64,000 nt of DNA, from IMG/VR virus record IMGVR_UViG_3300050821_003619, positions 1-64,000 of that record; one strand, 5' to 3'. The translations under genes were made by a program, and so were the position numbers. Below the pieces are notes generated by a model. It saw only the letters and a list, made by a program, of their open reading frames with translations. It was not told the origin of the DNA and did not search any database. Positions 1 to 64,000 of this stretch are shown here, one piece after another (positions within the stretch are counted from its first letter, which is position 1; the number at the start of each line of letters is the position of its first letter). The DNA comes from a virus.

Positions 1-136
1 TTACCTTAAGAGATGGCTCTTCTGGGGCCACTACAGAGGGGTTAATGACAACTTCATCACTAACGTCTGCTCCACCGGTTGAAAACTGTGCGCTACGAGC
101 GCCACGAGCTAAGGCGTCACCGCCACCTAATGTCAT
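1..136 (-). CDS. 5' part of a late-region protein running off the window (MTLGGGDALARGARS...)
   Basis: ATG at 136 preceded by AGGAG; frame open to the window edge. Confidence 0.55.
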   Translation of the reverse strand, partial: MTLGGGDALARGARSAQFSTGGADVSDEVVINPSVVAPEEPSLKV

Positions 137-200
137 TATTGAGTCTCCTGAGTCTTATATACACCCTACGGACGGTGCATCGGCTCTACGCACGGCACCG

Positions 201-703
201 TCACGAGGGATTACCTGCACGCTCTGTACGTAGAGTACGCTGTGCAGAAACTTGTGTTGAATACTGAGTCAAATATCTTAATGCTTTGTCTAGCCATGTA
301 CTCATAATAGGTACAATTGTTCCTTCTTTGAGAACAGCTTCTATAGTGGCTAGTTTTAAATTACACTTTTCACAAATCAAACCACGAAGGCATTTACTGC
401 ATGATTTTGTTTTCAAATCACAGCAAGAGTGATCATATGGTCTACTGACAGACGATGAAGTCCTCCACGCTGAGAATGGTTAAGATGCTCGCACAGAGCG
501 CAGAGACCGCGCTGTTCAATCAACTTATCTCTGTACCATTCTACAGTCGTGGAGTACTTCTTCATTTCACGAGCAAATTCTCGGGCACGATAAAAGTCTG
601 GATTTTCCAATCTATCTTTTCTAGTCCAATCTGCTCTATATCTATCCGCCTCGACTTTATGGTTTGCATACCATTTCTTTTGTGAAGCGTATTTATCTTT
701 CAT
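201..703 (-). pseudogene. Endonuclease VII-type HNH endonuclease split by a 2-nt frameshift
   Basis: ORF 413..865 has CALC...LSVDH and ORF 201..416 has RGLICEKCN; removing an AT duplication at ~435-438 restores VDHDHSCCDLKTKSC. Confidence 0.75.
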
Positions 704-812
704 TTTCTCTCCTAACAGAGTGAGAAGGGAGTAGGTTAGGCTACTCCCTCCATATCTTGAGTTCATGAGGCCCAAGACTTCACAACTTAAATACCACTTA
801 AGTCCTTTAGAA

Positions 813-2156
813 TCAAATGGTAGGAACGGCTGCGTTCTGGATGTAAAGTCCAGCACGAGGTGCACTGTTTGCCAAGTTGAAGCACGTATTGTACGCGAAC
901 ATATGGCTGGTCAAGTACGAACCGTTTGACGTTCCATTGCCGATGTCAGGCACCGGAGCAACTACGTTACCACCACCGAAGTCATACAACTCCAGAGGTG
1001 ACAACTCACCGATGTACCAGTGGTCAAGAACCAACAGGTCCATACGGTTTGGCGAGAACGTGAAGCTCTTGTGATACTTACGTCCACCGAATGTGTCACT
1101 GAAATACTTACGTGACATATCCATCGTCTTGTCGCCCTTTACTTCCTGAGCGTTGATGATCTGAACGTTGTAAAACAAGTTGCTCTGAGCCATCGCCTGC
1201 TCAGGCGGACCATACCACACGCCCGACTTAATGCTATCTGCATCTGGACCCAATGCACGACCTAGCAGAACTTCTGCACGCTGTGCAATATTTGGGGTCA
1301 ATGCTGCACCGGCCAAGTTAATGGTTGGGGTGCTTAGGCGACCGGGATACGCGTTACGGTTCAATCCACCGATGGTACCGGTGTTTGAGTTAACGTCCCA
1401 CGCCTTGATACCAAGAATAGAGTTCCCGGCACCATAGGTCGCTCCCTGCACAACGATGTAGTCAGTTGTAACTACGTCTGAAGGCAGGACTGTGCTGAAA
1501 TACAAGGTGTTGCTAGGACCATCAGAATAGCTGATAGTAGCCGTAGAGTTTCCACCTCCAGTACGCTGCACACCAGCGGTACTGTAGAACTTCACAACCT
1601 GCTGATCGGTAAACGCAACTGCAACGTTGACACCGGCGATACTTGCAGTCTGTGCTGCAGGTGAACCACCAGATAGAACGATTGTAGCTGTGCTTGGAAT
1701 CTGGTCAATCATACCAGAACCGTCAGCGTTAATAAGACCTTCGATACCCTGCATAGCAGCGTCCAAAGAGTTCTTCATTTCCTGTGCCTTTACAGCGAAC
1801 AAGCCCTTCTGCTTGCTATCCGTAGAAGCCTGAGCTAACCACGAGATTTCGCAAACGTTGAACAAGTACACTGGAGCAATGGCGAACGAAGCCCACTGTG
1901 AACCAGAACCACGAAGCATCGAATCTGCGTTACCAGTTCCCTGAGAAATAGCAGAACCCGCTTGTACGCGGAAAGGTACGCGGAACGAAGGACGTTGTAC
2001 ACCACCAGCGTTAGACTGATTGCTAACGGGGATGTTTGTTGCTTCAGCCTTAAACATGCTGTAGGCTGTAGTACCATGGAAAACTAGATCAGGAATCTCT
2101 TTCGCAAACGCGTCAAGTTCCACTGCTTCCACGGCTGCTTCTAATAGAGCAGACAT
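813..2156 (-). CDS. Major capsid protein
   Basis: 447 aa; follows portal and scaffold in a typical head-gene order; composition fits a coat protein. Confidence 0.8.
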   Translation of the reverse strand: MSALLEAAVEAVELDAFAKEIPDLVFHGTTAYSMFKAEATNIPVSNQSNAGGVQRPSFRVPFRVQAGSAISQGTGNADSMLRGSGSQWASFAIAPVYLFNVCEISWLAQASTDSKQKGLFAVKAQEMKNSLDAAMQGIEGLINADGSGMIDQIPSTATIVLSGGSPAAQTASIAGVNVAVAFTDQQVVKFYSTAGVQRTGGGNSTATISYSDGPSNTLYFSTVLPSDVVTTDYIVVQGATYGAGNSILGIKAWDVNSNTGTIGGLNRNAYPGRLSTPTINLAGAALTPNIAQRAEVLLGRALGPDADSIKSGVWYGPPEQAMAQSNLFYNVQIINAQEVKGDKTMDMSRKYFSDTFGGRKYHKSFTFSPNRMDLLVLDHWYIGELSPLELYDFGGGNVVAPVPDIGNGTSNGSYLTSHMFAYNTCFNLANSAPRAGLYIQNAAVPTI

Positions 2157-2453
2157 ATTACGTTTCTTTCCAAAAACAATTAATGTACGCCATAAGGCAC
2201 AAGCCTTACCACGCCATGTGAGTCAATTTGTTTCCACGTCCTTGAAAGTCGCTCATATTTTAGGTGTTCACGCCACCACTGCTCTTTTTTGGATAGTGTA
2301 AAGCTAAGCTTGTGTAGCTCTTTAGTAGCCTATACCTTGTCCTTGGTCTAGGTGATTCGGTTCCATCACGATAGTGCTACTAAGGAGCCACACCGGGCTC
2401 CCCTCAAACCGTAATCCAGTTCTCTCAAAGAGAACTTTAAGGTTGAGTCGGTA

Positions 2454-2642
2454 TTACAGAGTTTGAGTTGAAGCTGCTACGTCTTGTGCTTGTACGGTTA
2501 CGGTATTACCTGAACCGGCCAACTTCACAACTACGTTAGCTGAAGGTCCTGTGCTTGAAGTAGAAGTTACGGTTCCTACAATAGTAACTCCATCTCCAGT
2601 GTTGACCGGCTTACCTGCGCGATCTGTTACTTGATCTGCCAT
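2454..2642 (-). CDS. Small beta-rich virion-associated protein (one repeat of the domain in 7529..7945)
   Basis: RBS AGGAG; motif GKPV..GD.VTI.G.V.S...VQAQD shared with 7529..7945. Confidence 0.6.
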   Translation of the reverse strand: MADQVTDRAGKPVNTGDGVTIVGTVTSTSSTGPSANVVVKLAGSGNTVTVQAQDVAASTQTL

Positions 2643-2676
2643 GTTTATCTCCTAATTTGATTTCATGGCAGCAATA

Positions 2677-3156
2677 TTACTTGCGCCACGTTGGTGTGCC
2701 GTTTATATCAGCACGTCTTCTTAGTATTTCCTTTTTCCATTGGTGATTGTGGCACAGAGTTTGAAATCCTTGAGGGAACCCTTGTTTTATTAGTTTGTAA
2801 TAAAGAGTGATACCGCTCAGACCTGTTTTCTTTCTATCTTCATTTCCCGTGTTATCTATATGGTCCAAACTCAACATATCAGGATCACACACTTCACATC
2901 CATCCCAACAACATTTAAGCTTATTATTGGGACCATAATGTGTCAATACTAAGGACTTTTGTTGTAATCTTTTTTCGCTTCTTCCTTGATTTATGCGATT
3001 TCTACATTCTATACAGAATTTGATGGTAGGTCTGCCGTGACCGCTAGGAACAACAGCCGGACTATCACCACAACAAACACATAAACCTTTGGATTTCAAA
3101 TCATTGTATCTAATTTTATTCTTTTCTGAATTCAACAATGTGAACCTTCCAATCAA
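2677..3156 (-). CDS. HNH endonuclease (real start probably TTG ~3138)
   Basis: GLCVCCG, CCWDGC, LSLDHID...FQTLCHNH motifs. Confidence 0.75.
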   Translation of the reverse strand: MIGRFTLLNSEKNKIRYNDLKSKGLCVCCGDSPAVVPSGHGRPTIKFCIECRNRINQGRSEKRLQQKSLVLTHYGPNNKLKCCWDGCEVCDPDMLSLDHIDNTGNEDRKKTGLSGITLYYKLIKQGFPQGFQTLCHNHQWKKEILRRRADINGTPTWRK

Positions 3157-3232
3157 GTCGAGAAGAGGGGTGGATTGGCACCCCTCAACTCTATCCTATA
3201 GGTAATTAGTCTATAGGTAATCATTTAGTAAC

Positions 3233-4660
3233 TTATCGTCTCCAAGTTACCAGTTTCCACTTGCCTTTTCCGTCAGGAATGTATCCTTTTCCTGCAATTT
3301 CTAGCAGGCTTTGGGGGTCCATATCTCTATTCAGATTCTTAGGCTTTACCGCTACATACACGGGCTTACCGGAAGCCACAGCTACAGCATCCTGTTTCTG
3401 TGTTTGTTCCTTTTTCTGATTAGCTGCAGCAATACGACCGGCTGCGCTACCGCCTTTGGCATGATCTGGGTACATTCTCTGCACCGCACTGCGTACAATG
3501 CGATCTGCCATGGTTTCAACTTTTGTCTTGTGATACTGAAGGATTTTACCTTTGTCTGGAGTCTTTGCTCCCCATAGGGCCTTCATTTGGGTTTGATAAG
3601 CTTTGTCGGAAGAAAGTTCATCACGCAAATTACGCTGAATCTCTGCTGCCAATGGGCGAAGGTTCTCTCTGCTAAACCCTTTGAAATACGCACTCTTCAA
3701 GAAAGGAGTCAAATGCTTACCCAACATGTTATTGCTGGTAGTTTCGGCTTCTTTTCCCACCGCACTTTGGAATTCCTTAGTTTGGTTGGTCTTGAATTCT
3801 TGCTGTTCCTTCTCAAATTTTTCTCGGTCAGCCTTAAGTGCTAGTTGCTCTGGGGTAGGAGCTTGTTTTGCTTTGGCCGCTTCGCCTTTTAGCTTACCAA
3901 ACCAATCTCCCATATCAGCAACAATAGCTTTAATTTCGGCTACGCTCTTTTCGTCACCGACTTCAGCCAAATTAGTTAGAGCAGCTATCACATCGGGAAG
4001 CTTCGCTCTTTCTAGGCTCTCAACATAATGAGGAGTAAGAGTAGCGTAGTATGCCTTCTTATCCACGTCCTTTAACTTATCTAAGAACGGGGAAGCCAGC
4101 TTACCAAACGCGTCCTGCTTGCCTTCACTCTTCATGTCTTCATAGATATTATCTAGAAGTTTAGCATCTCCTGAGTAAAGAAGATGATCACTTTCTTCCA
4201 CACTTTTTAAGGTGTTCTGTAGCTGTTCAAAGCCTTCATATCCACCGATATTCTCGATAAACTGTTTGGCTTCTCGCGCTTCTTGAACCGTAGGGAATTC
4301 TGCTTTGTAGGCTTCGTGGCGCTCAAACGCACCATGCAACTGCTTAACCATGGCAGAATTCTTAGGATCAGCATCCTTAAATGCCTTCAATGCCTTACGA
4401 ACTTCCTGAGGTGTACTCTCTGTGCCGGGAAGCTCTTCCTTGGTGGCTTCAGTCTTATCCCCGGCTGCTACCTCGGTCTTGCCTTCAGCGCCTTCTTTTC
4501 CTGAGTCTGTAGTTTCATTGCCAACTTCCGTAGTAGTTTCTACGGTAGGTGTTTCTGTGGTTTCCACCTCAGTAGTTTCTGAGTTAACTTCTGGTGTGGT
4601 ATTCTCTGCTGCCGTAGCCTGAGCATCTAGGCCAGCGAAATCTAATACTGATTCAGCCAT
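3233..4660 (-). CDS. Capsid scaffolding protein (putative)
   Basis: Acidic low-complexity N-terminus, helical/coiled-coil, between portal and capsid. Confidence 0.65.
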   Translation of the reverse strand: MAESVLDFAGLDAQATAAENTTPEVNSETTEVETTETPTVETTTEVGNETTDSGKEGAEGKTEVAAGDKTEATKEELPGTESTPQEVRKALKAFKDADPKNSAMVKQLHGAFERHEAYKAEFPTVQEAREAKQFIENIGGYEGFEQLQNTLKSVEESDHLLYSGDAKLLDNIYEDMKSEGKQDAFGKLASPFLDKLKDVDKKAYYATLTPHYVESLERAKLPDVIAALTNLAEVGDEKSVAEIKAIVADMGDWFGKLKGEAAKAKQAPTPEQLALKADREKFEKEQQEFKTNQTKEFQSAVGKEAETTSNNMLGKHLTPFLKSAYFKGFSRENLRPLAAEIQRNLRDELSSDKAYQTQMKALWGAKTPDKGKILQYHKTKVETMADRIVRSAVQRMYPDHAKGGSAAGRIAAANQKKEQTQKQDAVAVASGKPVYVAVKPKNLNRDMDPQSLLEIAGKGYIPDGKGKWKLVTWRR

Positions 4661-4693
4661 CTATGGCTCCTCGTGAGTCTTCTGAGTCAATAG

Positions 4694-4718
4694 AAAAGGG
4701 TGCCCGTAGGCACCCTTT
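4694..4718 (-). terminator. Intrinsic terminator hairpin after portal
   Basis: AAAGGGTGCC-N-GGCACCCTTT inverted repeat followed by TTTT on minus. Confidence 0.55.
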
Positions 4719-4721
4719 GTC

Positions 4722-7355
4722 TTACTGCGTTTTCATTGCATCCGGTATAACTTTCTTAGCTACTGCATCGTTCAACTGTTGTTTCTGATGCTGCTCAAAG
4801 TCTTCCGGCTTGGCTTGAATTCCATCTTTAGCCAAAGCCTGTATCGCCACGCTTACTGGCATCTTGTCAATAGGTATTGACATACTTGCAGGTTTAGCTT
4901 GTGCTGGAGGAGCATTCTCTGCGGCAATTTTCTTTGCCATAGCTAGGTGCTCACTCCAATGCAGGTGTACGTTCTCATATGCAGCCTTTTGTTCCGGCGT
5001 GCCATACTTGAATTTTTGACCTTCGTTGGAATTCATCCAATCAAAACATGTATCAGCTTCAATCTGGTGATTTTCGCTTTCATCCTCAGCCACTGGTATA
5101 GTGCTGATATTAGGAGGTAAGCTTTGTATCACTTGTTGTAGCTGCTGCATCATCTGCTCTGCACCAGACATCTCAGGTGGAAGTTGTCCTCCTGATAATT
5201 GTGCCGCTTGCTGAGCTTGTTGATACCCATCCTGTGCTTGTTCCAGAGATGCTTTGGCCTGTTCAACCTGTGGGTTGGGATCAGGTCCGCTACGAAGCAG
5301 AGTTTCAAACTCATACTTTTGCTTAGTAACAGAGGTTGCGCCGGGAACTTTGAAGTTCTTCATTCGTATAGCATCGACCAATATAGGAAGATTCTGCGAT
5401 GAGAACAGCCACTGCGCTAATTCAGGGTTCTGAATTGCAGTGTCAATCATCTTCAGCATCTTAGACTCTTTTTGCTGCCAAGATTCTGGGAATGCTGGGT
5501 TAGATTCGGCGTAGCATAGAACATTTCCATTAGCTAAATTCGTAGTGTTAACGGATACGTTCTTAGTTTCTCCTGTGTTACCTCCAACTGGAATGTTTTG
5601 AGAAATTCTTTTTCCTTCTCTACATTCTGCAGCGCACTTTACTGCTTGTCGTGCAGCCTCAGCAAACAAATCTTGGATTGCGTTCCATGGGCAACCCACG
5701 CGCTGAAGAGCTTGGTCTCTCTGAATTACTGCATTTCCTACCGTCTCTTCTCCAGTGGCTGCACCAAACAACGATGGCAGCGCTCCAGAAATCTCTTCTG
5801 ACAGGCCGGAAATAAACCACTTAATAAAATCTGCTAATGCAGCTTGAGGCTGAGGGGTTTCTTCCACGAACATATACTGATCTCGTGCTGTTAAACCCGG
5901 CTGAATTTGGAATGGACCTGAGGAACCCGGAACATTAGGATTCTTCTTCATAGCCTCCATATCGAAAGCCTCAGCGTTGTACCACTTTTTAGGTACGGTG
6001 CGCTTGAAGTAGTCATCCAACAAGTCAACCCAATCGTTGATTCTCTTTTGAATAGAAATCAACGCGTCTCCCATTGATCTACGATTTTGACCTTTGCCTG
6101 AGAAAGGGTGACCTATAACAAGGTGGTCATCCATGTTCTCATTGCGTGCAAAAGCAAATTCTGATCCTGCTTTAACTAACAAGCATCCATCTGGAAACTT
6201 TTCTAGCAACTCTGCTCTTATTGCATCATCTACTTGTTCATCCATAAACATTGAGGGACGAAACCAAGTATGCTTTACTACAATATGTCTAGAAAAAGAA
6301 TCACCAGTAACATATGCTCCAAGCACTGCTTGTCTGGTATTCTCTCTAGCAATTCTATCTAGTTCAGATTCTGAAATTTTATCTGAACCGGGCTTGAGTT
6401 TGTCTGCAATCCAAGGAAATTTAGCCTTGGCAATAACTACATCAACATCCTCAAACAACTGCACAAACTGCATATCTTTTAGGTGATCAACAGCTATAGG
6501 TACTTTGTGATCCAACTTACCAAACACTGATGTCACTTCTCTACCTAGAGGCTTACGTACTGGAGCAGCCGTTGTGTCCGGCTCTTCTCCTTCTCCTTCT
6601 TGGTCAGTTATATCTAAAGATTCAGGAACTAAGGATGTATCTTGAGAAAGAATGTCGTCAAGACCTTCCTGCCCTGTCTCTACTGCCGGTGGAGGATTTA
6701 GTCTATCCTCTGGTACTGTTGGAACTGGTTGATCTTCTTCATAGCCGTATTCTTGGCCGTTAAGCTCGTAACGCGTCCACAATAGGACTCTATCTTCATT
6801 CCAAAATATACGTGCTGTGTCTACCAACAACTGATGCAAATTGTTATTGCGTGCCCAAATCATTTTAAAATTATCGGCTTCTTCAGCAGCGATAATATCT
6901 GGGCCGTAATCAGGATTATTGGGGAAAAATTCTACCTTTGGAACTTCTCTGGATAGAGCCGCAACGATGATGTCACCTTTTGGTCCATATACGTTTGTGT
7001 CGTATATTCCATTGTTGGTGTACTGTTGTGATGCTCCATATCCAGTAGTGTTACCGGGAAGAATCCACCCTCCCTGTTTACCTCTCAGCAAGTGTTGGTA
7101 CCCACGATCAAAATGGATAGCTTCCCACGCTTGCTCTACTTCTAATCTTCTAGCGGCTACGTCAGTTCTTGTAGCTATACCGTCTAGCTGTAGTAACGTG
7201 CCTTTAGCTTCATCTGATAACTGAGCAAATGGCTCGCTAGAGTAGTCGAAGGACGCATACACCCCTAAAGGGCTATCCTCTGGCTTTTCAGGCTGAACCG
7301 TCGAGCTTGGTCCATCATGATTTGCGTTAGCCGGTACTCCGTTTGGGTCAGCCAT
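4722..7355 (-). CDS. Portal protein
   Basis: 877 aa downstream of terminase; Gln-rich C-terminal region typical of P22-like portals. Confidence 0.75.
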   Translation of the reverse strand: MADPNGVPANANHDGPSSTVQPEKPEDSPLGVYASFDYSSEPFAQLSDEAKGTLLQLDGIATRTDVAARRLEVEQAWEAIHFDRGYQHLLRGKQGGWILPGNTTGYGASQQYTNNGIYDTNVYGPKGDIIVAALSREVPKVEFFPNNPDYGPDIIAAEEADNFKMIWARNNNLHQLLVDTARIFWNEDRVLLWTRYELNGQEYGYEEDQPVPTVPEDRLNPPPAVETGQEGLDDILSQDTSLVPESLDITDQEGEGEEPDTTAAPVRKPLGREVTSVFGKLDHKVPIAVDHLKDMQFVQLFEDVDVVIAKAKFPWIADKLKPGSDKISESELDRIARENTRQAVLGAYVTGDSFSRHIVVKHTWFRPSMFMDEQVDDAIRAELLEKFPDGCLLVKAGSEFAFARNENMDDHLVIGHPFSGKGQNRRSMGDALISIQKRINDWVDLLDDYFKRTVPKKWYNAEAFDMEAMKKNPNVPGSSGPFQIQPGLTARDQYMFVEETPQPQAALADFIKWFISGLSEEISGALPSLFGAATGEETVGNAVIQRDQALQRVGCPWNAIQDLFAEAARQAVKCAAECREGKRISQNIPVGGNTGETKNVSVNTTNLANGNVLCYAESNPAFPESWQQKESKMLKMIDTAIQNPELAQWLFSSQNLPILVDAIRMKNFKVPGATSVTKQKYEFETLLRSGPDPNPQVEQAKASLEQAQDGYQQAQQAAQLSGGQLPPEMSGAEQMMQQLQQVIQSLPPNISTIPVAEDESENHQIEADTCFDWMNSNEGQKFKYGTPEQKAAYENVHLHWSEHLAMAKKIAAENAPPAQAKPASMSIPIDKMPVSVAIQALAKDGIQAKPEDFEQHQKQQLNDAVAKKVIPDAMKTQ

Positions 7356-7366
7356 CTGCTCTCCTG

Positions 7367-7528
7367 TTATTTCTTTCGTGCGTGAGCGAACTTCTTTTTC
7401 TTAGACTTCTTCTCTGGCAGAGAATCAAAATTGGTGGCGCTCGACCACTCTGCCAGTTTCTCCTTGCCTCCTACCTTTTCAGGATGGGCATAAAGGAATC
7501 TCTGTTGCGCCTTGGATGAAAACGGCAT
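7367..7528 (-). CDS. Small basic phage protein (MPFSSKAQQRFLYAHPEK...), 53 aa, not in ORF track
   Basis: Translated by hand; fills the gap between neighbouring genes. Confidence 0.65.
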   Translation of the reverse strand: MPFSSKAQQRFLYAHPEKVGGKEKLAEWSSATNFDSLPEKKSKKKKFAHARKK

Positions 7529-7945
7529 TTACACTAGGTTTCCAGCCACGCTTGCGGCGGACTGAAGTGCTCCTGCACTTGCATTCACTGAATTCTGTGA
7601 GTTGGCTAGTTTAATGCTGAGCAATGCTGTGCTTCCAGAACCAGACACTAGACCGGTAACAACTCCTCTTACCGATACCTGAAATCCAGTTCCAAATTCC
7701 ATACCACCTTGCGCTACTGCTGGGTTAGTCGCAGAGCTATCCAAAGGGTTAACAGGTCCACCTGCAAGAGGTGCATAGCAATCTTGGGCCTGTACAACAA
7801 TGCTGTCATTAGATTTTGTAGTTATCGTACAACTTGCGGTTGATCCACTACCTGAAATACTAGCAACAATGCCCATGATGGTGCACTGATCGTTAGCAAA
7901 CACGGGCTGGCCGTTTGTATTGGTTCCAATTACACCTGTGCTCAT
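7529..7945 (-). CDS. Two-repeat beta-rich protein, paralog of 2454..2642
   Basis: Internal repeat SGSGSTA...VQAQD / SGSGSTA...VNAS. Confidence 0.6.
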   Translation of the reverse strand: MSTGVIGTNTNGQPVFANDQCTIMGIVASISGSGSTASCTITTKSNDSIVVQAQDCYAPLAGGPVNPLDSSATNPAVAQGGMEFGTGFQVSVRGVVTGLVSGSGSTALLSIKLANSQNSVNASAGALQSAASVAGNLV

Positions 7946-7961
7946 ATTCTATTCTCCGTAT

Positions 7962-8333
7962 TTAAACTAGATCAGGCATCTCATAATTGCGTTCTTCACT
8001 CTCAGCGCCTTGTTGGTCTGGATGAGTACGCTTTTTAACATCAGTTGCTTGCTCAGTTCCACCAGCTTCATAAGCCTCTGCAGCGCTGTTGTATTCGCTG
8101 GTAGTCTGAGAACCGTCCTCGTGGGTCTTTGTTACTTTGTGCTTGCCACCATCGTGATCATGGGAATAGTGCACGTGTGCCGCACGCTTCTCCGTACCTG
8201 TATCTTGTGACTCAGCTTTTTCGTTTGATTCTTTACCGGCTGGCTGTTCAGTAGCTCCGTAGGAATCAAATCTACGCTGTTGATAAACAGAACCAAACTT
8301 TTTACCGGGCTCTCTTTTGCTTTCAAATGCCAT
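7962..8333 (-). CDS. His-rich acidic protein, paralog of 8349..8816
   Basis: KKFGS..., HVHYSHD, C-terminal MPDLV. Confidence 0.65.
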   Translation of the reverse strand: MAFESKREPGKKFGSVYQQRRFDSYGATEQPAGKESNEKAESQDTGTEKRAAHVHYSHDHDGGKHKVTKTHEDGSQTTSEYNSAAEAYEAGGTEQATDVKKRTHPDQQGAESEERNYEMPDLV

Positions 8334-8348
8334 TAGAATTGTCCTTTT

Positions 8349-8816
8349 TTACGCTAAGCGTGGCATCTTAAAGCCGTCTGGCTCAGGTGCGCCTTCATCT
8401 TGTGGTAGTTCGGAAGCCGTCTGGTCTCCTCCACCCAATTGCTTTGCTGCTGTCTGTGCTTCTTGCGCCGATGCGTGATCGCTGTCATGTACGTGACCAT
8501 CTGCATGTACAGAGTGCACATGATGCTTATTGTTAGTATTATCGTGACTAACGTGCACATGCTGAGCTTTCCCATGCTGTTTTACTACTTGTTCGGGAGC
8601 CTCTTGCTGCTGTTGTCCTTCTTGTGCACCTTCTTGTTCCCCAGATTCAAACTCAGGAGTTTCTTGCGACTCATGAGCATCATTCATCAGCTTAGCGCCT
8701 GCTGATGCCGCTGGTTTCTCAGCCGGTTTTTCAGCCGCACCGTGGTGCTGATCGTATTTACGCTGAGCAAAACGGCTACCAAATTTCTTACTTCCATCTT
8801 TTGTTGGAAATGGCAC
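8349..8816 (-). CDS. His-rich acidic protein
   Basis: KKFGS..., HVHVSHD..KHHVHSVHADGHVH, C-terminal MPRLA. Confidence 0.65.
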   Translation of the reverse strand: MPFPTKDGSKKFGSRFAQRKYDQHHGAAEKPAEKPAASAGAKLMNDAHESQETPEFESGEQEGAQEGQQQQEAPEQVVKQHGKAQHVHVSHDNTNNKHHVHSVHADGHVHDSDHASAQEAQTAAKQLGGGDQTASELPQDEGAPEPDGFKMPRLA

Positions 8817-8842
8817 TGTATTCTCCTAGGCTTTGTAGCCGC

Positions 8843-9055
8843 TTACATCTCGTCAACTATTTTTTCCAATTGTTTCTTCAAATCGGCTTTAGTCTTTGCT
8901 ACATAATCCTTGCTCTCTCCAAATGATGGAGGAACCCAACCCGCTCTCTCGGAGAGAGAAGGCTCATTCTTATAGCAAACGCAAAGTTTAAATCCGTTTT
9001 CAACCACGTCAACACCTACGTGGCATATGCTTTTCTTAGTCTCTTTTTCAGACAC
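8843..9055 (-). CDS. Hypothetical protein
   Basis: Tightly packed in late operon. Confidence 0.55.
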   Translation of the reverse strand: MSEKETKKSICHVGVDVVENGFKLCVCYKNEPSLSERAGWVPPSFGESKDYVAKTKADLKKQLEKIVDEM

Positions 9056-9434
9056 TCTTGGTCTCCTTTGCTTTTCTCTCTTCTTCTAGCTCTTTAGCAT
9101 TTTTTAAATCGTTTTCCATTACCAAACGTTGCCAGTTAGAGATAGCAGGTGGAGACATGAACATTTCTTTAGAAAAATTGGGTTTAGTTGGTTTAGAGTA
9201 AGCAACTACCTCTGCGCCCTGTGCAGATGCCCTCGGCATAATTGTGAGTTCATAGAGATTAACTTTAGCAATTAACTGCTGCTTCTCTTCTCTCAAATTA
9301 GCGATGATAGACTCTTTGTCTTGCAGGCGATTTTCAAAGTCTGCTCGCAAGCGTACAAGGTCTTCTTCCAAACGTTCTACCAAACGAGACCCAAAAAGCT
9401 CTCGAAAGAAATGTCGAATATCACTTCCGGTCAT
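9048..9434 (-). CDS. Coiled-coil hypothetical protein
   Basis: RBS AGGAG; heptad pattern. Confidence 0.6.
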   Translation of the reverse strand: MTGSDIRHFFRELFGSRLVERLEEDLVRLRADFENRLQDKESIIANLREEKQQLIAKVNLYELTIMPRASAQGAEVVAYSKPTKPNFSKEMFMSPPAISNWQRLVMENDLKNAKELEEERKAKETKSV

Positions 9435-9444
9435 TCTGAGTCTC

Positions 9445-11112
9445 CTACTGGTTAATTATCTTTACTTGCCACTGAGGAATCTTCTCTTGCGTGAACATTG
9501 TGCTAGAATTTGCTTTATCCGATGCAAGTTTCATTAAGTAGAAGTGTCGTGCCAATGGGTCAAGAGTCTTTGCATGCTCTTCAACCTCTTGTTCTCGTGG
9601 CTTTTTGCGGCCAGCTAACTGACCGTACAGTCCGTATCTAAATCCGTCATAGCAGTCGTCGCCTTTGGCATTGACCTTAAGTACGTCATCCATAAGGTCA
9701 GGATCACGCATAAGTGCTGGAATAGATCGGATGATATCTTTACAATTATCTAGAATTACCAATTCACCGTTCTTCAGCATGTTATACATCAACGCTGCTG
9801 AACCTATACGATCCATGGTAGCTCTAGTTACTGCTGGTAAACCTACTACTCTTAATTCTCTTGAATACTCATCTGCAGGGCTATGTGCTGTTACTTGCTT
9901 AGAAAACTTTTCGTGAGAAAAGTAAATAGCTTTAGGAACTACTTCCATACCGTTAGGAAGCTTGCACATCTGCTTTAGGATAGAAGCCCATTCTTTGTGG
10001 GTCTTTCCTCCTGTCAGAACCATCTCTTTGAAACAAACTGTCTTAAGTTTATAATCGCCGTTTACCAACTTCACCATTGCTTTGGTGAAGAAATAAGCTG
10101 CGTTATAGTGACCACCCATAGACCAGTCTTGTGATGCCCATACCGGCTGGTACTGTTGCCATATGATGGCGTCTGGGTCCTCTCTTAAATTGATTACATG
10201 GTAATCCTCAGAGAACACATCAAAATATTGACCCTCTACTACTCCATCCAAACCAAGCAAAAGCTTATCGCGCTTTGCTTTTGGCATGCTGTTAAGACGG
10301 GAAAGTATAGCCGGGTCGCGTGCTAGCAATTTTAAATTGTCAAGTACTGTAGAGCGTTGGTATGCGTAAGCTTTTGGATCGTAGATAAGTCTCCACTCAC
10401 CAGCTTCCAGCACCCACCATGCTCCATTTTCGTCTTTACGTGCTTCCTCTGGTCGCTGCCATGGCTCTTTCTGCACGAATACTGTTCTGTAGTATTCATA
10501 ATGTGGACCGAGAGGGTTGGTGCAACCAACAATACACGGAATGGGCATGTGCCCATGAGCATTAGGCAAACAGGATGCATTAACTGTATTACGAGAATAT
10601 AGCATCATCCATGCTTCTGGTGAGAACTGACCACATTCGTCAACCAAGATGCCGGGATAAGCTTGTCCTAAGTACTGTTCAATATCTCTCTCTTTATTGT
10701 TCTGGCAATGACCAAACACAACGCGAGAGCCGTTAAAAAAAGTTGCTACGTGGCTTGTAGGGTTATACGTGTAAAGCTCTGGAGGAACGAAAGCCTTAAA
10801 ATCGGCAATAGCTCCACTTTCTAATTCCTTAAACGTACGTCTCAAAACCAATATGTCGCATTTTTCCCATGCTAAACAGTAGTTAATAACCAAGTACATT
10901 AACCAACCGCTAGTTTTACCGGATCGAATACCACCAACAGATAGACATTGAGGAGCTACAGGTAAATGGTAAATAATTCCATCTACCGATGTAGGACGAA
11001 TAAGTTCTGTCTGTTTAGGTTGGAACTCAAAAATCTTATTTAGATTTAGGGTGCCATCAGCATTCAAATATGCCGGTCTCGCCTTATCCTCAGTTGGTAC
11101 TTTGCGGGGCAT
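9445..11112 (-). CDS. terL: Terminase large subunit
   Basis: Walker A GGIRSGKT, Walker B ILVDE, CTNP coupling motif, C-terminal nuclease DDCYDGFRY. Confidence 0.92.
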   Translation of the reverse strand: MPRKVPTEDKARPAYLNADGTLNLNKIFEFQPKQTELIRPTSVDGIIYHLPVAPQCLSVGGIRSGKTSGWLMYLVINYCLAWEKCDILVLRRTFKELESGAIADFKAFVPPELYTYNPTSHVATFFNGSRVVFGHCQNNKERDIEQYLGQAYPGILVDECGQFSPEAWMMLYSRNTVNASCLPNAHGHMPIPCIVGCTNPLGPHYEYYRTVFVQKEPWQRPEEARKDENGAWWVLEAGEWRLIYDPKAYAYQRSTVLDNLKLLARDPAILSRLNSMPKAKRDKLLLGLDGVVEGQYFDVFSEDYHVINLREDPDAIIWQQYQPVWASQDWSMGGHYNAAYFFTKAMVKLVNGDYKLKTVCFKEMVLTGGKTHKEWASILKQMCKLPNGMEVVPKAIYFSHEKFSKQVTAHSPADEYSRELRVVGLPAVTRATMDRIGSAALMYNMLKNGELVILDNCKDIIRSIPALMRDPDLMDDVLKVNAKGDDCYDGFRYGLYGQLAGRKKPREQEVEEHAKTLDPLARHFYLMKLASDKANSSTMFTQEKIPQWQVKIINQ

Positions 11113-11122
11113 TTAAATCTTT

Positions 11123-11668
11123 CTACTGGTCGTTTGTCTCTACGCTGAGTACTTCGGCAAACGCAGGTTTATCCGGCTGTTTTTGTCTGTCTTCGTAGTT
11201 AACTACTTCTTTGTTCATGAGTTCTGGTCTCTCAAACACTACGAACTTAATGCCGGAAATCTTGTTGTCTTCTTTGTCTTCTTCAGTAAGACCGGGCTTA
11301 CCAACAAAGTGAAGCATAAGCCAGTCGGCCCACTGCTTAGATGCTGCTACCATTTTTGGATCAGGAGCTACAGGATTGCCCTTCTCATCTACACCGGGAT
11401 CATAGTTGGCCCACTTTATAGCGGTCTCCACCATGGCCTGTATTTCAGTCTTCTTAGCGCCTTCTTTGACCTTCATCATGGCCTTACGACCAATGCGCTT
11501 AATTTCTTGACTGCTAACCGGCATGGGTTTATTCTTACGAACAAACTTTCCTGAACTATCTTTCAGCCTTATGCTGGTCCCGTCACCCTTAGCATTCTTG
11601 ACTACGATAGCAGTTGTAGTTACCGCAGGTGTAGACGCCTGAGACAAGTCTATCGTGTCGTCACCCAT
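11123..11668 (-). CDS. Probable terminase small subunit
   Basis: Directly upstream of TerL, 181 aa, RLKDSSGKFV motif. Confidence 0.55.
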   Translation of the reverse strand: MGDDTIDLSQASTPAVTTTAIVVKNAKGDGTSIRLKDSSGKFVRKNKPMPVSSQEIKRIGRKAMMKVKEGAKKTEIQAMVETAIKWANYDPGVDEKGNPVAPDPKMVAASKQWADWLMLHFVGKPGLTEEDKEDNKISGIKFVVFERPELMNKEVVNYEDRQKQPDKPAFAEVLSVETNDQ

Positions 11669-11671
11669 AAT

Positions 11672-12025
11672 TTACTTACCTTGCTGCACTGCTTCTGGCA
11701 GCTTTCCAATGACTTCTTCTACAGAGTTATACACAAACTTTTTAATGTCAAATGCATACTTCTTTGCCAACTCTTCCATCTTTGCGTTGTATGAAGTACG
11801 CGCTTTGTTGGCTGCTTCCTGCACCTGCTGAATGCGGTTGCTTAGTTGCTGAATCTCCACCTGTGCCTTCAGGTACTCATTCTCTACTTTGGTCAACGCC
11901 AGCTTTTCAGTGGCTTCGATTTCAATCTTAATACGGTCATCGCCCTTCTTAACTTCGGCAACAACTTCTGCTACTTTCTCTTCAACCTTAGCAACTTCTT
12001 GCTTAACTTCTTCAATAACAGTCAT
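11672..12025 (-). CDS. Coiled-coil hypothetical protein
   Basis: RBS AGGAG; heptad repeats. Confidence 0.6.
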   Translation of the reverse strand: MTVIEEVKQEVAKVEEKVAEVVAEVKKGDDRIKIEIEATEKLALTKVENEYLKAQVEIQQLSNRIQQVQEAANKARTSYNAKMEELAKKYAFDIKKFVYNSVEEVIGKLPEAVQQGK

Positions 12026-12035
12026 TCTGAGTCTC

Positions 12036-12305
12036 CTATTTGTACAAATGAGTCGTAGTATATATCGAGAGCAGAGAACCTACGGTGGCTCCTATAGCTC
12101 CACCTACACCCGCTATCCACGTTCTCCATTCTTCTCTGTCCATCATCAACTTCCCGATCCAAAAGCATCCTAATGCTAAGGTTGGTTCTGTGATTGCGGT
12201 CCAGAAATAAGAACCCTGCGCTACCGCTCTCAGGTTAGCGCAGGTTATAAAGATAGCTAAAAAATCACTGAGGAACATTATGGCGAAGATTTCTCTTTGC
12301 TTCAT
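12036..12305 (-). CDS. Small membrane protein with ~3 TM segments (start MKQRE)
   Basis: Hydrophobic segments; GAGG upstream of the internal ATG. Confidence 0.55.
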   Translation of the reverse strand: MKQREIFAIMFLSDFLAIFITCANLRAVAQGSYFWTAITEPTLALGCFWIGKLMMDREEWRTWIAGVGGAIGATVGSLLSIYTTTHLYK

Positions 12306-12570
12306 GCTTCCTCTTTTTATTTCGTAATGCTTGAATCTCGTTAGGGTCCAATGCGGTATCGCCTGCCTCACTAGCAAAGTAGTAAGGGTTCAACAAAGGG
12401 TCAATTATCTCTTCCATTTGACAGTTGCCTGTCGAGCAGAATTCAAGACCACCAGACAGCGCTCGATGAGCCGACTTTTTGGTCAAGGCCCACGGCGCAT
12501 TTAGCGCGTTCGGACAACAAAAAAGGGTAGACCCTGTTGGGCCTACCCTCGTGTGTATAACTAACAATTT

Positions 12571-12645
12571 TGGTGGACAATGACGGCTACGCTCCGTCCT
12601 CCCTCGGGTGCAAGCCGAGAGTTTTCCTGAATAAACTAATCGCCC
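12571..12645 (-). tRNA. tRNA-Ala(UGC)
   Basis: Cloverleaf, loop CUUGCAC, G3:U70, CCA; atypical T-loop AGCGUAG. Confidence 0.85.
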
Positions 12646-12647
12646 AC

Positions 12648-13742
12648 TTAAAATGGTTCTGTGTAACGAAAGAATTTTATTAATCGTTCAAAGAAATTTT
12701 CTTTCTTACCATAAAGGAAATGAAACCATTTTTCAATACTTCTTTTATTGTGCTTAATCAAGGCTTTCGTGCCTTGTATCGCTGCATCGTCTCTTAATAA
12801 CAAGTTGATGCCTACTTCAGATATTTCTACCGCGTCATCGGCATCGGCTTTCCATGAATCTGGAGCCCAATATATCGCAGATGATACCACAGAAGGTACA
12901 CCGGCCAACACTCCGTCTGCCGTTACCATGTTGAAGGATTCCGTATAAGAAACCTGAATCAACAAATCCATGCTGCTTACCAGATGAATGAATTGATCCC
13001 ATGGCTGCCAGTTATGACGTACAAGGGTGAACCCCGGTATATTGTCGGTCATCTGGCCTATAGCTGGAGAAACTCTACCTTGGTCTCCTTCTCCACCGGA
13101 AGACATATGAAACTCTACAGGTACTTGAAGTTCTTTTTGTATAAGAACTGCAGCCGCTGTAGCAGTCATAAAGTTCTTCTCGGGACGTACTGCACCAAAT
13201 GCGCCGATCTTTATAGGACTAACACCGTCCCACGGCTCTTTTTGGCGCTGATATGTCAGCGGATAAAGATTAGGGAGAAGAACCGCTTCTCTCTCGTATG
13301 CTTTTTCAAACCACTCTACAAATCTTTCAGAGTTGCCACCAACTTTTAAGTTAGGATATTTCTCCGAAAGTTCTTGGTACTTTCTCAATAACTCTACACC
13401 TTCTGGGTCAGCTTGCAGAAACCCAACGTTTGAGTGAGAAAGTATAACAAATTCTATGTCTTTAAAATTTTTAACTAGAGACTTTAAATCATGAAGGCTA
13501 AGCCAAGGAGCAGATATAACTACGTGCGTGAGAGGCTTATCGTGGGTTTCGTTGTATTTATCAACGGCATGCACAATATCAACGTTGTGCCTTACAGGGA
13601 ACACGGTGACATCCACTCCGTATTCTCTTAGTACTTGCGCTGTGGTAAACCCTGCTACATTCAGTCCAACACAGCTAGTTCTTATCCATGCAGCAAAATC
13701 TTTAAATACCAGCGCTAATCTTACGTCTTCTGCCTTCTTCAT
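12648..13742 (-). CDS. Glycosyltransferase, GT-B fold (GT4-like)
   Basis: GAVRPEKN and SYTESFNMVTADG..GVPSV motifs. Confidence 0.75.
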   Translation of the reverse strand: MKKAEDVRLALVFKDFAAWIRTSCVGLNVAGFTTAQVLREYGVDVTVFPVRHNVDIVHAVDKYNETHDKPLTHVVISAPWLSLHDLKSLVKNFKDIEFVILSHSNVGFLQADPEGVELLRKYQELSEKYPNLKVGGNSERFVEWFEKAYEREAVLLPNLYPLTYQRQKEPWDGVSPIKIGAFGAVRPEKNFMTATAAAVLIQKELQVPVEFHMSSGGEGDQGRVSPAIGQMTDNIPGFTLVRHNWQPWDQFIHLVSSMDLLIQVSYTESFNMVTADGVLAGVPSVVSSAIYWAPDSWKADADDAVEISEVGINLLLRDDAAIQGTKALIKHNKRSIEKWFHFLYGKKENFFERLIKFFRYTEPF

Positions 13743-13857
13743 CTAATCCTTCTGGGGAAAGAGGGATTGCCGGGGTTCCTTTACGACGCCCAATCCCGGC
13801 GCGGACGTTTACAAATTGGTTGCGGCCTCCGGTAACGCTCCTAGGAGACCGCAAAAT

Positions 13858-13934
13858 TGGGTGCGGGAGCGAGAATCGAACTCGTCCATGTGATGCTTAT
13901 GAGACATCCGTAGCCACCAGACTACGTTCCCGCA
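13858..13934 (-). tRNA. tRNA-Met/Ile2(CAU)
   Basis: Loop CUCAUAA, T-loop UUCGAUU, CCA. Confidence 0.85.
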
Positions 13935-14187
13935 ATTTATACTCAATTATCCTGTGACAGTTAGCACACAATAGTATGCACTTCTTTAATTCCTCTAAAA
14001 TGCTTTCTCTACTATGTCTAAAAATTCCTGCACTAAGATTAAATCTTTTTGTGTCTGGGTTTACATGGTGAAAATCCATAACATACGATGGGAATTTATT
14101 GCCGCATCTGTTACATGGTTTATTTTTATATGTATCCAGCCACTCTCTTCGTTTCTTTATTGCCTTCTTAACTGTGCTATACGTGCT
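13897..14187 (-). CDS. HNH endonuclease; 3' end overlaps tRNA(CAU)
   Basis: PCNRCG...MDFHH...KCILLCANCHR. Confidence 0.8.
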   Translation of the reverse strand, partial: STYSTVKKAIKKRREWLDTYKNKPCNRCGNKFPSYVMDFHHVNPDTKRFNLSAGIFRHSRESILEELKKCILLCANCHRIIEYKLRERSLVATDVS

Positions 14188-14266
14188 CATCTTTTCTCTT
14201 TTCCGCAGAAAGATGAACAAGTGCGTCCGCAACCACCTGAGTTTTATCGTCTCAGGAACGTCAAAA

Positions 14267-14342
14267 TGGGGTGAGCAGTAGGATTCGAACCTACATAAGC
14301 CAATTTAGAAGATTGGTGCACGGTCCCTTATGCCATGCTCAC
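14267..14342 (-). tRNA. tRNA-Arg(UCU)
   Basis: Loop CUUCUAA, CCA. Confidence 0.9.
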
Positions 14343-14349
14343 GTAAAAT

Positions 14350-14427
14350 TGGTCGGCGCGGGAGGATTTGAACCTCCATATACTCGCGTCCAAGGCGAGG
14401 GGGTTAGCCAGATTACCCAACACACCG
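14350..14427 (-). tRNA. tRNA-Pro(UGG)
   Basis: Loop CUUGGAC, CCA. Confidence 0.9.
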
Positions 14428-14436
14428 AAAATTGTC

Positions 14437-14669
14437 TCATTAGGAACAGGCGAAAACAGAGCGGGAATCAACGTATTGACTACGCTGCTGTAGTTTCATC
14501 CGTGTATTCACCCTAAAGTATCGCCCGGAGGTGATTACTGTGAGTGACGGCTACAGGCTTCCCTAGCATTTTTAGACGTGCCTAGCGTTCCATACGGAGT
14601 TGACTGCCACCGAAGTGTCAGTGGTTTGCGTCATCAAGTATGAAGTATCTGTTTTCTACGCCATAATGA
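14437..14669 (-). ncRNA. Y-RNA-like RNA 1 (shared stem plus ~175-nt structured insert)
   Basis: 5' UGGCGUAGAAAACAGAUACUUC ... CUGUUUUCGCCUGUUCC 3'; near Ro60 gene. Confidence 0.7.
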
Positions 14670-14677
14670 AAATTTAT

Positions 14678-14812
14678 TAGATGCAGGAACAAGCGGTCAC
14701 AGAGATTTTAGCGCTCTGCCACTAAGCTACGGAGACCGAAGTCTCCGGTGGGAGTCGAACCCACGCCTCTTCATTAGCAGTGAAGTAACTGTGTCCTACG
14801 CCATGCAATCTA
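14678..14812 (-). ncRNA. yrlA: Y RNA 2, YrlA-type (shared stem plus permuted tRNA-like T/acceptor/D domain)
   Basis: Insert GUGGG-UUCGACU-CCCAC, CGGAGAC-UUCG-GUCUCCG, GCUU-AGUGGCA-GAGC; close to the TROVE gene. Confidence 0.85.
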
Positions 14813-14823
14813 AACTTAAAATT

Positions 14824-14895
14824 TGGTCGCCCCGCTGAGAGCAACCTCAGCCACCCTCCCCAATGGGAGTCGTGCCGCACTTACACCACAGAGCG
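14824..14895 (-). ncRNA. CCA-ended tRNA-like RNA with non-canonical anticodon and T loops
   Basis: Acceptor CGCUCUG/CGGGGCG-ACCA and D stem present; anticodon arm CUCCC-AUUG-GGGAG; T loop GUUGCU. Confidence 0.6.
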
Positions 14896-14903
14896 AACTC
14901 ATC

Positions 14904-14990
14904 GTGGGAACAAACGATTACAGAGATTATAAGCTCGTATTAGGAGCTTCTCTTGTTAATGGTAAGAAGTAACTGTAATCTACGCCACAC
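14904..14990 (-). ncRNA. Y-RNA-like RNA 3 (shared stem plus short hairpin insert)
   Basis: UGGCGUAGAUUACAGUUACUUC ... CUGUAAUCGUUUGUUCC; starts ~12 nt after the TROVE stop. Confidence 0.75.
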
Positions 14991-15002
14991 AAACTTTATA
15001 AC

Positions 15003-16319
15003 TTATTCGTTTTCGTAAGCCTGAATCCAATTTACTACAGATTCCGACCATCCGTCAAGGTGGCTCCATTTTCCGTATCCGATACCGTTCTGATAAGAAG
15101 CCACATTGATCACGTATCCTACACCGTTAGGTGTAGATACTGTCTGATGCGATTGCTCATCAGTAACGATGATGATACGGTCGTAACCACGGGCATCAGC
15201 TACTCTTTTCGCTGATTCCGTGTTGGTTGACCCGTGGCTTGTAGCGTTCTTAATTGCATCTCGAAGCGCAAAACCTCTACGGGCTGGAACCAAAACGGGA
15301 GAATTTGAAAACGAAAGAACTTCTACGTCTTCACAAATCTCACGAAGGAGAATAGCCAGAGCACAAGCCGCATCACTGCGGTCGATCTCACTCTTTGCCG
15401 AAACTGGGGTACCGTACATGCTACCAGAGTTATCTACAAGAAGAATCGTCTTGCCCTTTAGCTTAGGCATCTTCTCCAATGCCTTGAACATAGCCTGCTC
15501 TAATTCAGGCTCTAGGTCTGGGGCATACTTCGCCGCAGAAATGAATCTGAATGGCAGCACTCTGCTCACATCAATCTTTCTCAAGGCGCTCTTGATCAGC
15601 GTCTTGCTTACCCCAGACTGCTCCATATTGCGAAGGTTACGCAATAGAGCCAACGCTCCAAGCTTCTCTTCTTCGATCAGTCGCGTAAAGGTTTCACCCT
15701 TGTCAGCGCCTCCTGAGAGAGCAACTTCCCACGTATCTGGCGTCTTCAATTCGTTATTGACAACCTTCTTGAAAAGCTTTTCCTGTTTCTTATTCTCAGG
15801 CTTAGCGTGAGAAAGGAAAAGAACATCGCGCAGCTTTACTGCACCGTCACGGTTGTACTTAGCAAGTGCATACTCTTCGAACTTACCGAAGGCTCGCGCC
15901 AATCCACGCTTACTCTGCGCTGATAAAGGCTCCTTGCCGTCTTTCCAATAGATTGCCACGTACTCAGTCAACTCATCTGGGCGCTGAATTACGCGTTCCA
16001 GAAGTTCCGCTACGTACTGACGCTCAGTCACTTTTGGGTGACGGGCCAGTTCACGCGCTAACAATAGAGGTACGTGACGTAGCTTCATTTCTTCTCTCGC
16101 CTTAACAGCGATGTCAGCTACGGTTTTGCCGGGAAGCGAGTGCACCAGCGTCTTAATACGCTCTGCGATTGCCTGCCCGTCTTCATAAAATTGGTCTTCC
16201 CAAAGCATGCACGCCATTACTGAGCGCTCTAATTCTTTTGCTTTGGTGATTTTCTTTGCAACTGCACCTTCATGTGTGAAGATAGGTGCAGACTTTACTG
16301 CTCTGTTTAGGGTAGCCAT
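15003..16319 (-). CDS. rsr: Ro60/Rsr TROVE-domain RNA-binding protein with vWA domain
   Basis: QRPDEL, LAKYNR, LRDVLFLSH, TWEVALS, ALLRNLRN, RVLPFRF, MIDAS DNSGSM, IVTDEQ. Confidence 0.95.
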   Translation of the reverse strand: MATLNRAVKSAPIFTHEGAVAKKITKAKELERSVMACMLWEDQFYEDGQAIAERIKTLVHSLPGKTVADIAVKAREEMKLRHVPLLLARELARHPKVTERQYVAELLERVIQRPDELTEYVAIYWKDGKEPLSAQSKRGLARAFGKFEEYALAKYNRDGAVKLRDVLFLSHAKPENKKQEKLFKKVVNNELKTPDTWEVALSGGADKGETFTRLIEEEKLGALALLRNLRNMEQSGVSKTLIKSALRKIDVSRVLPFRFISAAKYAPDLEPELEQAMFKALEKMPKLKGKTILLVDNSGSMYGTPVSAKSEIDRSDAACALAILLREICEDVEVLSFSNSPVLVPARRGFALRDAIKNATSHGSTNTESAKRVADARGYDRIIIVTDEQSHQTVSTPNGVGYVINVASYQNGIGYGKWSHLDGWSESVVNWIQAYENE

Positions 16320-16363
16320 AAACACTCCTGAGTCAAATTTATACTTCTACTGCCGAACAAAAT

Positions 16364-16439
16364 TGGCATGAGATGCAGGATTCGAACCCGCACGATTCGT
16401 TTTGGAGACGAACATGCTGCCGTTAAACATCAATCTCAT
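16364..16439 (-). tRNA. tRNA-Trp(CCA)
   Basis: Loop CUCCAAA. Confidence 0.9.
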
Positions 16440-16442
16440 ATA

Positions 16443-16518
16443 TGGAGCGAAGCACGAGATTTGCACTCGTTCCGTTTGGTTGGAAGCCAAACATGCTGCT
16501 GTTAAACACCAGCCTCGC
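16443..16518 (-). tRNA. tRNA-Gly(UCC)
   Basis: Loop CUUCCAA. Confidence 0.9.
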
Positions 16519-16519
16519 G

Positions 16520-16593
16520 TGGAGCGAACTGAGAGAATCGCACTCTCGCCTAGTCGTTGGCAACGACCGGTTCTACTACTAAACTAAGCTCGC
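16520..16593 (-). tRNA. tRNA-Gly(GCC)
   Basis: Loop UUGCCAA. Confidence 0.88.
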
Positions 16594-16664
16594 TCAAGTA
16601 GCCGAAGGCGACACCCAACGACATCTGCGGGGAATTACAACGCTGAATCAGCTACTAAATAAAA

Positions 16665-16741
16665 TGGCGACCTGTATGGGATTCGAACCCATGATCTGTC
16701 CCGTGACAGGGGACTGGGGACAGCCACTCCCCTAACAAGCC
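16665..16741 (-). tRNA. tRNA-Asp(GUC)
   Basis: Loop CUGUCAC. Confidence 0.9.
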
Positions 16742-16742
16742 G

Positions 16743-16836
16743 TGGACGAGAGTGCGAGATTCGAACTCGCGGCCCCTTTCATCAAGGAAGCGGCGGTTTT
16801 CAAGACCGTTGCATTAATCCGCTCTGCCAACTCTCG
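16743..16836 (-). tRNA. tRNA-Ser(UGA)
   Basis: Loop CUUGAAA, long variable arm. Confidence 0.9.
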
Positions 16837-16845
16837 GTTTCAAAC

Positions 16846-16938
16846 TGGATGAGAGTAAGGGATTCGAACCCTTGGACCCCATTGCTGGGCATCACATGTT
16901 TAGCAAACATGCTCGATAAACCACTCTGACAACTCTCA
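16846..16938 (-). tRNA. tRNA-Ser(GCU)
   Basis: Loop UUGCUAA, long variable arm. Confidence 0.9.
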
Positions 16939-17037
16939 ATAAATTTTGTGAGGCTGAGAGGTAACGAATGCTCTCAATTAAGTTTTAACGTTCATGCTTA
17001 CGCAATTTACGGCGCTACCGTACAACACCTCTAAACT

Positions 17038-17113
17038 TGGTCACTCATGCGGAAGTCGAATCCGCGTCACTTCCTTGAGAGGGAAGTATCCTAAGCCACT
17101 AGACGAATAAGTG
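17038..17113 (-). tRNA. tRNA-Glu(CUC)
   Basis: Loop CUCUCAA. Confidence 0.88.
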
Positions 17114-17169
17114 ATAGATGTGGATTTCGCAGTGCTGCCCACATCGGCCTGCACTCGGCCTTTGCAAAA

Positions 17170-17244
17170 TGGAGGTCCCACAGGGAATTGCACCCTGATC
17201 TAAAAGTTCGTAGCTTTTCATCCTATCTGTTGAACGATAGAACC
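17170..17244 (-). tRNA. tRNA-Arg(ACG)
   Basis: Loop CUACGAA. Confidence 0.88.
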
Positions 17245-17391
17245 TCATAAAATCGGTGCCGCAGAAACTTATTGCTTTTCTTTGTACTTCAGCATTGAGC
17301 AACATCGGTTACCCTGCGGCTAAAATTTGGGTGGGTTTTTTACGGTCTTCTCAGAATCCAATACCCACCCCATCTTCAAGATTCATAAATT

Positions 17392-17467
17392 TGGTGTCTC
17401 GTGCGGGATTCAAACCCGCGTCAAAAGCTTGAAAGGCTTCCATCCTAGATCACTAGACGAACAAGAC
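17392..17467 (-). tRNA. tRNA-Glu(UUC)
   Basis: Loop CUUUCAA. Confidence 0.88.
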
Positions 17468-17468
17468 A

Positions 17469-17543
17469 TGGCTCCTACCGCTGGATTCGAACCAGCACCC
17501 TACGCATTAACAGTGCGCTATCCTGCCGTTAGACCAGATAGGA
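17469..17543 (-). tRNA. tRNA-Asn(GUU)
   Basis: Loop CUGUUAA. Confidence 0.88.
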
Positions 17544-17558
17544 ACATTACAATTAAAT

Positions 17559-17646
17559 TGGTGCACGCTGATGGATTCGAACCACCAATAGCTCTTAGAG
17601 CCGGGAGGGTTACAGCCTCCTGCAATAGCCGTTATGCGAAACGTGC
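17559..17646 (-). tRNA. tRNA-Tyr(GUA)
   Basis: Loop CUGUAAC, long variable arm. Confidence 0.88.
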
Positions 17647-17653
17647 ATTTAAA

Positions 17654-17728
17654 TGGTGACCACTGGAGCGCTCGCATCTCCGTCCACGGGGTTTCAATCC
17701 GTTGCTATGCTATCTCAGCTAAGAGGCC
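17654..17728 (-). tRNA. tRNA-Phe(GAA), atypical T arm
   Basis: Loop UUGAAAC; enlarged T loop. Confidence 0.7.
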
Positions 17729-17742
17729 ATAAAATTTATTCA

Positions 17743-17801
17743 CGGGAACAAACGTGTACGGTGTATTTTCATCCAAAGAAGTAACCGTACACAACACCAC
17801 G
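17743..17801 (-). ncRNA. Y-RNA-like RNA 4 (minimal: shared stem with ~15-nt loop)
   Basis: UGGUGUUGUGUACGGUUACUUC ... CCGUACACGUUUGUUCC with compensatory changes. Confidence 0.65.
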
Positions 17802-17807
17802 CAAATA

Positions 17808-17881
17808 TGGAAGCCCCGCAAGGATTTGCACCTTGGTTAGAAAGGTCAAAGCTTTCCGTCCTGCTCTTGAACGACAGGGCT
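17808..17881 (-). tRNA. tRNA-Gln(UUG)
   Basis: Loop CUUUGAC. Confidence 0.88.
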
Positions 17882-17970
17882 ATAAAAATTTGAGGCAGGA
17901 TTTACATACGTTGCAGTTCCATTATCCAACGTAAGACCTAAATACCGAATGGATGCGGTTGCCTCAAAAC

Positions 17971-18044
17971 TGGTAGGCAAGGAGTGAGTTGCACACTCAT
18001 TTCACTCTAATCAGGAGTGCTGTCTGCTGTTGACGTACTCGCCT
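17971..18044 (-). tRNA. tRNA-Ile(GAU)
   Basis: Loop CUGAUUA (U37 unusual). Confidence 0.8.
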
Positions 18045-18045
18045 A

Positions 18046-18131
18046 TGGTCCGAAAGAAGAGAGTCGAACTCTTATGCATTTACTGCGGCAGTTTTTGAGA
18101 CTGCTGTGTCTGCCTGTTCCACCACTCTCGG
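18046..18131 (-). tRNA. tRNA-Leu(CAA)
   Basis: Loop CUCAAAA, variable arm. Confidence 0.88.
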
Positions 18132-18140
18132 ATTTAAAAT

Positions 18141-18225
18141 TGGTCTCGAAGATGGGACTCGCACCCATACGCCTGACGGCAGAAGTTTTTAAGACTTCCG
18201 TGTCTGCTAATTCCACCACGACGAG
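18141..18225 (-). tRNA. tRNA-Leu(UAA)
   Basis: Loop CUUAAAA, variable arm. Confidence 0.88.
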
Positions 18226-18227
18226 AT

Positions 18228-18303
18228 TGGCTGGCCGTCAAGGACTTGCACCTCGACCATTCGGGTCAGAGCCGAACGTTCTGCTATTAAAAACTAACAG
18301 CCA
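18228..18303 (-). tRNA. tRNA-Gln(CUG)
   Basis: Loop CUCUGAC. Confidence 0.88.
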
Positions 18304-18312
18304 ATAAAAATT

Positions 18313-18389
18313 TGGAGTACGTTGCAGGATTCGAACCTGCGCCTAGACGGGTTGCAGCCGTCCGCGTTTAGCCTCTTCGCCAAACGTAC
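18313..18389 (-). tRNA. tRNA-Cys(GCA)
   Basis: Loop CUGCAAC. Confidence 0.9.
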
Positions 18390-18390
18390 A

Positions 18391-18466
18391 TGGAGGGCAC
18401 GCGAGAAATCGAATCTCTTTCACGCGGGGTCACAACCCGGTGGCTACACCAGTTGCTACGCGCCCT
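18391..18466 (-). tRNA. tRNA-His(GUG)
   Basis: Loop UUGUGAC. Confidence 0.82.
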
Positions 18467-18471
18467 AAAAT

Positions 18472-18550
18472 TGGTACACCGGGTTGGATTCGCACCAACG
18501 GTAATCCTTCTTTGTAAGAGAAGGGGCTTCGTCTCCTTGCCCACCAGTGT
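18472..18550 (-). tRNA. tRNA-Val(UAC)
   Basis: Loop CUUACAA. Confidence 0.85.
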
Positions 18551-18602
18551 ATGGTGCAATCCTATAGATTGCACAACCGTATTTCTACGGGGAGTCGTAA
18601 AT

Positions 18603-18680
18603 TGGAGCCTAAGACTGGGAATCGCACCCAGTACAACCTCTTTACGAGAGAGGTATTCTAGCATCTTAAATTACTCAGGC
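18603..18680 (-). tRNA. tRNA-Thr(CGU)
   Basis: Loop CUCGUAA. Confidence 0.88.
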
Positions 18681-18690
18681 ATAAAACTCT

Positions 18691-18791
18691 ATTTAGGGAA
18701 CAAGCGAATACAGGAAAGGCACCAGCCCTTGCTACGGAATCGAACCGCTCGCTCTATATGCAAGAAGTACCTGTTTTCTACGCCACTAAAT
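18691..18791 (-). ncRNA. Y-RNA-like RNA 5 (shared stem plus T-arm-containing insert)
   Basis: UGGCGUAGAAAACAGGUACUUC ... GCGG-UUCGAUU-CCGU ... CUGUAUUCGCUUGUUCC. Confidence 0.72.
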
Positions 18792-18795
18792 AAAC

Positions 18796-18870
18796 TGGAG
18801 CCACTGGTAGGAGTTAAACCCACACACGCCAAGGTACAAGCTTGGTGCACTGTCATTATGCTACAGTGGC
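18796..18870 (-). tRNA. tRNA-Thr(UGU)
   Basis: Loop CUUGUAC. Confidence 0.85.
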
Positions 18871-18871
18871 A

Positions 18872-18945
18872 TGGAGCCCAAGGATGGAATCAAACCATCG
18901 TTGCTCCCTTACCAAGGGAGAGTTCTATCACTGAACTACAAAGGC
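18872..18945 (-). tRNA. tRNA-Thr(GGU)
   Basis: Loop UUGGUAA. Confidence 0.88.
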
Positions 18946-18955
18946 AATAAAAATA

Positions 18956-19273
18956 ATACTAACTCTGTAAGCAGGATTCTGTCAATGGAATATTTTCCAC
19001 CGGACAATCATTCGTCTTAGCTTTCAACCCGATGGCTCCCCGAGCAGGATCACTGCCATCCTATTTGAAATTGCTGCCCCTAGAGATTGCCCGTTTCACT
19101 CCCACTCAAGGGATTCGTCACTGTTGCTCTTATCGTAGCCTCGCGGCTCCCGCAGCTTCCACGGTAGGGTGCTCTTTGCAGTCCTGACTTTCCTCACCTT
19201 AAGATGAAGCGCTCCGCAAGGTATTAACCACACAGTGCTTGATCCGATAAGGCGCGATTGTCTGAGTTAGTAT
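18956..19273 (-). ncRNA. rnpB: RNase P RNA
   Basis: Conserved GAGGAAAGUCAGGAC and ACAGAAUCCUGCUUAC (P4), GUGAAACGGGCAAUC, AAUGAUUGU; P1 AUACUAACUC/GAGUUAGUAU. Confidence 0.92.
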
Positions 19274-19373
19274 AAAATTGGTATGGAAGATACTCTAGGA
19301 GTAGTCACCTTTGACTTTCAGCCTGCTCGCTACATCCACGTCACTTTTGCAGGATATCGGAACATCTTAAAAT

Positions 19374-19460
19374 TGGTGCGCCTAGAGGGACTTGCACCCC
19401 CACGGCTGTTAACCACTGGAGTCTAAATCCAGCGCGGCTGCTAAATTACGCCATAGACGC
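19374..19460 (-). tRNA. tRNA-Leu(UAG)
   Basis: Loop UUUAGAC, variable arm. Confidence 0.88.
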
Positions 19461-19730
19461 ATTTAAAATTTTAGAGCACAGGCGAGGCTGAGGGACTAGG
19501 CCAGTCAGCCTCGGGTGCTTTTCTTCGAAAGAGTGCGTCTTACACAATATGTTGCGCCAGCTCGAAATACGAAGATAAACGTTGGGCGTATACCTTGTTG
19601 CGATACCATCTACTTCTAGACTTAGCCCAATCTGAATCCCGGCCCTCAACCAAAAAGGAGTAAAGGGAGAGCCGGGAGGACGCGAATGCGTCTACAATGT
19701 GATGTACGCCTTATTTGAGGGTACAGTATT

Positions 19731-19759
19731 ACTATACCATAACTAAGTGAATTTGTCAA
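19731..19759 (-). promoter_or_regulatory. Sigma70-type promoter of the RNA island
   Basis: TTGACA-N17-TATAGT with extended TG. Confidence 0.75.
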
Positions 19760-19892
19760 GTAAAAAATGCAGAGTCAACGCAAAAAATAAAGTTTAAATA
19801 TGGAATGACATTTACGTATCATACTGATTTAAAACGAGTTATATCAAAAATCTAAAACCGTATCTTATAGTAAATACACGGGTTATATCAAC

Positions 19893-19921
19893 TTGACTTT
19901 CGAGGTAAGTCGTGCGATACT
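19893..19921 (+). promoter_or_regulatory. Divergent sigma70-type promoter of the DNA metabolism operon
   Basis: TTGACT-N17-GATACT with extended TG in an AT-rich spacer. Confidence 0.55.
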
Positions 19922-20007
19922 AGAATCGTTTCCCCCCGGTAATACTATATACTACATATGGTTCTATAAGAATCAATCACTTACTTGTTAAAGTATAGGG
20001 GCAGTAA

Positions 20008-20313
20008 GTGGTTATTGTCAATAGGTATTTGCTAAGCATTGAAAATAAACAACTTATGAAGCTATCTACACGCACTCCAGATTCAATTTCCAAGAAAAGA
20101 CAGGAGCTTAGAAGGCAAATAGCCCTCTGGCAAGATCGAATAGAAGCCATAAAGCTTTCTCTTTCAATAACTTCAGAAGAGAAGGCAGAAAAACTGAAAC
20201 AAGCCTACACGGAACTCAAAGCTTTAAATGCTTCAATGAACGAGACTTTTGTCGGTCGGCACCGATCCATCAACTTCAGCAAGACCAGAAAGCTCTACCC
20301 CGGCGTTTGGTAA
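20008..20313 (+). CDS. Hypothetical protein
   Basis: ORF track; helical. Confidence 0.45.
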   Translation: MVIVNRYLLSIENKQLMKLSTRTPDSISKKRQELRRQIALWQDRIEAIKLSLSITSEEKAEKLKQAYTELKALNASMNETFVGRHRSINFSKTRKLYPGVW

Positions 20314-20357
20314 CGTGCCGCAAACTTTGCGGCAGGTCATAATTTCAAAAGGACAAA

Positions 20358-22841
20358 TTGGAAAATCAGACTCAGCACAAGAAGCTCGTTCTTTCCGAGC
20401 TTAAGCCTCCAATGAACATCACGTTCATCACAAACAAGGACGGCTTAAAAAAATTAAGAGACTTCTTTGAACGTAAGAAGGCAGAACCCGTTCCTTATAC
20501 CGGCTTCGATACCGAGACCAACATCACGGTAGACTTCTGGAATAGACGTGTTCGCACAATGCAGTTTGGAGACAAGAACGAACAATACGTTATTGATCTG
20601 CTCTCGTTTGCCGGTTCTAGAGAAAAATTAATAGAGACGCAGGGCAACTATGGAGCTAACTGCGGCGACACGTACAAAGATATCATAGACATCATCGAGC
20701 CTGTGTTGTGTTCTAATGCGTTTCTAAAAATAGGACAGAACCTAGGATTCGAATACGAAGTGATGCGCTGGAACTTCGGCTTGCGTATCTGGCATTTGTA
20801 CAGCATGGACTTTGCTGAGCGTGTAATGCAGGCCGGAAGAATATCTCTTAAGAAGTACAGCGAGTTTTCTATGTTTGAAATCTTTAAAAGATATTTCAAA
20901 CTAGAGATCGATAAAGAGAAGCAGAAGACATTCGATATAGAAACACCTCTCACACAAGAACAAATTGAGTATGCCGCATTTGATATTCGTTCACCAATCT
21001 CTGTGTGGCAGGCCCAGCAACGCATTCTAGAGCGTGATCAACTAATAACAACTGCTACTATCGAGAATGAAGCTATCGGAAGTTATGTTGACATGCACTT
21101 GCATGGACAAAACTTAAACGATGAAAAATGGATCGAACGCATCAAGGCAACGCAACTTCGACGCATCGAAGAAGTTAAAATTCTAGATGCATCTTTTTTG
21201 CCGATAGTAGGACACAAAGACAACCAGATTGATGAAGATGAAATTAATCGTCTTGAGCTGGTCTGGAAAACAGAGTTTGAAGAAGCAACAGAAGCAGAAA
21301 AAGAACAAGCTGCCGCTGTACGATTGGAGAAGGACCCAGTAAAGAAAGCAGAACTAAAAGCTGTTCTGAAAAATCTACAGCTTCATCGTAGGCTAATGAA
21401 AGCGTCTGCTCGTGCTGCGTACTCAGAAAAAAGCAAAGCACGCACTGAGTGGAAAAAAGAATATCCCAAGTGTGAAGGCGAAGCTTACATTAATTACGGT
21501 TCCAATGCACAACTTTTACAGACTTTGAGAAAGTTCCCCGGCATGGGTGCAATAGAAAGTGTCGGAGACGAAGTATTGCTGAAATTTAACGACCGGCCAA
21601 TCATTCAGACTTTGCGTAAATATCGTAAAGGTAAGAAGGACACCGGCACGTATGGTATGCAGTGGGTCACTCGCTGGGTAAACAAGCCATGCAAAGAAGA
21701 AGGCTTCAGGCATCCCGGTGACGGTCGTCTACATTGCACCTTCAACCAGCTTGAGGCAGAAACGGGACGAAGCTCTTCATCGAAACCGAATGCTCAGAAC
21801 CTTCCAAAAGAAAAAGAAGTACGTGATTGTTTCATATGTGATCCACCAGATTTTAATGAACCAGATGGTTACGTAATTGTAACGTGCGACATGTCTGGTG
21901 CTGAGTTGAGAATTATTGCTGACTTAGCGAATGCAACTTCGTGGATCATGGCTTTCAACAAAGGCTGGGACGTTCACTCTGTCTCTACTGAAATTCTTGA
22001 GCGTAAACAGTGGGAAGAGGGAACAGAAGCTGGATGCGCGTACTACGAAAAAGATGACAAAGGTGAATTAAAGCGTCAAAAGTGCAAATGCAAAATTCAC
22101 AAGAAACTTCGTGATAACACCAAGGCCATTAACTTCTTGTTGTGTTACGGTGGAGGACCAGATGCACTGGCTGACCAGCTAGACATCACCGTAGACGCTG
22201 CAAAAGAATTGATGAAACAGCACGAAGCTGCATTTCCTGATGTGTGGAACTTCTTGTACCGCTCTGGTGAAGAAGCCAAGCGAGATAAAGAATCCCGCGA
22301 TATGTATGGTCGTAGAAGATCGTTCCCTACGCCCACATATGAAAGTGCTAAGCAGTGGATTTTGGATGATGATGATAGAATGGAGAAGCTGGAACTTCCT
22401 GAGGAACAACAAAAAGAAAACATTCTTCAGTTCAAGTTACAGAATCTGCGTGAGCCTAACAAAGAAGAAATTTCCAAGTTAACACATCGTAATCCAACAG
22501 ACTCAGAAATTCGTTGGGCTATGAAATCCATGATGGGTTCTATTTCTCGTCGTGGTAAAAATCATCGCATTCAAGGTACCAACGCTTCAATCATCAAGAG
22601 AGCTATGGGCTCAGGATTTGATGCCAATGGAAAGCCTTACCTATGGCACACTCTGCCACAATTCAAAGCTAAGTTGCTCAGCATGGTGCATGACGAATTG
22701 ATTATTCAGTGCCCCAAGAGATTCGGTGAGCAGGTTAAAGCTTTGGTTGGAGATGCGTTCAAACGTGCAGCAGCGGAAGTTATGCACAAAGTAGAAATGA
22801 CCTTTGAAGGTCACATTGCTGACCGTTGGGTTAAAGAATAA
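20358..22841 (+). CDS. polA: Family A DNA polymerase with 3'-5' exonuclease
   Basis: ExoI FDTET, ExoIII YAAFD; TGRSSS, motif A DMSGAELR, motif B KAINFLLCYG, motif C VHDE. Confidence 0.95.
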   Translation: MENQTQHKKLVLSELKPPMNITFITNKDGLKKLRDFFERKKAEPVPYTGFDTETNITVDFWNRRVRTMQFGDKNEQYVIDLLSFAGSREKLIETQGNYGANCGDTYKDIIDIIEPVLCSNAFLKIGQNLGFEYEVMRWNFGLRIWHLYSMDFAERVMQAGRISLKKYSEFSMFEIFKRYFKLEIDKEKQKTFDIETPLTQEQIEYAAFDIRSPISVWQAQQRILERDQLITTATIENEAIGSYVDMHLHGQNLNDEKWIERIKATQLRRIEEVKILDASFLPIVGHKDNQIDEDEINRLELVWKTEFEEATEAEKEQAAAVRLEKDPVKKAELKAVLKNLQLHRRLMKASARAAYSEKSKARTEWKKEYPKCEGEAYINYGSNAQLLQTLRKFPGMGAIESVGDEVLLKFNDRPIIQTLRKYRKGKKDTGTYGMQWVTRWVNKPCKEEGFRHPGDGRLHCTFNQLEAETGRSSSSKPNAQNLPKEKEVRDCFICDPPDFNEPDGYVIVTCDMSGAELRIIADLANATSWIMAFNKGWDVHSVSTEILERKQWEEGTEAGCAYYEKDDKGELKRQKCKCKIHKKLRDNTKAINFLLCYGGGPDALADQLDITVDAAKELMKQHEAAFPDVWNFLYRSGEEAKRDKESRDMYGRRRSFPTPTYESAKQWILDDDDRMEKLELPEEQQKENILQFKLQNLREPNKEEISKLTHRNPTDSEIRWAMKSMMGSISRRGKNHRIQGTNASIIKRAMGSGFDANGKPYLWHTLPQFKAKLLSMVHDELIIQCPKRFGEQVKALVGDAFKRAAAEVMHKVEMTFEGHIADRWVKE

Positions 22842-22855
22842 GTGAAAGAGAAGAA

Positions 22856-24508
22856 ATGTCCGAGAAAATGAGTCACTTCGCGCAGACAATCATGGAACAG
22901 AAATACAGCCATGATCTGCGCGAAGGCGGTAAAGAAACGTGGGACAATATATCCCATAGAGTAGGGACAACGGTGCTTCGAACAGTCGGGGCACCCAAGT
23001 CTCTTATTGATCAAACTGTTGAGTACATAAAACAGAGAAAATTTATTCCCGGTGGACGGTACTTGTACGCGACTAAACGCCCGTATCACCAAGTTCAAAA
23101 CTGCCTCTTAATGAAAGCGGAAGATTCCCGCGAAGGCTGGTCGGAGTTGATGCAAAAAGCGACCATGGCTCTCATGACTGGGGCAGGAATAGGCATTGAC
23201 TACTCAGATATACGCGCAGAAGGAAAATCAATACGTAAAACCGGTGGGTTCGCTACCGGCCCTCTAGCTCTAATGCAAATGGTCAATGAAGCTGGTAGAG
23301 GAATTATGCAAGGAGGTTCCAGACGCTCCGCTATTTGGGCGGGATTAAAATGGAATCATCCTGATGTAACAAAATTTTGTCTCATGAAGAACTGGATTCC
23401 TGAAGTGCGTGAGATGAAGCTGAAAGATTTTAATTTTACAGCCACTATGGACGGGACCAATATAAGCGTGCAACTTGACGATGACTTCTTTGAAGCATTT
23501 AACAATGATAAGCACCCACAGAATTCACTCGCTCACTCTGTATATTGGACAGTTGTAGAACGTATGCTTAAAACGGCTGAACCGGGATTCAGCATTGATT
23601 GCGGGAAAAATTCAAAGGAGACACTACGCAATGCTTGCACTGAAGTTACGTCTGCTGATGATAGTGACGTTTGTAATCTCGGCTCAATCAACATGGCACG
23701 CGTGGAGTCGCTTGAAGAAATGGGAGCGTTATTGGAATGCGCTATTGCTTTTCTTCTTGCTGGCACTGTTTACAGCGACGTTCCTTATGCCAAGGTAGAT
23801 CAGATTCGTACAAAGAATCGCAGGCTTGGATTAGGGCTGATGGGCATTCACGAGTGGCTTCTTCTGCACGGTAAAAAATATGGTGCCGATTCAGAGTTAG
23901 ACAAGTATTTAGAAATTTACGCAACTAGTACAAAAGTGGCACATGACTACGCAAAAAAGTGGGACTTGTCTTCACCGGTCAAGACCCGAGCTATTGCACC
24001 AACAGGAACAATTGGAATTATTGCAGAGACTACAACTGGCATCGAACCTATCTTTTGTTCGGCTTTTAAACGTAGATATCTCAAAGGTGGAACGTGGAAT
24101 TTCCAATATGTCCTTGATCCAACAGCTAAAAGACTAATAGAAGAAAAAAATGTTCGACCAGAGGACATAGAAGATGCCTATGAGTTGGCAAGAGACGCTA
24201 ACGTTGAAAGACGCGTTGCGTTCCAAGCACATGTACAAAGTTACGTTGACCATGCCATATCAAGTACAATTAATTTGCCAGAATGGGGTTCCGAGTCTAA
24301 CAATAGAGACACAGTCCAACGATTCGGCAGGATGCTTATTAAATACCTGCCCAAACTGCGGGGACTCACTTGTTATCCCGATGGTGCTAGAGGGGGCCAG
24401 CCTTTGACTCCAGTAAAGTATTTGACGGCAGTTAAACACGTTGGTGAAATATTCGTGGAACACATGGATGTATGCGATTTGACGAAAGGCGGATCATGTG
24501 GCAGTTAA
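22856..24508 (+). CDS. nrdJ: Ribonucleotide reductase, compact class II (AdoCbl)-type
   Basis: PGGRYL, NC, GGSRRSA, NACTE, CNLGSIN, APTGT, VDHAISST; C-terminal Cys pair; no nrdB adjacent. Confidence 0.85.
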   Translation: MSEKMSHFAQTIMEQKYSHDLREGGKETWDNISHRVGTTVLRTVGAPKSLIDQTVEYIKQRKFIPGGRYLYATKRPYHQVQNCLLMKAEDSREGWSELMQKATMALMTGAGIGIDYSDIRAEGKSIRKTGGFATGPLALMQMVNEAGRGIMQGGSRRSAIWAGLKWNHPDVTKFCLMKNWIPEVREMKLKDFNFTATMDGTNISVQLDDDFFEAFNNDKHPQNSLAHSVYWTVVERMLKTAEPGFSIDCGKNSKETLRNACTEVTSADDSDVCNLGSINMARVESLEEMGALLECAIAFLLAGTVYSDVPYAKVDQIRTKNRRLGLGLMGIHEWLLLHGKKYGADSELDKYLEIYATSTKVAHDYAKKWDLSSPVKTRAIAPTGTIGIIAETTTGIEPIFCSAFKRRYLKGGTWNFQYVLDPTAKRLIEEKNVRPEDIEDAYELARDANVERRVAFQAHVQSYVDHAISSTINLPEWGSESNNRDTVQRFGRMLIKYLPKLRGLTCYPDGARGGQPLTPVKYLTAVKHVGEIFVEHMDVCDLTKGGSCGS

Positions 24509-24521
24509 CAAAGGAGAATTC

Positions 24522-24926
24522 ATGAGTGAATATGAAGTGGTGGGAGAACCTTATTTTCGTAGTTCAACATTGAGTGATGCTCTGAATCTATTATCACAGT
24601 GGTGTCACAAGGCCAACGAGAAGTGGTGGCAAGACCCCGTAACCAAAGAGCGCATAAAGCGCAATAAGGGTGAGCTTTTGATGTTAATTGTTTCTGAGCT
24701 TGCGGAATCTATGGAGGGTGAGCGTAAAGATTTAATGGACGACAAACTTCCTAACCGTAAAATGGCTGAGGTAGAACTTGCTGACGCATTGATTCGCATT
24801 TTTGATTACGCTGGTGCACATGGTTACGATCTCGGTGGAGCGTTGATAGAAAAAATGGAATACAATGCTCATCGTGAAGATCATAAACATGAAAACCGCT
24901 TGAAGCCGGGAGGAAAGAAGTTTTGA
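24522..24926 (+). CDS. MazG-like nucleotide pyrophosphohydrolase
   Basis: LIVSELAESMEG...EVELADALIRIFD...KMEYNAHR. Confidence 0.85.
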   Translation: MSEYEVVGEPYFRSSTLSDALNLLSQWCHKANEKWWQDPVTKERIKRNKGELLMLIVSELAESMEGERKDLMDDKLPNRKMAEVELADALIRIFDYAGAHGYDLGGALIEKMEYNAHREDHKHENRLKPGGKKF

Positions 24927-25243
24927 AAACACTCTCTACTTATGGCGCACATGTAACTCCAGCTAATATTCAATACGCTCTATCCAACAGTGGACTTGAG
25001 TGGAGAATGTCTCCTGCACAATGGACTTCAATACAGTACTGGTCTTTGTTTAATCCATCAGTTGTAGTGAAAGAAGTGAAATCAGAAGTAACTACAGAAT
25101 TTTTTAGCAGTTCTGCTCATTCTCTATTTGGTATTCCTGTTGATATAGTGAAAGGGTACGAGCAAAGTTGGATTGAATTAGTATTGGGGAAGAGAAGTAA
25201 TTTTCAGAATAGAAAACCTTTCAATACCACAGGGGTTTCCAGA

Positions 25244-25678
25244 ATGATCAAAGCTTATTCAGACGGAGCAAGCCGGGGAAATCCCGGCCCTAGCTCCTGT
25301 AGTTACGTCATCTACAACGGTGAGGAAGTAATCGACAAGGGCTACAGGTACTTAGGAGAACAGACCAATAACTACGCCGAATACCGTGGACTGCTGGATG
25401 CACTAAGCGCATTAGATACATTTGGTTATAAGGGTGCAGACATTTTTTGTGATAGCACTCTGGTCGTAAACCAAGTCAACGGCATTTGGAAAATTAAACA
25501 CTTAGAGCTTATGCAACTCTGCCATCTGGCTCAAGCTCTGTTAATTGTCGGCAAGCATACACTTTCACATGTCGATGGACACAAAGGCATAGCAGGGAAT
25601 GAACTTGCTGACCAACTTTGTAACGAATGTTTAGATGCCATTCAGTGGCACAAGGAAGCAAATGACTCAGCTAATTAA
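25244..25678 (+). CDS. rnhA: Ribonuclease HI (appears fused to upstream ORF from 24923, probably through a 1-nt indel)
   Basis: YSDGASRGNPG, TNNYAEY, CDSTLVVNQ, GHKGIAGNELAD. Confidence 0.9.
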   Translation: MIKAYSDGASRGNPGPSSCSYVIYNGEEVIDKGYRYLGEQTNNYAEYRGLLDALSALDTFGYKGADIFCDSTLVVNQVNGIWKIKHLELMQLCHLAQALLIVGKHTLSHVDGHKGIAGNELADQLCNECLDAIQWHKEANDSAN

Positions 25679-25827
25679 AGATAACACCCAGTACATCACT
25701 GATCTACTAGAAGCAGCGACTATTGTAGATGTCGCTATTAGGGATACTCAGGGTGAAGGCAAGATCATCAACAACAATGTAATGGCGCACATCATGGCAA
25801 GAGTTTATAAAAATGGGTACATGACCA

Positions 25828-26046
25828 ATGGAAACTACTGAAGTAAAGCATTTGAAAGGTGCTGTGCATCTAGCTTTGGCTGTGGCCCCTATTCTGGAGA
25901 TTAAGAACTCCAGTTCTAAGTTACGCAACGTTCTGCTTGGGTTGGCGGCAGGATGGCACCTTAACGCTGCCTTCTATCACTTCTTCATTGAGAAGGGAGT
26001 ATCTAAACGTGCCAAACGAAAAATTAAACAATACTCCGGGGAATAG
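25828..26046 (+). CDS. Small hydrophobic hypothetical protein
   Basis: Packed ORF. Confidence 0.5.
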   Translation: METTEVKHLKGAVHLALAVAPILEIKNSSSKLRNVLLGLAAGWHLNAAFYHFFIEKGVSKRAKRKIKQYSGE

Positions 26047-26211
26047 GGTGCTTGATCCTACAGACATTGACCCACGCGGGGAAGTATGGTACTGCAGCAA
26101 CTGCAGCAATTATTTAGGACAAACAGATGGACCGTCCGTTGGTAAAACTGTAGTGCTGATCACCTGCACTCCCTGTCAGTATAAAAATCTTGTGGAAAGA
26201 GCAGAGCACGA

Positions 26212-26841
26212 ATGAAAGTAGTTATGATTTCTGATACTCATGACCGGCATTTAGCCTTAAATGGGTTTCTCCCCGAAGGAGATGTTTTGGTTCATGCCGG
26301 TGATTTGACTATGGATGGCACTTTGTCATACGTGCAAAAATCTCTGAACTGGCTAAATGATCTTCCATATGCACACGTAGTATTTGTGGCTGGCAACCAT
26401 GATTTTGCTTTTGAAGATAAGGCGAAGAAAGATAGACTTGATTTTGGTAGGTTGATTTATTTGGAAGACTCAGGTGTAGAGATTGAAGGAAAGAAATTTT
26501 GGGGGAGCCCAATACAGCCTTGGTTCTTCGATTGGGCCTTTAATAGACGCAGAGGAGATGACATCAGTAAACACTGGAAAATGATTCCAGCAGGGTTAGA
26601 TGTTTTAATGACTCATGGTCCTCCAATGTATATTCTGGATCAAACGCCGAGATATCACGAAAACGTTGGATGCTACGATTTAGCTGAAGCAGTAAAAATA
26701 GCTAAGCCAAAAGTGCATGTGTTTGGACACATTCATAACGGTTATGGCCATCAGGTATTGGATGATACCAAGTTTTTCAACGCGTCCATTTGTACCGAGA
26801 TGTATGAACCAAAAAATTTACCTTTTGTAGTGGAGATTTAG
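26212..26841 (+). CDS. Calcineurin-like metallophosphoesterase
   Basis: ISDTH, HAGD, GNHD, THGPP, FGHIH. Confidence 0.92.
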   Translation: MKVVMISDTHDRHLALNGFLPEGDVLVHAGDLTMDGTLSYVQKSLNWLNDLPYAHVVFVAGNHDFAFEDKAKKDRLDFGRLIYLEDSGVEIEGKKFWGSPIQPWFFDWAFNRRRGDDISKHWKMIPAGLDVLMTHGPPMYILDQTPRYHENVGCYDLAEAVKIAKPKVHVFGHIHNGYGHQVLDDTKFFNASICTEMYEPKNLPFVVEI

Positions 26842-26929
26842 ACGAGCCTCCGGCGAGGGGAAGGGTCTTATAAACCCTTTGCTCCAGATTAGAGCTTCCA
26901 GCAGGGATCGACACCCTGATCGTCTACCA
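26840..26929 (+). tRNA. Atypical tRNA with UAU anticodon, short D arm and long variable arm
   Basis: AGGGU-CUUAUAA-ACCCU; CAGGG-AUCGACA-CCCUG; AGACGA/UCGUCU-ACCA. Confidence 0.7.
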
Positions 26930-26940
26930 ATTTTAAACAT

Positions 26941-27020
26941 GGGAGCGTAACTCAATTACGCTAGAGTACCCGGCTTTTAACCGGGAAGTTGTAGGTATCG
27001 AAGTCCTGCCGCTCCCACCA
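26941..27020 (+). tRNA. tRNA-Lys(UUU)
   Basis: Loop CUUUUAA, CCA; 9-nt T loop. Confidence 0.85.
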
Positions 27021-27035
27021 ATTTTAAGGAACATT

Positions 27036-27569
27036 ATGAACGTGTATCTCATATCAGATACCCATTTTAATCATCAAAACATTGCAACCTATTGTCAGAG
27101 ACCATCTGACTTCACTGAGCGCATCATTCGTAACTGGAATAACACAGTTACTGCAAATGACGTTGTGATTCACCTCGGTGACGTACAGATCGGTCAGAAG
27201 TCTCAGTGGATCATTCCAAGCTTGAACGGAAGGAAAGTTTTAGTTAGAGGTAATCACGACAGAGATAAATCAAACATGTGGTGGATGGAAAACGGTTTTG
27301 ATTTCTCCTGCGACTCTATGATCTTCCGTGGTATGTGGTTAACCCATGAACCGGCTAAGGCGCTTCCAGAGGGGTGCTTGTATAACCTCCACGGTCACCT
27401 GCATAACATCTGGCACGGCTTCAGACCTGATAGAGGAGCAGAGCCAACTAAGCTGCATAATCCATGGCAAAGATTATTTGCTATCGAGTATACAGATTAT
27501 CGGCCTGTAGAGTTTGACAAGTTTGTTAGCCATCCAAAGAAGTACCTAGCCACTGGCTTAGGAGATTAA
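27036..27569 (+). CDS. Calcineurin-like phosphoesterase (phage type)
   Basis: SDTHFNH, HLGD, GNHD, THEP, HGHLH. Confidence 0.9.
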   Translation: MNVYLISDTHFNHQNIATYCQRPSDFTERIIRNWNNTVTANDVVIHLGDVQIGQKSQWIIPSLNGRKVLVRGNHDRDKSNMWWMENGFDFSCDSMIFRGMWLTHEPAKALPEGCLYNLHGHLHNIWHGFRPDRGAEPTKLHNPWQRLFAIEYTDYRPVEFDKFVSHPKKYLATGLGD

Positions 27570-27575
27570 AAGTTT

Positions 27576-27651
27576 GTGCGTTTGGCAGAGAATTGATGCA
27601 CCCGGCTCTTACCCGGTGACCAAGTTGGGGAAGTACCAACAACGCACACCA
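27576..27651 (+). tRNA. tRNA-Lys(CUU)
   Basis: Loop CUCUUAC, CCA; T loop GGAAGUA. Confidence 0.8.
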
Positions 27652-27657
27652 AAATAC

Positions 27658-27714
27658 AAATAGCCCCGTAGGAACTTAGGATAAAACCTAGGCTCTTACG
27701 GGGCTATTTTTTTT
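27658..27714. terminator. Terminator between convergent operons
   Basis: AAATAGCCCCGTA...TACGGGGCTATTTTTTTT. Confidence 0.8.
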
Positions 27715-27716
27715 GT

Positions 27717-28163
27717 CTATTTACCTTTACAAGCTGCTGAACCAGAGCACTCAAGTCTTCCACAGCTATGAACCCAAGGATCACCCGTGTCAAACTGCCT
27801 TTCAATCCCGGCGCTAAAATCGGCTGTCCGCTCAGTTCCTGCTCTGCCCTCTTGTTCTTGAGGCGGGGAAGGTACCGTGGAAAGGTCCAAAGCTTCTGTG
27901 TCTATGTATATAGGCATAGGCGATAGAAATCGGTTTAGCATATCAGTGGCTAGCTTTACACCGGCCTCTGATCCGTCATGCACACCCTTGCTATAAGCCT
28001 GATGTTCTCTGTATTGAATTTCTTTTTCATTGCTCTTTAGAAACCATTTTAGGTCTTCAATATCGCGTCGAAGGGCAAGTACCTCGCAAGCATTTGAACA
28101 ATAATCAGGACCCGGTGGAATTTCCTTATTACAAACCAAGCATGTATCTTTAATATCTTCCAA
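27717..28163 (-). CDS. Hypothetical protein with N-terminal Zn ribbon
   Basis: CLVC...YCSNAC. Confidence 0.6.
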   Translation of the reverse strand: MEDIKDTCLVCNKEIPPGPDYCSNACEVLALRRDIEDLKWFLKSNEKEIQYREHQAYSKGVHDGSEAGVKLATDMLNRFLSPMPIYIDTEALDLSTVPSPPQEQEGRAGTERTADFSAGIERQFDTGDPWVHSCGRLECSGSAACKGK

Positions 28164-28171
28164 GTTTTCTC

Positions 28172-28516
28172 CTAATAAATGGGAATGTTGTGGCTGAATA
28201 GTTGGCTCCTCAGTTGGAACACTTTCACCTCAAACTCAATTCCATGTGGTATACCCGGCCAAACTATGTGTGCCATCTCGTGTAGGAATTCCCTGATGTA
28301 GTGTTTGAAGAGCCGAAGGTACCATCGATTAAACCTGATGTCGGCATAATCTTTGTACAGGTGACAATCGGCTAGTGATTCCGGCATGTACCAAGCGAAC
28401 CTGATCTCAACCCTGTCAGGAATGTGCGGGTATATCCCGCGAAGGAAATGGTAGTGTTCTGTAAATATTCTACGCGTTTCCTTCTCAGAAGCATATTTGG
28501 GATAGTGTTTGTACAA
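28172..28516 (-). CDS. SprT-like zinc metallopeptidase
   Basis: HEMAH (HExxH) followed by HG..F. Confidence 0.65.
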   Translation of the reverse strand: MYKHYPKYASEKETRRIFTEHYHFLRGIYPHIPDRVEIRFAWYMPESLADCHLYKDYADIRFNRWYLRLFKHYIREFLHEMAHIVWPGIPHGIEFEVKVFQLRSQLFSHNIPIY

Positions 28517-28521
28517 GACTA

Positions 28522-28818
28522 TTACAGCCTTTCATCATAAAAAGCAGTGTTTGTTTTGAGATCATATCCGGCAAAGTTGAAAACTCTTTTGTCCCAACGT
28601 TCAGAGTAAGCACTATAAGAACCAAAAGTGCCTCCTTGTGGTTTTCTTTGTATAGCAATTTCTTGTGTTGGTGCCGGTGGGTACTTCTCGATGTATTCCC
28701 TTGTGCATCCACAGCGGGTCCTCAGCACATACTGGCAGGTATTGGGCTTCGGCTGATTGATACCCAGCTTTTCTTCAAGCACTTTAATGCGTCCTTCCAA
28801 TTGTTCTAGCGCTATCAC
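28522..28818 (-). CDS. Hypothetical protein
   Basis: Packed ORF. Confidence 0.55.
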   Translation of the reverse strand: MIALEQLEGRIKVLEEKLGINQPKPNTCQYVLRTRCGCTREYIEKYPPAPTQEIAIQRKPQGGTFGSYSAYSERWDKRVFNFAGYDLKTNTAFYDERL

Positions 28819-29261
28819 AGGTTCTCCTTATCGCCGGTTCCTTCTTCCATGCCAGAGTTGGGACCAAAGAAGTAACTATGAACATCCTGCTTGATCGTGC
28901 TGAATGCTGAGCGTAGCAGGTCTTTCACTGCTAGTCTTTGCTTGGCATCGGTGAAAGAGGCATCGATCACTGTGAGCACTTTTCCCTTTAGCCGGGAAAT
29001 CTGGTGGTCAAACAGGCTATACTCTGAGGAGGAGAGGGTTTGGTTCTGGTCATAGACCACTTCTGCGCGGGTAAACCTCACTACACGGTAGTACCCATAC
29101 TCTGGTTGATTCTTTAGATTCTCTGCCCACTTCTTGGCGTTCCTTATAGCTTCAGGTTGGTCATCGAACAGGTTGTATTCGTCATTGGCATTCAGCCACG
29201 AGTCACCCTTAATGCTTTCATCGTCTGAAACAAATTCCACTCCGTAAACTGTTTCTTGCAT
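28815..29261 (-). CDS. Hypothetical protein
   Basis: RBS AAGGAG; behind a consensus promoter. Confidence 0.6.
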   Translation of the reverse strand: MQETVYGVEFVSDDESIKGDSWLNANDEYNLFDDQPEAIRNAKKWAENLKNQPEYGYYRVVRFTRAEVVYDQNQTLSSSEYSLFDHQISRLKGKVLTVIDASFTDAKQRLAVKDLLRSAFSTIKQDVHSYFFGPNSGMEEGTGDKENL

Positions 29262-29305
29262 AACGTCTCCTTAGGTTTTAACGGGGGTTTTCACCCCACA
29301 CAAAA

Positions 29306-29334
29306 ATTATATACCCCTGCTAGGAAAATGTCAA
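29306..29334 (-). promoter_or_regulatory. Perfect sigma70 consensus promoter
   Basis: TTGACA-N17-TATAAT. Confidence 0.85.
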
Positions 29335-29399
29335 CTAATTTGGTGCCTAGGCGTTAAAGCGCCTAGCTAGGGTTTAGGCGGAAAATAGCCTAGGGTCCT

Positions 29400-29670
29400 A
29401 CTGAGTCTGAAAGCGATTTCTGACAGGTACAAAAAATGTAATCCGGAGGGGACCTCTCTGAAAAGTACAAAAATGTATAACGCTGCCCCGCGTTTCGATA
29501 GGGGGGTCCTCTTCGGGGGGTATACCGGGGGTCCTTCGCCTATCCTTCGCCCACTCCTGTCCGTCTGGTCGGTTGCTCTTCGTGTTCGCTCTGTGTTCGC
29601 CTTTCGCTTTGTGTTCACTATTGCGCGTAGATATACGTTGGAGTGGTTCGCTTTCTATTCGCCTTCACGC
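29400..29670. repeat. Low-complexity repeat region, possible genome terminus/packaging site
   Basis: GTACAAAA(A)ATGTA twice, G-runs, many (G)TTCGC units; strand switch point. Confidence 0.4.
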
Positions 29671-29699
29671 CATATTGCTGGGAATAAGACAAAGTGACT

Positions 29700-30870
29700 T
29701 AATCTTCGAAGAATAAACGTACGCTGTACGCTGTGAAGGTCCGGGAGAGATAGCAGGAACAGCTAAGGGAAGAGCCCGTGTGATACGGGGTAGACACAGC
29801 TAAACGGCGGGGTCTGCAACTAAGGAATTAGTAGTACAAGGTCGGATAGTCTAGTGAATGAGTAGGCATAAGAACAGCAATCACAACAGTTTAGATTAGT
29901 CAATACCCTAATAGTCACCAACAGTAATGGCACTGGTTTAGTGTTATAGTCAACTACAACACTTCTGGTTTGATTACCTTAAACGTTACCGGGCACGCAT
30001 TAGAAGCCATATGAGCGCCTGTGGGTATTTGAATGGATGTGAGTGTGGTTAACGCCTTGGAAGCTCACCTAGGGCAAATGGCTAGGCTTGCTGCCCTATC
30101 CTAGAGTGTGTGTCTATATACCTAGTAGTGCCTCCATACTCTCCGGCGAAGATCAAGCGTATTGTGTACGGTCATATAATAGAAGACAGTCGAGGTTTAC
30201 CGTACGGTGAAACCAGCCCAGCGAATGACCGGCGAAGCTTTGGTAAAAGTTTAACTCTATTTGGTGTGTTATCAACAGCTTGCAGCATGTTTACTGGTTT
30301 GCTATATGCAACAGGAATGGCTGTGATAATGTGTTCCTACCAAACGCGATAAGTCAAGAGCGAATGGCGGTCGGCACCCGAAGCAGGGTCAGTAGATTAA
30401 ACCGGCGAGTTGAGGGCCTTCAATCCTCGACGAGCTACCCTAGACGGGCAATGGCAGAGCGCACGACAGGCTCAACCGGACGGTGCTAGCTGAATGGCTG
30501 AAAAGTCTAATGTTCACCCTACGTGCGAGGGTCAATCGCTCAATCTCAAGTACACTCCTAAGCTTACGGGCGTGCCGATTGAGGCTATCAGATGCGAAGG
30601 GCATCATAGAGCACATCGGAATAGGGAGCGCTACAGCAGGAAGGCAGCTTACGCCGTATCAAGCAGCCTGCTAAGCACGTATGAGAGATTGAGACAACTA
30701 AAACGCACAGTGGATTCGGATAGTGATTGCGACACTGACTGACCACTTAAAACAACATCAAAGCCCTACAGAGTGAATCGCAGCCTAGTTGCAAAGGGCT
30801 GCGCGAGTGACCCGTAGGCTATACGCATGAGCATATGCCTTGCCAGTAATCAAGCTAGCTCACGCGTTAA
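29700..30870 (+). ncRNA. Large structured non-coding region (putative long ncRNA or early leader)
   Basis: No RBS-supported ORF over ~1.2 kb; many local and long-range helices. Confidence 0.55.
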
Positions 30871-30871
30871 T

Positions 30872-30962
30872 GCACGTAGGTCCTAAGCCTTCGTGCTCAC
30901 TGCTCCACCACATCATACGATTGGTTCAATAAGAGAGCAGTGAGTAGGAGGGCTTAGACATG
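30872..30962 (+). promoter_or_regulatory. SD-switch element A
   Basis: GCACGUAGG-UCCUAAG-CCUUCGUGC, hairpin, GGAGGGCUUAG-AC-AUG. Confidence 0.6.
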
Positions 30963-31193
30963 AGACTGAAAGATGTACCATTCGCACCAGCGTACGTTGT
31001 ATTCCATGCTGCATATGACAATGGAGCAATGGACGTTTGGCCTGCTACAACCTTTGCCGAAGCACAAGAACGCGCTAGCCATCATCAGAGCAGACTTGAG
31101 GAATCTGGCTATGATGAGGCTGGTATCTGGAAGGCATACGAGAAGCTTCCACGCAAGAAGGTTCATATATTCCACACATTAAAGGGAGAGTAA
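30960..31193 (+). CDS. Early hypothetical protein
   Basis: GGAGG RBS. Confidence 0.65.
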   Translation: MRLKDVPFAPAYVVFHAAYDNGAMDVWPATTFAEAQERASHHQSRLEESGYDEAGIWKAYEKLPRKKVHIFHTLKGE

Positions 31194-31375
31194 TATGTCA
31201 ACACGCGCCACACTTCGCAAGTACGAAGCCGTACAAGAGCGGCATGATGCCGCATTCGACCGTGCCTTCTCTATTCGGCGAGAGGCACAGCGTATCCTTC
31301 GCCAGAAGCGTGCACAGATTAGAGTGACTGTGCTCAATGAGAAACGCGACCTACCATTCTAAGAGGAGATAATCA

Positions 31376-31579
31376 ATGACCACTGATGTTAAAGCTGTAT
31401 TGTCTGGGGAAGAAACACAGGACGCCATTGACTACGTTGAAACCGCTTTGGCCGAAGGCATAGGAGAGATTGAAGACATGCTGAGGCGCAGGGCTAGTAG
31501 GTACACACTGAAAAGCGAGGAAGCGCTCAAGATTCGCAAGGCGCTTGACTTACTTAACAGTGTAAAGGTTGGCATCTAA
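31376..31579 (+). CDS. Early hypothetical protein
   Basis: GAGGAG RBS. Confidence 0.65.
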   Translation: MTTDVKAVLSGEETQDAIDYVETALAEGIGEIEDMLRRRASRYTLKSEEALKIRKALDLLNSVKVGI

Positions 31580-31585
31580 GTATAT

Positions 31586-31730
31586 AACGCAAGGTTTGGT
31601 GCCTTGCGTTGGCCCATACACCTTAGGCAGGATCGTAGGGGACTTGCAGCACGCTAGAAGCACTCTTATGAGGCGCGTGTAATGGGTGTGGGTTCGACTC
31701 CCGCATGGGCCAACGGAGGGCACCAACATG
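31586..31730 (+). promoter_or_regulatory. SD-switch element B with tRNA-like T arm and acceptor stem
   Basis: AACGCAAGG-UUUGGUG-CCUUGCGUU; GGCCCAU...GUGGG-UUCGACU-CCCGC-AUGGGCC; GGAGGGCACC. Confidence 0.65.
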
Positions 31731-31913
31731 GTTGACACGTATATGTTCGCTGATAGTGTCACGGGTTTAACACACATGTTGACCCTGACACTTACACTTA
31801 GGCGACACGGATACACCACGCACGCACATACAAAGCGCGTTGCTGGATTCTTGTTGCATGTACTCACAGCTACACCTAAGCCGCATGCATCGCGGAAGGA
31901 ACGAGGTCTATAA
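31728..31913 (+). CDS. Early hypothetical protein
   Basis: ATG after GGAGG, in frame with track ORF 31686..31913. Confidence 0.55.
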   Translation: MVDTYMFADSVTGLTHMLTLTLTLRRHGYTTHAHTKRVAGFLLHVLTATPKPHASRKERGL

Positions 31914-32185
31914 TGCCAATCGATTACGAGCGTGCTAAGCGTGAAGGTCCCAAGCTTAAGGCTGCACTGACACGCGCAGCTAAGACGCCAGACGTTGCAC
32001 AACGTTTTGAGAGAGTTAAGAAGGCCTGCAAGCAAGCTGTGTACGCATGGGAGCAATGGGGCGCATGGCCCGACAATTGGCGTGTATGGGAATCTGCTCT
32101 TGTAGATGCTAGCAATGCATACACGCGTGAGACTGGCGTATACGTTAACACTCCGTTATTAAGCAGATTGGAGGGTTTACTCTAA
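31913..32185 (+). CDS. Early hypothetical protein
   Basis: Translationally coupled. Confidence 0.6.
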   Translation: MPIDYERAKREGPKLKAALTRAAKTPDVAQRFERVKKACKQAVYAWEQWGAWPDNWRVWESALVDASNAYTRETGVYVNTPLLSRLEGLL

Positions 32186-32379
32186 TGCAGAAGTGCACAA
32201 TCTGTAAGCAAGATATTGTCCTCGTGCCTAGTGCTGCTGAACGTGCCAAGCGTTACGGTGGCAAGGCTAGCGACTACACTAAGCTATTCACAGAGCATGC
32301 GGCATGCGTGCTCAAGAAGCGTAATGATGAAACCCGTGCATTGATCGAGCGCACCAAAGGAGAATACGTCAATGGCTAA
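32185..32379 (+). CDS. Early hypothetical protein, possible Zn binding
   Basis: CTIC...HAAC; coupled. Confidence 0.6.
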   Translation: MQKCTICKQDIVLVPSAAERAKRYGGKASDYTKLFTEHAACVLKKRNDETRALIERTKGEYVNG

Positions 32380-32719
32380 ATTGAAAGCTACACCAAAGAA
32401 CTATGCCGAAGCTGCTGAGGTTCTCGCAGGATGTGACAGCATTCGCCTAGGCAATAACACGTACCTTGAACGCGATATCATGAACAATATTACTGTGCGT
32501 CTGCACAGTACAGACATTGTGGTGTTTCACAAAGAAGGCAAGACCACTCTGCACACTGGTGGATATCGTACGGTCACTACAAAAGAGAGATTAAACCAGT
32601 TCATCAAGGGCCGTGTATACCAGAAGGATCATAACTGGTATTATGTTGTGAACCGTGGTGAGCTTGGCATCGATTGGAGCAAGCCTATTGACTTTGAAGA
32701 AGGCATGGAGGTGCAATAG
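32372..32719 (+). CDS. Early hypothetical protein
   Basis: AAGGAG RBS. Confidence 0.65.
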   Translation: MAKLKATPKNYAEAAEVLAGCDSIRLGNNTYLERDIMNNITVRLHSTDIVVFHKEGKTTLHTGGYRTVTTKERLNQFIKGRVYQKDHNWYYVVNRGELGIDWSKPIDFEEGMEVQ

Positions 32720-33028
32720 CGCCATGCACAAGTCTGCATATGACTTTCGCATCGAAGACCACGGCACGATCTTCCTGCTATGCCCAATAACGCCCAAGGC
32801 AGAGGCGTGGATTAGTGAGCATATACCCGAGGACGCGCAGCGTATGGGTACGGCAGTGGCAGTAGAGCACAGATATATCGAGGACATCGCTGCCGGTATC
32901 CTTGAGGATGGCTTAAACTTCTATCTGTAGGAGGCACGTATGCACCACGCTCTAGCCTTATTGCAGCTATGGGTTCTGCTGTGCATAGCTGTTAGTCAGT
33001 TCGTGCAAACCACTACTGAGGTGAACTA

Positions 33029-33304
33029 ATGACGCCGGAAATGTTCGCAATGAATCTTGTAGGTACATCCAATACAGTCACAGCGCAAACCATGCGGGGC
33101 ATTGTTGTGGATGCCATCAAGCAATGGGACGCACAGAAAGCCGCAAACTGGCATGGCTGCTGTAATGCTGCTGGACGCTTGGCCGACTTGGTTTGCAATA
33201 TGTATCATCCCAAGGATGCAAAGGCACGCAAGACTTGGCCCACTGCTACATGGGCAGAGATTATTGCTAGTGAACTTGGCATAGAAGTACCGGAGACAGA
33301 CTAA
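33029..33304 (+). CDS. Early hypothetical protein
   Basis: GAGGTG RBS. Confidence 0.55.
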   Translation: MTPEMFAMNLVGTSNTVTAQTMRGIVVDAIKQWDAQKAANWHGCCNAAGRLADLVCNMYHPKDAKARKTWPTATWAEIIASELGIEVPETD

Positions 33305-33469
33305 TGACTAGGTATGACGTGGCAAGATACGAGAATGCCCTGCAAGATATCCTTGACCAATTCATGGGTATAGCAGAGCAAGACCTGACTGTACTGGAGA
33401 AGCGTATTCGGCGCATCGCTGAAAGCACTCTTAGTTCTATCACTAAAGCACAAAGGAGCAGACAATAGC

Positions 33470-33724
33470 ATGCCCACCACGATTAACATCAAGCCTGATT
33501 ACAAGGCCATCCATGCTCGATTCAAAGAGGATGCTGTGCGAACCCTTGAAAGCTTTGCAAGCAAGGGCAGCAAGACTCTCACGCGTTCTGAGGTATACAG
33601 CTTTGTGGCAAGCCTCAGAGTCGCATTGGATACTATCACTGATGTAAGTGAACTTGAACAGTTGCGTTATGATTACGCCGAAGCCGCCAACAAAGTGTTC
33701 GAACGAGTACAGGAGGAGTACTAA
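33470..33724 (+). CDS. Early hypothetical protein
   Basis: AAGGAG RBS. Confidence 0.6.
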   Translation: MPTTINIKPDYKAIHARFKEDAVRTLESFASKGSKTLTRSEVYSFVASLRVALDTITDVSELEQLRYDYAEAANKVFERVQEEY

Positions 33725-34069
33725 TGACTAATCGCGCACGTAAAGCCGCACGCAAACGCTTCCGTAAACTGGCACGCAATGAATATCCACTGACGCCTGA
33801 AGTCCTAGCAGTGTATTGAGTAATGGGGACTACCTGAGTGTGCAAACACAAAAAGGCTTCCCTAAAGAGTATCCCGAGCATAGACCGCATTACGAATAGG
33901 AGATTACGATGTGGATGAGCCAGTTCAATGATTTCGTACACGGGGACCTTGAACAGTTGCATGCGCTGCTTGAAGAAGAGTGTACGTTAGATGAACTTCG
34001 CGCAGCCCTGCAGAACGTTGTGTTCAAGCTGTTGTATCTCACAAAACAACTCAAGAGTAAGTAGGTAGG

Positions 34070-34163
34070 ACGCAAGGATTAAACGGTGCCTTGCGTGAGT
34101 CATCGGGCCGCACTAAGTGCGCTAGGTTGGGCCAACGTCCGATGACTCATGGAGGGCACCATG
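34070..34163 (+). promoter_or_regulatory. SD-switch element C
   Basis: ACGCAAGG-AUUAAACGGUG-CCUUGCGU; GAGUCAUCGG/CCGAUGACUC; GGAGGGCACC-AUG. Confidence 0.65.
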
Positions 34164-34352
34164 CTTAATCAAGCTTATGACGTTGTTGGCAAAATCATGG
34201 AACACGAGGATGGAGTGCTTGACCAAGAAGAGACATTAGAGCTATTCCAGCATCTGGTAGACACCGGCATGGCTTGGCAGCTACAGGGTTCTTACGGTCG
34301 TATTGCTGTGGCTCTGATTCGTGCTGGTTATATCAAGCGAGGTACACGCTAA
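34161..34352 (+). CDS. Early hypothetical protein (LVDTGMAWQLQGSYGR)
   Basis: GGAGG RBS. Confidence 0.65.
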   Translation: MLNQAYDVVGKIMEHEDGVLDQEETLELFQHLVDTGMAWQLQGSYGRIAVALIRAGYIKRGTR

Positions 34353-34440
34353 TGATATGGAGAATAGTGTGCGCGTTGTGGATATACGAGTTCTTCGTAA
34401 AACCCTTGTTCGAACGCTATAAACAGGAGAACAATACAAA

Positions 34441-34698
34441 ATGACAATCAAAGAAGCTGCACAGATGGCACTCGATGTTCAGGACGCTTGTAACCTATCT
34501 GGCGTGGTGCATAGCTTTGCTGAGGTAGTCACTGCTTTGCGTAACTCTCCTGAGTGTACAGGTACAGACTGGGTGAATGAGCACCCTATCGTTACTCTGT
34601 TCCTTGACAAGCTATCTTCGTTGAACAACTACACCAGCACGCTAGGCTACATAGCAGCGTACGAAAAAGTTGAGAAGCTGGCTAAAGGAGAACAATAA
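34441..34698 (+). CDS. Early hypothetical protein
   Basis: AGGAG RBS. Confidence 0.6.
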   Translation: MTIKEAAQMALDVQDACNLSGVVHSFAEVVTALRNSPECTGTDWVNEHPIVTLFLDKLSSLNNYTSTLGYIAAYEKVEKLAKGEQ

Positions 34699-34699
34699 A

Positions 34700-35047
34700 A
34701 TGGGCAGGCCTCGCGGACTACGCAAGGGACCAGATGGTAAGTGGTATATGCCACAAGGAGGAAACAATGCATCGAAAGATAGCAATACTGGCAATGACAC
34801 TGTGCATAGGGTGGCTGCTGCTCCAGTTGTTAATACTGATCCTCAGCCTAGTGTACGGAGTAAGCGTACAGTAAGCATGGATTGGCAGCGCAATGATATA
34901 GTGACTGCCGAGGATGGTGCCGAGCGTAAAACAGCCTTGGTGCTGGGATGGAATGGCAGCAAGATCGTGGTGCAACTGTTGGATGGTGTAACACGCTTGA
35001 CGTTGGATGAGTCTCGCGTGCATTCTATCGGTGAGGTGGGAGTGTGA
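34700..35047 (+). CDS. Early hypothetical protein
   Basis: AAGGAG RBS. Confidence 0.55.
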   Translation: MGRPRGLRKGPDGKWYMPQGGNNASKDSNTGNDTVHRVAAAPVVNTDPQPSVRSKRTVSMDWQRNDIVTAEDGAERKTALVLGWNGSKIVVQLLDGVTRLTLDESRVHSIGEVGV

Positions 35048-35132
35048 CTGAGAAGCTAGCTATACGAGTGCTGTTCACATTCAACGTATTACTTGCTGTA
35101 TACATCTGCGTAATTAACTTGTGGAGGTACTA

Positions 35133-35417
35133 ATGGAATATAAGGACATGTACATGGAGCCCAGAGATCGATACGCGTTGCAGCTTGCACGTCAAAACTC
35201 TGGCTTGCCATGCTCAGATTGCGGTTCACATAAAGGTCACTTCTACTTCTGCACAGCATTGACTGGGTATTGGAACGCTGAGGTTTCACAGTCAGAAGAA
35301 GTAAGCATGGAAGATGTGCTTGGCAAGGCTAAGCCATACATGCAAGATGAGAACGCTGTGCCTGAGTTTGATGTGGCAGATACACGCTGGCTGAAAGCTA
35401 TGGGAGTCCTACTGTGA
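35133..35417 (+). CDS. Hypothetical protein with CxxC..H..C motif
   Basis: GGAGGT RBS. Confidence 0.55.
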   Translation: MEYKDMYMEPRDRYALQLARQNSGLPCSDCGSHKGHFYFCTALTGYWNAEVSQSEEVSMEDVLGKAKPYMQDENAVPEFDVADTRWLKAMGVLL

Positions 35418-35809
35418 GAAAGAAGGAAGCCCGTAAAGGACTGTGCTTCTATTGTGGCAAGCCAGCCAACACTGCAGATCATGTTATCCCACGAAGTATT
35501 GTAGGTTTCATGGAAGTAGAAGATACCTATCAAAACTATGTGGGAGCATGCCACTACTGCAACACAGACAAAGCCCAGATGACTATGGAAGAGTACAGAA
35601 CCTACAGAACGGTTCGTCATTTGTTAGCTATGTCCCCTGCAGTCTGCGTATCTAATATAGTTAGCCTTGTGATTGACCATAAGTTCTACGGGGAAATGCA
35701 CCCAGAGACACAAGGCAAGCAATACGAAACGTTGGTAAAGGAACATCTTGTAGTGGCACAACAGCGACCATCATCTTTGCAGTTCATTAAAAGGGGAAAC
35801 AACACTTAA
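35414..35809 (+). CDS. HNH endonuclease
   Basis: CFYCG..ADHVIP...NYVGACHYCN..K. Confidence 0.85.
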   Translation: MRKKEARKGLCFYCGKPANTADHVIPRSIVGFMEVEDTYQNYVGACHYCNTDKAQMTMEEYRTYRTVRHLLAMSPAVCVSNIVSLVIDHKFYGEMHPETQGKQYETLVKEHLVVAQQRPSSLQFIKRGNNT

Positions 35810-35811
35810 AC

Positions 35812-36711
35812 ATGAAGCGCACACTTCTTCTACTCAGCTTCGTCTTTGCTCTATTCACTCTGCCTGCTTCAGCTTGGAACTGCCCTACCGGTCAGATACG
35901 ACAGCAAGCACCAGCAGGCACACCGACCACCACGCCTTACTATGACGTGGTAGAAGGGATAGCATTTATTTGCGTACCAGCGACACCGATAACTCCAACA
36001 CCGAAAGACCCAAACTCGTCCGCAAGTTCAAACTCGAATGCGGCTGCATCGTCAAACAGTACAGCGACGGCAGTTTCGAACACATCCTCTATCCAAAGCC
36101 AAGGGCAGAAGCAGAGCCAAGGCCAGAACCAAACAGCTAACGGAGGGAACGCTACAGCAAGCAATAGTAATGCTAACAACGGTAATAACCTAAGCACTGC
36201 ATATAGCAGCACATACAATCAAGTGCGACAGGCACCTATGGCGTATGCTCCTGAGGTATTTAGTACGGCTGCATGCCGCGTGGGAGCTTCGGCAGGCGTA
36301 TCTGCTCCTATCGGTGGCATTAGTTTAGGTGGATCAAAGAAGGACAAGGACTGTGAGCGTGCTATCCTTGCCAGTCAATTCATTGCCCGAGGCAACTTGG
36401 TTGCTGGGTGCAAACTGCTCATGCACGTAGGTGTAGTGAAGGAGGCTCTTTCATTCGATGAGTGTATGATTGCTGTGCAGTCTAAGCCCGTGGTTATCGA
36501 GGCTCCAGTTGCACCTGTTATGCCTACAATCACTGTGAATGTGCCTGCACCAGTCATTACGCCTGTAGTGACCGTGGATAGGCAGGTAGTGGCTGAGAAG
36601 CCTACAGTGGTTACAGTTATAGTTCCCAAACCAAAGAAGCACGTATCGCATACGTGCCCGGTGACCGTTGAGCATGGAGTGAAAGTCATTCACGAAAAAG
36701 GAGAGAAGTAA
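35812..36711 (+). CDS. Exported protein with Ser/Asn/Gln-rich linker and Pro/Val-rich tail
   Basis: Signal peptide MKRTLLLLSFVFALFTLPASA. Confidence 0.65.
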   Translation: MKRTLLLLSFVFALFTLPASAWNCPTGQIRQQAPAGTPTTTPYYDVVEGIAFICVPATPITPTPKDPNSSASSNSNAAASSNSTATAVSNTSSIQSQGQKQSQGQNQTANGGNATASNSNANNGNNLSTAYSSTYNQVRQAPMAYAPEVFSTAACRVGASAGVSAPIGGISLGGSKKDKDCERAILASQFIARGNLVAGCKLLMHVGVVKEALSFDECMIAVQSKPVVIEAPVAPVMPTITVNVPAPVITPVVTVDRQVVAEKPTVVTVIVPKPKKHVSHTCPVTVEHGVKVIHEKGEK

Positions 36712-36713
36712 AC

Positions 36714-37166
36714 ATGTGCCTAAACAACATTACGAAACGATATGAACCGGCTGATCCAAAGGTTCGCAAAGCATGGAAGTATGTTAAAGTAGAAAGTGAT
36801 GGGACATTCGTGTCTATATTTCAAGGTTACTTTTATAGCACAGAGTGGAAAAAGTCGTATTGCAATTACACGATTAGTTGTACTAACGATAAGGCTAAAT
36901 CACACCATATGAGAGAGCAGTATATTCCCGGATTTCATGTGTTTCCTACTAGAGAGGAAGCACGTAAAGCAAAGAGTCTTATCGATAACAACGATGGTGG
37001 TTCCTTTTCTCATGCAGAAGGTATAAGGCTGGCACAGGTTGAAGTGCGAGGTGTTACTGTGGAAGGCACGGACGCAACCTCTAGTGAAAGTTCATACCTT
37101 GATGCCAATATTAAAACCTTGGTTGCTAAAGAGATGCGTATCATCAAGATTGTGAAGAAAGGATAA
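36714..37166 (+). CDS. Hypothetical protein (PGFHVF motif)
   Basis: Packed ORF. Confidence 0.6.
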   Translation: MCLNNITKRYEPADPKVRKAWKYVKVESDGTFVSIFQGYFYSTEWKKSYCNYTISCTNDKAKSHHMREQYIPGFHVFPTREEARKAKSLIDNNDGGSFSHAEGIRLAQVEVRGVTVEGTDATSSESSYLDANIKTLVAKEMRIIKIVKKG

Positions 37167-37169
37167 CTA

Positions 37170-37730
37170 ATGAAAAAGCTTAAAAAGAATACAATCAAAT
37201 TGCTGCGTAAGATTCAACAGCAGATCATGGCAGAACCCAAGCGGATAGATATGCATGATTTTGTTGAGGTGTTCGCACCTGAAGTCAAAATCAACTTGCA
37301 AGGGACCGAAGGTTCTCCCGAAGGTTTGCCTATTCCACCTTGTGGGACTCAGGCATGCGTTGCAGGTTGGGCTTGCCTGATTGGTGACCCCAATCTTGAA
37401 AAAGAATTAAAAAGAGTTCTAGTTGAAGATTCTATAACTTTCGTTAATGAACGTCACTTGGCCCTAGAGGAAACCATCCAAGACAAAGCTGTAAAGATTT
37501 TGGGAATCACTGAAGCACAAGGTGTACGCTTGTTCTTCTTCAAGGACTGGGGAAACTTCGAGGAAGACGAGTTTGGATACACGTTACACGATAAGAACTT
37601 TGAGCCCATTGAAGCAGGATGGCCCGAGAAGTTTTCGAAGCGTTACGAAAAATCTAAGACAGCTAAAGGCCGCGCCAAAGCAACATTTGATCGTATCGAG
37701 CACTTTATCGCTACGAATGGCGCTGAGTAA
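37170..37730 (+). CDS. Hypothetical protein (CGTQACVAGWA motif)
   Basis: Packed ORF. Confidence 0.65.
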   Translation: MKKLKKNTIKLLRKIQQQIMAEPKRIDMHDFVEVFAPEVKINLQGTEGSPEGLPIPPCGTQACVAGWACLIGDPNLEKELKRVLVEDSITFVNERHLALEETIQDKAVKILGITEAQGVRLFFFKDWGNFEEDEFGYTLHDKNFEPIEAGWPEKFSKRYEKSKTAKGRAKATFDRIEHFIATNGAE

Positions 37731-37736
37731 TTACTA

Positions 37737-37844
37737 GCGCAGGATGTGGTGTCCTGCGTACGTCACAGCGAATAAGTATGCTTGCCGACCTAGGCGGCGA
37801 TACCGAGCAGAAGAAGTAACTGTGACGCATGGAGGACACCAATG
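37737..37844 (+). promoter_or_regulatory. SD-switch element D
   Basis: GCGCAGGA-UGUGGUG-UCCUGCGU; CGUCACAG/CUGUGACG; GGAGGACACCA-AUG. Confidence 0.62.
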
Positions 37845-38131
37845 AGACCACGCTACAAACCGCAGCCCGTCGATATTGCATGGGCCAGACAAGTGCTGGC
37901 TACTGTAGCCGATGGCGGGACAGTTGTTTACCCGAGAACCAATATGCACTATATGGTGTCTCACTCACCTTTAACAAAATGATCTTGCTCAACACAAACA
38001 TACTCGATGAACGCTTTGACAGCTTCGTAATACACTGTCAGACCATCGATACGTTTAAGGTCCTAGGCTACAAGGTGCTACCTGACCTTGATGATGACAC
38101 TAACGGAGAAGGAGGGCTGAAGACTCAATGA
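37842..38131 (+). pseudogene. Hypothetical gene with apparent 2-nt frameshift at ~37965
   Basis: MRPRYKPQPVDIAWARQ...MVSH joins TFNKMILLN... if a TC duplication is removed. Confidence 0.5.
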
Positions 38132-38370
38132 CTAAATATAGATCGTTAACAGAGATAGCCGTTGAGATACTGAACGACTGGAAGGAACCATACTTCGGTG
38201 CCGTGCCGTATATCTTAGCTATGATCCAATTAGATAGTATCGATGAGAACTTCGGCGCTGACTCTGGCTTAAGCATAGTGCTTTATTTTCTTTCCAACGC
38301 TAACACTTGGAAGGGTGAGACAGCACGTAGGATCAAAGCCGAGCTACGGGACATGGTGAAGGGTAAGTGA
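38128..38370 (+). CDS. Early hypothetical protein
   Basis: GGAGG RBS, coupled. Confidence 0.65.
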   Translation: MTKYRSLTEIAVEILNDWKEPYFGAVPYILAMIQLDSIDENFGADSGLSIVLYFLSNANTWKGETARRIKAELRDMVKGK

Positions 38371-38395
38371 CTATGGTACCTAATCCTAATGTCTA

Positions 38396-38480
38396 GTAAC
38401 GTTACGTCACCTGTTACCGGGGTCATGTTACGTTACCATGACCGGCGTTACTTGCGTGGCTCTGCCTCTGCCTGTAGAAT
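38396..38480 (+). promoter_or_regulatory. GTTAC/GTAAC repeat cluster and promoter
   Basis: About six GTTAC/GTAAC units; TTGCGT-N17-TAGAAT. Confidence 0.5.
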
Positions 38481-38523
38481 GTGTATGTAGGCTGAGGTTA
38501 AGGCCACACAAGGAGAGTCACAC

Positions 38524-38706
38524 ATGTTGCTAGACGTTGAACAGATAACGGTTTCGTTGGTGGGAGACACTTCGCGCACGCTGAACACGTACGCTCACGG
38601 CACCAACCAAACGTTGCAGGATGTGGTTAACGAGGCTCTGGCTGATTGGGCCGACACCGTTGCTGCGGCACGGCTGGAGTCCTTCAGCATACACCGTATT
38701 AAATAA
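38524..38706 (+). CDS. Small putative ribbon-helix-helix regulator
   Basis: QITVSL beta strand, then TLQDVVNEALADW helix. Confidence 0.5.
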   Translation: MLLDVEQITVSLVGDTSRTLNTYAHGTNQTLQDVVNEALADWADTVAAARLESFSIHRIK

Positions 38707-38777
38707 GTTAACATTCAGGTTCCGTGGTAGGTCCTGAATTTCTCCTATCTGATTGATTCTAAAGGTAACTTCTGTTG

Positions 38778-38806
38778 TTGACTTGGTAACCCATCCATGG
38801 TAGCAT
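38778..38806 (+). promoter_or_regulatory. Sigma70-type promoter with overlapping GGTAAC
   Basis: TTGACT-N17-TAGCAT, extended TG. Confidence 0.55.
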
Positions 38807-38857
38807 GGTCTTGTTGCTGGTACCGCCTAAGGTGCCATTGCACAAGGAGAAACTACC

Positions 38858-39673
38858 ATGCCGCGAGGTCAATACGTACGTAAGACTCGTATCCAACCCA
38901 CAGTTGTCGAGCAGCCAGTAGAAACTGATTTGCTGGTAGCTGATACCGATGACGTAAACGATCTAGTACCCGCTGAGGCATTCGTTAGTATGCCGGGGTG
39001 GGACAAACTAGATGAAACTGAACAGAGCACTGTGCTTTCTGAAGGTCATGGTCTAGCCCATGAGTTACTTGTTCATGGGACAAGCCGCATGGCGATTGGA
39101 GCACATCTCTACAAGCTTCGAAACGTGCTCACACCTCATGGTCTGTACGGTCGCTTCTTGAAGTATTTCCACTTCAGCAAGCGTACAGCAGACCGATATG
39201 TTGCAGGTTATGAGAACGCCAACAAGCTTTTGCCCGAGCCTATTGTGCGAGCAGCGATGGCACGAGGCATTAACATCATTGGAGACACAGCAATGAAGCC
39301 GCTAGGTATCTATACCGGTGCGGTTAAGAAGCTGCCGCCACCCAAGAACCCGGATACTGTCCAAGCCAATACGTGGTTGAATCAGATCGAGCAGGTACGC
39401 AAGGATGAGCGCCAAGCGGCACCTGCCGGGATCATATCTATAGAGCCTATCGATGCACAGATGGCCCTGAAGGAATGCTTCAGGTTCATCAACACTCGAT
39501 ACAAGAGGCTCCCCAACAACAGCAAGACGCGCAGTGCATTTGTGCGTAGCTTAGTTGGTATGATTCTGAGTGAGCTTGGGGTAGCTGGCCCACAGACCTT
39601 CACACCGACAGCGGTGCCTGAGGATTTCCGAGCGCAACGAGGCAGGCCTCGGGAGCAAGCAGCCATAGCCTAA
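38858..39673 (+). CDS. Hypothetical protein, probably DNA-binding
   Basis: AAGGAG RBS; IG.HL..LR..L.PHG...F..FS.RTA.RY pattern; AT-hook-like RGRPR. Confidence 0.6.
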   Translation: MPRGQYVRKTRIQPTVVEQPVETDLLVADTDDVNDLVPAEAFVSMPGWDKLDETEQSTVLSEGHGLAHELLVHGTSRMAIGAHLYKLRNVLTPHGLYGRFLKYFHFSKRTADRYVAGYENANKLLPEPIVRAAMARGINIIGDTAMKPLGIYTGAVKKLPPPKNPDTVQANTWLNQIEQVRKDERQAAPAGIISIEPIDAQMALKECFRFINTRYKRLPNNSKTRSAFVRSLVGMILSELGVAGPQTFTPTAVPEDFRAQRGRPREQAAIA

Positions 39674-39918
39674 TCTCTAAAGCCAAGTTGGAGGACTGCA
39701 ACCACAGTCCTCCTTTACTTGCGCCTGAAAGGAGAGCATATGTCGAAGGACGAAGTAGTCACTGCTGCTCAACTCTATGGTGAGCACCATGACAACTGTC
39801 CCATCTGCAAAAAGAACAGCATAAGTCTTTGCAAGGAAGGCCGTATACTCATGGAAAACTTCTATGCGACCTTGCAAAACACGCTGAATAAGGGTTCGCC
39901 CAGAAAGGAGAACCACAA

Positions 39919-40113
39919 ATGAACATTCCTCCTCTGCCTAATGGAAAGGAGATCATCAAAAAGCGTATTCACAATTTGACAGGTACCATGACTAACATTC
40001 TCGGCTACCTTGAATTAGAAGAATACGAAAAGGTTGTCAAGTGGGTGAAAGAAGCCGTAAAGGAGCTTGACCAGTTAGCGAAGGCCATTGAAGTTCACAT
40101 CATCAAGCACTGA
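39919..40113 (+). CDS. Small protein resembling a HisKA dimerisation helix pair
   Basis: IHNLTGTMTNILGYLEL. Confidence 0.45.
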   Translation: MNIPPLPNGKEIIKKRIHNLTGTMTNILGYLELEEYEKVVKWVKEAVKELDQLAKAIEVHIIKH

Positions 40114-40479
40114 AGGAGACTTTCTGTGAACCCCAAGCACAGATTGACTGATTCATCAGTCTAACCTTGTATAGATGTTTATTAGCGATTCTGCTATACA
40201 AGGATTCCACCCCCGCTCAGAATCCTAACCATACCATTTGCCGAATGCAGACTACGGGCAAATGTTAATGGCTATATTCTCTGTAACCACACAGATGTCT
40301 GTTGAATTAAATAACCGCAGTAGAAAGTGGGCCATGTGGTAAGCAAAAGTAATTCCCAGTCAGTTCGTCTCGCATAGAGCGCGAGTTTGACCCTTTGGTT
40401 AGGCAATCAAACTCGCGCTTTATTGTGTCTTGCGTACGGTATTGCTTCCCTCGTTGTTTCGTACGGAGGACACTGAGTT

Positions 40480-40900
40480 ATGAAACATACGCCACAGTAT
40501 GTACACGATTATTACTTTACCAACATCAATCCTGAAACACTCAAAAAGAGAATCAAAAACGCACAACTAATACTCAAAGGTTTGAAGTTTGATGCCATTG
40601 CTTTCTCTGGCATGAGCGGGGCTCTGTTGGGTCCTCCATTGGCTCTCAAGATGGGCAAATCTTTGATTATGGTTAGAAAACCACACAGCGGTAGCCATTC
40701 CAGAAAGCGCGTAGAAGGAGACATGGCTGCTCATACGTATATCATCGTGGATGACTTTCAAGATACCGGCAAGACTGCACGCTACATTAAAGAATCAGTA
40801 GCTGAATTTTCATCTGAAGCAAAGCTGCTGGGAAGTATTTGAAATGAATCGGATGCATCTGTATAGAGGTTCACCATTAAAGTTGTCGGAGGTAAAATGA
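40480..40900 (+). CDS. Phosphoribosyltransferase-fold protein (3' end probably frameshifted at ~40834)
   Basis: PRPP-binding loop IIVDDFQDTGKT; MVRK loop. Confidence 0.75.
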
Positions 40901-41310
40901 TCAATGAATCAGATGCTAGACGTACATGGAACGGCTGGACTGAAATCCAGCGACGGGCGTTTTTAGAAGGCTACGAATTCAACACCAGCATAGCGCGGTA
41001 TTCATGGCCTATGCTTCCCTACCCAGTTCAGCAGCTAATGATGCAGGATAAGCACTCTGTAACCCGTGGGCCGATCATCGGCAAATGCGCGAAGTGTGGC
41101 AACGTATACGCATTGGATACTGAGGAGATCGTATGCCCACAATGTGAATTCAAAGGTGTACTGTGGGCATATGAGGGTAACCCGGCTGACCCTGAGGATG
41201 AAACACTAGAGTACATGCGCGACCAGCTAGGTACACCAGAGCTTTCAGAAGGTGACAAACTAGATATAACCGAGCTTAAACGTATTTATGAATTAGAGGA
41301 CCCACGATGA
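40897..41310 (+). CDS. Hypothetical protein with Zn ribbon
   Basis: CAKC...CPQC. Confidence 0.6.
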   Translation: MINESDARRTWNGWTEIQRRAFLEGYEFNTSIARYSWPMLPYPVQQLMMQDKHSVTRGPIIGKCAKCGNVYALDTEEIVCPQCEFKGVLWAYEGNPADPEDETLEYMRDQLGTPELSEGDKLDITELKRIYELEDPR

Positions 41311-41395
41311 CACGAAGGAATGTGCATGTTTGGCTGTGGTGGTTAGGTAAATGCGTTTGCGGCAGATTCAATTGCAGAGAAAAAGGGAGGATCAA

Positions 41396-41779
41396 ATGAA
41401 ACTCGTTATTGACCGTAAAACATGGAGACGTGGCCCACAAGATGAGCAAATTAAGTTAGACGATCCTACAGCTTTGCTTTGCAAAGATGGGGCTAAATGT
41501 TGCTTGGGTTTCTATGCTCTTCAGTGCGGATTAACGAAAGAGCAAATATACGGCATAGGCGAACCTGGACAAATTCCTATGAACGAAGATGATGCAGATT
41601 CTTACTGGCTCAAATTGGTTAAATTCTATGATGATGATTATACTTCTGGTTTGGCTAACACTAGCCTAGCTGCTGAAGCTATGGACATCAACGATGATCC
41701 TAATCTCACAGAAGAAGAACGAGAACAAAAACTTATAAAGATATTCTCCAAGAAAGACATTGAGGTGAAATTCGTATGA
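41396..41779 (+). CDS. Hypothetical protein (CCLG motif)
   Basis: GGAGG RBS. Confidence 0.6.
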   Translation: MKLVIDRKTWRRGPQDEQIKLDDPTALLCKDGAKCCLGFYALQCGLTKEQIYGIGEPGQIPMNEDDADSYWLKLVKFYDDDYTSGLANTSLAAEAMDINDDPNLTEEEREQKLIKIFSKKDIEVKFV

Positions 41780-42121
41780 AACCTGATGGAATCACAAAGA
41801 AGACCAAAGATAATTCTAAGAAGCGCCCATACGAACGCGAACAGTGGCAGAAGAAAAAGAGCGAGGGCCGTCCCAAGCAGCAATTCATTAATGGGCAGTG
41901 GGAGAAGATTCCACAATGAGGTGGAGATGGCTAAAACAACTGGTCTGTCCGCATGAAGACGTAGCTATACGCACGGATGGATCGCGCCTATACGTTAGCT
42001 GTCTCAGGTGTGGCAAGCCGAGTCCCGGCATAACCACGGGGGGCTTCAAGTACGGCCACAAGGCAGTCAAAGACCGATCAATACTGGTAATGAAATCATT
42101 TAGACCTAGGAGAATTAAACG

Positions 42122-42448
42122 ATGATTATCTCAACACGTACGTTCTATTTGCGCGACAAGCGGAATTTCCCTATCGCCACAGTTGCCACTGAGTTGAGCG
42201 AGCTTGGTGGGGTTTTCTATGGTATTACATCTTGGAATCCCAAGGATGTATTCGACAAAGCATTGTCTCGGGAGATTGCTATTGGACGCCTTGAGGTAAA
42301 CCCGAGCTATCTGCCCGTGCATGAGAACTTCAAGCGTGCAGTTATTACGGACATTGCCAATCGCCGGGATTTGCCTAAGCGTACGCGTGAAGCGGCTCAA
42401 CGTTGGCTCGATGCTCCACGTACGGAATTCATGGAGGGACCTCTGTGA
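42122..42448 (+). CDS. Hypothetical protein
   Basis: AGGAG RBS. Confidence 0.6.
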   Translation: MIISTRTFYLRDKRNFPIATVATELSELGGVFYGITSWNPKDVFDKALSREIAIGRLEVNPSYLPVHENFKRAVITDIANRRDLPKRTREAAQRWLDAPRTEFMEGPL

Positions 42449-42524
42449 TTGAAAAGGAAGAGTACGATTTTGAAGATGATGATGAGGAAGACTTTGAAAG
42501 TGAAGACGAAGAAATCAATTGAAT

Positions 42525-42553
42525 TTGACAAATTGACATATTCGTGATAGAAT
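42525..42553 (+). promoter_or_regulatory. Sigma70-type promoter
   Basis: TTGACA-N17-TAGAAT, extended TG. Confidence 0.7.
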
Positions 42554-42817
42554 GATTAATCATCTAAATTCAGGTCCGGTTCAGAAAGGACGCTTATTGA
42601 AGTTCCTAAAAGTAGTAACTATATTTGCCACATTCCCAGAGTTTAAATCGGGAGCCATGTATCAACGCGGCAAGGGCAAAGCGTCTACATTACGCGCAGC
42701 CAGCGCAAGAGCCTTGGGCGATCTGCTCAAACAACCTAAAGTAAAAGGCAAGCGGTTTAGCACATTCACAGCGACGGTTTCCATCGGCAAGGAAGCTGTT
42801 GAGGAAGGAGGTGCCGA

Positions 42818-43312
42818 ATGAAAATGTACTTGATAGGCAGTGAGTTCGATGGGTACTGCAAGATTGGCAAATCAGAATACTCAGAGCTAAGAGCACAAGC
42901 CCTAGATCGACCTAAGCTTCCTTTCCCAATAAAAGTCTTAGCAGAGTTCGATGCTCAAGGAGAAGCCGATAGAGTTGAAAAAGAACTCCATGCCTATTTT
43001 GAGCATAAGACGGCCAGAGGCGAATGGTTCACGTACATACGACCAGAGATTTTTCTGAGGAAAGCTGAGCAATTCACAGGCCCAAATCCAAAACCGGGAC
43101 GAACAGAGTTTCCTTTGACTAGAAAGGGAGGCATAGGATTTGAAAAATGGGTAGAACAAATGGAAAAGGATTGGAAACTGAAATCTGCAGAAGAGAAAGA
43201 GCAAATATACAAGGGATTAGACGCTTTAGAACTGGAGCGTAAAACTCTGAAAGCGGAAAGGATAAGAAATGCGCGTCAAGCTAGAAAACATACTGCCCAA
43301 CCCGTTTCGTGA
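42818..43312 (+). CDS. GIY-YIG/T5orf172-type endonuclease
   Basis: YLI..CKIGKS..R..L...VEKELH..F....GEWF. Confidence 0.8.
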   Translation: MKMYLIGSEFDGYCKIGKSEYSELRAQALDRPKLPFPIKVLAEFDAQGEADRVEKELHAYFEHKTARGEWFTYIRPEIFLRKAEQFTGPNPKPGRTEFPLTRKGGIGFEKWVEQMEKDWKLKSAEEKEQIYKGLDALELERKTLKAERIRNARQARKHTAQPVS

Positions 43313-44759
43313 TCTTGAAAGAAATCCTTTGGTACCAATTAAAATCGAAGAATTACGAGCTTCTATTCGGCAGACTGGCTACTGGGACAACGTAGTTGTT
43401 CGTCAAAGAAAAGATGGAAAATTTGAACTGGCCTACGGTCACCACCGTTTAGAGGCTGCAAAATTGGAAGGTATAACAGAAGCCGATTTCATTGTGAAAG
43501 ATTTTGATGACGCCACCATGATTAAGGTCATGAGTGCCGAAAACAATGATGCATATGGTTATACAATTTTGTCTTTAATTGAAGTGGTGCGAGCAGCCGT
43601 AAATGCTCTGGCTGATGGACGTATTCCTACTTTTGAAATACCAAAAGACACCAAAAAAGAATACATTCGTTATGCTCCCTCATTCTCTTCAGGAGGTAAA
43701 GCACCTGCCGCAAACTTTGCGGCACGTCCTTATACTGCGGTTGCCTTGGCTGATTTTTTGGGGTACACTAGAAAAGATGGACGTGGAAGAATTCAGGCAG
43801 ACACCAACATTCAAGCTGCATTAAGAGCCTTAGAATTAATACAAGAAGGTGTCTACACAGAAAATACTTTGAAAGATTGGAAAGTAGCCCAGCTTTTAAA
43901 GAACACTCAAGACCGCTGGGACATGCTCCAGAGACAAAGGGAGCAGGCAGCAAAGAAAAAAGAAGACGAGGCTGAACGCCTGCGTATCGAGCAAAGACGT
44001 AAAGCAGAACAGGAGGAACGAGAGGCCATTATAGAGGAGTCTCGAAAAAAGAAAGCAGAAGCTGAGCGTAAACGACGCGAAGCCGAAGCTGCTGAGAATG
44101 CCAAGGCTGTGGCTCAAGCCGAAGAGCGTCGAGCAAAGCTTGAGGAAGAAGAAAAACTCCGCTTATTGAAAGCCCACAAAACTGCTGTAAGAAAAGCCCT
44201 CGATAAATACACCTCTGCCATATCTGTTACGGAAGGTGTAGCTATCGAGAAGGCAGTTAAACAGGCTGAGGAAATACTGGAGTCAAAAGACAGCACGGCT
44301 GCAGTTAAACTCACTGAACAACTCTCAACTCTCTCACGAAAAGTAACAGATAAATATCTTGAACAACAAAAAGTTGAGCAAGAGAGTGCCGAGCGTGAAC
44401 GCAAAGAACTAGCGGTACGCAACATGGTCAAAGCACTCTACCAAAAGATTGAACGCATAATGTCAGAAGAGGACCCATTGCGTGAAGTCATTAAGAGTGC
44501 GGCACGCAACCCTGAAGTTAACCTTAAGGAACGTGATCTACTCCATAGAGCCATGAAGGACGCTGCTGAAAGAGTGAATCAGTGGGCAGGTAAGTTTGCC
44601 AAAGCCGGTAAAGTGGATGTTCTGGCTGAAGCATACAAAAAAGAAGATGCCAAGCGTAAACTCGATGTCAAGGAAGAAGAGGTGCCGGTCATCGAGAAGG
44701 AAATAACCACCAAAAAAGCCTCCGCAGTCAAACCTAAAGAGAAGAAAGGAAAGAAATGA
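43269..44759 (+). CDS. ParB-like N-terminal domain protein with long coiled coil
   Basis: PNPF, IEELRASI, LAYGHHRLEA, AEN. Confidence 0.8.
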   Translation: MRVKLENILPNPFRDLERNPLVPIKIEELRASIRQTGYWDNVVVRQRKDGKFELAYGHHRLEAAKLEGITEADFIVKDFDDATMIKVMSAENNDAYGYTILSLIEVVRAAVNALADGRIPTFEIPKDTKKEYIRYAPSFSSGGKAPAANFAARPYTAVALADFLGYTRKDGRGRIQADTNIQAALRALELIQEGVYTENTLKDWKVAQLLKNTQDRWDMLQRQREQAAKKKEDEAERLRIEQRRKAEQEEREAIIEESRKKKAEAERKRREAEAAENAKAVAQAEERRAKLEEEEKLRLLKAHKTAVRKALDKYTSAISVTEGVAIEKAVKQAEEILESKDSTAAVKLTEQLSTLSRKVTDKYLEQQKVEQESAERERKELAVRNMVKALYQKIERIMSEEDPLREVIKSAARNPEVNLKERDLLHRAMKDAAERVNQWAGKFAKAGKVDVLAEAYKKEDAKRKLDVKEEEVPVIEKEITTKKASAVKPKEKKGKK

Positions 44760-45538
44760 AGCTTGACCTTTTAACTTTACATAACGACGATATGGGCTCA
44801 GTGGTGGGAGACTTCCATGGTACTCCCATCAAGGCCTACTATCCTGAAACTGCGGAGGCTCGTTCATATCTGTACCTGTACGAGATTACGCGACGTTCCA
44901 TGGAGAAAGAAAAGGAACGCCATGCACACAACGGATGACTCAGGATTGATAGTGCGAGTTGCTGATATGGCAGAAGGGCTAAAAGGCTTTGAAGCTTTGG
45001 ACCCAGACCTAGAATTAAGTGAAGTGAAAGCCATTAATGAAGCAAGAGACGCACGTTTATTGCAGTTGCTTGTAGACCGTCCTGATTTATATGAAGCACG
45101 TAGGGCTTACATTTTGAAGGAGGACACACCTTCGTAATGTACCCATATAGAGACGAACAACAGCAAGCAGCGTTAGAACACTTGGCACATGGACCGTATG
45201 CCAGCGACGATAAACCGTACCTTTCAACTCAAAGATATTCTTTGTCTGGCTACGAACCGCACAACATCGCGGATAAACAGGCAGTCGATGCTCAGGGTGT
45301 AATTGAAAATTGGATTTGGTATAATACTTTGTATCGTATGAAAGTTGGAGGTTAGGATTGCCTATTGAAAACCAGAAAGACCTTGTGACCCGTCAAAGGG
45401 AAATGAAAGCACGCATGAAAGAACTGAGAAAAGCTGATCCTGACAAATGGCGTAAACAGGAATTAGCTGATGCACGTATTCTAGATGCTAATTTTCCCAA
45501 AGACAATGCAGGCCACAGGAGAAGTGCCGACCGCCAAT

Positions 45539-45991
45539 ATGCCTAAAGTACTTACTGCACCCGAGATGAAGGCACGCTTGTTCAAAAGATTTTGGAATAA
45601 GGTGCTTCTCGGGGATGAATGCTGGGAATGGCAAGGCTCCATAAACAACATGGGCTATGGAAAAATACAAGTACGTATGGACGACGGTTATCATGCAGTG
45701 TATGCTCATAGAGTATCTTGGTTTCTTGCTACAGGAGAATGGCCCACAGAACAAGTTTTGCATCGATGTGACAATACTAGATGTGTTCGCCATGGACATC
45801 ATTTTCAGGGAACACAAAAAGACAACATGCAGGATGCCTCAGAAAAAGGCAGAACCAGTGGAGGTGGAGCAAATAAAACTCACTGTAAACGTGGCCACAA
45901 TTTAGACAATGCCTATTTAAATGGAGGCAAAAGACACTGTAGAATATGTCGTAGAGATTATAAAAAGCTTAGGAGAATGAGTGAGTCTTGA
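45539..45991 (+). CDS. HNH endonuclease
   Basis: CWEWQG, YAHRVSW, VLHRCDN..C, THCKRGH. Confidence 0.88.
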   Translation: MPKVLTAPEMKARLFKRFWNKVLLGDECWEWQGSINNMGYGKIQVRMDDGYHAVYAHRVSWFLATGEWPTEQVLHRCDNTRCVRHGHHFQGTQKDNMQDASEKGRTSGGGANKTHCKRGHNLDNAYLNGGKRHCRICRRDYKKLRRMSES

Positions 45992-47369
45992 TGCATTTTT
46001 AGAAAAGTTTCATAAAGAAGAAACTTTTGATACAGAGCAGAACATGGCTTACTGTATGGCTGATGCTCCAAATGCATTAGCAACATTCATGTCTAAGTTT
46101 AGTCCAAACATGGAATCGATATGGTTCTATGAGGGTAAATGCGAGATCAGATTCGATAAAGAATCACATAGATATTACAGAGTTGAAGAACTAGGAAACC
46201 TAACTCTTCTACGTGGAGTAACAAACGTAGTCCACATCATAGATCGTTCCATGGCTCTTATGCCGTGGGCAGCTAAGAAGGTGGCCGAGAAGATGATTAG
46301 GTTGGTAGCCACTGAAACAAGAGATGGGCAAATTTATCTTGTACCGATGACTCTGGCGTACTTCACTCAGCTTGTTATGGAAGCTAAGAAGGCTCCTAAC
46401 GAAGAGAAGGAAGAAGCAGGCGACATTGGGCACATGGCCCATGCATGCTTGGAAGATTCAATCCGGCATGCATTGGATCACACCGAAGACCACATTGTTC
46501 GTGAACTAAAAAATCTCCCCACAGATGAGAAGGCTGCAACCGCAGCTAACTCAGCATTCAATTGGATGAAGGCGCATAATGTGCGCTGGATTGAAACAGA
46601 AGGGAAGATATATTCTAAACAGTATGGCTACGCGGGAACAATGGATGGCCTTGCTTACGTTGACTCTTGTACTGATCGTACATGTTGTCGTAGTAGTTTC
46701 ACTAATCATCTCAGCCTTATCGATTGGAAATCTTCGAACTATCTTTATATCGAGTTTCTTTTCCAGACTGCGAGCTATCAGCACGCGAAGCAAGAAGAAT
46801 CTGGTATCAAGATTGAGGATCGCTGGGTTCTAAGGCTAGGAAAGAATGAAGACGAAGCTGGTAAATTCGAACCATGGTATATGGGACCGGAGGACTTCCA
46901 GCAAGACTTAGACGGTTTCTTAGCTTGTTTACGTCTGGTAGAATTGGTTGACTCAGTTACAGATCGCATGAAGAACCAAAAAGCTCTTATTAAAGGAGTA
47001 AAGAAGGAAGTACGAGAGACTCAGAAAGCAATAGAGAAGGCAGAAGAAAAGCTGGAGAAAGCCCGAGCCAAAGCCTTTAAGAAGACTCAGAGAGAAGCCG
47101 AAAAGGAGTTGGCTAATAAGAAAGCCGAAGAGGATAAGAACGCTCTGCGTATTGCTCGTGCTGCTGAGAAGGCACGCGTTAAAGAAGAAGCCCGAGCACT
47201 CAGGGAAACAGTTAAGCAAACCAACGCGGTAGCAAGCAAAACTATCCCAGAGCCTAAACCTGTAGAGATACCAGCAATTGTTAGTGCACGTCCCAAATCG
47301 GGATGGGCAGAGTTTGAAGAAGAAACCGTAGTTAAACCAAGAGTATTTACTATACCGGAGGAAGATTGA
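45981..47369 (+). CDS. PD-(D/E)xK exonuclease
   Basis: G...H, YAGTMDG, LIDWKSS, Q..SY. Confidence 0.8.
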   Translation: MSLDAFLEKFHKEETFDTEQNMAYCMADAPNALATFMSKFSPNMESIWFYEGKCEIRFDKESHRYYRVEELGNLTLLRGVTNVVHIIDRSMALMPWAAKKVAEKMIRLVATETRDGQIYLVPMTLAYFTQLVMEAKKAPNEEKEEAGDIGHMAHACLEDSIRHALDHTEDHIVRELKNLPTDEKAATAANSAFNWMKAHNVRWIETEGKIYSKQYGYAGTMDGLAYVDSCTDRTCCRSSFTNHLSLIDWKSSNYLYIEFLFQTASYQHAKQEESGIKIEDRWVLRLGKNEDEAGKFEPWYMGPEDFQQDLDGFLACLRLVELVDSVTDRMKNQKALIKGVKKEVRETQKAIEKAEEKLEKARAKAFKKTQREAEKELANKKAEEDKNALRIARAAEKARVKEEARALRETVKQTNAVASKTIPEPKPVEIPAIVSARPKSGWAEFEEETVVKPRVFTIPEED

Positions 47370-48340
47370 GCGATAGCAACGAATCATTAACCGTTCTGAA
47401 CAATCAGAATGCGCTGGCTGTAGGTGGAGTAGGCCTCGGGTCAGCTTTGTTCAAGGCACGTCCTAGCACTATTCAGTTGGTTCCAAAGTCAACACGTCAA
47501 GAGGGAGCTATCCCCGGCACGTTCCGCAATATCACCACCGGCGAACGCCTAGGGGTTGCCGATGAAAACGGAAACATCGTTAAGGATGAAATCCGAGTAG
47601 TCATGCTGGCTGTGCCTCAAGAGAAGCGTGAGTATTACTTGAACGATGGCAAGACGTACAGCAAGGACATGAAGGAATGCTTCAGCGTAAACAACGTGAC
47701 ACCTCACGACCGCGCTAAGAATCCTCCTGCTATGTACTGCGCTACTTGCCCTATGGGGGATGTTAACTGGGAGAAGTGGCGTAAGGGTGGAAAGAATCCT
47801 AAGGACCTGCCACCTTGCCAGATGTATTACGGTTTGTTTCTGGCCGAACGCAATACGCAGACACCCTACAACATCGACGTGAAGGGCAAAAGCGTAGGGC
47901 CATTTAAGCAGGCCATGGAAACTCAGATGGCTGGTCTGTTGGCAAAGATTCAAACCAACGTAGTCATGCTGAACAAAAGCCGTGGTTATAAGCTGAATAA
48001 AACTTCAGGACAGTTTGAATTCGTTGGGTTACCTGAAGGTGTAACGGAGAAAGTTGCACCAGAACCAATGCCTAATATCTTTGACATCGTATTCACGATC
48101 TACTCTAACCGTAAGGACGGAGATATTGTGATGGGCTTCAAAGATTTTGCTCGCATGAAGGCAGAGGATCGTGCAGAGTTTGGCGACTTGTACAACGAAT
48201 TCCTACAGCGTAAGCAGCAGGCAGCACAGGTTGCACAAGCTGAGCCTGAGGAAAGTGAAGAAGCACAAGGCAACGCGGCAGTAACTGAAGCAGTAGATGG
48301 GGAATACGTAGACACTAACGACGAACCCATCACAATTTAA
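47366..48340 (+). CDS. Putative ssDNA-binding/recombination protein
   Basis: Follows exonuclease; Cys cluster; acidic C-terminal tail. Confidence 0.5.
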   Translation: MSDSNESLTVLNNQNALAVGGVGLGSALFKARPSTIQLVPKSTRQEGAIPGTFRNITTGERLGVADENGNIVKDEIRVVMLAVPQEKREYYLNDGKTYSKDMKECFSVNNVTPHDRAKNPPAMYCATCPMGDVNWEKWRKGGKNPKDLPPCQMYYGLFLAERNTQTPYNIDVKGKSVGPFKQAMETQMAGLLAKIQTNVVMLNKSRGYKLNKTSGQFEFVGLPEGVTEKVAPEPMPNIFDIVFTIYSNRKDGDIVMGFKDFARMKAEDRAEFGDLYNEFLQRKQQAAQVAQAEPEESEEAQGNAAVTEAVDGEYVDTNDEPITI

Positions 48341-48350
48341 AGGAGAATAC

Positions 48351-48692
48351 ATGAAAGCTTTGTTCACCACATTTGTACTTGCCCTCGCACTGCTGGCCTC
48401 GGCTCACACAGCCACGGCTAATGATGACGAGAACGTGTATGTTAACGGACAGTATCTCAGTAGCGACGGAGACAACTACGGAATGACCTTCTCCGTAAGC
48501 AGTTCTGTTCCTGAGCCTACATGCGTGTTTCCATATGTCACCAGCAGTGACAATGTGGTGGGCGGGGTTGGTAGCCCTTACCAACTCGGAGCTAATGAGC
48601 AGAACGTGCACATTGGTCAGTTTAACCGAGCCGATAGCTCTCGTGGCTGGTCGGTTCAAGTGAGTGCACGTTGGCATCGTGGAGGCTGCTAG
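48351..48692 (+). CDS. Exported protein
   Basis: Signal peptide; RBS AAGGAG. Confidence 0.6.
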   Translation: MKALFTTFVLALALLASAHTATANDDENVYVNGQYLSSDGDNYGMTFSVSSSVPEPTCVFPYVTSSDNVVGGVGSPYQLGANEQNVHIGQFNRADSSRGWSVQVSARWHRGGC

Positions 48693-48859
48693 TGCTCAAG
48701 TGGATTCGTAGTTTAGGATTCTGGGGCATGTTCGTTGGGGCAATGGGAGCGCTGAATGCTCTCATTCAGAATGACTGGGGGATCGTAGGGTTAGGTATTG
48801 TTTTCGTTTTGTTGTCCTACGGTTGGTACTGGTTATTCGGCAAGTTCACCACGTAAAGT

Positions 48860-49219
48860 TACGCACGTATGAGGTAATCGCAAAGCCTATCGGACACGGG
48901 TTCGACTCCCGTCGCCTCCACCAAGCTACTCACGATGAATACCGGCTGACCCCAGCGTCTAGCGCGGAATCACGGCTAGGCCCGAGACGAATGCATCGTT
49001 ATCGGGAAAGTCGAGGATAATTCTCGTCTGGGTGAGTAGCTTAATGGGGGCGTCACGGCTTCGACGGTGGGAACTGAGGGATTTACTGACGTGCCGTTAT
49101 CGTACGCCGTTCGTTATACGGAGTGCAAAAACACAAATGCTAAGACTAACAAGTCTCGCAAGGCCTATGGCATGTTCTTCGGTGGAAACACTGTTGGACA
49201 GCTTTCTGTAGCTGCCTAA
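48860..49219 (+). ncRNA. ssrA: Circularly permuted two-piece tmRNA
   Basis: Acceptor piece ...GGACACGGGUUCGACUCCCGUCGCCUCCACCA (ends 48923) precedes coding piece GGGGGCG (49046); G3:U70; tag AKTNKSRKAYGMFFGGNTVGQLSVAA* at 49139-49219. Confidence 0.88.
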
Positions 49220-49279
49220 AAGGGTGGGAGCCTCACAAGGGCTCCCTTCCGATATCCTCCCCAACAAACAGGAGAAACC

Positions 49280-49738
49280 ATGAAGAAGCTTTTCGCTGCT
49301 GTACTGATGCTGGCGTCAGCATTTGCTGCTGCCCAAACCACAAACAATTTTACTTTTGGTCCGCGCCCTACCATCACTAACATTGCTCCGATGACTTCGG
49401 TTAACGGTGTTTCAGTCGATCCTGCTACCAATAGCACTGTAGATTTTCAGACTTCGGACTTCAGCACTGCTCCGGGGTTCGCGTTGTATTTCCCTTACAG
49501 CATCGACGGTACCAGTGGTATTCTTGAAGGAGGAACGATTCAGTATGGTGTACGCGTTATTACCGGCGTGAACACTGCTACTCAGTCTGATACGTTCTCT
49601 TTCTTCGGTGGAGAATTTACCGGCACTGTAATTGAAACCTTCACCTTCGCTACGCAGCGTGTGTGCGGTGGTCGTAGTTGCCACAACGTGACGGTGTATA
49701 CCAGCACGGGTGGAACGGGAACGTTGACAAAGAACTAA
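49280..49738 (+). CDS. Exported Thr/Gly-rich beta protein
   Basis: Signal peptide MKKLFAAVLMLASAFAAA. Confidence 0.65.
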   Translation: MKKLFAAVLMLASAFAAAQTTNNFTFGPRPTITNIAPMTSVNGVSVDPATNSTVDFQTSDFSTAPGFALYFPYSIDGTSGILEGGTIQYGVRVITGVNTATQSDTFSFFGGEFTGTVIETFTFATQRVCGGRSCHNVTVYTSTGGTGTLTKN

Positions 49739-49747
49739 GGGACAAAC

Positions 49748-50218
49748 ATGACAAAGCAGGCTCAGAGCACGGGGGCTTCAAATGAAGCCCCTTACGAAGG
49801 TTCGTTGGAAGAAGTATTTGATAATCCTCCTACTCAAGAAGAAATTGAAGAGAATTCGCGCCCTATTGAAGAGATCGCTGAGGAAGAAGCACCTGTAAAT
49901 GCAGGTACCATTACGTACGGTATCGATAGTCTAGCTCGCATAGAGATTACTAAGCTGGCTCTATTAGCGCAGAATATTCTTGCACGACAAGAAAATGCAC
50001 CGTCTACCACGACCGGCAGCTTGAACATTTTAGGGTTCGACTTTAACGTCCGTGTACTTCCTAAACAAGATGCTATGATTGGTGGAGAAAACAAAATTGG
50101 CCGACCGGGGCTGGTATTGGAAGTGAATGATGGTGACCGCACCTACGCTGTGGCTAAGCTGGAGTGGGATCACAACAAGCAAGTGTATGTACTATTCGCA
50201 GGCAAAGGAGTAAACTAA
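49748..50218 (+). CDS. Hypothetical protein
   Basis: Packed ORF. Confidence 0.55.
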   Translation: MTKQAQSTGASNEAPYEGSLEEVFDNPPTQEEIEENSRPIEEIAEEEAPVNAGTITYGIDSLARIEITKLALLAQNILARQENAPSTTTGSLNILGFDFNVRVLPKQDAMIGGENKIGRPGLVLEVNDGDRTYAVAKLEWDHNKQVYVLFAGKGVN

Positions 50219-50449
50219 ATGAACAAGTTTTTTGAAGCTATTGGATTGGGAATAGTGGCTTTTGTTGTAGTGATTGGCTTGTCTTTGTTGCTGGCTTTTC
50301 CTACCAAGTGGGCAATCAACTATGTGGTTAACCCAACGTTGTTGGCAACTGTTTTCACTACCGGCCACTTTAGTGTATGGCACGCATGGGCATTAAACTT
50401 CTTGGCAAGCTCGCTCGTTAAGTCTACAAACACAGGGAGCACGAAGTAG
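50219..50449 (+). CDS. Small membrane protein
   Basis: Hydrophobic segments. Confidence 0.6.
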   Translation: MNKFFEAIGLGIVAFVVVIGLSLLLAFPTKWAINYVVNPTLLATVFTTGHFSVWHAWALNFLASSLVKSTNTGSTK

Positions 50450-50713
50450 ATGGTCACTGACACCGAATTTATCAATGCATTACGCAGCGCAAAAATGAGC
50501 ACAGTAGAACTGGCTGATGGATTAGGTGTCAGTCAACCTACCATCCGTAGATGGCGCAACGGTCGTAACCTGCCATATTCACCTATGAGACCGGCCATTA
50601 TGCTGTTTCTTGGCAAAGTTGATAAACGCAGGGCTGGAGTAGTAAACCAGATTCAACGTACAGCATTCGATGCTTACGAAGGATTAAACGGAAGGATGCC
50701 CACTAAGTTGTAG
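50450..50713 (+). CDS. XRE-type HTH protein
   Basis: STVELADGLGVSQPTIRRWRNG. Confidence 0.8.
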   Translation: MVTDTEFINALRSAKMSTVELADGLGVSQPTIRRWRNGRNLPYSPMRPAIMLFLGKVDKRRAGVVNQIQRTAFDAYEGLNGRMPTKL

Positions 50714-50722
50714 GAGAGATAA

Positions 50723-51532
50723 GTGCAAGATGATCACAAGTATGGTCCCGGTGAATGGGTAGTTCACAAAGAAAGAAGTGCACCGGGTGGGTTGAAAGAC
50801 ATAGTACTTCAAGATTTAATACCAACAACAGCAATACATGGGGAGGTAGTAGCTGGCCGAGCTACTACAGTACGTAAGGACCTTCAACGCCTTACGGCAA
50901 ACATGCAACAAGATACATTTACGTTGGCAGACCTTTTCTATGAAGCCCAAGCGAACGCGTACTACCTACAGTGGGGGTTCGACAGCTTAGGTGACTACGC
51001 CACTAAGGAGCTAGGTATTAAGGAGCGCAAAGCCCAATACCTTGCTCGCATAGTTAAGGTCTGCCGTGATGTTGGAGTGACCCGTAAGAACTACGAACCG
51101 GCAGGCATATCGAAGTTGAGAGAGATCACCACACTTGATCCTGACGGCTTCTATTTCGACAAAGAGAAGAACCAGAATTTTCCTCTAGATGAGATCATAG
51201 TTGATCTTATTCTTGATGCTCCTGACATGACAATGCAGCAAGTCAAAGACAAGGTTGATCTGCTTAAAGGTCAAGTAGGGGAAGATAGGCAAGTCATCAG
51301 AAGCTTTGGTTGCACACAATCTTGCTGGACAAACGTCATCAGTAAAGCTTTAGAACTAGCAGCACGTAAGCTTGGCTCTGCTGGAAGAGATGAGTCAGGT
51401 AACGCAATAGAATTTTCTGAGGGTGCGAAGTGGGAGATAATTTGCGTTTCCTTCTTACAGGATCAGAACAACTATATAGAAGACCACGGAGAAACTAATG
51501 AAGACAATAGCGACCCTTCTATTACTGTGTAG
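50723..51532 (+). CDS. Hypothetical protein
   Basis: AGGAG RBS; 269 aa. Confidence 0.6.
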   Translation: MQDDHKYGPGEWVVHKERSAPGGLKDIVLQDLIPTTAIHGEVVAGRATTVRKDLQRLTANMQQDTFTLADLFYEAQANAYYLQWGFDSLGDYATKELGIKERKAQYLARIVKVCRDVGVTRKNYEPAGISKLREITTLDPDGFYFDKEKNQNFPLDEIIVDLILDAPDMTMQQVKDKVDLLKGQVGEDRQVIRSFGCTQSCWTNVISKALELAARKLGSAGRDESGNAIEFSEGAKWEIICVSFLQDQNNYIEDHGETNEDNSDPSITV

Positions 51533-51914
51533 TCTGTACGGGCATGAGTCGCGCAACTCTAACCCTTGTGCTCAGATGTGTGGTTGCAAGAAGCAGCACT
51601 GGAATGAGTGCTCTGTGTATTGCTTCCAGATGTATAAGAGCGACGGTACACCACGCTGCATGACTCAAGAAGAAATGGATGGTTGTTCTAGGTTGTGCTT
51701 AGGTAAAGGTCCGGCGAAACATGAAGGTGGAAAATGAAGACAGACGTTAACAAAGCTTTATCACAGCTACAGAAACTCTACAATGATGCAGGGCTAGGTT
51801 CGTTAGATTTTATCTATCGTAACCACTCGTCATGGATTGCACTAAAATCGCGTCCCAACAGCTTCATGGACAACAAGAACATTCCGGCGATTGACTATCC
51901 TTCAAAGGTGAACA

Positions 51915-52202
51915 TTGAGCCTGAGACTTCCGCCTGAGGAGTACCATGCTCTGGTTCAGAGCGTACTTGTACGGGATAATTGGAAATGCCGACATTGCAA
52001 ATCTAGAAACAATCTTCACGCCCATCACATTGTGTTTAGGAGCGAGATGGGACCTGATGCTTCTGGGAATCTTGTAATACTTTGTTTATATTGCCATGAA
52101 GGTGTGCATCAGTATAAGCTGTTTATTGACGAAACGCAGCCGGGTAAAGGGGCCGACTCAGAGCTTATCTTTACCCGGCAAGATGGATGGAAACCAAAAT
52201 GA
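51915..52202 (+). CDS. HNH endonuclease
   Basis: RDNWKCRHC..LHAHHI...NLVILC..CH. Confidence 0.85.
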   Translation: MSLRLPPEEYHALVQSVLVRDNWKCRHCKSRNNLHAHHIVFRSEMGPDASGNLVILCLYCHEGVHQYKLFIDETQPGKGADSELIFTRQDGWKPK

Positions 52203-52486
52203 CTACAACATGGTATAGAGTTTCTACGTGGGGAAAACCAAAGATCACTACAGTAGAGGTAACCAAAGAAACTGATAAGTACATCACGTATTTACAGCCT
52301 AGCTGGGATAACAAACGAATGGACGAACGTAGATCGTCTAAAAGTAATGAGTTCTGGCCGACCTTCGCTGCAGCACGGCAGGAATTGCTTGTTCGATATA
52401 AGCGAGATATGAATCAGGCGCAGATTGAGTACGAAGAAGCCAAAGAGCGCTTCCACAAAGTATACTTGATGGAGAAGCCGGAATGA
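52199..52486 (+). CDS. Hypothetical protein
   Basis: Coupled start. Confidence 0.55.
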   Translation: MTTTWYRVSTWGKPKITTVEVTKETDKYITYLQPSWDNKRMDERRSSKSNEFWPTFAAARQELLVRYKRDMNQAQIEYEEAKERFHKVYLMEKPE

Positions 52487-52587
52487 GTGATGAGTTTGAA
52501 TTTCCCGAAGTAATAGGTGTTGGACATTTGGTGGCATGATATTCAGCTTAGGGCTTCTGTTAGAAAAAAGATAAAAAGGAGGATACC

Positions 52588-54420
52588 ATGTTTACTCTGT
52601 TTGACTACCAGCAAGAATGTGAACAGGCAGTCATAGACCATAGGAAACAGGGTATCCTGCAGCAACTGGTTGTGATGGCTACGGGCACAGGGAAGACCGT
52701 AGTCTTCTCCAGCATCATTAAGAGAATGCTACCCCTCCTAGGTGGCAAGGTGCTGGTATTTGCTCACCGTGAAGAGTTAGTTGATCAAGCTATTGACGCA
52801 ATAAGAGAAATGAATCCCGGCCTTAAGGTCGGCAAGGAGATGGCTAATGATTGGGCTGATATTGACTGCGACGTGGTTGTTAGTTGTGTTGCCTCTATTG
52901 GCAGGGCTGGGAGTACTAGGCTTACTCGTTTTGGAAGCTTCAATCTCGTTATCTGCGATGAAGCGCACCACTCCATCGCGCAAAGCTACCTCAACGTCTT
53001 CGAAACCACCGGAGTACTCAAACCGGATTCTAAGGCGTTACTGATTGGTTTCACCGCTACGCCTAAGCGCCGTAATCTTACGCGTGCCGAGAAGAAAACT
53101 GTAACTCTCGATGACGAGCAGATTCTGTCTCTCAAGAGCGTGTATAAAAAGATTGTATATAGCTTTGACCTTCGCACAGCGGTTAAGAAGGGATGGCTGG
53201 CCCCTCCGCGAGGCTTTCGCGTGAAAACGGAGACAAGCCTTGATAATGTCAAAGTTACTGCCGGGGACTTTCAGCAGGACCAGCTTTCTGAAGCAGTCAA
53301 CACCCCCGTGCGTAATGCACAAGTGGTCGATGCATGGGAACAATACGGTGAAGGCCGACAGACTGTGGGTTTTACCGTTGATATCAACCATGCAAAAGAC
53401 TTGGCAAAAGCTTTCCAGAACCGTGGGCACCGTTTTGAAGCTGTCTGGGGTAATGACCCTGACCGTTCTGAGAAGCTACGACAACACAAATCCAAACTAA
53501 TCACCGGCCTGCTAAATGCACAAGTACTAACAGAGGGCTATGACGATTGGCAAGTTTCGTGTGTAATTAGTGCGGCTCCAACACAAAGCCCTACTAAGTA
53601 TCCTCAAGAAATTGGGCGTGGCACTCGTCTACAGAAAGGAGCAGGCAACCTTCTTGAAGCAATTCAGAAAGGGTACGCTCTCTCTAAGGTAGATTGTATT
53701 GTGATTGATATCGTTGACAACTATAGGCGCAACACATTGTCCACTCTCCCGTCCCTTGTTGGGCTCAATCCAGAGTTCGACCTTGGGGGAGAGAGTGCAA
53801 TTAAAGCCGTAGAGAAACTGGAAGAGTTACAGGAGAAGTATCCCGGCGTAAACTTTACGCACCTGACTGATCTTAGCAAAGTCAAAGCATATGTAGAGTC
53901 TATCGACTTGTTTGCTGATCCATACACAGATGAGATTAAGCAGTTCTCTGAGTTCACATGGATGCCATTGCAGGACGGTTCGTTTGTTCTGTCTATCCCT
54001 GAGGACCAAGAGCTTGTAAAGCAAAAGAGATATTCTCAGTTCAAACACGAGAAACTTTTTATCCGGTCTAACGAACTGAGTGAATATGAAGTGTGGCACA
54101 AGAAGAGCCAGAATGAGAAGAAGCTGATTGAGTTCTCTACTCTGGAAGAGGCCTTCGCTGAAGCTGATGCTATAATGAAGCGTAGTCCTCGTGTAGCCAA
54201 CCGGCTAAAGCCGATTACACGTACAGCAGCGTGGCTTGAGTATGCTGCTACTCCTGCAGCCAAGAAGTATCTGTCTAAGCTGGCCCGTGGGAAATACGTT
54301 AACTGGTGCCTGTGTGATCGATTCGGTAACGCCGGGGAGACCTGCACAGTGTGCCAGAAACCTATGGGTGTGACGGCTGGGCAAGTAGCAACTGCAATTA
54401 ATAGATTAAAGGCCAAATAA
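52588..54420 (+). CDS. Superfamily 2 DEAH-box helicase
   Basis: ATGTGKT, DEAHH, TAT, LTEGYD, QEIGRGTR. Confidence 0.92.
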   Translation: MFTLFDYQQECEQAVIDHRKQGILQQLVVMATGTGKTVVFSSIIKRMLPLLGGKVLVFAHREELVDQAIDAIREMNPGLKVGKEMANDWADIDCDVVVSCVASIGRAGSTRLTRFGSFNLVICDEAHHSIAQSYLNVFETTGVLKPDSKALLIGFTATPKRRNLTRAEKKTVTLDDEQILSLKSVYKKIVYSFDLRTAVKKGWLAPPRGFRVKTETSLDNVKVTAGDFQQDQLSEAVNTPVRNAQVVDAWEQYGEGRQTVGFTVDINHAKDLAKAFQNRGHRFEAVWGNDPDRSEKLRQHKSKLITGLLNAQVLTEGYDDWQVSCVISAAPTQSPTKYPQEIGRGTRLQKGAGNLLEAIQKGYALSKVDCIVIDIVDNYRRNTLSTLPSLVGLNPEFDLGGESAIKAVEKLEELQEKYPGVNFTHLTDLSKVKAYVESIDLFADPYTDEIKQFSEFTWMPLQDGSFVLSIPEDQELVKQKRYSQFKHEKLFIRSNELSEYEVWHKKSQNEKKLIEFSTLEEAFAEADAIMKRSPRVANRLKPITRTAAWLEYAATPAAKKYLSKLARGKYVNWCLCDRFGNAGETCTVCQKPMGVTAGQVATAINRLKAK

Positions 54421-54428
54421 GGAGACCC

Positions 54429-54776
54429 GTGGAAATCCATGAGTTAAACGAAACTCAGCTAGCGTTGCTTATAAACATTGTGACTCAAAACAACACCTTT
54501 GCAGTGGCTTCAATCCCAGAAGGGCACGATGATTACGCAGAAAAAGGCGTACACTATGCAGAGGTTGCAAAGGATGTAGAGTACCTAGCCTTTATAGGGT
54601 TCATAGAGGACCTGTCAAATAAACCCGGCAGGCATCATGTGCTTAATGACATAGCCAGTAAGTCTACGGGCTACAACTATAAAGCGTACACAGCCACGGA
54701 AATGGCATTCTTGATGTTCCAAAGCTACCTTGATGAAACCGAAAAAGAAATGAAGTACAAGTACAGCATCAACTAA
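54429..54776 (+). CDS. Hypothetical protein
   Basis: AAGGAG RBS. Confidence 0.55.
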   Translation: MEIHELNETQLALLINIVTQNNTFAVASIPEGHDDYAEKGVHYAEVAKDVEYLAFIGFIEDLSNKPGRHHVLNDIASKSTGYNYKAYTATEMAFLMFQSYLDETEKEMKYKYSIN

Positions 54777-55026
54777 GTAGGAGAATACATGTTTTATGTG
54801 AGCATTTGCACAGTTTGTAACTGTGGACTTTCTGGGGATCGCTATGCTAGGGATCACTCCAATTCTCAATGCCGGGAGTTCATGAGACTTCGTGAACACT
54901 ACAACGTTCCAATGACTATGAGAATTGACCAAGAAGACTTCTCTCTGGCATTAGTTGTAGAAAAGGAATTGGGACATTTACCAAAACCAAAGAAGAAGCT
55001 GAACAGTACGCACAAAAGGAAAATTT

Positions 55027-55554
55027 ATGAGCAAGATTGAAGACGAAATTTCAAGACTGCATAGTGACATAACTGACAACGATCTATCAGTGCAGCACAT
55101 TGAGTATGACCCTTATGGGCAACCCAACAGCCAAAACGCTATAAACCGTGCTCAGTTGGAAAACCTAACAGTAGTGTTCCCTCAACCTTACGAATTGTTT
55201 ATAGATTTGGATAATGAACACAGTTATCAAATGTTCATTCGTTTATTCCAGATTTTTCTGAAGTTTGTTGATGGAGATGCGTCGTTTACAGAACGTCCTT
55301 CAAAGAGTGGTTTACCTAAACGTCACGTTACTGTGTACATGAGTAGAGATGTAAAGGATGAAACTGAGCGCGTGATGTTTCAAGCGTTCCTTGGCTCAGA
55401 TCGTGTACGCGAGCTTCTTGGTTATGTGCAGGCAGCCAACGGTGATCCACACCCCACTCTGTTTTTAGAGAAAGGACAAGACGTTTTACCTGCTGCACCT
55501 GAGCGTGCTATGCTTACTGGTGAAATCCTGAGTGATTCAGATATTCCTTTTTAA
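55027..55554 (+). CDS. Hypothetical protein, possible prim-pol-like fragment
   Basis: FIDLD and SKSG...H motifs; C-terminal DIPF. Confidence 0.45.
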   Translation: MSKIEDEISRLHSDITDNDLSVQHIEYDPYGQPNSQNAINRAQLENLTVVFPQPYELFIDLDNEHSYQMFIRLFQIFLKFVDGDASFTERPSKSGLPKRHVTVYMSRDVKDETERVMFQAFLGSDRVRELLGYVQAANGDPHPTLFLEKGQDVLPAAPERAMLTGEILSDSDIPF

Positions 55555-55701
55555 CATGCACATCATACTATTCGTTTTACTCAGTGTGCCAAAGAAGGTA
55601 GCACATATGGTAAAAATGGGCGCAATCACAGTAGTGAAGGCCTACTCTCCTGATGGTGACCCTTATGCGGCTTCACAGAAAAAGAAAGATCATGGATACT
55701 A

Positions 55702-57762
55702 ATGTCAAGAGCGATACCCGAGGAATTACGCAATAGCGCAGGCTTACAGTATATTGTAAGCAAAGGATGGGACTGGGAAGGTCCTTCTTCTGGACAAGTA
55801 AAAGTGCGTGAGTGTCCCATCTGTCATAAAGGTGACTACAAATTCCTAATGAACGTCAGTAGTCCCGAGCAGGGTTCCAGAGACGGACTTTTTATGTGTT
55901 TCCATGGAAGCTGCGGAGCAACTGGGAACTTAGTAAAGTTAAAAGAACTGATGGGGGACCGTATAGCTGGTGTTCAATCCCGTGGAGATTGGGCCGGTAA
56001 GAAGGACAACAAACCTCCTGATCAACTACCAGATGTTGAAGTATGCCACGCTACCCTGCTAGGTGACGCCGAGGCTATGGATTACCTTATCCATGAGCGC
56101 GGGTTCACCGAAGAGATTATCAGGCAACAGAAACTAGGTATCAAAGAGAAGCAGTGGTTCAGAGAGGCCGGTGAAACCAGAGCGCTGGTGTACCCTTATT
56201 TGGTAAATGGTAACATCGTATACGCCAAGTATCGTACTCTGCCTCCTGATCCTAAAGATTTCAGTGCTCCATCGGGCTGGGAGGCCCCACTGTATAATGG
56301 ACAAATCCTCCAAGAAGGTCTTAAAGAAGTTATCTTCGTTGAAGGCGAAGCCAATGCAGTCGGAATGCTCTCGCATGGTATTAGCTGCGTTTGCGGAGTG
56401 CCGGGAGCCAATGTTAAGAAAGCTGCTTGGATTGAAGCCCTTGATCAAATAGCACCAGAGAGGATTTATATATTCTATGACCACGACAAAGCAGGCAACA
56501 AAGCGGCACAAGAAATCGCCTCGCGTATCGGCATCGACAAGTGCCTCAAAATCACGCTTCCTGCCTTTGAGGTGCAAGTACCCCTCGATGAGTGCAAGCT
56601 ATGTGGAGAAGATGGACTCGATGTTAAAACAGGGCAACCCTGCTCTCATAGAAGAAGCGGCAAAGATTTTAATGAGTGGTTCCAAAAGGGAAAAGGTACG
56701 CTTGAAGGTTTTGAAGAGCTTAAAGAAAAAGCGAAACTCTTCGATGTCACAGGCGTCACGTCCTCGAAAGACGCGTTAGAGCAATTAGAGGACGAACTTG
56801 CTGGTAAAGAGGACCTTGCCCCAAAGTACGTTACGCAGTATCCAGCACTAAACATGCTGGTAGGATTTGAAGATGGGGACATTGTAGATATCGTTGCACC
56901 GGGCAAGATTGGCAAAACTACTTTTGGTTTGAATTTAATTGACCATATGGTAGCTACATACGGTGAAGACGGGCTGGTCGTGTGCTTAGAAATGACTCAG
57001 GCACGACTGGCCCGTAAGTGGGTGAGCATTGTTACAGGGTTCGAAGAAGTGCCGCATCCACCCGGAAGCGATGAAGCCAAAGCTAAGCTTGCTGAATTGA
57101 AAGACTCAGTGATCAAAGCGAAGGAAATTCAACGTGAACGTGGAGCCGACCTATACTTCGCGTACCCTCAACTTGTGAAAGAGCCAGAGGATGTTTTCAA
57201 GCTTATTAGAGATTGTATCCGTCGCTACGGCGTTAAGTGGGTCATGTTTGATAACCTACAGCGTCTGTGTGATGATACTCTCAAGCATCAAGGTCACAGA
57301 ACCGTCCATCTCTCCCAAATAAGCAAAGGGTTCGCTAAGCTAGCCAAGGATTACAAAATAAAGCTGATCCGCATTGTGCAGCCTAAGCAAATCGATGCCG
57401 GTGAAGTGATCACCTCTCGCAGCGTAGATGGTTCATCACAAATTGAGAAAGATTGTGATGCTCAGATTCTATTGTGGAGAAAAAGCCTGAATAGCCCCAA
57501 AGCTAGTCAATATGATGATGAGCAAGAATCGGGAGAAGAAAAGCAGGAAATCTTCGATAAAGATATGAAGGTTACGGTGTCTCTATCCCGCTATAGTTCT
57601 GGGGGCTGGTGCTGGCTTGTATTTGATGGCGCACGCTCTACGGTAAAATCGAAAGTAACTACTAAGGACAAGCAAAACTTTAATGCTATCATAAACGGTG
57701 CCGTGCCTGTAGAGGCTAGCCCAACTCCGATAGCTATACCTCAGGAAGAAATAAATGTTTAA
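55702..57762 (+). CDS. Primase-helicase (Zn finger, Toprim, SF4 helicase)
   Basis: CPIC...CFHGSC, VEGE, YDHD..G, KDFNE, APGKIGKT, LEM, FDNL. Confidence 0.9.
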   Translation: MSRAIPEELRNSAGLQYIVSKGWDWEGPSSGQVKVRECPICHKGDYKFLMNVSSPEQGSRDGLFMCFHGSCGATGNLVKLKELMGDRIAGVQSRGDWAGKKDNKPPDQLPDVEVCHATLLGDAEAMDYLIHERGFTEEIIRQQKLGIKEKQWFREAGETRALVYPYLVNGNIVYAKYRTLPPDPKDFSAPSGWEAPLYNGQILQEGLKEVIFVEGEANAVGMLSHGISCVCGVPGANVKKAAWIEALDQIAPERIYIFYDHDKAGNKAAQEIASRIGIDKCLKITLPAFEVQVPLDECKLCGEDGLDVKTGQPCSHRRSGKDFNEWFQKGKGTLEGFEELKEKAKLFDVTGVTSSKDALEQLEDELAGKEDLAPKYVTQYPALNMLVGFEDGDIVDIVAPGKIGKTTFGLNLIDHMVATYGEDGLVVCLEMTQARLARKWVSIVTGFEEVPHPPGSDEAKAKLAELKDSVIKAKEIQRERGADLYFAYPQLVKEPEDVFKLIRDCIRRYGVKWVMFDNLQRLCDDTLKHQGHRTVHLSQISKGFAKLAKDYKIKLIRIVQPKQIDAGEVITSRSVDGSSQIEKDCDAQILLWRKSLNSPKASQYDDEQESGEEKQEIFDKDMKVTVSLSRYSSGGWCWLVFDGARSTVKSKVTTKDKQNFNAIINGAVPVEASPTPIAIPQEEINV

Positions 57763-58120
57763 CGAAATTGACCGTATTGCAGCCTTATCTGTGATTGTAG
57801 GTATAGGCGCAGCGTTCTCAGCAGCACTGTATTACACATTGAAACCACCAACACAACCAACACAAAGGACACAAGACGTGGATAAGAATCTGACTATTGC
57901 AACTTACATTAAGCAGTTCGTGAACGACCGTGCAACCTCAAATGAGCCTCACTTCTTTGCCAACGCATTGCGTGAGTTCGTCTCCACCAATTCGGGCACT
58001 ATTCCTGCACCCGGCACCACTGATCGTATCCTTCGTAAGCTTCGTCAGAAGGGCGAGATCGATTACGCAGTGGAAAACCGTAAGCTGTCCTATTACCTTG
58101 CTAAGCCGGTAGTGAAGTGA
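57755..58120 (+). CDS. Hypothetical protein with N-terminal TM and winged-helix-like C-terminus
   Basis: DRILRKLRQKGEIDY. Confidence 0.5.
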   Translation: MFNEIDRIAALSVIVGIGAAFSAALYYTLKPPTQPTQRTQDVDKNLTIATYIKQFVNDRATSNEPHFFANALREFVSTNSGTIPAPGTTDRILRKLRQKGEIDYAVENRKLSYYLAKPVVK

Positions 58121-58599
58121 TTTATATCGGCATTGATCCCGGTTTATCGGGAGCCGTTGCGATTATTGACGGCACAGATGTAAAGCTGTTTGATACACCC
58201 ACGGCTGAAACTGGAAAAGGCAGCAAGAGAGACTATCTGATTGCCAATATGTCTGACATCCTAAGGACTACTCAGCCCTTTTACATGTTTGCCGTATTAG
58301 AGGCTGTGCACTCCATGCCTAAACAAGGGGTAGCTTCTAGTTTTAGTTTTGGTCGTGGGTTGGGTATCTGGGAAGGCATCCTATCGGCGCATAGTATACC
58401 GTATGCTAAGGTAGCTCCTCAGACTTGGAAGAAAGCTATGTTAGGGGACATGCCGAGAGACAATAAAGACTCATCTCGCATAGCAGCCACCCGGCTGTTC
58501 CCTAATGCATCAGACATGCTGGCACGTAAGAAAGATGACGGAAGAGCCGAGGCACTTTTGATGGCAGAATATGGAAAGAGACTAAGAGGAAAAGCATGA
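58117..58599 (+). CDS. RuvC-like Holliday junction resolvase
   Basis: IGIDPGLSGA, LEAV, FSFG, PQTWK, DGRAEALL. Confidence 0.88.
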   Translation: MIYIGIDPGLSGAVAIIDGTDVKLFDTPTAETGKGSKRDYLIANMSDILRTTQPFYMFAVLEAVHSMPKQGVASSFSFGRGLGIWEGILSAHSIPYAKVAPQTWKKAMLGDMPRDNKDSSRIAATRLFPNASDMLARKKDDGRAEALLMAEYGKRLRGKA

Positions 58600-58759
58600 A
58601 AATTTATAAAATTGATATTAGCCACAAACAATGGGGCAACAACTGGGACTCACAAAAAATCGCGGCACGTAATTTTAATGAAGTTGTACGTAAGATTAAA
58701 AAGACACTTGGTCGCAATGAAAATATAGAGAGTGTACAGGTACTGGCCTCTACCAACTA

Positions 58760-59179
58760 ATGATTGATAAGTCCGAGAAGTATAAGCGCGTCTTCGAAGA
58801 CGTGCGAGCCCTCTACTTAGTTGTGCGCGAGGCCCAAGAGGAACGTGGTTTACCGCTACGTAGGGCAGCGATTCGTTCCAATGGGGAAGTAGCCGCTGAA
58901 GCAATTGATTTTCTATGCGATGTAGAACTTAAAGCCAAGCGGGTGCTTCCTCCGGTAGAATTCGATATGTTACAATTAGGTCTGGAAATTACTTCCGGGT
59001 CCAAATCGGCGCTAGGCGAAGTATTCCTAAAATGCAAACTGGGAGTAAGCGGTGATTATAAAAGCCTCTATTTCCACACAAAGCAAGTGATGGATGGACA
59101 GCCGTTAAACAGCATAGAGTTCGGCAAGGTGTCTGATCCTGCACCGTCACTGGAAGACTACGATAGGAGAACTGCGTAA
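58760..59179 (+). CDS. Hypothetical protein
   Basis: Coupled start. Confidence 0.55.
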   Translation: MIDKSEKYKRVFEDVRALYLVVREAQEERGLPLRRAAIRSNGEVAAEAIDFLCDVELKAKRVLPPVEFDMLQLGLEITSGSKSALGEVFLKCKLGVSGDYKSLYFHTKQVMDGQPLNSIEFGKVSDPAPSLEDYDRRTA

Positions 59180-59880
59180 TGAGTTATGATTTAAAAGCAA
59201 CCGAGTTAGAATTTCTTCAATATTTCTATAGCGCAGCAGGAGAGTGCTTTGGTCCTGCCGACAATGAAATATACCAAGCAATAAAAGAAAATTTTAAGAA
59301 GTGGAAAGGTAAGGAATTACCTGATGGATACGCAATCGAACAGTGCTGAGGTGCACCTTACAGCAGAGAACGTAGAAAATACCGATTTAGAGCATTTGAA
59401 AGAAGTGCCAGAGAAACCAAAGCAATTAACCAGAGCCGAAATTGGTAAACTTCGTAGAGCATATATTACTGTGGTGCACGGCATCGTAAAAGCCTGTGGG
59501 CACAAGTTTGATCCCAAGGGTCAACCACGAATGTCAAATTGTCCATGGTGCTGGGAAGCGTATTTTATGGTGGCTGTAGATACGGCTGCTATCCACAACG
59601 ATCTAATGAAGGGCGGGAAGAAGGCTCTGGAGGCAAAATTCGGCAAGACGTTCGTTAAGCAGTTTGGACAATTCCTGATTGAGCAGATGACGAAGGAAAT
59701 GCATGAGAACAACAGTAGACCCACAAATAGTGATAGTGGAAGCACAGATCAACATACACACAGCGATCAATGCGATCATGGAGTTCGCGGTGAAGTACCC
59801 AGCGGAGAGACTCAGCCCATTGGAGGCTGAACAACTTGAATACGCTGCAGGACGAATAAGAGAACGTATAAGCAAACACT

Positions 59881-60240
59881 ATGCTGAGGAGAGCAATGGG
59901 AGAGATACTGGAATTCAAACGACCGGAACCGAAGATGCCTTCAAAGAAGCCTATAGACGCATCAATCCCGATAGTCTCCTCGATCACCACGGAGGAGACG
60001 GCAGATAGTCTTCCACGTAAAGTACTAGAAGATGTGCTTGAGTTTGCCGATGACATAGCTGATATTCTGATTATGGTCAGAGGCACGGACGGTACGTTAG
60101 GGTTCGTTACAAGCACAGATGGGTTTGAATCAAGCTTAGCTTTAATTGAATCCGTAAAATTTGGAATGCTCTTAAACAACGCAGTTAATAGCGGGTATAA
60201 CCCCGGCACGGGGGACACTCCTCCGAAAGGATCAGCTTAA
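59881..60240 (+). CDS. Hypothetical protein
   Basis: GAGGAG RBS before MGEILEF. Confidence 0.5.
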   Translation: MLRRAMGEILEFKRPEPKMPSKKPIDASIPIVSSITTEETADSLPRKVLEDVLEFADDIADILIMVRGTDGTLGFVTSTDGFESSLALIESVKFGMLLNNAVNSGYNPGTGDTPPKGSA

Positions 60241-61637
60241 TGCTCAAAAAACTTTTATTGTTCTTGTTCGTCGTAGCTTGTACGGTAACCGGTGTAGCCC
60301 AGATGGGAACAGGCATTTCCCAATTTGCAACGGCTGTCACCGGAGATAACTTCGCACTATGCAGTGTATCCACGGGACGAAACTGCTTTAACCTTAGTGG
60401 TCCTGCATCTCCTGTGACCTTTACCAAGGTTGGGGCAGGTGTGGATAAATTCGCTCTTGCTTTGGATGTGAACGGAAACATCTACAAGTTTAACGAATAC
60501 CCGTCTGGAATCTGGACGGCTCTGCCTAATTTGGGAACTGGTTACAAAGGCATTGCTGTAGGAGACGCTAATCACGTCTACGTTCTAAAGAATGCCCGAG
60601 GAGCCGACTTTTACATCTACCAGCTAAACATGTCTACTGGAGCGCTGACAGCAGTCGCCGGAGGAGCAGGACAGCAGATTTCTGCCAAGGGCTCAACCGT
60701 AACAACCGCCATTAGCAACGGGGACGCTTTTGTAAGTCAAAACGGGGGAGAGTGGACTCTACTCCCGTGTGTCGGATGTTGGCGGTATGTTTCTCCGGCT
60801 TCTATTGGATACAGTGATTTTGTAGGTGCTAAAACCGATGAAAGTCTTTGGTACTACAACGGGAGCACTTTGAAACAAATTACTCCCGGTGGAGGATTGG
60901 CTATAGAAATGTCGCTCGAAGGCGATATCTATGTCATTGGCGGGGATAATCCTGATCACATCTATCACTTGATCCTGTACAACTTCCTTAGCGGGAAAAT
61001 AGCATGGGATGAGCTTGGTGGTGGACCTATGAGTGCCATCGCTACTGGCGGTACGATGTTCAACTGGTTCATTGGACCCCCGGTGAACGGATACACTATC
61101 TATCGCTTCGCAGACCAAGCTATCGGTGGACAAACAACTTTAACCGAAAATTCTGTACAATGCTCTGGTCCCGGCTGTCCGGCGACTCACGTAGGAAAAA
61201 CTTCGGCAGGACTGAACTTGTCTTCTAGTAATACTCCCAGTCCCAATACGGTTCCCGGCTCTCTTACTCAATGGACCGGTAATCCTACCAATCCGTTCAA
61301 CATTAAATCGATTGCATGGGATAGTAACCCTTTCGATTGTTTAGATGATTTTGGTTGCAACATGATTTTCGACAATTCCACAGTGAACTGCAGCGTGCTT
61401 GGAAACATCGACAATCAGACTCTGGCAGATGGTGGACCATTGCCCTTGTGCCCTCCAGACAATCAATGCTGTTCTCTGGCGGACCCCGGCAACAAGAGCC
61501 TGCATCAATGCAGTGCGTTTTGTCCGCAGTATTGTCCTCCTCCACCACCAAAGCCGCCTGTTCCACCAACTCCTCCGAAGCCGAAGCCTACACCGCTTCC
61601 TCTTCCGTATCCTTGTAAGATTCATTGCCGCAAGTAA
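60240..61637 (+). CDS. Exported beta-propeller (tectonin/lectin-like) protein with Cys/Pro-rich tail
   Basis: Signal peptide; repeats W..L.G.G..IAVG; terminal PPPPKPP and Cys clusters. Confidence 0.6.
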   Translation: MLKKLLLFLFVVACTVTGVAQMGTGISQFATAVTGDNFALCSVSTGRNCFNLSGPASPVTFTKVGAGVDKFALALDVNGNIYKFNEYPSGIWTALPNLGTGYKGIAVGDANHVYVLKNARGADFYIYQLNMSTGALTAVAGGAGQQISAKGSTVTTAISNGDAFVSQNGGEWTLLPCVGCWRYVSPASIGYSDFVGAKTDESLWYYNGSTLKQITPGGGLAIEMSLEGDIYVIGGDNPDHIYHLILYNFLSGKIAWDELGGGPMSAIATGGTMFNWFIGPPVNGYTIYRFADQAIGGQTTLTENSVQCSGPGCPATHVGKTSAGLNLSSSNTPSPNTVPGSLTQWTGNPTNPFNIKSIAWDSNPFDCLDDFGCNMIFDNSTVNCSVLGNIDNQTLADGGPLPLCPPDNQCCSLADPGNKSLHQCSAFCPQYCPPPPPKPPVPPTPPKPKPTPLPLPYPCKIHCRK

Positions 61638-61684
61638 CCTAATGGGGAGCCCTACGGGGCTCCTCTAACTTAGAAAGGCATAGA

Positions 61685-62776
61685 TTGGCTTTTGGTAAAA
61701 AGAAAGAAAAAGAAGAGATTAAGAAAGAAAAAGTTGAAGCGCCCACAACTGAAGTAGAAAAGTTTAAGCGTCTCTTCGCCCTGTCTACCCAATTGGACAA
61801 GGACTTCAACACAGAAAATACATTGCAACGTATGGACAGCAAGGTTATAGTTGCTGTACCTAGCATTGCTACAGGTCTTCCAACTTTTGACTATACTGTA
61901 ATGCAAAGTGGTGGCATTCCTCGTGGTCGAATCATAGAAATATTCGGCCCAGAATCCGCTGGCAAAACCAGTATCACTTTGCACATTATTGCCGAAGAGC
62001 AGCGTAACGGAGGCATAGCAGCCTTCGTTGACGCCGAGCACGCCCTTGATCCGTCCTATGCCCGAAAGCTAGGGGTCAATGTCGATAAGCTGCTGATCAG
62101 TCAGCCCAGCTACGGCGAGCAGGCTCTAACCATTGTGGAGAGGCTGATTGAGTCTAAAGCCGTCAGCATAATCGTGGTGGATTCTGCCGCTGCTCTTACA
62201 CCCAAGGCCGAATTAGAAGGAGAGATGGGAGATAACCATGTAGGGCTGCAATCCCGTATGATGTCTCAGGCTATGCGTAAGCTGGCCGGTATCGCCTTCG
62301 ACAACAAGGTCACAGTAATATTCATTAACCAGATACGCGAGAAGATTGGCACCATGTACGGCAATCCAGAGACTACGCCCGGTGGACGTGCTCTAAAGCA
62401 CTATGCCAGCGTGCGTATCGATGTGCGTCGTAGAGAAGCCATCACTTTGTCTGGTAGCAAGGAAGACAAAAACATCCTTGGGCACGGTATTAAATTGAAA
62501 GCCGTGAAGAACAAAGTGGGTGTACCTTTCCGTGAAACAGAAGTAAAGCTGTTCTATGAGGATGGGTTTGACAAGATCGACAACTTGATTGAGTTTGCTT
62601 CTGACCTAAATCTGTTTGAGAGAGCAGGAGCATGGTACACATATGAGGAGCAGAGATTTCAGGGCTTAGCCGCTTTGAAAGAAGCTCTGAGTAATGACCC
62701 AAAGATCGTTGCATCTATTCAAAATAAAGTTAAAAAGATTGTAGATGCTCAGGTAGTGGTACCCACAGGAGTATAA
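61685..62776 (+). CDS. recA: RecA recombinase
   Basis: GPESAGKT, DAEHALDP, VDSAAAL, INQIREKIG, PGGRALK, KNKV. Confidence 0.96.
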   Translation: MAFGKKKEKEEIKKEKVEAPTTEVEKFKRLFALSTQLDKDFNTENTLQRMDSKVIVAVPSIATGLPTFDYTVMQSGGIPRGRIIEIFGPESAGKTSITLHIIAEEQRNGGIAAFVDAEHALDPSYARKLGVNVDKLLISQPSYGEQALTIVERLIESKAVSIIVVDSAAALTPKAELEGEMGDNHVGLQSRMMSQAMRKLAGIAFDNKVTVIFINQIREKIGTMYGNPETTPGGRALKHYASVRIDVRRREAITLSGSKEDKNILGHGIKLKAVKNKVGVPFRETEVKLFYEDGFDKIDNLIEFASDLNLFERAGAWYTYEEQRFQGLAALKEALSNDPKIVASIQNKVKKIVDAQVVVPTGV

Positions 62777-63297
62777 TGAAGAAGAAGCTCTGGATACAAA
62801 CCTATTCGGGGCTGAGGTTTGATTATAGCAACATCAAGGGCAATAGAATCGTTATAGAGGATATTGCCCACTCTTTATCAAACATCGCCCGATTCACAGG
62901 CCACACAGATTTCTACTCAGTGGCTCAGCACTCGATATACGTATCACAAAACGTTCCACCAGAGGATGCTCTTTGGGGCCTGCTGCACGATGCTTCAGAA
63001 GCGTACGCCGGGGATGTCAATAAACCGCTAAAGAATAAGCTGGGGGACAGCTATAGGGATATAGAAGGTAAGATTCACCGATTAGTAGCCAAGACCTTTA
63101 AACTTAAGGGCAGCATACCTATGTCAGTTCATCTTGCTGACCTTAGGCTGCTGCTTACAGAGAAAAGAGACCTGTTTCGAGATCAGATACCGTGGGATGG
63201 ATATGTAGGACTAGAGCCGTTCGCATTCAAGATTAAACCGTGGTCTCCAAAAGTGGCAAAGAAGAAATTCTTAGAAAAATTCAAATACCTGTACTAG
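62776..63297 (+). CDS. HD-domain nucleotide phosphohydrolase
   Basis: IAHSLS..RF.GH..YSVAQHS...LLHDASEAY.GD. Confidence 0.88.
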   Translation: MKKKLWIQTYSGLRFDYSNIKGNRIVIEDIAHSLSNIARFTGHTDFYSVAQHSIYVSQNVPPEDALWGLLHDASEAYAGDVNKPLKNKLGDSYRDIEGKIHRLVAKTFKLKGSIPMSVHLADLRLLLTEKRDLFRDQIPWDGYVGLEPFAFKIKPWSPKVAKKKFLEKFKYLY

Positions 63298-63306
63298 GAG
63301 AAAGTA

Positions 63307-63697
63307 ATGTATGCCGGACAATTCGAACCAGAGTGGGAAGAGCAATACAACTCAGCAGAGCCAATTGACGCACTCAAATACCTTTTCTACCTCATCACAA
63401 GGAAAGCGGAAGAGAAAGCGCAACCGAGGAAAAAGAAATCCGGCACTGGCACCAAAAAAGTTTCAAGCTCCAGTAAAAGAGTACGTAAGCAAGTGCTGCT
63501 CAGTAGCAGCGAAGAAACCGAGAACAGGAACTTCGACTGGAACGCGCTCCGAAGGATCAGGAAAGAAAGTAACTATTGACCCTACGCAAGTGAAAGGTCT
63601 TAGTGGCTGGCGTTGTGGTGCTTGCGGGAAAGCGTGTAAGGTGACGCCTCAGGCTCCAAAGCCAAAGGAGGATGCACCGGTTGAAACACACGTTTAG
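63307..63697 (+). CDS. Zn-ribbon protein, apparently split by a +1 frameshift in the A-run at 63454-63459
   Basis: RBS-supported frame 63307 joins ...KKFQAPVKEYVSKCCS...WRCGACGKAC of frame 63311. Confidence 0.5.
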
Positions 63698-64000
63698 GGG
63701 CTACATACTGTTTGTTTTTGGTTACATTTTCTTAGCCATTGCACATCGGTCCCCCAAACCGGAGTTATTTGCCGTTGCCATGTTTCTCTTTATTGTCGCT
63801 CTGGTTATGTTTGTTTACAGCATAGTGAGGAATCAATGAAAAAGTTTTTATTGCTAACCGTGCTTCTGTTAACGGGACTTACGGAGGCTGCTATACCGAA
63901 GCACGGTTCGAATTCATTGGGGGTAGTGATATCACAAGAGAACCCGTTTACCTACCGTGCAGGATCAGTCATAACCGTATTTGATGTAGAAGAAGGTAAA

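What the first reader, a model, noticed from the sequence alone, without database searches (positions are those of the whole stretch)
14437..18791. Phage Ro60 with five modular Y-like RNAs: one conserved docking stem, five different payloads
Seen: five minus-strand elements (14437-14669, 14678-14812, 14904-14990, 17743-17801, 18691-18791) share 5'-UGG(C/U)GU(A/U)G-N3-AC(A/G)G-N-UACUUC-[insert]-C(U/C)GU-N3-CG(C/U)(U/C)UGUUCC-3'. The stem shows compensatory changes (AAA/UUU, AUU/AAU, UGU/ACA) and a closing outer helix. The inserts differ completely: ~175-nt multi-helix, a permuted T-acceptor-D tRNA mimic, a short hairpin, a ~15-nt loop, and a lone T arm. Three copies lie directly downstream of the TROVE gene. 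Established: Ro60/Rsr binds Y RNA stems; YrlA RNAs carry a tRNA-like domain; Y RNAs can tether Rsr to effectors such as PNPase. Inference: the phage runs one Ro60 protein with interchangeable RNA adapters that recruit or decoy different host factors. I know of no described family of five differently loaded copies in one phage.
Basis: partly seen in the sequence, partly recalled or inferred. Interest (0 to 1): 0.92.

Follow-up and report, generated by a model that had tools for sequence, protein, structure and literature searches.

The report
Five phage Y RNAs around Ro60
This 109-kb phage encodes a Ro60 RNA-binding protein and five small RNAs that share one conserved stem ("handle") but carry different inner parts. 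They belong to a large, mostly unannotated family of Ro60 partner RNAs (Y RNAs) found in many phages and bacteria, so this is a good example of a known kind and not a unique system.

Summary
The 22-nt 5' motif occurs exactly five times in the complete 109,250-bp genome, with no mismatches (0.02 expected). Each copy has the matching 3' motif and a covarying outer helix. A TROVE/Ro60 gene (15003-16319, minus strand) lies among them, inside a tRNA operon.

The handle is a real, conserved RNA structure. In 20 elements from other viral contigs, 95% of cells pair and 9 of 17 pairs show double changes. A model built without four of the window's copies finds them at 54-63 bits.

The exact motif occurs in 109 viral contigs. 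In 86 of them a Ro60 gene lies within the fetched stretch, always on the same strand (101 elements to 0), at a median distance of 259 nt. It also occurs beside Ro60 genes in bacterial genomes, mainly Acidobacteriaceae.

These are therefore Y RNAs of the YrlA/YrlB lineage. E2 is a tRNA mimic and E4 a short hairpin. Four of the five payload types recur elsewhere. Only E1's 182-nt payload has no relative.

Five copies is not exceptional. Other loci carry 4-10, and Caulobacter phage CcrColossus carries six, unannotated. Different payloads recruiting different factors remains an inference. This scan has noted similar Ro60 RNA arrays on other DNA many times.

The parts
14437..14669 (-). E1: Y RNA with the shared handle and a 182-nt multi-helix payload that has no relative
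   Evidence: Exact 5' and 3' motifs. Perfect 8-bp inner stem and 6-bp outer helix. Fold z-score -2.2. No Rfam match. No payload homolog in 327 fetched loci. Model R1 misses it, presumably because the insert is too long.
14678..14812 (-). E2: YrlA-type Y RNA. Handle, then anticodon-like hairpin, T arm, closed 7-bp acceptor-like hairpin, U8-A9, D arm
   Evidence: R1 54.2 bits. Rfam YrlA 30.4 bits, below the gathering score of 69; Rfam tRNA 30.2 bits. Fold. About 60 similar ~80-nt payloads in other viral loci.
14899..14995 (-). E3: Y RNA with handle and a 42-nt payload of two hairpins, starting about 11 nt after the Ro60 stop codon
   Evidence: R1 62.8 bits, E 1e-17, and not in the model's training set. 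Fold.
17737..17807 (-). E4: short YrlB-like Y RNA, handle plus a 16-nt loop, directly abutting the 3' end of tRNA-Gln
   Evidence: R1 74.6 bits, but it is in the training set. The short class is the commonest class in other viral loci.
18689..18793 (-). E5: Y RNA with handle, a lone T-arm-like hairpin (GGUUCGAUUCC) and a small hairpin, lying between two tRNAs
   Evidence: R1 56.8 bits. Fold. T-arm-only payloads recur in 31 viral elements.
15003..16319 (-). Ro60/TROVE gene, 438 aa, TROVE plus vWA domain with DNSGS MIDAS motif. ATG at 16319, AGGAG at 16329-16325
   Evidence: Pfam TROVE 61.8 bits, E 9e-17. Full-length match to Thermus phage phiLo Ro60 structures 9KOP/9L5Y, E 4e-24. Translation.
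12571..19460 (-). tRNA operon that carries the Ro60 gene and all five Y RNAs: 26 tRNAs called by ARAGORN
18952..19273 (-). Phage RNase P RNA (class A) at the head of the same operon
   Evidence: Rfam RF00010, 147.6 bits.
19731..20021 (-). Two near-consensus sigma-70-like promoters upstream of the array (TTGACA-N17-TATAGT with TG; TTGACA-N18-TATACT)
   Evidence: Consensus scan only.
12523..12550 (-). Terminator-like hairpin (12 bp plus T run) just after the last tRNA
   Evidence: Consensus scan only.

Best explanation
The five elements are Y RNAs, the noncoding partner RNAs of the phage's own Ro60 protein. They belong to a handle-defined family related to bacterial YrlA/YrlB.

Architecture (shown): the 5' and 3' ends of each RNA pair to form a handle. 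From the outside in it has a variable outer helix, a bulged U, a GG/CC pair and an internal loop. That loop holds invariant GGCGUAG-type letters on the 5' side and CGYUUGUU on the 3' side. An 8-bp inner stem follows, then an invariant UACUUC that starts the first payload hairpin.

Linkage to Ro60 (shown by comparative genomics): the handle co-occurs with Ro60 genes, on the same strand. That Ro60 docks on it is inferred.

Biogenesis (inferred): the RNAs are made as part of one long tRNA operon transcript, from promoters near 19.7-20.0 kb to a terminator at 12.5 kb. E4, E5 and E1 lie 0-9 nt from tRNAs, so ordinary tRNA end-processing would release them as discrete RNAs.

Function (inferred from Deinococcus, Salmonella and Thermus phage phiLo): the handle holds Ro60 while the payload gates its cavity or tethers it to another factor such as host PNPase. 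The different payloads would give one protein several specificities. The payloads are a full tRNA mimic, a T arm alone, small hairpins and one large orphan domain.

My odds: Y RNAs bound by Ro60, about 0.85; the different payloads engage different partners, about 0.4.
For: - Exactly five perfect copies of both motifs, against 0.02 expected.
- Handle structure on 20 independent elements: 95.3% of cells paired; 9 of 17 pairs with changes on both sides; covariation score 0.629 against 0.211 shuffled (0 of 500 shuffles reach it) and at most 0.17 when slid.
- Model R1, built from short elements, finds E2, E3 and E5, which were not in its training set, at 54-63 bits.
- The exact 5' motif occurs in 109 viral contigs. 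In 86 a Ro60 homolog (29-68% identity) lies within the fetched stretch. All 101 elements in those stretches are on the Ro60 strand, at a median of 259 nt. About 0.2% of cultured-phage records have such a gene (94 of 50,697).
- Of five complete genomes with a full handle but no Ro60 in the fetched stretch, four have TROVE elsewhere in the genome.
- The same motif lies next to Ro60 (43-69% identity) in 51 bacterial loci.
- The handle's 5' strand resembles the GNCGAAN0-1G motif that Chen et al. link to Rsr binding.
- The nearest solved relative of the protein, phiLo Ro60, binds two phage Y-like RNAs and forms a complex with host PNPase.
- Co-transcription of Y RNAs with a tRNA is known in D. radiodurans.
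- Arrays also occur in loci without any tRNA (L057, L069, L040, L034).
Against: - No expression or binding data exist for this phage.
- The handle motif differs from GNCGAAG at one position (GGCGUAG) and in E4 at three (GGUGUUG).
- Rfam YrlA scores only 30.4 bits on E2 (gathering score 69) and nothing on the others. It is also below threshold in 14 related loci, including CcrColossus.
- E1's payload has no homolog, so its fold rests on energy alone.
- The genome has no RtcB, Rnl2-type ligase or CCA-adding enzyme that would point to a pathway.
- The promoters and terminator are consensus matches only.
- One complete phage (L053/G009) has a YrlA-type element but no detectable TROVE gene.
Confidence: 0.8

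Rival explanations
1. Only one or two copies (the YrlA-like E2 and the short E4) are working Y RNAs. E1, E3 and E5 are decaying duplicates, or duplicates with junk inserted.
For: The payloads of E1, E3 and E5 have no detectable homologs in 327 loci. The folds of E3 and E5 are not clearly better than shuffles (z -1.9 and -0.5).
Against: All five keep every invariant handle position with 0 mismatches. All five keep paired inner and outer helices through different sequences, which decaying copies would lose. T-arm-only and other mid-length payloads recur in many phages and bacteria.
Confidence: 0.1
2. The phage RNAs act mainly on the host's Ro60 (Rsr), as decoys or competitors, rather than as adapters for the phage protein.
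For: Acidobacteriaceae chromosomes carry the identical 5' handle motif next to Ro60 genes 55-60% identical to the phage's. The phage's DNA polymerase is nearest to those of Acidobacteriota phages. One complete phage carries a handle RNA without a TROVE gene.
Against: The phage keeps its own intact Ro60 gene in the middle of the RNAs. Same-strand adjacency to a phage Ro60 is the rule (101 to 0).
Confidence: 0.07
3. The shared stem is a processing or stability element of phage tRNA operons, unrelated to Ro60.
For: All five lie in a tRNA operon with its own RNase P RNA. A/U-rich AAUUUU spacers flank many units.
Against: The handle tracks Ro60 genes, not tRNAs. Arrays of 4-6 occur next to Ro60 in loci with no tRNA at all. 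In the whole genome the motif occurs only at these five places, although there are 26 tRNAs.
Confidence: 0.03

Closest known systems
Bacterial Rsr (Ro60) with YrlA and YrlB Y RNAs (Salmonella, Mycobacterium smegmatis; Chen et al. 2014, PMC4201824; Rfam RF02553)
   Same: The RNAs are encoded within about 2 kb of the Ro60 gene on the same strand. There are at least two RNAs per genome: one with a T arm, closed acceptor-like stem and D arm (E2), and one a simple hairpin (E4). A GNCGAA-like motif lies near the 5' end. The 3' strand shares CUUGU with the RF02553 consensus.
   Different: The handle sequence is different enough that RF02553 gives 30 bits against a gathering score of 69. E2 closes a separate anticodon-like hairpin with the invariant UACUUC, instead of running the anticodon-like stem into the handle. 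There are five RNAs rather than two, including a 182-nt payload. There is no rtcBA partner operon.
Thermus phage phiLo Ro60 with Yrl1 and Yrl2 (PMC12135203; PDB 9KOP, 9L5Y)
   Same: A phage-encoded Ro60, the nearest solved relative (E 4e-24, full length), with phage-encoded Y-like RNAs next to the gene. Binding and a ternary complex with host PNPase were shown by gel shift for phiLo.
   Different: phiLo has two hairpin-type RNAs with a CGAA motif. Here there are five RNAs with a different handle, set in a tRNA operon, and one is a full tRNA mimic.
Deinococcus radiodurans Yrn1/Yrn2 with Rsr and PNPase
   Same: Y RNAs made as a polycistronic precursor with a tRNA. The Y RNA tethers Ro60 to an exoribonuclease.
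   Different: No detectable sequence relation. PNPase tethering is not shown here.
Metazoan Y RNAs (four in humans)
   Same: One conserved Ro60-binding stem formed by the RNA ends, with variable loops that bind other proteins, and several paralogs per genome.
   Different: Pol III genes, GGUCCGA motif, no tRNA-like module; no Rfam Y_RNA match here.
Phage Bas63 gp130, a Ro60-like protein upstream of its tRNA genes (bioRxiv 10.1101/2024.10.10.617714)
   Same: A Ro60-like gene beside a phage tRNA array. The authors suggest that some annotated tRNAs are Y RNAs.
   Different: gp130 was identified by structure only and shown genetically to counter the ppl defence system. No such test exists here, and relatedness was not examined.

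Membership tests
Y RNA (Ro60 partner RNA, general definition) | Encoded close to a Ro60/TROVE gene, on the same strand | tested here: met
   All five lie within 2.5 kb of the gene on its strand. In other viral loci the ratio is 101 to 0 same strand, median distance 259 nt.
Y RNA (Ro60 partner RNA, general definition) | 5' and 3' ends pair into a conserved stem with bulge or internal loop | tested here: met
   Covariation test on 20 family members: 95.3% paired, 9 pairs with double changes, 0 of 500 shuffles reach the score. Folds of all five.
Y RNA (Ro60 partner RNA, general definition) | Conserved 5'-strand motif contacted by Ro60 (GGUCCGA in animals, GNCGAAN0-1G in bacteria) | tested here: inconclusive
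   GGCGUAG in four copies (6 of 7 positions) and GGUGUUG in E4 (4 of 7). These letters are invariant or nearly so across the family.
Y RNA (Ro60 partner RNA, general definition) | Physically bound and stabilised by Ro60 | not testable with these tools
   Needs gel shift or immunoprecipitation.
YrlA (Rfam RF02553) | Score at or above the curated gathering score (69 bits) | tested here: not met
   E2 scores 30.4 bits; the other four give no match. No hit at gathering score in 14 related loci, including CcrColossus.
YrlA (Rfam RF02553) | tRNA-like module: T arm, closed acceptor-like stem, D arm | tested here: met
   E2 only: GUGGG-UUCGACU-CCCAC, CGGAGAC-UUCG-GUCUCCG, UA, GCUU-AGUGGCA-GAGC.
Handle family defined here (model R1) | Significant match to a covariance model built from elements of other phages | tested here: met
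   E3 62.8, E5 56.8 and E2 54.2 bits, none in the training set; E4 74.6 bits, in the training set. E1 is matched by the two exact motifs only.
Ro60/TROVE protein | TROVE domain followed by a vWA domain with MIDAS motif | tested here: met
   PF05731 61.8 bits against a cut-off of 23. The vWA models score just below their cut-offs (24.8 and 23.0 bits). DNSGS is present. Full-length match to 9KOP.

The most novel reading that the evidence does not exclude
Ro60 in phages, and in bacteria such as Acidobacteriaceae, works with a library of 5-10 handle-tagged RNAs whose exchangeable payloads direct one ring protein to different targets. Payloads include a whole tRNA mimic, a T arm alone, hairpins and large orphan domains such as E1's 182 nt. 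In phages this would serve host takeover or counter-defence, as hinted by Bas63 gp130 countering the ppl system. I found no paper describing such many-RNA arrays: published cases have two to four Y RNAs per genome.
Probability: 0.25. Interest if true: 0.75.

Novelty: new variant of a known kind. Interest (0 to 1): 0.5.

Why it matters
Ro60 and Y RNAs are known from animals, a few bacteria and one studied phage, but what the variable parts of Y RNAs do is still largely open.

This locus, and the roughly 100 related viral and 50 bacterial loci found with its handle, show three things:
- One sequence-conserved handle defines a much larger family than Rfam's YrlA model captures.
- Genomes commonly carry several members with different payloads.
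- In this phage they sit in the same operon as the tRNAs and an RNase P RNA.

That gives a compact natural set of five RNAs and one protein for testing whether payloads set partner specificity. It also gives a simple motif for annotating these RNAs. In CcrColossus they are unannotated, and the stretch carries only one tRNA-Gln annotation.

Tried and rejected
- Rfam at gathering score, and at E up to 10, over 14200-19500 and 14430-15000: only a weak YrlA hit on E2 and nothing for E1, E3, E4 or E5.
- Megablast of 14300-19300 against cultured phages: no match.
- BLAST and nhmmer of the E1, E3 and E5 payloads against 122 viral, 120 bacterial and 80 metagenome loci: no homologs, so no covariation test of the payload folds was possible.
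- The metagenome scan for close Ro60 relatives gave a best identity of 71% on a 2.4-kb contig and at most 62% otherwise, so no close relative of this phage was found.
- Model R1 misses E1, presumably because the insert is too long.
- My relaxed motif scan undercounts against R1 (L072: 0 against 10), so its copy-number distribution is a lower bound.
- A sixth R1 hit at 37762-37826 (E 0.25) has only the inner stem plus UACUUC and no outer handle. I rejected it as a family member.
- Searches for RtcB, Rnl2-type ligase and CCA-adding enzyme in the genome were negative.
- The supplement of Chen et al. 2014 and the 2020 Annual Review (PMC10870794) are not held. I therefore could not check how many Y RNAs per phage they list.
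- I did not run a protein fold or a complex prediction. The tools cannot model protein-RNA binding.
Full report
**Setting.** The window is the first 64 kb of a complete 109,250-bp virus record with direct terminal repeats. On the minus strand, 12.5-19.5 kb is one dense RNA-gene array.
- ARAGORN tRNAs there.
- Rfam finds a class A RNase P RNA at 18952-19273, 147.6 bits.
- An ORF at 15003-16319 is a TROVE/Ro60 protein with a vWA domain: PF05731 61.8 bits and a DNSGS MIDAS motif.
- Its nearest solved relative is the Ro60 of Thermus phage phiLo (9KOP/9L5Y, E 4e-24, full length).
- Near-consensus promoters lie at 19.73-20.02 kb and a strong terminator-like hairpin at 12523-12550. This fits a single ~7-kb transcription unit, but these are pattern matches only.
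- The DNA polymerase is closest (41-43%) to those of Tunturiibacter (Acidobacteriota) phages.

**The observation.**
Shuffles give 0.02.
- The 3' consensus matches exactly in the same five elements.
- Each element has the same layout, from the outside in:
  - an outer helix of 2-6 bp whose sequence differs in every copy;
  - a bulged U;
  - GG paired to CC;
  - an internal loop with GGCGUAG-type letters on the 5' side and CGYUUGUU on the 3' side;
  - an 8-bp inner stem whose three variable pairs differ between copies;
  - UACUUC, then the payload.
- The payloads are 182, 79, 42, 16 and 50 nt. The description is right apart from E3, which has two hairpins.

**Is the handle a real structure?** I aligned E4 with 19 short-payload elements from 18 other viral contigs and counted pairs for the proposed structure.
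- 95.3% of cells pair, and 9 of 17 pairs change on both sides.
- The covariation score is 0.629 against 0.211 in shuffles (0 of 500 reach it) and at most 0.17 when partners are slid.
- The unpaired letters are invariant or nearly so, which fits recognition by a protein.
- A covariance model from this alignment (R1) finds E3, E5 and E2, none used to build it, at 62.8, 56.8 and 54.2 bits.
- R1 misses E1, presumably because the insert is too long. E1 rests on its two exact motifs and perfect stems.

**Is it tied to Ro60?**
- The exact 22-nt 5' motif occurs in 109 contigs of the viral collection. In 86 of them a Ro60 homolog (29-68% identical) lies within the fetched stretch.
- All 101 motif copies in those stretches are on the Ro60 strand. 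88 are upstream and 13 downstream, at a median distance of 259 nt.
- For comparison, 94 of 50,697 cultured-phage records have such a gene.
- Eleven motif loci have neither a 3' partner nor Ro60. At least two of these are not chance:
  - L011 is a 1.4-kb stretch of CcrPW, whose Ro60 gene was found. It carries four R1 hits.
  - L052 carries three R1 hits.
  - The rest are what chance would give for a 32-bit pattern.
- Twelve loci have a full handle but no Ro60 in the stretch. Five of these come from complete genomes. Four of the five have a TROVE gene elsewhere in the genome; one (L053/G009) does not.
- In bacterial genomes the motif scan stopped at 120 loci. By my estimate, about 277 chance matches are expected in 596 Gb read on both strands. 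51 of the 120 carry a Ro60 gene 43-69% identical to the phage's, mostly in Acidobacteriaceae.
- Arrays also occur beside Ro60 where there are no tRNAs at all.

**What they are.** The handle's 5' strand resembles the GNCGAAN0-1G motif that Chen et al. (PMC4201824) place at the Rsr-binding site. Its 3' strand shares CUUGU with the Rfam YrlA consensus.
- E2's payload is a complete, circularly permuted tRNA:
  - an anticodon-like hairpin with a 7-nt loop;
  - a T arm;
  - a 7-bp acceptor-like stem closed by UUCG;
  - U8-A9;
  - a D arm.
- About 60 near-identical designs occur in other viral loci.
- E4 is the short class, the commonest one (82 of 199 non-redundant viral elements).
- E5 is the T-arm-only class (31 of 199).
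- E3 and E1 fall in the mixed remainder (25 of 199).
- E1's 182-nt payload has no relative in any fetched locus and matches no Rfam family.
- RF02553 itself scores E2 at only 30.4 bits and misses related loci, including CcrColossus, at its gathering score. This is a YrlA-like lineage that the curated model does not cover.

**How unusual are five copies?** Not very.
- R1 finds 272 matches at E up to 0.001 in 122 viral loci.
- L072 comes from a complete 111.8-kb genome that also mixes these RNAs with tRNAs. It has 10.
- L069 has 6, CcrColossus 6 and L122 5. About a dozen loci have 4.
- In the CcrColossus GenBank record that stretch carries only a tRNA-Gln and terminators.
- A Terriglobales bacterial contig has five differently loaded elements in a row.
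- Published accounts that I could read describe at least two Y RNAs per bacterium and two in phage phiLo. Four literature searches found no paper on larger arrays.
- Earlier reports of this scan have described the same kind of Ro60 RNA array on other phage genomes many times.

**Mechanism.**
- Shown here: a conserved, covarying handle, strict linkage to Ro60, and recurrent payload classes.
- Inferred from position: E4, E5 and E1 lie 0-9 nt from tRNAs, so tRNA end-processing would release them. The phage's own RNase P RNA heads the operon.
- Inferred from other systems: Ro60 docks on the handle while the payload gates the ring or tethers it to a factor such as PNPase. The evidence for tethering comes from D. 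radiodurans, Salmonella and phiLo.
- The genome lacks RtcB, an Rnl2-type ligase and a CCA-adding enzyme, so any enzymatic partner is probably a host protein.
- A counter-defence role is possible. Bas63's Ro60-like gp130 counters the ppl system. Nothing here tests that.

**Verdict.** The claim of uniqueness is not supported, and the adapter function is unproven. This is a clear, well-organised member of a widespread and under-annotated family. One component, E1's payload, has no known relative.

Noticed in passing
window 18952-19273 (-): A phage-encoded class A RNase P RNA (147.6 bits) heads the tRNA/Y RNA operon. Its P3 and P12 regions look reduced in the Rfam alignment.
   Followed up: no
window 48863-49219 (+): A circularly permuted two-piece tmRNA (Rfam RF04321, 92.8 bits). 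ARAGORN predicts a 26-residue tag.
   Followed up: no
window 14813-14898 (-), between E3 and E2; L025:262-345: A structured RNA ending in ...GCGACCA, with a long terminal stem. Neither ARAGORN nor Rfam calls it a tRNA. It is 87% identical over 84 nt in another viral contig, with one compensatory pair, and there too it sits next to Y RNAs.
   Followed up: partly
window 13743-13857, 16594-16664, 16939-17037, 17114-17169, 17245-17391, 17882-17970, 18551-18605, 19274-19373 (-): Eight further spacers of 55-147 nt in the tRNA array that fold into hairpins and match no Rfam family. Most units in the array are separated by AAUUUU-like runs.
   Followed up: no
window 17657-17728 and 18606-18680 (-): Two tRNA-like genes found by Rfam (36.8 and 42.4 bits) but not by ARAGORN. 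The first has an acceptor mismatch and an odd 9-nt T loop.
   Followed up: no
window 13897-14232 (-): An HNH endonuclease ORF (PHROG 3106, E 5e-27) sits inside the RNA array and overlaps the tRNA-Met call at 13858-13934.
   Followed up: no
window 37762-37826 (-): A partial look-alike of the handle's inner stem plus UACUUC (GUCACAGUUACUUC...CUGUGAC; R1 E 0.25), without the outer handle.
   Followed up: partly
L057 / L128 (Caulobacter phage CcrColossus, NC_019406.1, about 108.5-109.7 kb): Six handle-bearing elements lie upstream of gp139 (RNA-binding protein/TROVE). The record annotates only a tRNA-Gln and terminators in that stretch.
   Followed up: partly
L053 (complete 71.6-kb viral record, G009): A YrlA-type element with a full handle in a complete phage genome where no TROVE gene was detected. 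It may rely on the host's Ro60.
   Followed up: partly
L187 (Terriglobales MAG contig, minus strand, about 830-1590 in + coordinates): Five to six handle elements in a row with different payloads on a 400-kb bacterial contig. No Ro60 was detected within the 8-kb stretch fetched.
   Followed up: no

Follow-up and report, generated by a model that had tools for sequence, protein, structure and literature searches.

A reduced class A RNase P RNA encoded in the tRNA array of a 109-kb phage genome

The 318 nt at positions 18956–19273 of a complete phage genome are a bacterial class A RNase P RNA, identified by covariance-model score and by the presence of every core feature, and the gene is a clean insertion between the tRNA-Leu(UAG) and tRNA-Thr(GGU) genes of a phage tRNA array. 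RNase P RNA is the ribozyme that removes the leader from newly made tRNAs, and it is universal among cells. The window analysed here comprises the first 64 kb of the IMG/VR record IMGVR_UViG_3300050821_003619 (109,250 bp), a genome closed by a 25-bp terminal repeat, with a CheckV completeness of 100% and with proteins that include PolA, UvsX, a helicase, a primase and tail fibres. A sequence-only reading of the window had proposed an RNase P RNA at this place, and a cmsearch with the Rfam model bears this out: RF00010 (RNaseP_bact_a) matches positions 18952–19227 of the minus strand with 126.8 bits (E = 1.8e-38), against a gathering cut-off of 100 bits, and this is the only match (n = 1) in the whole 109,250-bp record.

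The Rfam alignment of the RNA spans 276 nt and marks numerous pairs of P1 and P2 as non-standard, and its 5′ end is wrong. The segments AUACUAACUC (19273–19264) and GAGUUAGUAU (18965–18956) form a P1 of 10/10 Watson–Crick pairs that is recovered by an unconstrained MFE fold, and when the upstream 145 nt were shuffled 20,000 times, a 10-bp match arose only 46 times. This perfect P1 upholds the size and ends given in the sequence-only reading (18956–19273, 318 nt) over the 276 nt of Rfam. The 5′ strand of P2 begins one base inside P1 and, judged from its pairing, the hairpin labelled P18 by Rfam is in fact the 3′ strand of P2. CR-IV (AAGACGAAU) lies at its expected place, although it is recognisable only once P2 is re-assigned, and since a gap of only 9 nt separates P15 from P2, P18 is absent. 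The perfect P1 and P2, with the 3′ strand of P2 abutting CR-IV, indicate that the 318-nt limits are correct, and the revised fold is independently supported because P2 covaries in ten related phage RNAs. Rfam models only the tip of P3. The extra hairpin (19001–18984) occupies the place that P19 has in RNAs of type B and in some of type A, and counterparts of it are present in two related phage RNAs, L209 and L195.

Core helices missing on formal alignment would, by its own terms, have refuted the sequence-only reading; the RNA nevertheless retains P1–P12 and P15–P17, together with both pseudoknots (P4, P6), all of CR-I to CR-V and the GGU of L15. Both strands of P4, which it had recognised, were found as GAGGAAAGUCAGG (19195–19183) and ACAGAAUCCUGCUUA (18982–18968). 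They pair as AAG-U-CAGG with CCUG-CUU in 7/7 pairs (3+4), keep the bulged U and carry a two-sided compensatory change from the consensus CCGG/CCGG to CAGG/CCUG. P1 (10 bp), P2 (7), P4 (3+4), P5 (4), P6 (4), P7 (5), P15 (4) and P16 (6) are free of mismatches, with none in the ~47 base pairs checked; the P6 pseudoknot joins GCUC in L17 (3′ strand) to GAGC at 19171–19174. The specificity domain of ~92 nt is not collapsed to a stub as in RNAs of the miniature type: P7–P12 are retained, as are CR-II (ACAGUGA) and CR-III (GUGAAA), both in their expected places. Absent are P13, P14 and P18, the first two accounting for 43 model positions deleted in the RF00010 alignment, and P12 is cut to a 4-bp stub. 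In class A RNase P RNAs the L15 GGU binds the 3′-CCA of the tRNA, and L14–P8 and L18–P8 contacts brace the molecule; because the loss of P13, P14 and P18 removes these two contacts, the RNA alone may be weak. Among cellular RNase P RNAs, those of CPR bacteria being one example, losing these helices is ‘not uncommon’ (PMC8172020). Coordinates of the features are collected in Table 1.

Table 1. Features of the RNase P RNA and its surroundings, listed 5′ to 3′ along the minus strand (positions in the window)
Feature	Position	Strand	Evidence and remarks
Two sigma-70-like promoters (candidates), 20021–19992 and 19759–19731	19731..20021	-	11/12 matches each; consensus scan only
tRNA-Leu(UAG), upstream neighbour	19374..19460	-	tRNA gene call; CCA encoded; 100 nt from RNA start
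Spacer, 100 nt	19274..19373	-	Fold z 0.06; absent from relative L085; came with insertion
RNase P RNA, reduced class A, 318 nt	18956..19273	-	RF00010 126.8 bits; ends from perfect P1; fold z-score -2.65
P1 5′ strand AUACUAACUC	19264..19273	-	Pairs with 18956–18965, 10/10
P2 5′ strand GACAAUC	19256..19262	-	7/7 pairs with GAUUGUC 19003–19009; covaries in 10 related phage RNAs
P3, irregular hairpin, ~60 nt	19196..19255	-	-20.8 kcal/mol, z -2.8
CR-I / P4 5′ strand GAGGAAAGUCAGG, with bulged U	19183..19195	-	RF00010 alignment and pairing check
Specificity domain: P7, P8, P9 (GCGA loop), P10/11, CR-II, 4-bp P12, CR-III	19078..19169	-	Rfam alignment and helix checks
P15-P16-P17, internal loop AAAUAG/GGGU (CCA-binding GGU)	19022..19070	-	Rfam alignment and pairing check
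CR-IV AAGACGAAU	19010..19018	-	Fits consensus AGAUGAAU; P2 3′ strand immediately after
Extra hairpin GGUGGAA-AAUA-UUCCAUU	18984..19001	-	Between P2 3′ strand and CR-V, at P19 position
CR-V / P4 3′ strand ACAGAAUCCUGCUUA	18968..18982	-	RF00010 alignment and pairing check
tRNA-Thr(GGU), 10 nt downstream of RNA end	18872..18945	-	tRNA gene call
Terminator-like hairpin, 12 bp and T run, past last array tRNA	12523..12550	-	Consensus scan only

The RNase P RNA lies on the same strand (minus) as 26 tRNA genes at 12571–19460, so that its placement inside a phage tRNA transcription unit, as first proposed, stands. The tight tRNA spacing noted at the same time can now be given in numbers, with 1 nt at seven junctions (CCA-N-tRNA) and 2–3 nt at two more. 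The two promoters and the terminator-like hairpin, which are consensus matches only, fit a single tRNA/ribozyme transcription unit. The hexamer TATACT at 19275–19270 was considered as a promoter of the RNase P RNA's own and rejected, as a transcript begun from it would have its first base within P1. All 26 tRNA genes encode the 3′-CCA, which matches a class A enzyme that reads CCA via L15, and position -1 of the phage tRNAs is mostly U. In the spacer at 19274–19373 there is no fold above shuffles, no Rfam match and no promoter; its end (...ACCA followed by AUUUU) resembles a tRNA 3′ end and spacer. An open reading frame of 67 aa with a TTG start (19446–19649), upstream of tRNA-Leu, is unconvincing as a gene or as a basic cofactor.

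Several further features of the array and of the genome deserve mention in their own right. The T loop begins with UGC (G at position 55) and not UUC in nine of the 26 tRNAs (16443–19460, minus strand), and with AGC in one, and the D loops of the tRNAs with UGC or AGC T loops are without GG. The UGC T loop predates the ribozyme, since the relative L085 has the same T loop in its tRNA-Leu(UAG); as L085 has it without a ribozyme, remodelled tRNA elbows are a weak link as the reason for the ribozyme's presence. Three Rfam tRNA matches on the minus strand have no ARAGORN call (17657–17728, 36.8 bits; 18606–18680, 42.4 bits; 14746–14800, 30.2 bits) and may be odd tRNAs or tRNA-like RNAs in gaps of the array, and a small HNH endonuclease reading frame of 111 aa (13897–14232, minus strand) lies between array tRNA genes. 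Elsewhere in the window a circularly permuted, two-piece tmRNA is found at 48863–49219 on the plus strand (RF04321, 92.8 bits); it was reported by the generic permuted model only and by no alpha-, beta- or cyano-specific model, and it thus gives no clue to the host.

Comparison with related phages marks the gene as a gain. Relatives were defined as the five IMG/VR contigs with a PolA 60–68% identical to that of this phage, and a search of their whole records with RF00010 (E ≤ 0.01) matched none of the five, a 94%-complete genome among them. In the closest, L085 (PolA 68% identical), the gap between tRNA-Leu(UAG) and tRNA-Thr(GGU) is 7 nt, and the two closest contigs share the array order tRNA-Leu(UAG), 7 nt, tRNA-Thr(GGU), tRNA-Thr(UGU). 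On alignment the flanking tRNAs are conserved and ~420 nt, corresponding to spacer and ribozyme, are present only in the window, with AUUUU-type spacer sequence at both boundaries. The empty site in the sister phages allows the gain to be dated, and because sister phages with similar tRNA arrays manage without the ribozyme, it is dispensable for phages of this type. The nearest cultured phages, Tunturi_3/4 (PolA 41–43% identical), infect Tunturiibacter (Acidobacteriota), and RF00010 matched nothing in either.

Relatives of the inserted RNA were sought among phages and bacteria. No match to it was found by blastn in 50,697 GenBank phages, and 301 genomes of Acidobacteriota, the host phylum of Tunturi_3/4, gave only chance-level matches of 23–37 nt; the searches made found no homologue more than about 78% identical over 80 nt, and the best local identity to any RNase P RNA compared was 65% over 180 nt, to a huge-phage RNA without the P4 variant. 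An exact pattern for the general 5′ strand of P4 retrieved 48 contigs from IMG/VR, 46 of which were searched with RF00010; 45 matched, 40 of them above the cut-off, and multi-tRNA arrays surround the match in all but three of the 24 larger contigs checked. Some of these matches, with 334 bits, sit where short contigs or proviruses end and probably represent host flank; others lie deep within complete phage genomes of 169–463 kb. Patterns specific for CAGG/CCUG found 12 further viral contigs and two metagenome contigs. The statement that RNase P RNA is uncommon in phages therefore needs qualifying, IMG/VR having yielded 40 contigs above the cut-off and 12 with the P4 variant. In GTDB genomes the 5′ P4-variant pattern identified three true RNase P RNAs (two from Bdellovibrionota, one from Omnitrophota) and the 3′ pattern at least five RNAs of Bacteroidales or Lentimicrobiaceae and at least one mini RNA; among the GTDB matches listed, none resembles the 318-nt RNA beyond the core and so points to a donor.

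The 318-nt RNA shares with the CAGG/CCUG phage RNAs the P4 variant itself, a P2 3′ strand that abuts CR-IV and the setting of a phage tRNA array, a likeness that may reflect either common descent or convergence on one P4 pair. These RNAs are 153–302 nt long, each with a perfect P1, and score 66–107 bits with Rfam, most of them below the cut-off. P2 was tested in ten of them; in every one it covaries, with its 3′ strand directly beside a CR-IV-like motif. Those with the same P4 variant include L209, L195, L137, L138, L162, L153, L169, L193, L177 and L181; as in the 318-nt RNA, P18 is missing in most of the group, and the genes lie in or beside phage tRNA arrays. Most of the group, however, are of only 153–266 nt with a collapsed specificity domain, and many have their own promoter, whereas the 318-nt RNA is the longest, keeps CR-II/CR-III, P8 and P9, is without its own promoter and has low sequence identity to the others outside the core. 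L209 is the closest in build, being without P18 and having the extra hairpin. Its RNA of 302 nt lies in a 98%-complete phage genome of 101.7 kb without a homologue of this phage's PolA, and its sequence differs yet pairs in P1, P2, P5, P6, P7, P9, P15, P16 and the extra hairpin; it has no canonical CR-II/CR-III, both of which are present in the 318-nt RNA.

Some members of this wider collection are unusual. The smallest RNase P-like RNAs among the loci examined are of 153–156 nt (L181:7655–7807, L208:9785–9940 and L211:1548–1703), with 98–99 nt between the P4 strands and a TTGACA/TACAAT-type promoter just upstream. L177, a viral contig of 243 kb, carries a permuted alphaproteobacterial-type tmRNA at 10556–10850 (RF01849, 152.8 bits) and, 1.6 kb from it, a 162-nt RNase P RNA with its own promoter (12435–12596). 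In a viral RNase P-like RNA, L158:7821–8010, the sequence complementary to the P2 3′ strand is found downstream of CR-V instead of upstream of P3, an arrangement which suggests that the end helices follow each other in rotated (permuted) order. Finally L313, a contig from a GTDB bacterial or archaeal genome, has a mini RNase P-like RNA with a CAGG/CCUG P4 and only 151 nt between the P4 strands, and may represent a prophage or a phage contig binned with the genome.

From the conserved anatomy, the best reading is that this RNA would mature the tRNAs of the phage, most likely as an active ribozyme that uses host RnpA. We consider it quite probable that it is a functional, reduced class A phage RNase P RNA, transcribed with the array and cleaving phage pre-tRNAs together with host RnpA. 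The ribozyme would be transcribed with the 26-tRNA array from promoters near 19.7–20.0 kb, and its 3′ end would be freed, with a short tail, by an RNase P cut at the 5′ end of tRNA-Thr(GGU). It is predicted to fold into a complete catalytic domain (P1–P5, P15–P17, the P4 and P6 pseudoknots, CR-I, CR-IV and CR-V) and a core specificity domain (P7–P12, CR-II and CR-III) without the peripheral struts P13, P14 and P18. The GGU of its L15 would bind the 3′-CCA encoded by every phage tRNA and, with host RnpA, the ribozyme would cut the 5′ leaders of the densely packed phage pre-tRNAs and probably the tmRNA precursor as well. The likely benefit would be extra or host-independent processing capacity in infection.

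Host RnpA is invoked because the phage encodes none: the absence of rnpA from the window, which had been remarked upon before, extends to the whole 109-kb genome, a six-frame search with PF00825 at E ≤ 1 finding no match. As partner, host RnpA is an economical and reasonable inference. An active ribozyme partnered by an unrecognised phage protein, or acting without any protein, would account for a genome without rnpA, and many reading frames near the array belong to no Pfam family. Ro60, suggested at the outset as a possible partner, would be a special case, and a Ro60 homologue (TROVE, 61.8 bits, and a vWA domain) is indeed encoded at 15003–16325 on the minus strand, inside the tRNA unit; beside it a YrlA (Y RNA-like) match at 14680–14792 on the same strand reaches 30.4 bits (E = 0.0013), below the cut-off. 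Nothing ties this protein to the RNA, however. Ro60 binds Y RNA stems and misfolded RNA ends, and we know of no case in which it binds RNase P RNA. In the structure of the T. maritima holoenzyme the RnpA-binding regions are reportedly CR-IV, CR-V and the P3/P4 side, and these regions are conserved here in their bacterial form, which argues for RnpA and makes a partner other than RnpA, Ro60 included, unlikely.

Even less likely, in our view, is that the RNA serves as a decoy or sponge that soaks up host RnpA or competes with host RNase P RNA, and so halts host tRNA maturation or distracts a defence. A phage without rnpA that co-expressed the RNA at tRNA level, as the consensus promoters suggest, could produce such an effect, and a reduced RNA may be a poor enzyme. 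A decoy, however, would have no need for the bulged U of P4, an intact CR-I and CR-V, the P6 pseudoknot or a CCA-binding GGU matched to CCA-encoding tRNAs, and the 26 tRNAs of the phage themselves need RNase P. We give somewhat less weight again to the RNA being a recently captured, decaying passenger without function. It is found in just one of six related phages, has lost three peripheral helices and has no close homologues to show selection; against this, the ~47 checked base pairs contain 0 mismatches, the change in P4 is compensatory, the lost helices are those absent from cellular reduced RNase P RNAs (PMC8172020), and unrelated phages keep this architecture too. Host contamination or a chimeric assembly, a fair concern for the many IMG/VR matches of ~334 bits that resemble host flank at short-contig ends or in proviruses, is scarcely credible for an RNA embedded 19 kb deep in a circularly closed phage genome of 109 kb, flanked by two phage tRNAs in the order seen in a relative and by AU-rich spacers typical of the array.

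Beyond an active ribozyme assisted by host RnpA, the shorter phage RNAs invite a wider proposal, which we hold possible but rather doubtful. The 318-nt RNA would be one end of a natural deletion series (318 to 153 nt) within a lineage that circulates among unrelated phages as a tRNA-array cassette, self-releasing, assisted by host RnpA and independent of host RNase P RNA, for the processing of packed or odd-shaped tRNAs. Were this so, phages would harbour minimal RNase P ribozymes that still function, a reservoir as yet unexplored.

With the RNAs of bacterial class A (RF00010), such as E. coli M1 RNA (rnpB) and T. maritima P RNA, which cut the 5′ leaders of pre-tRNAs by themselves at high salt or with RnpA, the phage RNA shares P1–P12, P15–P17, the P4 and P6 pseudoknots, CR-I to CR-V and the L15 GGU, and it passes the cut-off of their model. 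Class A RNAs are about 350–400 nt long, whereas the phage RNA has 318 nt; it differs from them in the absence of P13, P14 and P18, the 4-bp P12, the extra hairpin between P2 and CR-V and the CAGG/CCUG P4, and also in being encoded within a phage tRNA array, in a genome without rnpA. Minimal RNase P RNAs have also been engineered (Min 1, Micro P) by removing peripheral helices while keeping the conserved core, and they remain active, with more salt or protein needed; these are laboratory constructs, whereas the phage RNA is natural. A cellular parallel is provided by the RNase P RNAs of CPR/Patescibacteria, which are class-A-derived and often without P13, P14 and P18, and for which, as for the phage RNA, the cmsearch prediction needed manual refolding (PMC8172020). 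Many of them are without P16/P17 and the CCA-binding motif, both of which the phage RNA keeps, and each is the sole, essential RNase P RNA of its cell. Organelles also encode RNase P RNAs, for example jakobid mitochondria, which have a reduced tmRNA as well (PMC3590771); they resemble the phage in that tRNAs, a tmRNA and a reduced RNase P RNA of bacterial type occur together in a small genome. The organelle RNAs are vertically inherited endosymbiont remnants, in contrast to the recent insertion into a virus described here.

In the literature searched, which left most subscription journals out of its reach, no phage-encoded RNase P RNA is reported, nor is any of the IMG/VR phage contigs with an RNase P RNA found here, and the phage-borne ribozyme group with a CAGG/CCUG P4 is undescribed in that literature. 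Routine annotation misses such RNAs because Rfam mis-places P1, P2 and P18 and because most of the shorter ones fall below the cut-off. What is unusual about the present RNA is its carrier and its context. It keeps every element on which catalysis and the reading of the CCA and the tRNA elbow are known to depend, and it has shed the stabilising struts; its presence suggests that phages which carry large sets of tRNAs invest in maturing them as well as in supplying them. Together with its shorter phage relatives, it offers a natural series in which to ask how small the RNA of an RNase P can be.

Follow-up and report, generated by a model that had tools for sequence, protein, structure and literature searches.

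The gene-free stretch at 29262-30959 of this phage DNA (about 1.7 kb) is, in our opinion, probably a composite control region of a family of soil phages of ~100-110 kb, and not one RNA gene. In its left part a strong leftward sigma-70 promoter would stand next to phased TTCGC pairs (three forward, one inverted) and a palindrome, which may bind a phage protein and act as an origin or operator array. In its right part a 23-bp block in the -35 place would be followed by an extended -10, and transcription, as we infer, would start near 30337. The 5' end of the RNA would form a small hairpin that presents a conserved 12-nt loop; the RNA would then continue U-poor and would reach a long hairpin hiding the ribosome-binding site of the first gene. 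A new large RNA at this place, as the initial annotation proposed, would have been notable; the evidence points instead to a conserved control region. Its parts are of ordinary kinds. They are handles on how such phages start transcription, perhaps also replication, and they are now precise enough for tests: the phased pentamer array is a candidate origin or set of operators, the 23-bp block a candidate activator site, and the covarying hairpin the third such part.

The window, that is, the whole 64,000-nt stretch that was analysed, is the first 64 kb of a viral record of 109,250 bp. The 25-bp terminal repeat of this record looks like an assembly overlap, and hence the record does not give the true genome ends. 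The 109-kb phage encodes a family A DNA polymerase, a ribonucleotide reductase, a helicase and a T7 gp4-type primase-helicase (Toprim and DnaB type), and it carries ~30 tRNAs, an RNase P RNA and a permuted tmRNA. A scan of the whole window with the Rfam gathering thresholds returned only RNA genes of these kinds, all of them outside the gap:

18952-19227 (minus strand), 48863-49219 (plus), 12571-19460 (minus) and 26941-27017 (plus): RNA genes matched in Rfam, namely bacterial class A RNase P RNA (126.8 bits), permuted tmRNA (92.8 bits) and some 24 tRNAs

The tRNA count by ARAGORN is 26. The phage family is uncharacterised and unusually rich in RNA genes, which raises the prior for a new RNA. 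Neither DNA searches (in near and distant modes) nor a protein search of a phage database returned a match to this phage, and neither a regulator nor a phage RNA polymerase could be recognised when its large proteins and those encoded nearby were searched against PHROG and Pfam. The public runs that contain this DNA are soil metagenomes; two DNA soil runs contain the stretch or a small part of it, and no RNA run is listed as containing it. GC skew, with a minimum near 19 kb, tracks gene orientation and is therefore uninformative on where replication starts.

The gap and its relatives

The interval 29700-30870 had been described as free of open reading frames. This is correct, and it applies more widely, from 29262, at the start of a minus-strand gene (28815-29261), to 30959, before the start of a plus-strand gene at 30960. 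The plus strand of the gap has no ORF of at least 20 aa with a Shine-Dalgarno-like motif, and the minus strand has a single weak one, of 20 aa. The gap opens the longest stretch without an ORF of at least 90 aa in the 109-kb genome. Small early-type genes follow directly after it, beginning with:

30960-31193, plus strand: first rightward gene, 77 aa, 23 homologues

The 77-aa product has no Pfam or PHROG match and falls in no known family.

It is barely credible, in our view, that the region is decayed coding sequence or a set of small unannotated genes. Plus-strand ORFs of 63-82 aa do exist in it, but all of them lack a Shine-Dalgarno motif. A six-frame comparison with the closest relative, L002, gives only short matches dispersed over several frames, and the insertions and deletions between the two do not come in threes. 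Long open frames are also absent from the relatives (counted from stop to stop), even where T-poor sequence makes stop codons rare.

Relatives were reached by protein-anchored and pattern scans, followed by searches of their records, and at least six further lineages have recognisable parts of the region. By polymerase identity, L002 (with its duplicates) stands at 68%, L015, L025 and L035 at 60-62%, and L034 at 59%; L034 is cut at a contig end, and L009 is a short contig with the 77-aa gene. Three records found by exact-pattern scans for the invariant block (L028, L029 and L030) were set aside as chance matches, having no flanking similarity. The flanking genes vary among lineages, while the position of the non-coding region and the order of its parts are kept. 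Between the window and L002 conservation is patchy (63-88% in blocks) and collinear, with many indels of 1-2 bases, and is not of the coding type. Six related lineages share a set of ordered modules, which are the leftward promoter, the TTCGC pairs, the palindrome, the 23-bp block (in three lineages), the extended -10, the 5' hairpin, the U-poor leader and the hairpin at the ribosome-binding site.

The left and right parts of the region are separable, since in relatives genes are inserted between the modules. Nuclease genes stand between the two parts in L002 (VRR-NUC) and in L025 (endonuclease VII), and in L035 the insertion is a minus-strand gene that has a promoter of its own. In the same sample, a contig of 1,080 nt matches the window only at 29587-29641 (the repeat block) and at 29941-29963 (the palindrome), with ~300 nt between the two as in the window; as it is otherwise unlike the window, a further related phage in that soil seems to share just these elements.

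Free-standing nuclease genes of the VRR-NUC and endonuclease VII families were seen at L002 4946-5239 (plus strand), L025 5932-6384 (plus) and 4468-4941 (minus), and L015 17057-17362 (minus). They lie within the homologous non-coding region or on its border, some have strong promoters of their own, and they look like insertions of the homing-endonuclease type.

Elements of the left part

The left part holds the following features:

29306-29334, minus strand: leftward sigma-70 promoter TTGACA-17-TATAAT, matching the consensus at 12 of 12 positions and serving the minus-strand cluster 27717-29261
29419-29477, no strand assigned: 17-nt direct repeat TCTGAMARGTACAAAAA, two copies 38 nt apart (repeat family D3/D12)
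29535-29662, plus strand: three TTCGC-N6-TTCGC pairs with 11-bp phasing, at 29535, 29585 and 29647, an iteron- or operator-like array
29941-29962, no strand assigned: palindrome GTGTTATAG-TCAA-CTACAACAC, of the form GTGTT...AACAC
30221-30236, minus strand: fourth TTCGC-N6-TTCGC pair, inverted, which also forms inverted repeat I4 with 29534-29550

Equivalents of the leftward promoter were read in L015 and L025, and a promoter scan found one in L035. The 17-nt direct repeat overlaps a block (29452-29550) that is 71% identical to L002.

The 109-kb genome contains four TTCGC-N6-TTCGC pairs, all of them in the gap (29535-30236), against 0.22 expected genome-wide, and single inverted half-sites are over-represented further right. 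Every relative that reaches the left part (L002, L015, L025, L034 and L035) has such pairs, with one to six copies oriented in one direction or in both. By pattern search, the GTGTT...AACAC palindrome stands at the equivalent place in L002, in L015 and L025 (two copies each) and in L034, which makes five lineages including the window; a similar palindrome was recognised by eye in L035.

Given the 11-base phasing, the occurrence in both orientations and the restriction to a single locus, these repeats are better understood as protein-binding arrays (iterons or operators) than as RNA. The left part (~29262-30240) most likely acts at the level of DNA, with predicted sites for a phage protein that would form either a replication origin or a set of operators controlling the divergent promoters. 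Iteron origins likewise have a short repeat in multiple copies within one non-coding region, and 29850-29949 is 63% A+T. However, neither an AT-rich unwinding element nor an initiator gene that would back an origin was identified, the region has no perfect DnaA box and none conserved among lineages, and the neighbouring small proteins have no informative Pfam or PHROG family match.

Two further observations concern the repeats. The only domain recognised in a 496-aa protein encoded at 43269-44759 (plus strand) is the N-terminal one of ParB (Pfam E 2.9e-10); the protein may or may not be linked to the array. We also considered the guide RNA (vrRNA) loci of VIPR, which consist of tandem period-5 GGY/NN repeats of 9-16 units (bioRxiv 10.64898/2026.04.26.720920). 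No run of nine pentamers with at least six GGY is present on either strand of the whole genome, or in L002, L015 or L025; the repeats here are instead TTCGC at 11-bp spacing, and this reading was dropped.

Proposed promoter, leader and hairpins of the right part

The right part is described by these features:

30288-30310, plus strand: 23-bp block TGTTTACTNGTTTGCTATATGCA, spanning about -49 to -27 relative to the predicted start and including the -35 place (30302-30307) with the ~14 bp upstream of it
30322-30330, plus strand: extended -10 TGTGATAAT, with a predicted transcription start near 30337
30337-30959, plus strand: predicted untranslated leader of the rightward operon (~620 nt), U-poor, with 18% U (11-21% in relatives)
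30345-30362, plus strand: leader 5' hairpin (at about +9), in which 30345-47 pair with 30360-62 as a 3-bp G/C stem closing the conserved 12-nt loop RAUAKGUMAAGA
30635-30672, plus strand: local hairpin at GCAGCUUAYGCCGUAUCAAGC, in the window and L002 only
30880-30960, plus strand: long stable hairpin over the GGAGG ribosome-binding site of the first gene

The 23-bp block is the same but for one base in the window, L002 and L015, and the genome has no second copy of it with up to five mismatches. When six lineages are aligned on the hairpin motif, -10-like hexamers end 13-16 nt before the motif in four of them (the window, L002, L015 and L009). Canonical sigma-70 promoters immediately precede the hairpin in L035 (TTGACA-17-TAATAT) and in L009 (TTGACA-17-CATACT). 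The window itself has no good -35; its best plus-strand promoter score is low, and only the extended -10 can be recognised. Since the invariant block, with its 3' end, occupies the -35 place in the window, L002 and L015, the promoter there would be one that needs a phage factor. This suggests that the three lineages have an activator-dependent promoter, or one used by a modified polymerase, and that the others have a plain host promoter.

Other readings of the block were tried and rejected. Those as a sigma-54 promoter or a T4 MotA box, made by eye, fail because the GG is not kept in L002 and L015 and the spacing is wrong. A helix between the block and a downstream TTAAAC/GTAAAC has one compensatory change between the window and L002; its register differs in L015, and RNAalifold gives it weak support.

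The right ~620 nt (~30337-30959) most likely represent a transcribed 5' leader, both ends of which bear conserved RNA elements. That the leader is transcribed is very probable, given that two relatives have canonical sigma-70 promoters in the homologous place. Among lineages its length ranges between ~290 and ~870 nt. Conservation is limited to blocks, each shared by the members of one pair (window/L002, L025/L035 or L009/L015), and the middle is poorly conserved. The blocks at 30258-30498 and 30604-30771 are ~63% identical to L002, again with indels that do not come in threes.

In six lineages 100% of the cells in the alignment of the 5' hairpin pair, and all three base pairs have changed on both sides. 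For these three pairs in six sequences the covariation score reaches 0.80; shuffles give 0.17, with 2 of 500 as high as the real alignment, and slid controls give at most 0.18. The corresponding count in a test with five lineages is 14 of 500. One of the six, L009, was first found by a search that required the stem, and the motif match is still the sole one in the L009 locus when the stem filter is removed. Covarying arms around a non-palindromic centre indicate pairing in RNA (or in single-stranded DNA) and not a dimeric DNA-binding site. The conserved 12-nt loop is probably a recognition site for a protein or an RNase, as a prediction; no long-range partner of the loop is common among the lineages. 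A reading of the motif as a minus-strand promoter was dropped, there being no -10 at usable spacing.

The putative hairpin at 30635-30672 would have a 6-bp outer stem in which four pairs have changed on both sides between the window and L002, a comparison of two sequences made post hoc; a three-way alignment showed no recognisable equivalent in L015.

At the 3' end of the leader the situation is different, for it is only here that the leader shows an excess of stability. The fold of 30870-30975 has a z of -5.98, and none of 200 shuffles is as stable. Analogous 3' hairpins are found in L002 (z -5.78) and L015 (z -4.63), and a weaker one in L025 (z -2.07). In L009 (470-520) and L035 (18145-18195) the hairpin before the first gene keeps the loop ACUGACUGGUAACAGGAAA, and its stem has compensatory changes between both. 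Short tandem repeats, conserved between L025 and L035, were also seen near the 3' end of the leader, GAGTGAACC twice and CAGCGAGMGACCC twice (L025 7260-7460, L035 18060-18140), and words similar to them, GAGTGAATC and GAGTGACCC, stand at 30771-30779 and 30805-30813 of the window.

Contigs of the sequencing run from which this genome probably comes break at 30918/30930; when compared with the window, they gave no sequence variants that could serve for covariation. The break lies in the loop of the ribosome-site hairpin, with depths of 9.6 and 7.4 on its two sides, and it might reflect strain variation, the assembly or the end of a molecule. Taken as a molecule end, together with a terminal repeat that looks like an assembly overlap and the early-type genes directly after the gap, it would suit a reading of the gap as the physical end of the packaged genome, that is, a terminal repeat or packaging site followed by the DNA that enters first, with the repeats serving packaging or injection. 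We regard this as quite unlikely: contigs cannot show molecule ends, a break in a hairpin loop may come from the assembly, the terminase gene is ~20 kb away, and no sequence feature specific to a pac or cos site is present.

A different question is whether the right ~620 nt, beyond being a leader, are a functional RNA in themselves: a put- or nut-like antiterminator, a purine-rich R-loop transcript that primes replication next to the repeat array, or a protein sponge. This is possible, and in our judgement it is rather doubtful. Every lineage keeps a U-poor leader despite differing flanking genes; the 5' hairpin is conserved and covarying, blocks are conserved within the three pairs of lineages named above, and the consensus-fold signal between the window and L002, given below, is biased to the plus strand. 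The phage also encodes a T7 gp4-type primase-helicase, a family A DNA polymerase and an RNase H:

25007-25678, plus strand: RNase H gene, with the conserved RNase HI motifs recognised by eye in an alignment

This RNase H protein is 40-56% identical across four lineages, and its gene lies ~4 kb upstream of the non-coding region. Replisomes of such a kind can prime from transcripts, as at the T7 primary origin, the T4 R-loop origins and with ColE1 RNA II. Against these points, the leader has no Rfam match, five lineages give no consensus structure, its length is variable and its middle poorly conserved, and its purine content is only 57-63%.

Should a U-poor leader with a covarying 5' hairpin and a ribosome-site hairpin nevertheless constitute a new class of cis-acting regulatory RNA in phages, it might act as an antiterminator or as an R-loop primer beside the TTCGC array. 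We hold this tentatively and consider it unlikely; if the R-loop primer were the correct version, the first transcription would be coupled to replication in these RNA-rich soil phages. The reading that we prefer is still a composite control region whose right part is a leader.

Large RNA folds and known systems

The initial annotation saw in 29700-30870 a dense set of helices and proposed a long structured RNA. The complementary segments that it listed are present in the sequence, but the density of helices is no more than expected by chance. The fold of 29700-30285 has a z of -0.30 (34 of 100 dinucleotide shuffles are as stable) and that of 30286-30870 a z of -0.47 (37 of 100). In sliding 150-nt windows on both strands, z stays between about -2 and +1.6 until 30750, and excess stability begins at ~30800-30960, mostly outside 29700-30870. 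Such values have to be read together with their controls: the tmRNA of the phage reaches -4.37, but its own RNase P RNA only -0.92, so that a null z gives no support for structure and does not refute it either.

Four of the listed helix segments (two of which are the halves of one helix) lie in the part that can be aligned with L002, and there they are mostly broken. Covariation among homologues, which a large conserved fold would lead one to expect, was not found across the region: the RNAalifold covariation term is +0.44 for three lineages, and the consensus for five lineages reaches -0.3 kcal/mol. Compensatory changes are confined to the two short local hairpins at 30345-30362 and 30635-30672. 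Nor was a known RNA family recognised: cmscan with Rfam 15 and permissive filters, over both strands of 28500-32000, gave no match at E up to 1.

One result deserves separate mention. A column-shuffle consensus fold of the window/L002 leader gives a mean z of -3.0 for the plus strand, compared with -1.7 for the minus strand and about -0.5 in coding controls, by a method that ignores dinucleotide content. The same procedure with L025/L035 gives a mean z of -0.67 on both strands, and the signal is thus not repeated there. We take it as a hint of lineage-specific local hairpins in the leader, and not of a large fold; being biased to the plus strand, it could also mean that there is more RNA structure than we have credited.

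Hence, of the earlier proposal, the RNA stands in part: the right ~620 nt are very probably a transcribed leader with hairpins at both ends, and the single large fold is not supported. We consider it very unlikely that a single large and highly structured non-coding RNA, of the GOLLD or ROOL kind, occupies 29700-30870. We do not dismiss it lightly, as this is the largest non-coding stretch of a phage rich in RNA genes, complementary segments are many, and the null folding values are not decisive. But to the missing Rfam match, the two null z values, the helices broken in L002 and the unfavourable covariation term must be added that the left half contains DNA repeat arrays in both orientations, that relatives have protein genes inserted in the middle of the region, and that the canonical promoters of relatives fall inside the supposed RNA. 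GOLLD and ROOL do resemble the present case in being a large non-coding stretch in a tRNA-carrying phage; unlike them, the stretch here has no Rfam match, no excess folding stability and no conserved long-range helices.

The composite control region that we favour has parallels elsewhere. Cis-acting antitermination RNAs occur in phage leaders, such as lambda nut/boxB and HK022 put, and like these, the 5' hairpin here is a small conserved hairpin shortly downstream of a predicted early promoter and before a long operon. Unlike boxB or put, it has a stem of 3 bp and a loop of 12 nt, and the leader contains no boxA-like motif.

Iteron-type origins are known from plasmids and phages, and paired direct-repeat operators have tandem sites, 10-11 bp apart, of the type that winged-helix regulators bind. 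The left part is similar in having several short repeats one helical turn apart, in both orientations, in one intergenic region, and conserved in relatives. Unlike in those systems, neither a binding protein nor an unwinding element or DnaA box was identified here.

The left end of T7 has host-polymerase promoters, an untranslated leader and an RNase III hairpin before gene 0.3. The arrangement here is alike in that a non-coding stretch of about a kilobase heads small early genes, with one or more host-type promoters, a leader and a long hairpin before the first gene, which RNase III may or may not cleave. There is no sequence relation between the two; here the leader is longer, U-poor and equipped with a covarying 5' hairpin, and the promoter of the window lacks a -35 and has a unique invariant block instead. 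By this analogy, the region would be of a known kind, one that heads the early operons of phages as the T7 left end does, in a new and well-defined form.

Follow-up and report, generated by a model that had tools for sequence, protein, structure and literature searches.

An uncatalogued three-strand RNA element in the early operon of a soil phage, most likely a processing-coupled translation switch

In phage T7, RNase III cleaves polycistronic transcripts at specific sites, giving the upstream product a hairpin at its 3' end, and this cleavage can aid translation downstream (PMC6938266). The sites (R0.3-R1.3 in the early mRNA) recur between cistrons as hairpins about two helical turns long, with an asymmetric internal loop. 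Further details of T7 RNase III cleavage and translation are reportedly found in the work of Dunn and Studier in 1983 and of Panayotatos and Truong in 1985. In the cIII and N leaders of lambda, the ribosome site of an early gene is likewise hidden in one of two structures; for cIII this is said to have been described by Altuvia in 1987, with RNase III reportedly raising translation. In type I toxin mRNAs (hok, aapA), strands that sequester the Shine-Dalgarno sequence (SD) and strands that counter this follow one another, and processing switches the fold. The SD in the 5' UTR of the MS2 maturation gene pairs with an upstream complement, and a metastable hairpin that holds the complement delays this pairing (PMC4615214). 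Finally, for the T4 genes e, soc, 49 and I-TevI, early transcripts that read through keep the SD and/or AUG locked in a helix (PMC3014915).

Here, we describe an element found in four leaders of the early operon of an uncultured soil phage with a genome of 109,250 bp. The window that we analyzed comprises 64,000 nucleotides of this genome (positions 1 to 64,000 of IMG/VR record IMGVR_UViG_3300050821_003619). Each site has three strands, X, Y and Z, and a variable hairpin, P2, between Y and Z. Strand X resembles an SD, Y is an anti-SD, and Z holds the genuine SD and its spacer. X can pair with Y to form a hairpin, P1, or Y can pair with Z, stacked on P2, to form a long rod, which in this phage spans 20-23 bp and ends 0-2 nt from the ATG. 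P1 is present at all four sites with 8 bp, including one U.U mismatch at site 1. The gene blocks are tightly packed, and the only long gaps between them are those that the elements occupy; in all six internal copies, X begins 4-7 nt after the upstream stop codon. The genes that follow the elements are mutually unrelated, save for one orthologous pair, and the other genes of each block have strong SDs of their own. We conclude that this is a real RNA element that has not been catalogued, and that it is most likely a switch coupling translation to RNA processing.

The first-pass annotation had placed four elements between positions 30872 and 37844, and all four were borne out, each on the plus strand. 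At site 1, X (CACGTAGG, 30873-30880) pairs at seven of eight positions with 30888-30895; the 5' strand of the rod (30883-30905), which takes in the P1 loop, Y and the base of P2, forms 22 bp and one G.G mismatch with 30935-30957. Strand Z (30935-30962) contains GGAGG at 30947-30951 and leads to the ATG at 30960. The fold has a free energy of -44.7 kcal/mol, and its SD is more than 99% paired in the ensemble, with the exception of the mismatched G. The 77-aa gene that follows is orthologous to the gene after an element in a related phage (G005_a). At site 2, X (ACGCAAGG, 31587-31594) forms 8 bp with 31602-31609, or 11 bp if the helix is extended; the 5' strand of the rod (31596-31617) forms 21 bp and one mismatch with 31705-31726, and Z (31705-31730) carries GGAGG at 31715-31719, followed by the ATG at 31728. 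Site 3 has the same X sequence at 34070-34077, with 8 bp to 34089-34096; its rod pairs 34085-34108 with 34137-34160 through 23 bp and one mismatch, and Z (34137-34163) contains GGAGG at 34151-34155 before the ATG at 34161. The 63-aa protein encoded downstream matches phrog_3908. At site 4, X (GCGCAGGA, 37737-37744) forms 8 bp with 37752-37759, the rod pairs 37747-37768 with 37820-37841 (20 bp, two mismatches), and Z (37820-37844) has GGAGG at 37831-37835 and the ATG at 37842. This ATG opens a 46-aa gene, which is followed by an overlapping 50-aa gene; a 100-aa open reading frame starting at 37829 was considered as the target and rejected.

A weaker version had also been noted at about 40425-40480. 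The Y/Z core and the G.G mismatch of the other copies are indeed there, in a truncated copy (40425-40482) with GGAGG at 40465-40469 and an ATG at 40480, but its hairpin (40425-40473) has just 14 bp and there is no P1. The fold has a z-score of -2.8 and scores 22 bits with our covariance model R1, and a terminator-like hairpin lies upstream.

The description of P2 as a variable insert holds for the other sites, where it is a plain hairpin, but not for site 2, where P2 (31610-31717) is a conserved RNA that resembles a tRNA. Its predicted fold has a 7-bp acceptor stem, a T arm with a TTCGACT loop, a D-like hairpin and a long fourth arm; position -1 is U and the discriminator base is A. Conservation of the module extends to three phages, with homologous cores in relatives G001 and G003, and in G001 it sits within a perfect 23-bp stem. 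It is not a tRNA as such: it has the acceptor stem and T arm but lacks an anticodon loop in the fourth arm. The module has no 3' CCA, ARAGORN, which called 26 tRNAs and one tmRNA within the window, called none here, and the Rfam tRNA model stayed below its threshold (at best 21.5 of 29 bits, on the G003 copy). The same phage clade also carries Ro60, Y-like RNAs, an RNase P RNA and a two-piece tmRNA. Kinship of the rods to the Y RNA docking stems of the phage's Ro60 locus was rejected: the stem motif shared by the minus-strand Y-like RNAs (14437-14990) is absent from them.

The minimum-free-energy fold at each of the four sites is a single long rod that pairs the GGAGG, with z-scores of -6.6, -4.5, -5.3 and -3.9 against dinucleotide shuffles. 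We scanned both strands of the complete genome for helices of at least 17 bp with at most two mismatches. Of the 34 helices found, those at these four sites are the only ones that reach 20 bp and include an SD immediately ahead of a start codon, and the identical test on 1.4 Mb of other phage DNA gave one comparable case, which is a true homologue. Five further copies were identified in three related uncultured phages, one of them preceding an orthologous gene, giving nine copies in four phages. The continuous rods measure 20, 21, 22, 22, 23, 23, 25, 27 and 31 bp, none being shorter, and all nine are intergenic, near-continuous helices whose end lies 0-4 nt from the ATG. Hiding an SD would take far fewer pairs, and the lengths group around two helical turns.

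From the four sites, two folds that exclude each other had been proposed, in which the SD is either free or buried in the rod, and both helices are kept by compensating changes across the nine copies in four phages. The pairing, whose loss in relatives was to count against the switch, is thus retained there. For the rod, an unbiased MAFFT alignment of four copies has 97.6% of its cells paired, and 13 of 21 pairs have changed on both sides; no shuffle out of 500 equals this, and slid controls pair at 31-49%. A covariance-model alignment of ten copies has 196 of its 210 cells paired, most pairs being represented by three to five pair types. For P1, X:Y positions are paired in 70 of 71 cases across the nine copies, as tallied from the pairing table, and X and Y covary at positions where Z remains G: for X:Y at SD position 4, six copies have A-U and three have G-C, while at position 5 seven have G-C and one has A-U.

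The two helices follow different rules. X:Y is almost entirely Watson-Crick, whereas Y:Z is imperfect in all nine copies, with wobble pairs and a single G.G mismatch, which involves the first or second G of GGAGG and lies 8-12 bp from the base of the rod; at the corresponding place X always carries C. P1 loops vary from 3 to 11 nt, and neither they nor P2 share sequence between copies; the inserts are merely 22-51 nt in most copies and have no shared core. G003 additionally has two three-strand copies in which the SD lies 5-15 nt beyond the rod and not inside it. The tRNA-like stalks of G001 and G003 likewise have the three-strand arrangement with the SD outside the rod, although those G003 copies whose SD is not buried belong to a sequence family of their own, linked to the others only by the tRNA-like element.

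In all nine copies, the rod is the minimum-free-energy fold and lies 7-16 kcal/mol below P1 plus P2 (for the four sites of this phage, a fold with P1 enforced is 9-11 kcal/mol less stable than the rod). A transcript that ends just before the SD strand is predicted to fold into P1 and P2, so the nascent RNA is predicted to form P1 first. The barrier to spontaneous reopening of the rod is 15-22 kcal/mol, and reopening therefore needs outside help. The closing barrier, by a crude direct-path estimate, is 5-13 kcal/mol, mostly 5-8 kcal/mol, which would correspond very roughly to tenths of a second to minutes and overlap the times of initiation. A pseudoknot between the P1 loop and the spacer while P1 still stands would be possible solely as a short-lived intermediate. 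We regard as established how the elements are built and which two pairings compete, as well as the conservation and relative stability of each.

The best explanation of each element appears to be a cis-acting device for three-strand RNA exchange in the early polycistronic message, a reading that we hold tentatively and at a little less than even confidence. During transcription, X and Y would form P1 while P2 also folds; Z, once made, would displace X from Y and stack on P2, giving a near-perfect rod of 20-31 bp that hides the SD and ends close to the start codon. We propose, with the same reserve, that this rod is a processing stalk of the RNase III type. Being of substrate size, it would be cut by host RNase III, a double-strand-specific endonuclease, much as the intercistronic sites of T7 early RNA are. 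The remaining Y:Z would be an imperfect duplex, with its G.G and wobble pairs, and the perfect intramolecular X:Y hairpin would win, so that X takes Y off Z, the SD is freed and the next gene becomes translatable. The upstream message would then end in a protective hairpin shortly past its stop codon. Cleavage, the position of the cut and the direction of the translational effect are what we infer here. Modeling a cut 2 nt beyond Y gives a net hold of Y:Z over P1 of -2 to -13 kcal/mol (median about -8), compared with -22 to -27 kcal/mol for the Y:Z duplex without X; this hold would therefore be too weak to last at cellular concentrations. A cut leaving at least six extra pairs gives -13 to -18 kcal/mol, in which case Y:Z would stay bound and cleavage would silence the gene rather than activate it. 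As the three-strand design also exists without an SD in the rod, strand exchange seems to serve the stalk itself, as processing predicts. On the other side, the phage genome contains no RNase III gene, no RNA-seq run was found to contain this phage, the precise burial of the SD in nine of nine copies is unneeded by a pure processing stalk, and the G.G lies near the start of displacement by Z, a position that would also suit a kinetic brake.

That last feature belongs to a less probable reading, which we consider possible but rather doubtful: a kinetic limiter of translation of the MS2 type, for which no cleavage is needed. P1 would be a metastable trap that keeps the nascent SD free, until either a ribosome binds the clear site or Z displaces X and the rod shuts for good, giving a brief translation after synthesis and an RNA-only shut-off of selected early proteins. 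The P1 and P2 predicted on nascent RNA, the strongly favored closed state with its high barrier to reopening, closing times that roughly overlap initiation, the conserved G.G near the start of the branch-migration path, the rod end next to the ATG and the MS2 precedent all fit. It would leave unexplained, however, the constant rod of at least 20 bp stacked perfectly on P2, as well as the three-strand design in G003 and the tRNA-like stalks; a rod of 20-31 bp would probably be cut by RNase III anyway, and each element would limit just one small gene among others with their own SDs. Because most closing barriers are low, the open window would also be very short. Of the three functions proposed in the first-pass annotation (timer, ligand or protein switch, and RNase III-type processing), processing fits best and the timer is viable, but the ligand switch finds no support, since only the pairings and the SD are conserved. 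The Rfam search that the annotation had suggested gave no riboswitch or other family match even at E-values up to 5. Four copies from three phages have the same X/Y core (ACGCAAGG / CCTTGCGT), exactly or with a single base changed, a conservation somewhat beyond the needs of pairing, as might be expected if a phage or host RNA-binding protein, a helicase, a small RNA or a small-molecule ligand favored one fold. In the other five copies, however, the core has changed by compensating substitutions, and the differing loops and P2 leave no conserved pocket or loop to bind, making a trans-acting factor very unlikely.

The tRNA-like module raises the possibility that, at site 2 if not elsewhere, RNase P or some other enzyme of tRNA processing is involved. 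In the open fold, P2 resembles a pre-tRNA with P1 as leader and Z as trailer, and a cut by RNase P at the 5' end of the module would detach Y from Z and fix the SD in its open state. The acceptor/T-arm minihelix with its U at -1 and discriminator A, its conservation, and an RNase P RNA encoded by the phage itself (126.8 bits, 18952-19227) speak for this, but it fits just one of the nine SD-burying copies, and the G001 module is enclosed in its stem and the CCA is missing. An acceptor stem extended by leader-trailer pairing, as in the rod state, is a poor RNase P substrate. We therefore rate this reading as quite unlikely. Rather unlikely too is a combination in which the elements are autonomous RNA timers, with a short early window of translation and then a lock, while at site 2 the phage RNase P ribozyme cuts the tRNA-like module and licenses translation instead. 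A DNA-level element (operator, promoter, recombination site or cruciform), or a late promoter within the hairpin as in T4 gene e, is extremely unlikely. The arms are inverted repeats and the elements mark the borders of gene blocks, but the inserts have no common motif, the elements keep their register with the SD and ATG, and no sigma-70-like promoter was found inside any element. G.U pairs of the rod become A.C on the opposite strand, and the covariance model scores the four seed copies at 78-105 bits in sense and 24-33 bits in antisense; pair use and score gap together indicate RNA rather than DNA. A cassette with a self-cleaving ribozyme (hammerhead or twister) was also considered and rejected, as no family matched in 30000-41000 or in the elements of the relatives.

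The elements resemble the T7 sites, and the leader-trailer stalks of rRNA, in having a stalk able to enclose structured RNA, and share with T7 the repetition in a polycistronic early transcript. They differ in that the SD makes up one of the two rod strands and X is conserved as a third, whereas T7 sites have neither the SD of the next gene inside nor a competing upstream hairpin; cleavage of our elements is a proposal made here. With MS2 they share an SD paired upstream at equilibrium and, in P1, a putative metastable holder backed by covariation, but in the RNA genome of MS2 the structure occurs once, closes into a cloverleaf and forms no long rod, whereas the dsDNA phages here have four to five copies each, with rods of 20-31 bp and a conserved G.G. 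The lambda leaders concern single genes, the cIII alternatives lie within the start of the coding region, and there is no three-strand cassette and no homology in sequence or architecture. Relief in T4 comes from a late promoter inside the hairpin and involves no competing P1. The type I toxin loci are toxin-antitoxin systems with antisense RNA and 3' trimming, unlike our elements, which are intercistronic and repeated and have no antisense partner that we could see.

Natural RNA switches with compensating changes behind both conformations are uncommon, and this one has a clear design rule, in which a perfect decoy helix competes with an imperfect SD helix that has a single fixed G.G. Its three short strands can easily be mutated and restored in reporter constructs. 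If the processing reading is true, the phage ties the translation of a cistron to the cutting of its polycistronic message, and the release of the SD after the cut explains the need for a third strand. If the timer is true, the MS2 principle would extend to large dsDNA phages, as a protein-free counterpart of the T4 RegB shut-off; and should the timer be combined with the ribozyme at site 2, strand displacement, a mismatch brake and the phage's own ribozyme would schedule its early proteins. Under either reading, an uncatalogued family of cis-regulatory RNA is added from soil phages.

The four copies of a Shine-Dalgarno (SD) switch that the first-pass annotation had placed at 30872-30962, 31586-31730, 34070-34163 and 37737-37844 (s1 to s4) are confirmed. 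All run in the same order: an 8-nt SD look-alike (strand X), a short loop, the complementary anti-SD (strand Y), a variable hairpin P2, the real SD (strand Z, GGAGG plus a spacer) and the ATG. Each has one rod as its MFE fold, formed by pairing of the P1 loop and Y with Z and stacked on P2, with z-scores of -6.6, -4.5, -5.3 and -3.9, respectively. Of the 34 long helices found genome-wide, s1 to s4 alone combine a length of at least 20 bp with an SD immediately ahead of a start codon, and the same rod test on 1.4 Mb of unrelated phage loci gave one comparable match, which was shown to be a homologue. Strand X starts 4-7 nt past the upstream stop codon in all six internal copies. The start served by s4 is the ATG at 37842, followed by two micro-genes with an ATGA overlap, at 37842-37982 (46 aa) and 37979-38131 (50 aa); a 100-aa ORF starting at 37829 is also listed, probably an artefact caused by an ATG within the SD strand. 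Mapping the reads of two soil DNA runs revealed no variants within the elements, and no RNA run was listed for the phage.

The weaker version proposed at about 40425-40480 holds only in part: it shares the Y/Z core (40425-40473), but this is only 14 bp long and lacks strand X. Directly ahead of it, at 40374-40423, a G+C-rich hairpin of 15 bp with TTTATTG after it looks like a terminator; the 3' strand of this hairpin resembles strand Y.

Searches for relatives covered both GenBank and the uncultured phages of IMG/VR. No match was obtained in a megablast of 30500-38500 against GenBank phages. The element was absent upstream of homologues of the 63-aa protein encoded after s3 (0 of 37 loci), the 186-aa protein before s4 had no relative in IMG/VR, and the 299-aa protein had distant relatives only (L038 and L152-L156), all without elements. 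Scanning IMG/VR for the P1 pattern returned 113 stretches, among which the rod scan identified one true homologue, L055, and a Y plus Z pattern scan gave no true member among the 117 matches listed. G001, a 100-kb IMG/VR contig that is syntenic with the window phage at roughly 30-65% amino-acid identity (six-frame comparison), was picked up by the P1-palindrome scan; G003 was reached by a scan for a tRNA-like core, and a DNA polymerase search led to G005 and G009 (68% identity) and to G007 (60%). A whole-sequence scan of these relatives yielded five further SD-burying elements: G001_A (46405-46297) and G001_B (43924-43775), both on the minus strand, and G005_a (46115-46214), G005_b (46983-47091) and G007_a (14727-14824), all on the plus strand. 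The genes behind G005_a and s1 are orthologues, and the arms of these two elements differ almost everywhere; the downstream genes of the other elements are unrelated to one another. R1, a covariance model built from four copies, recovered all ten copies on the sense strand with filters off, at 105 down to 16 bits; a search with default filters through 581 kb from the genomes of the relatives added none.

The first-pass annotation had also proposed two competing folds, an open one with hairpin P1 (X:Y) formed and a closed one with the SD buried in the rod (Y:Z). This proposal stands and is supported by covariation of X:Y as well as of the rod. In a MAFFT alignment of four copies, made without reference to structure, 97.6% of the rod cells are paired and 13 of the 21 pairs have changed on both sides; none of 500 shuffles matched this pairing, and slid controls were 31-49% paired. 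With ten copies aligned to the covariance model, an alignment that leans towards the structure, 196 of 210 cells pair, with three to five pair types at most positions. We also compared the three strands in the SD register, where by our own tally X:Y pairs at 70 of 71 positions, nearly all Watson-Crick. Every copy of Y:Z has exactly one G.G mismatch plus one to three wobble pairs; in seven copies the mismatch involves the second G of GGAGG, and in s1 and G005_a, the orthologous pair, it involves the first. As the X:Y pair at SD position 4, six copies have A-U and three have G-C; at position 5, seven have G-C and one has A-U; and G007_a carries changes in each of the three strands (GTGC / GCAC / GTG). 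Because X and Y covary where Z is invariant, these data point to selection on P1 in its own right, beyond the rod. Shuffle tests of P1 in each element are individually weak (p 0.0005-0.1) and convince only when combined and taken with the register-specific covariation.

Folding calculations describe the balance between the two forms. For s1 to s4, enforcing P1 gives a fold 9-11 kcal/mol poorer than the rod, an RNA ending before Z is predicted to fold as P1 plus P2, and the SD is predicted to be >99% paired in the full ensemble. The closed form lies 7-16 kcal/mol below the open form, and along the direct path closing has to cross a barrier of 5-13 kcal/mol and reopening one of 15-22 kcal/mol; on a rough conversion of these barriers into rates, closing would be fast to moderate, with no unaided reopening. 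When a cut is modelled 2 nt past Y, the energy of the two-piece Y:Z duplex is -22 to -27 kcal/mol. Set against P1 with Z free, this duplex gains only -2 to -13 kcal/mol net, and the cut pieces should therefore part. A modelled cut leaving six extra pairs would keep the pieces joined.

A tRNA-like module makes up the insert of s2 (31610-31717), and homologues of it occur in G001 (46700-46572, minus strand) and G003 (about 37250-37385, plus strand). The module is built from an acceptor stem, a T arm whose loop reads TTCGAMT, a D-like hairpin whose loop reads ATCRTAGGGGA, and a fourth arm that covaries; it is not called as a tRNA. A long stalk encloses it in all three phages, and in G001 the stem around it is perfect over 23 bp and is accompanied by a P1-like competitor. 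G003 carries a second, two-copy three-strand family at 37632-37724 and 42307-42428 (plus strand; X GCGAGGC, Y GCCTCGCACA, Z TGTGTGAGTC), in which the SD of the next gene lies 5-15 nt beyond the rod. These copies and the tRNA-like stalk follow the same logic, with X:Y perfect and Y:Z imperfect, and in one of the two copies P1 belongs to the MFE fold. An isolated element in G001 (33207-33059, minus strand) combines X CGGTAAC, a 19-bp rod that contains no SD and a 99-nt insert. Since the three-strand detector has a background of 1.4 hits per 100 kb in its stricter version (and about 35-40 per 100 kb by chance in its loose one), this and other isolated triples without an SD may be chance.

The source record of the window is 109,250 bp long with direct terminal repeats and 45.6% G+C, and comes from a soil metagenome assembly. 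RNA genes are unusually abundant in the phage, with 26 tRNAs, an RNase P RNA (18952-19227, minus strand; 126.8 bits) and a permuted two-piece tmRNA (48863-49219, plus strand; 92.8 bits), and a Ro60/TROVE protein is encoded at 15003-16325 (minus strand). The elements sit in a plus-strand array of small close-packed genes, at about 30.9-39.7 kb, which ends in a terminator-like hairpin. Ahead of the first element is a long, highly structured, ORF-poor leader (29700-30870), with a counterpart in G001 (50100-49400, minus strand) that folds at -242 kcal/mol over 700 nt. Clusters of CTAGG/CCTAGG occur at the head of the early region (29320-29395 and 30069-30087), adjoined by a minus-strand promoter that is a perfect sigma-70-like match (29334-29306), and G001 and G007 have similar clusters at the same place; the CTAGG pentamer also appears in the P2 apical loops of s3 (34122) and s4 (37790). 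A hairpin of 21-22 bp with T runs on both strands (27658-27709), which separates the replication genes from the divergent early region, has the look of a bidirectional terminator.

Devices of this general kind are already known, both the hiding of an SD by alternative mRNA structure and the intercistronic processing hairpins of phage early RNA (PMC4615214, PMC3014915, PMC6938266). The three-strand cassette matches no Rfam family, and a full-text literature search found no description of it; with its fixed G.G mismatch, its four to five copies per genome and its conservation across at least four uncultured phages, it appears to be new. Several roles fit poorly. A riboswitch or ribozyme finds no Rfam match or conserved pocket, a DNA-level element is at odds with strand-specific pairing that includes G.U pairs, and an internal late promoter of the T4 gene e type would need a sigma-70-like site, which none of the elements contains. 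Short GTG or ATG frames that might encode a leader peptide occur in s2 to s4, with inconsistent lengths and stops, and s1 has none. A terminator/antiterminator is contradicted by Z lying downstream of P1 with no U tract after it, and the motif differs from that of a Ro60/Y RNA docking stem.

For function, we infer, at slightly less than even confidence, a processing-coupled switch. The rod would be cut by RNase III, an enzyme assumed to come from the host because no RNase III gene was found in the phage; RNase III cutting of T7 polycistronic RNA is the precedent (PMC6938266). Such a stalk is favoured by the length of the rod, never below 20 bp, and its unbroken stacking on P2, and also by the tRNA-like insert of s2, which shows that a conserved structured RNA can serve as P2. 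A kinetic limiter of translation, resembling MS2 control, seems distinctly less probable. Two features count for it and against processing: every copy in the clade of the window phage has its rod end 0-4 nt from the ATG, and the G.G mismatch is placed where it would be most effective in slowing strand displacement, both of which are natural in MS2-like kinetic control (PMC4615214). This limiter, however, leaves unexplained the G003 copies and the tRNA-like stalk, whose SD lies outside the rod; a translation timer cannot account for these copies, which count for the processing stalk. Our ranking of the two reflects the stalk evidence weighed against the ATG-proximal rod end and the mismatch position. 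The placement of X just past a stop codon fits a 3' cap for the upstream product, and the processing switch and the kinetic limiter could coexist.
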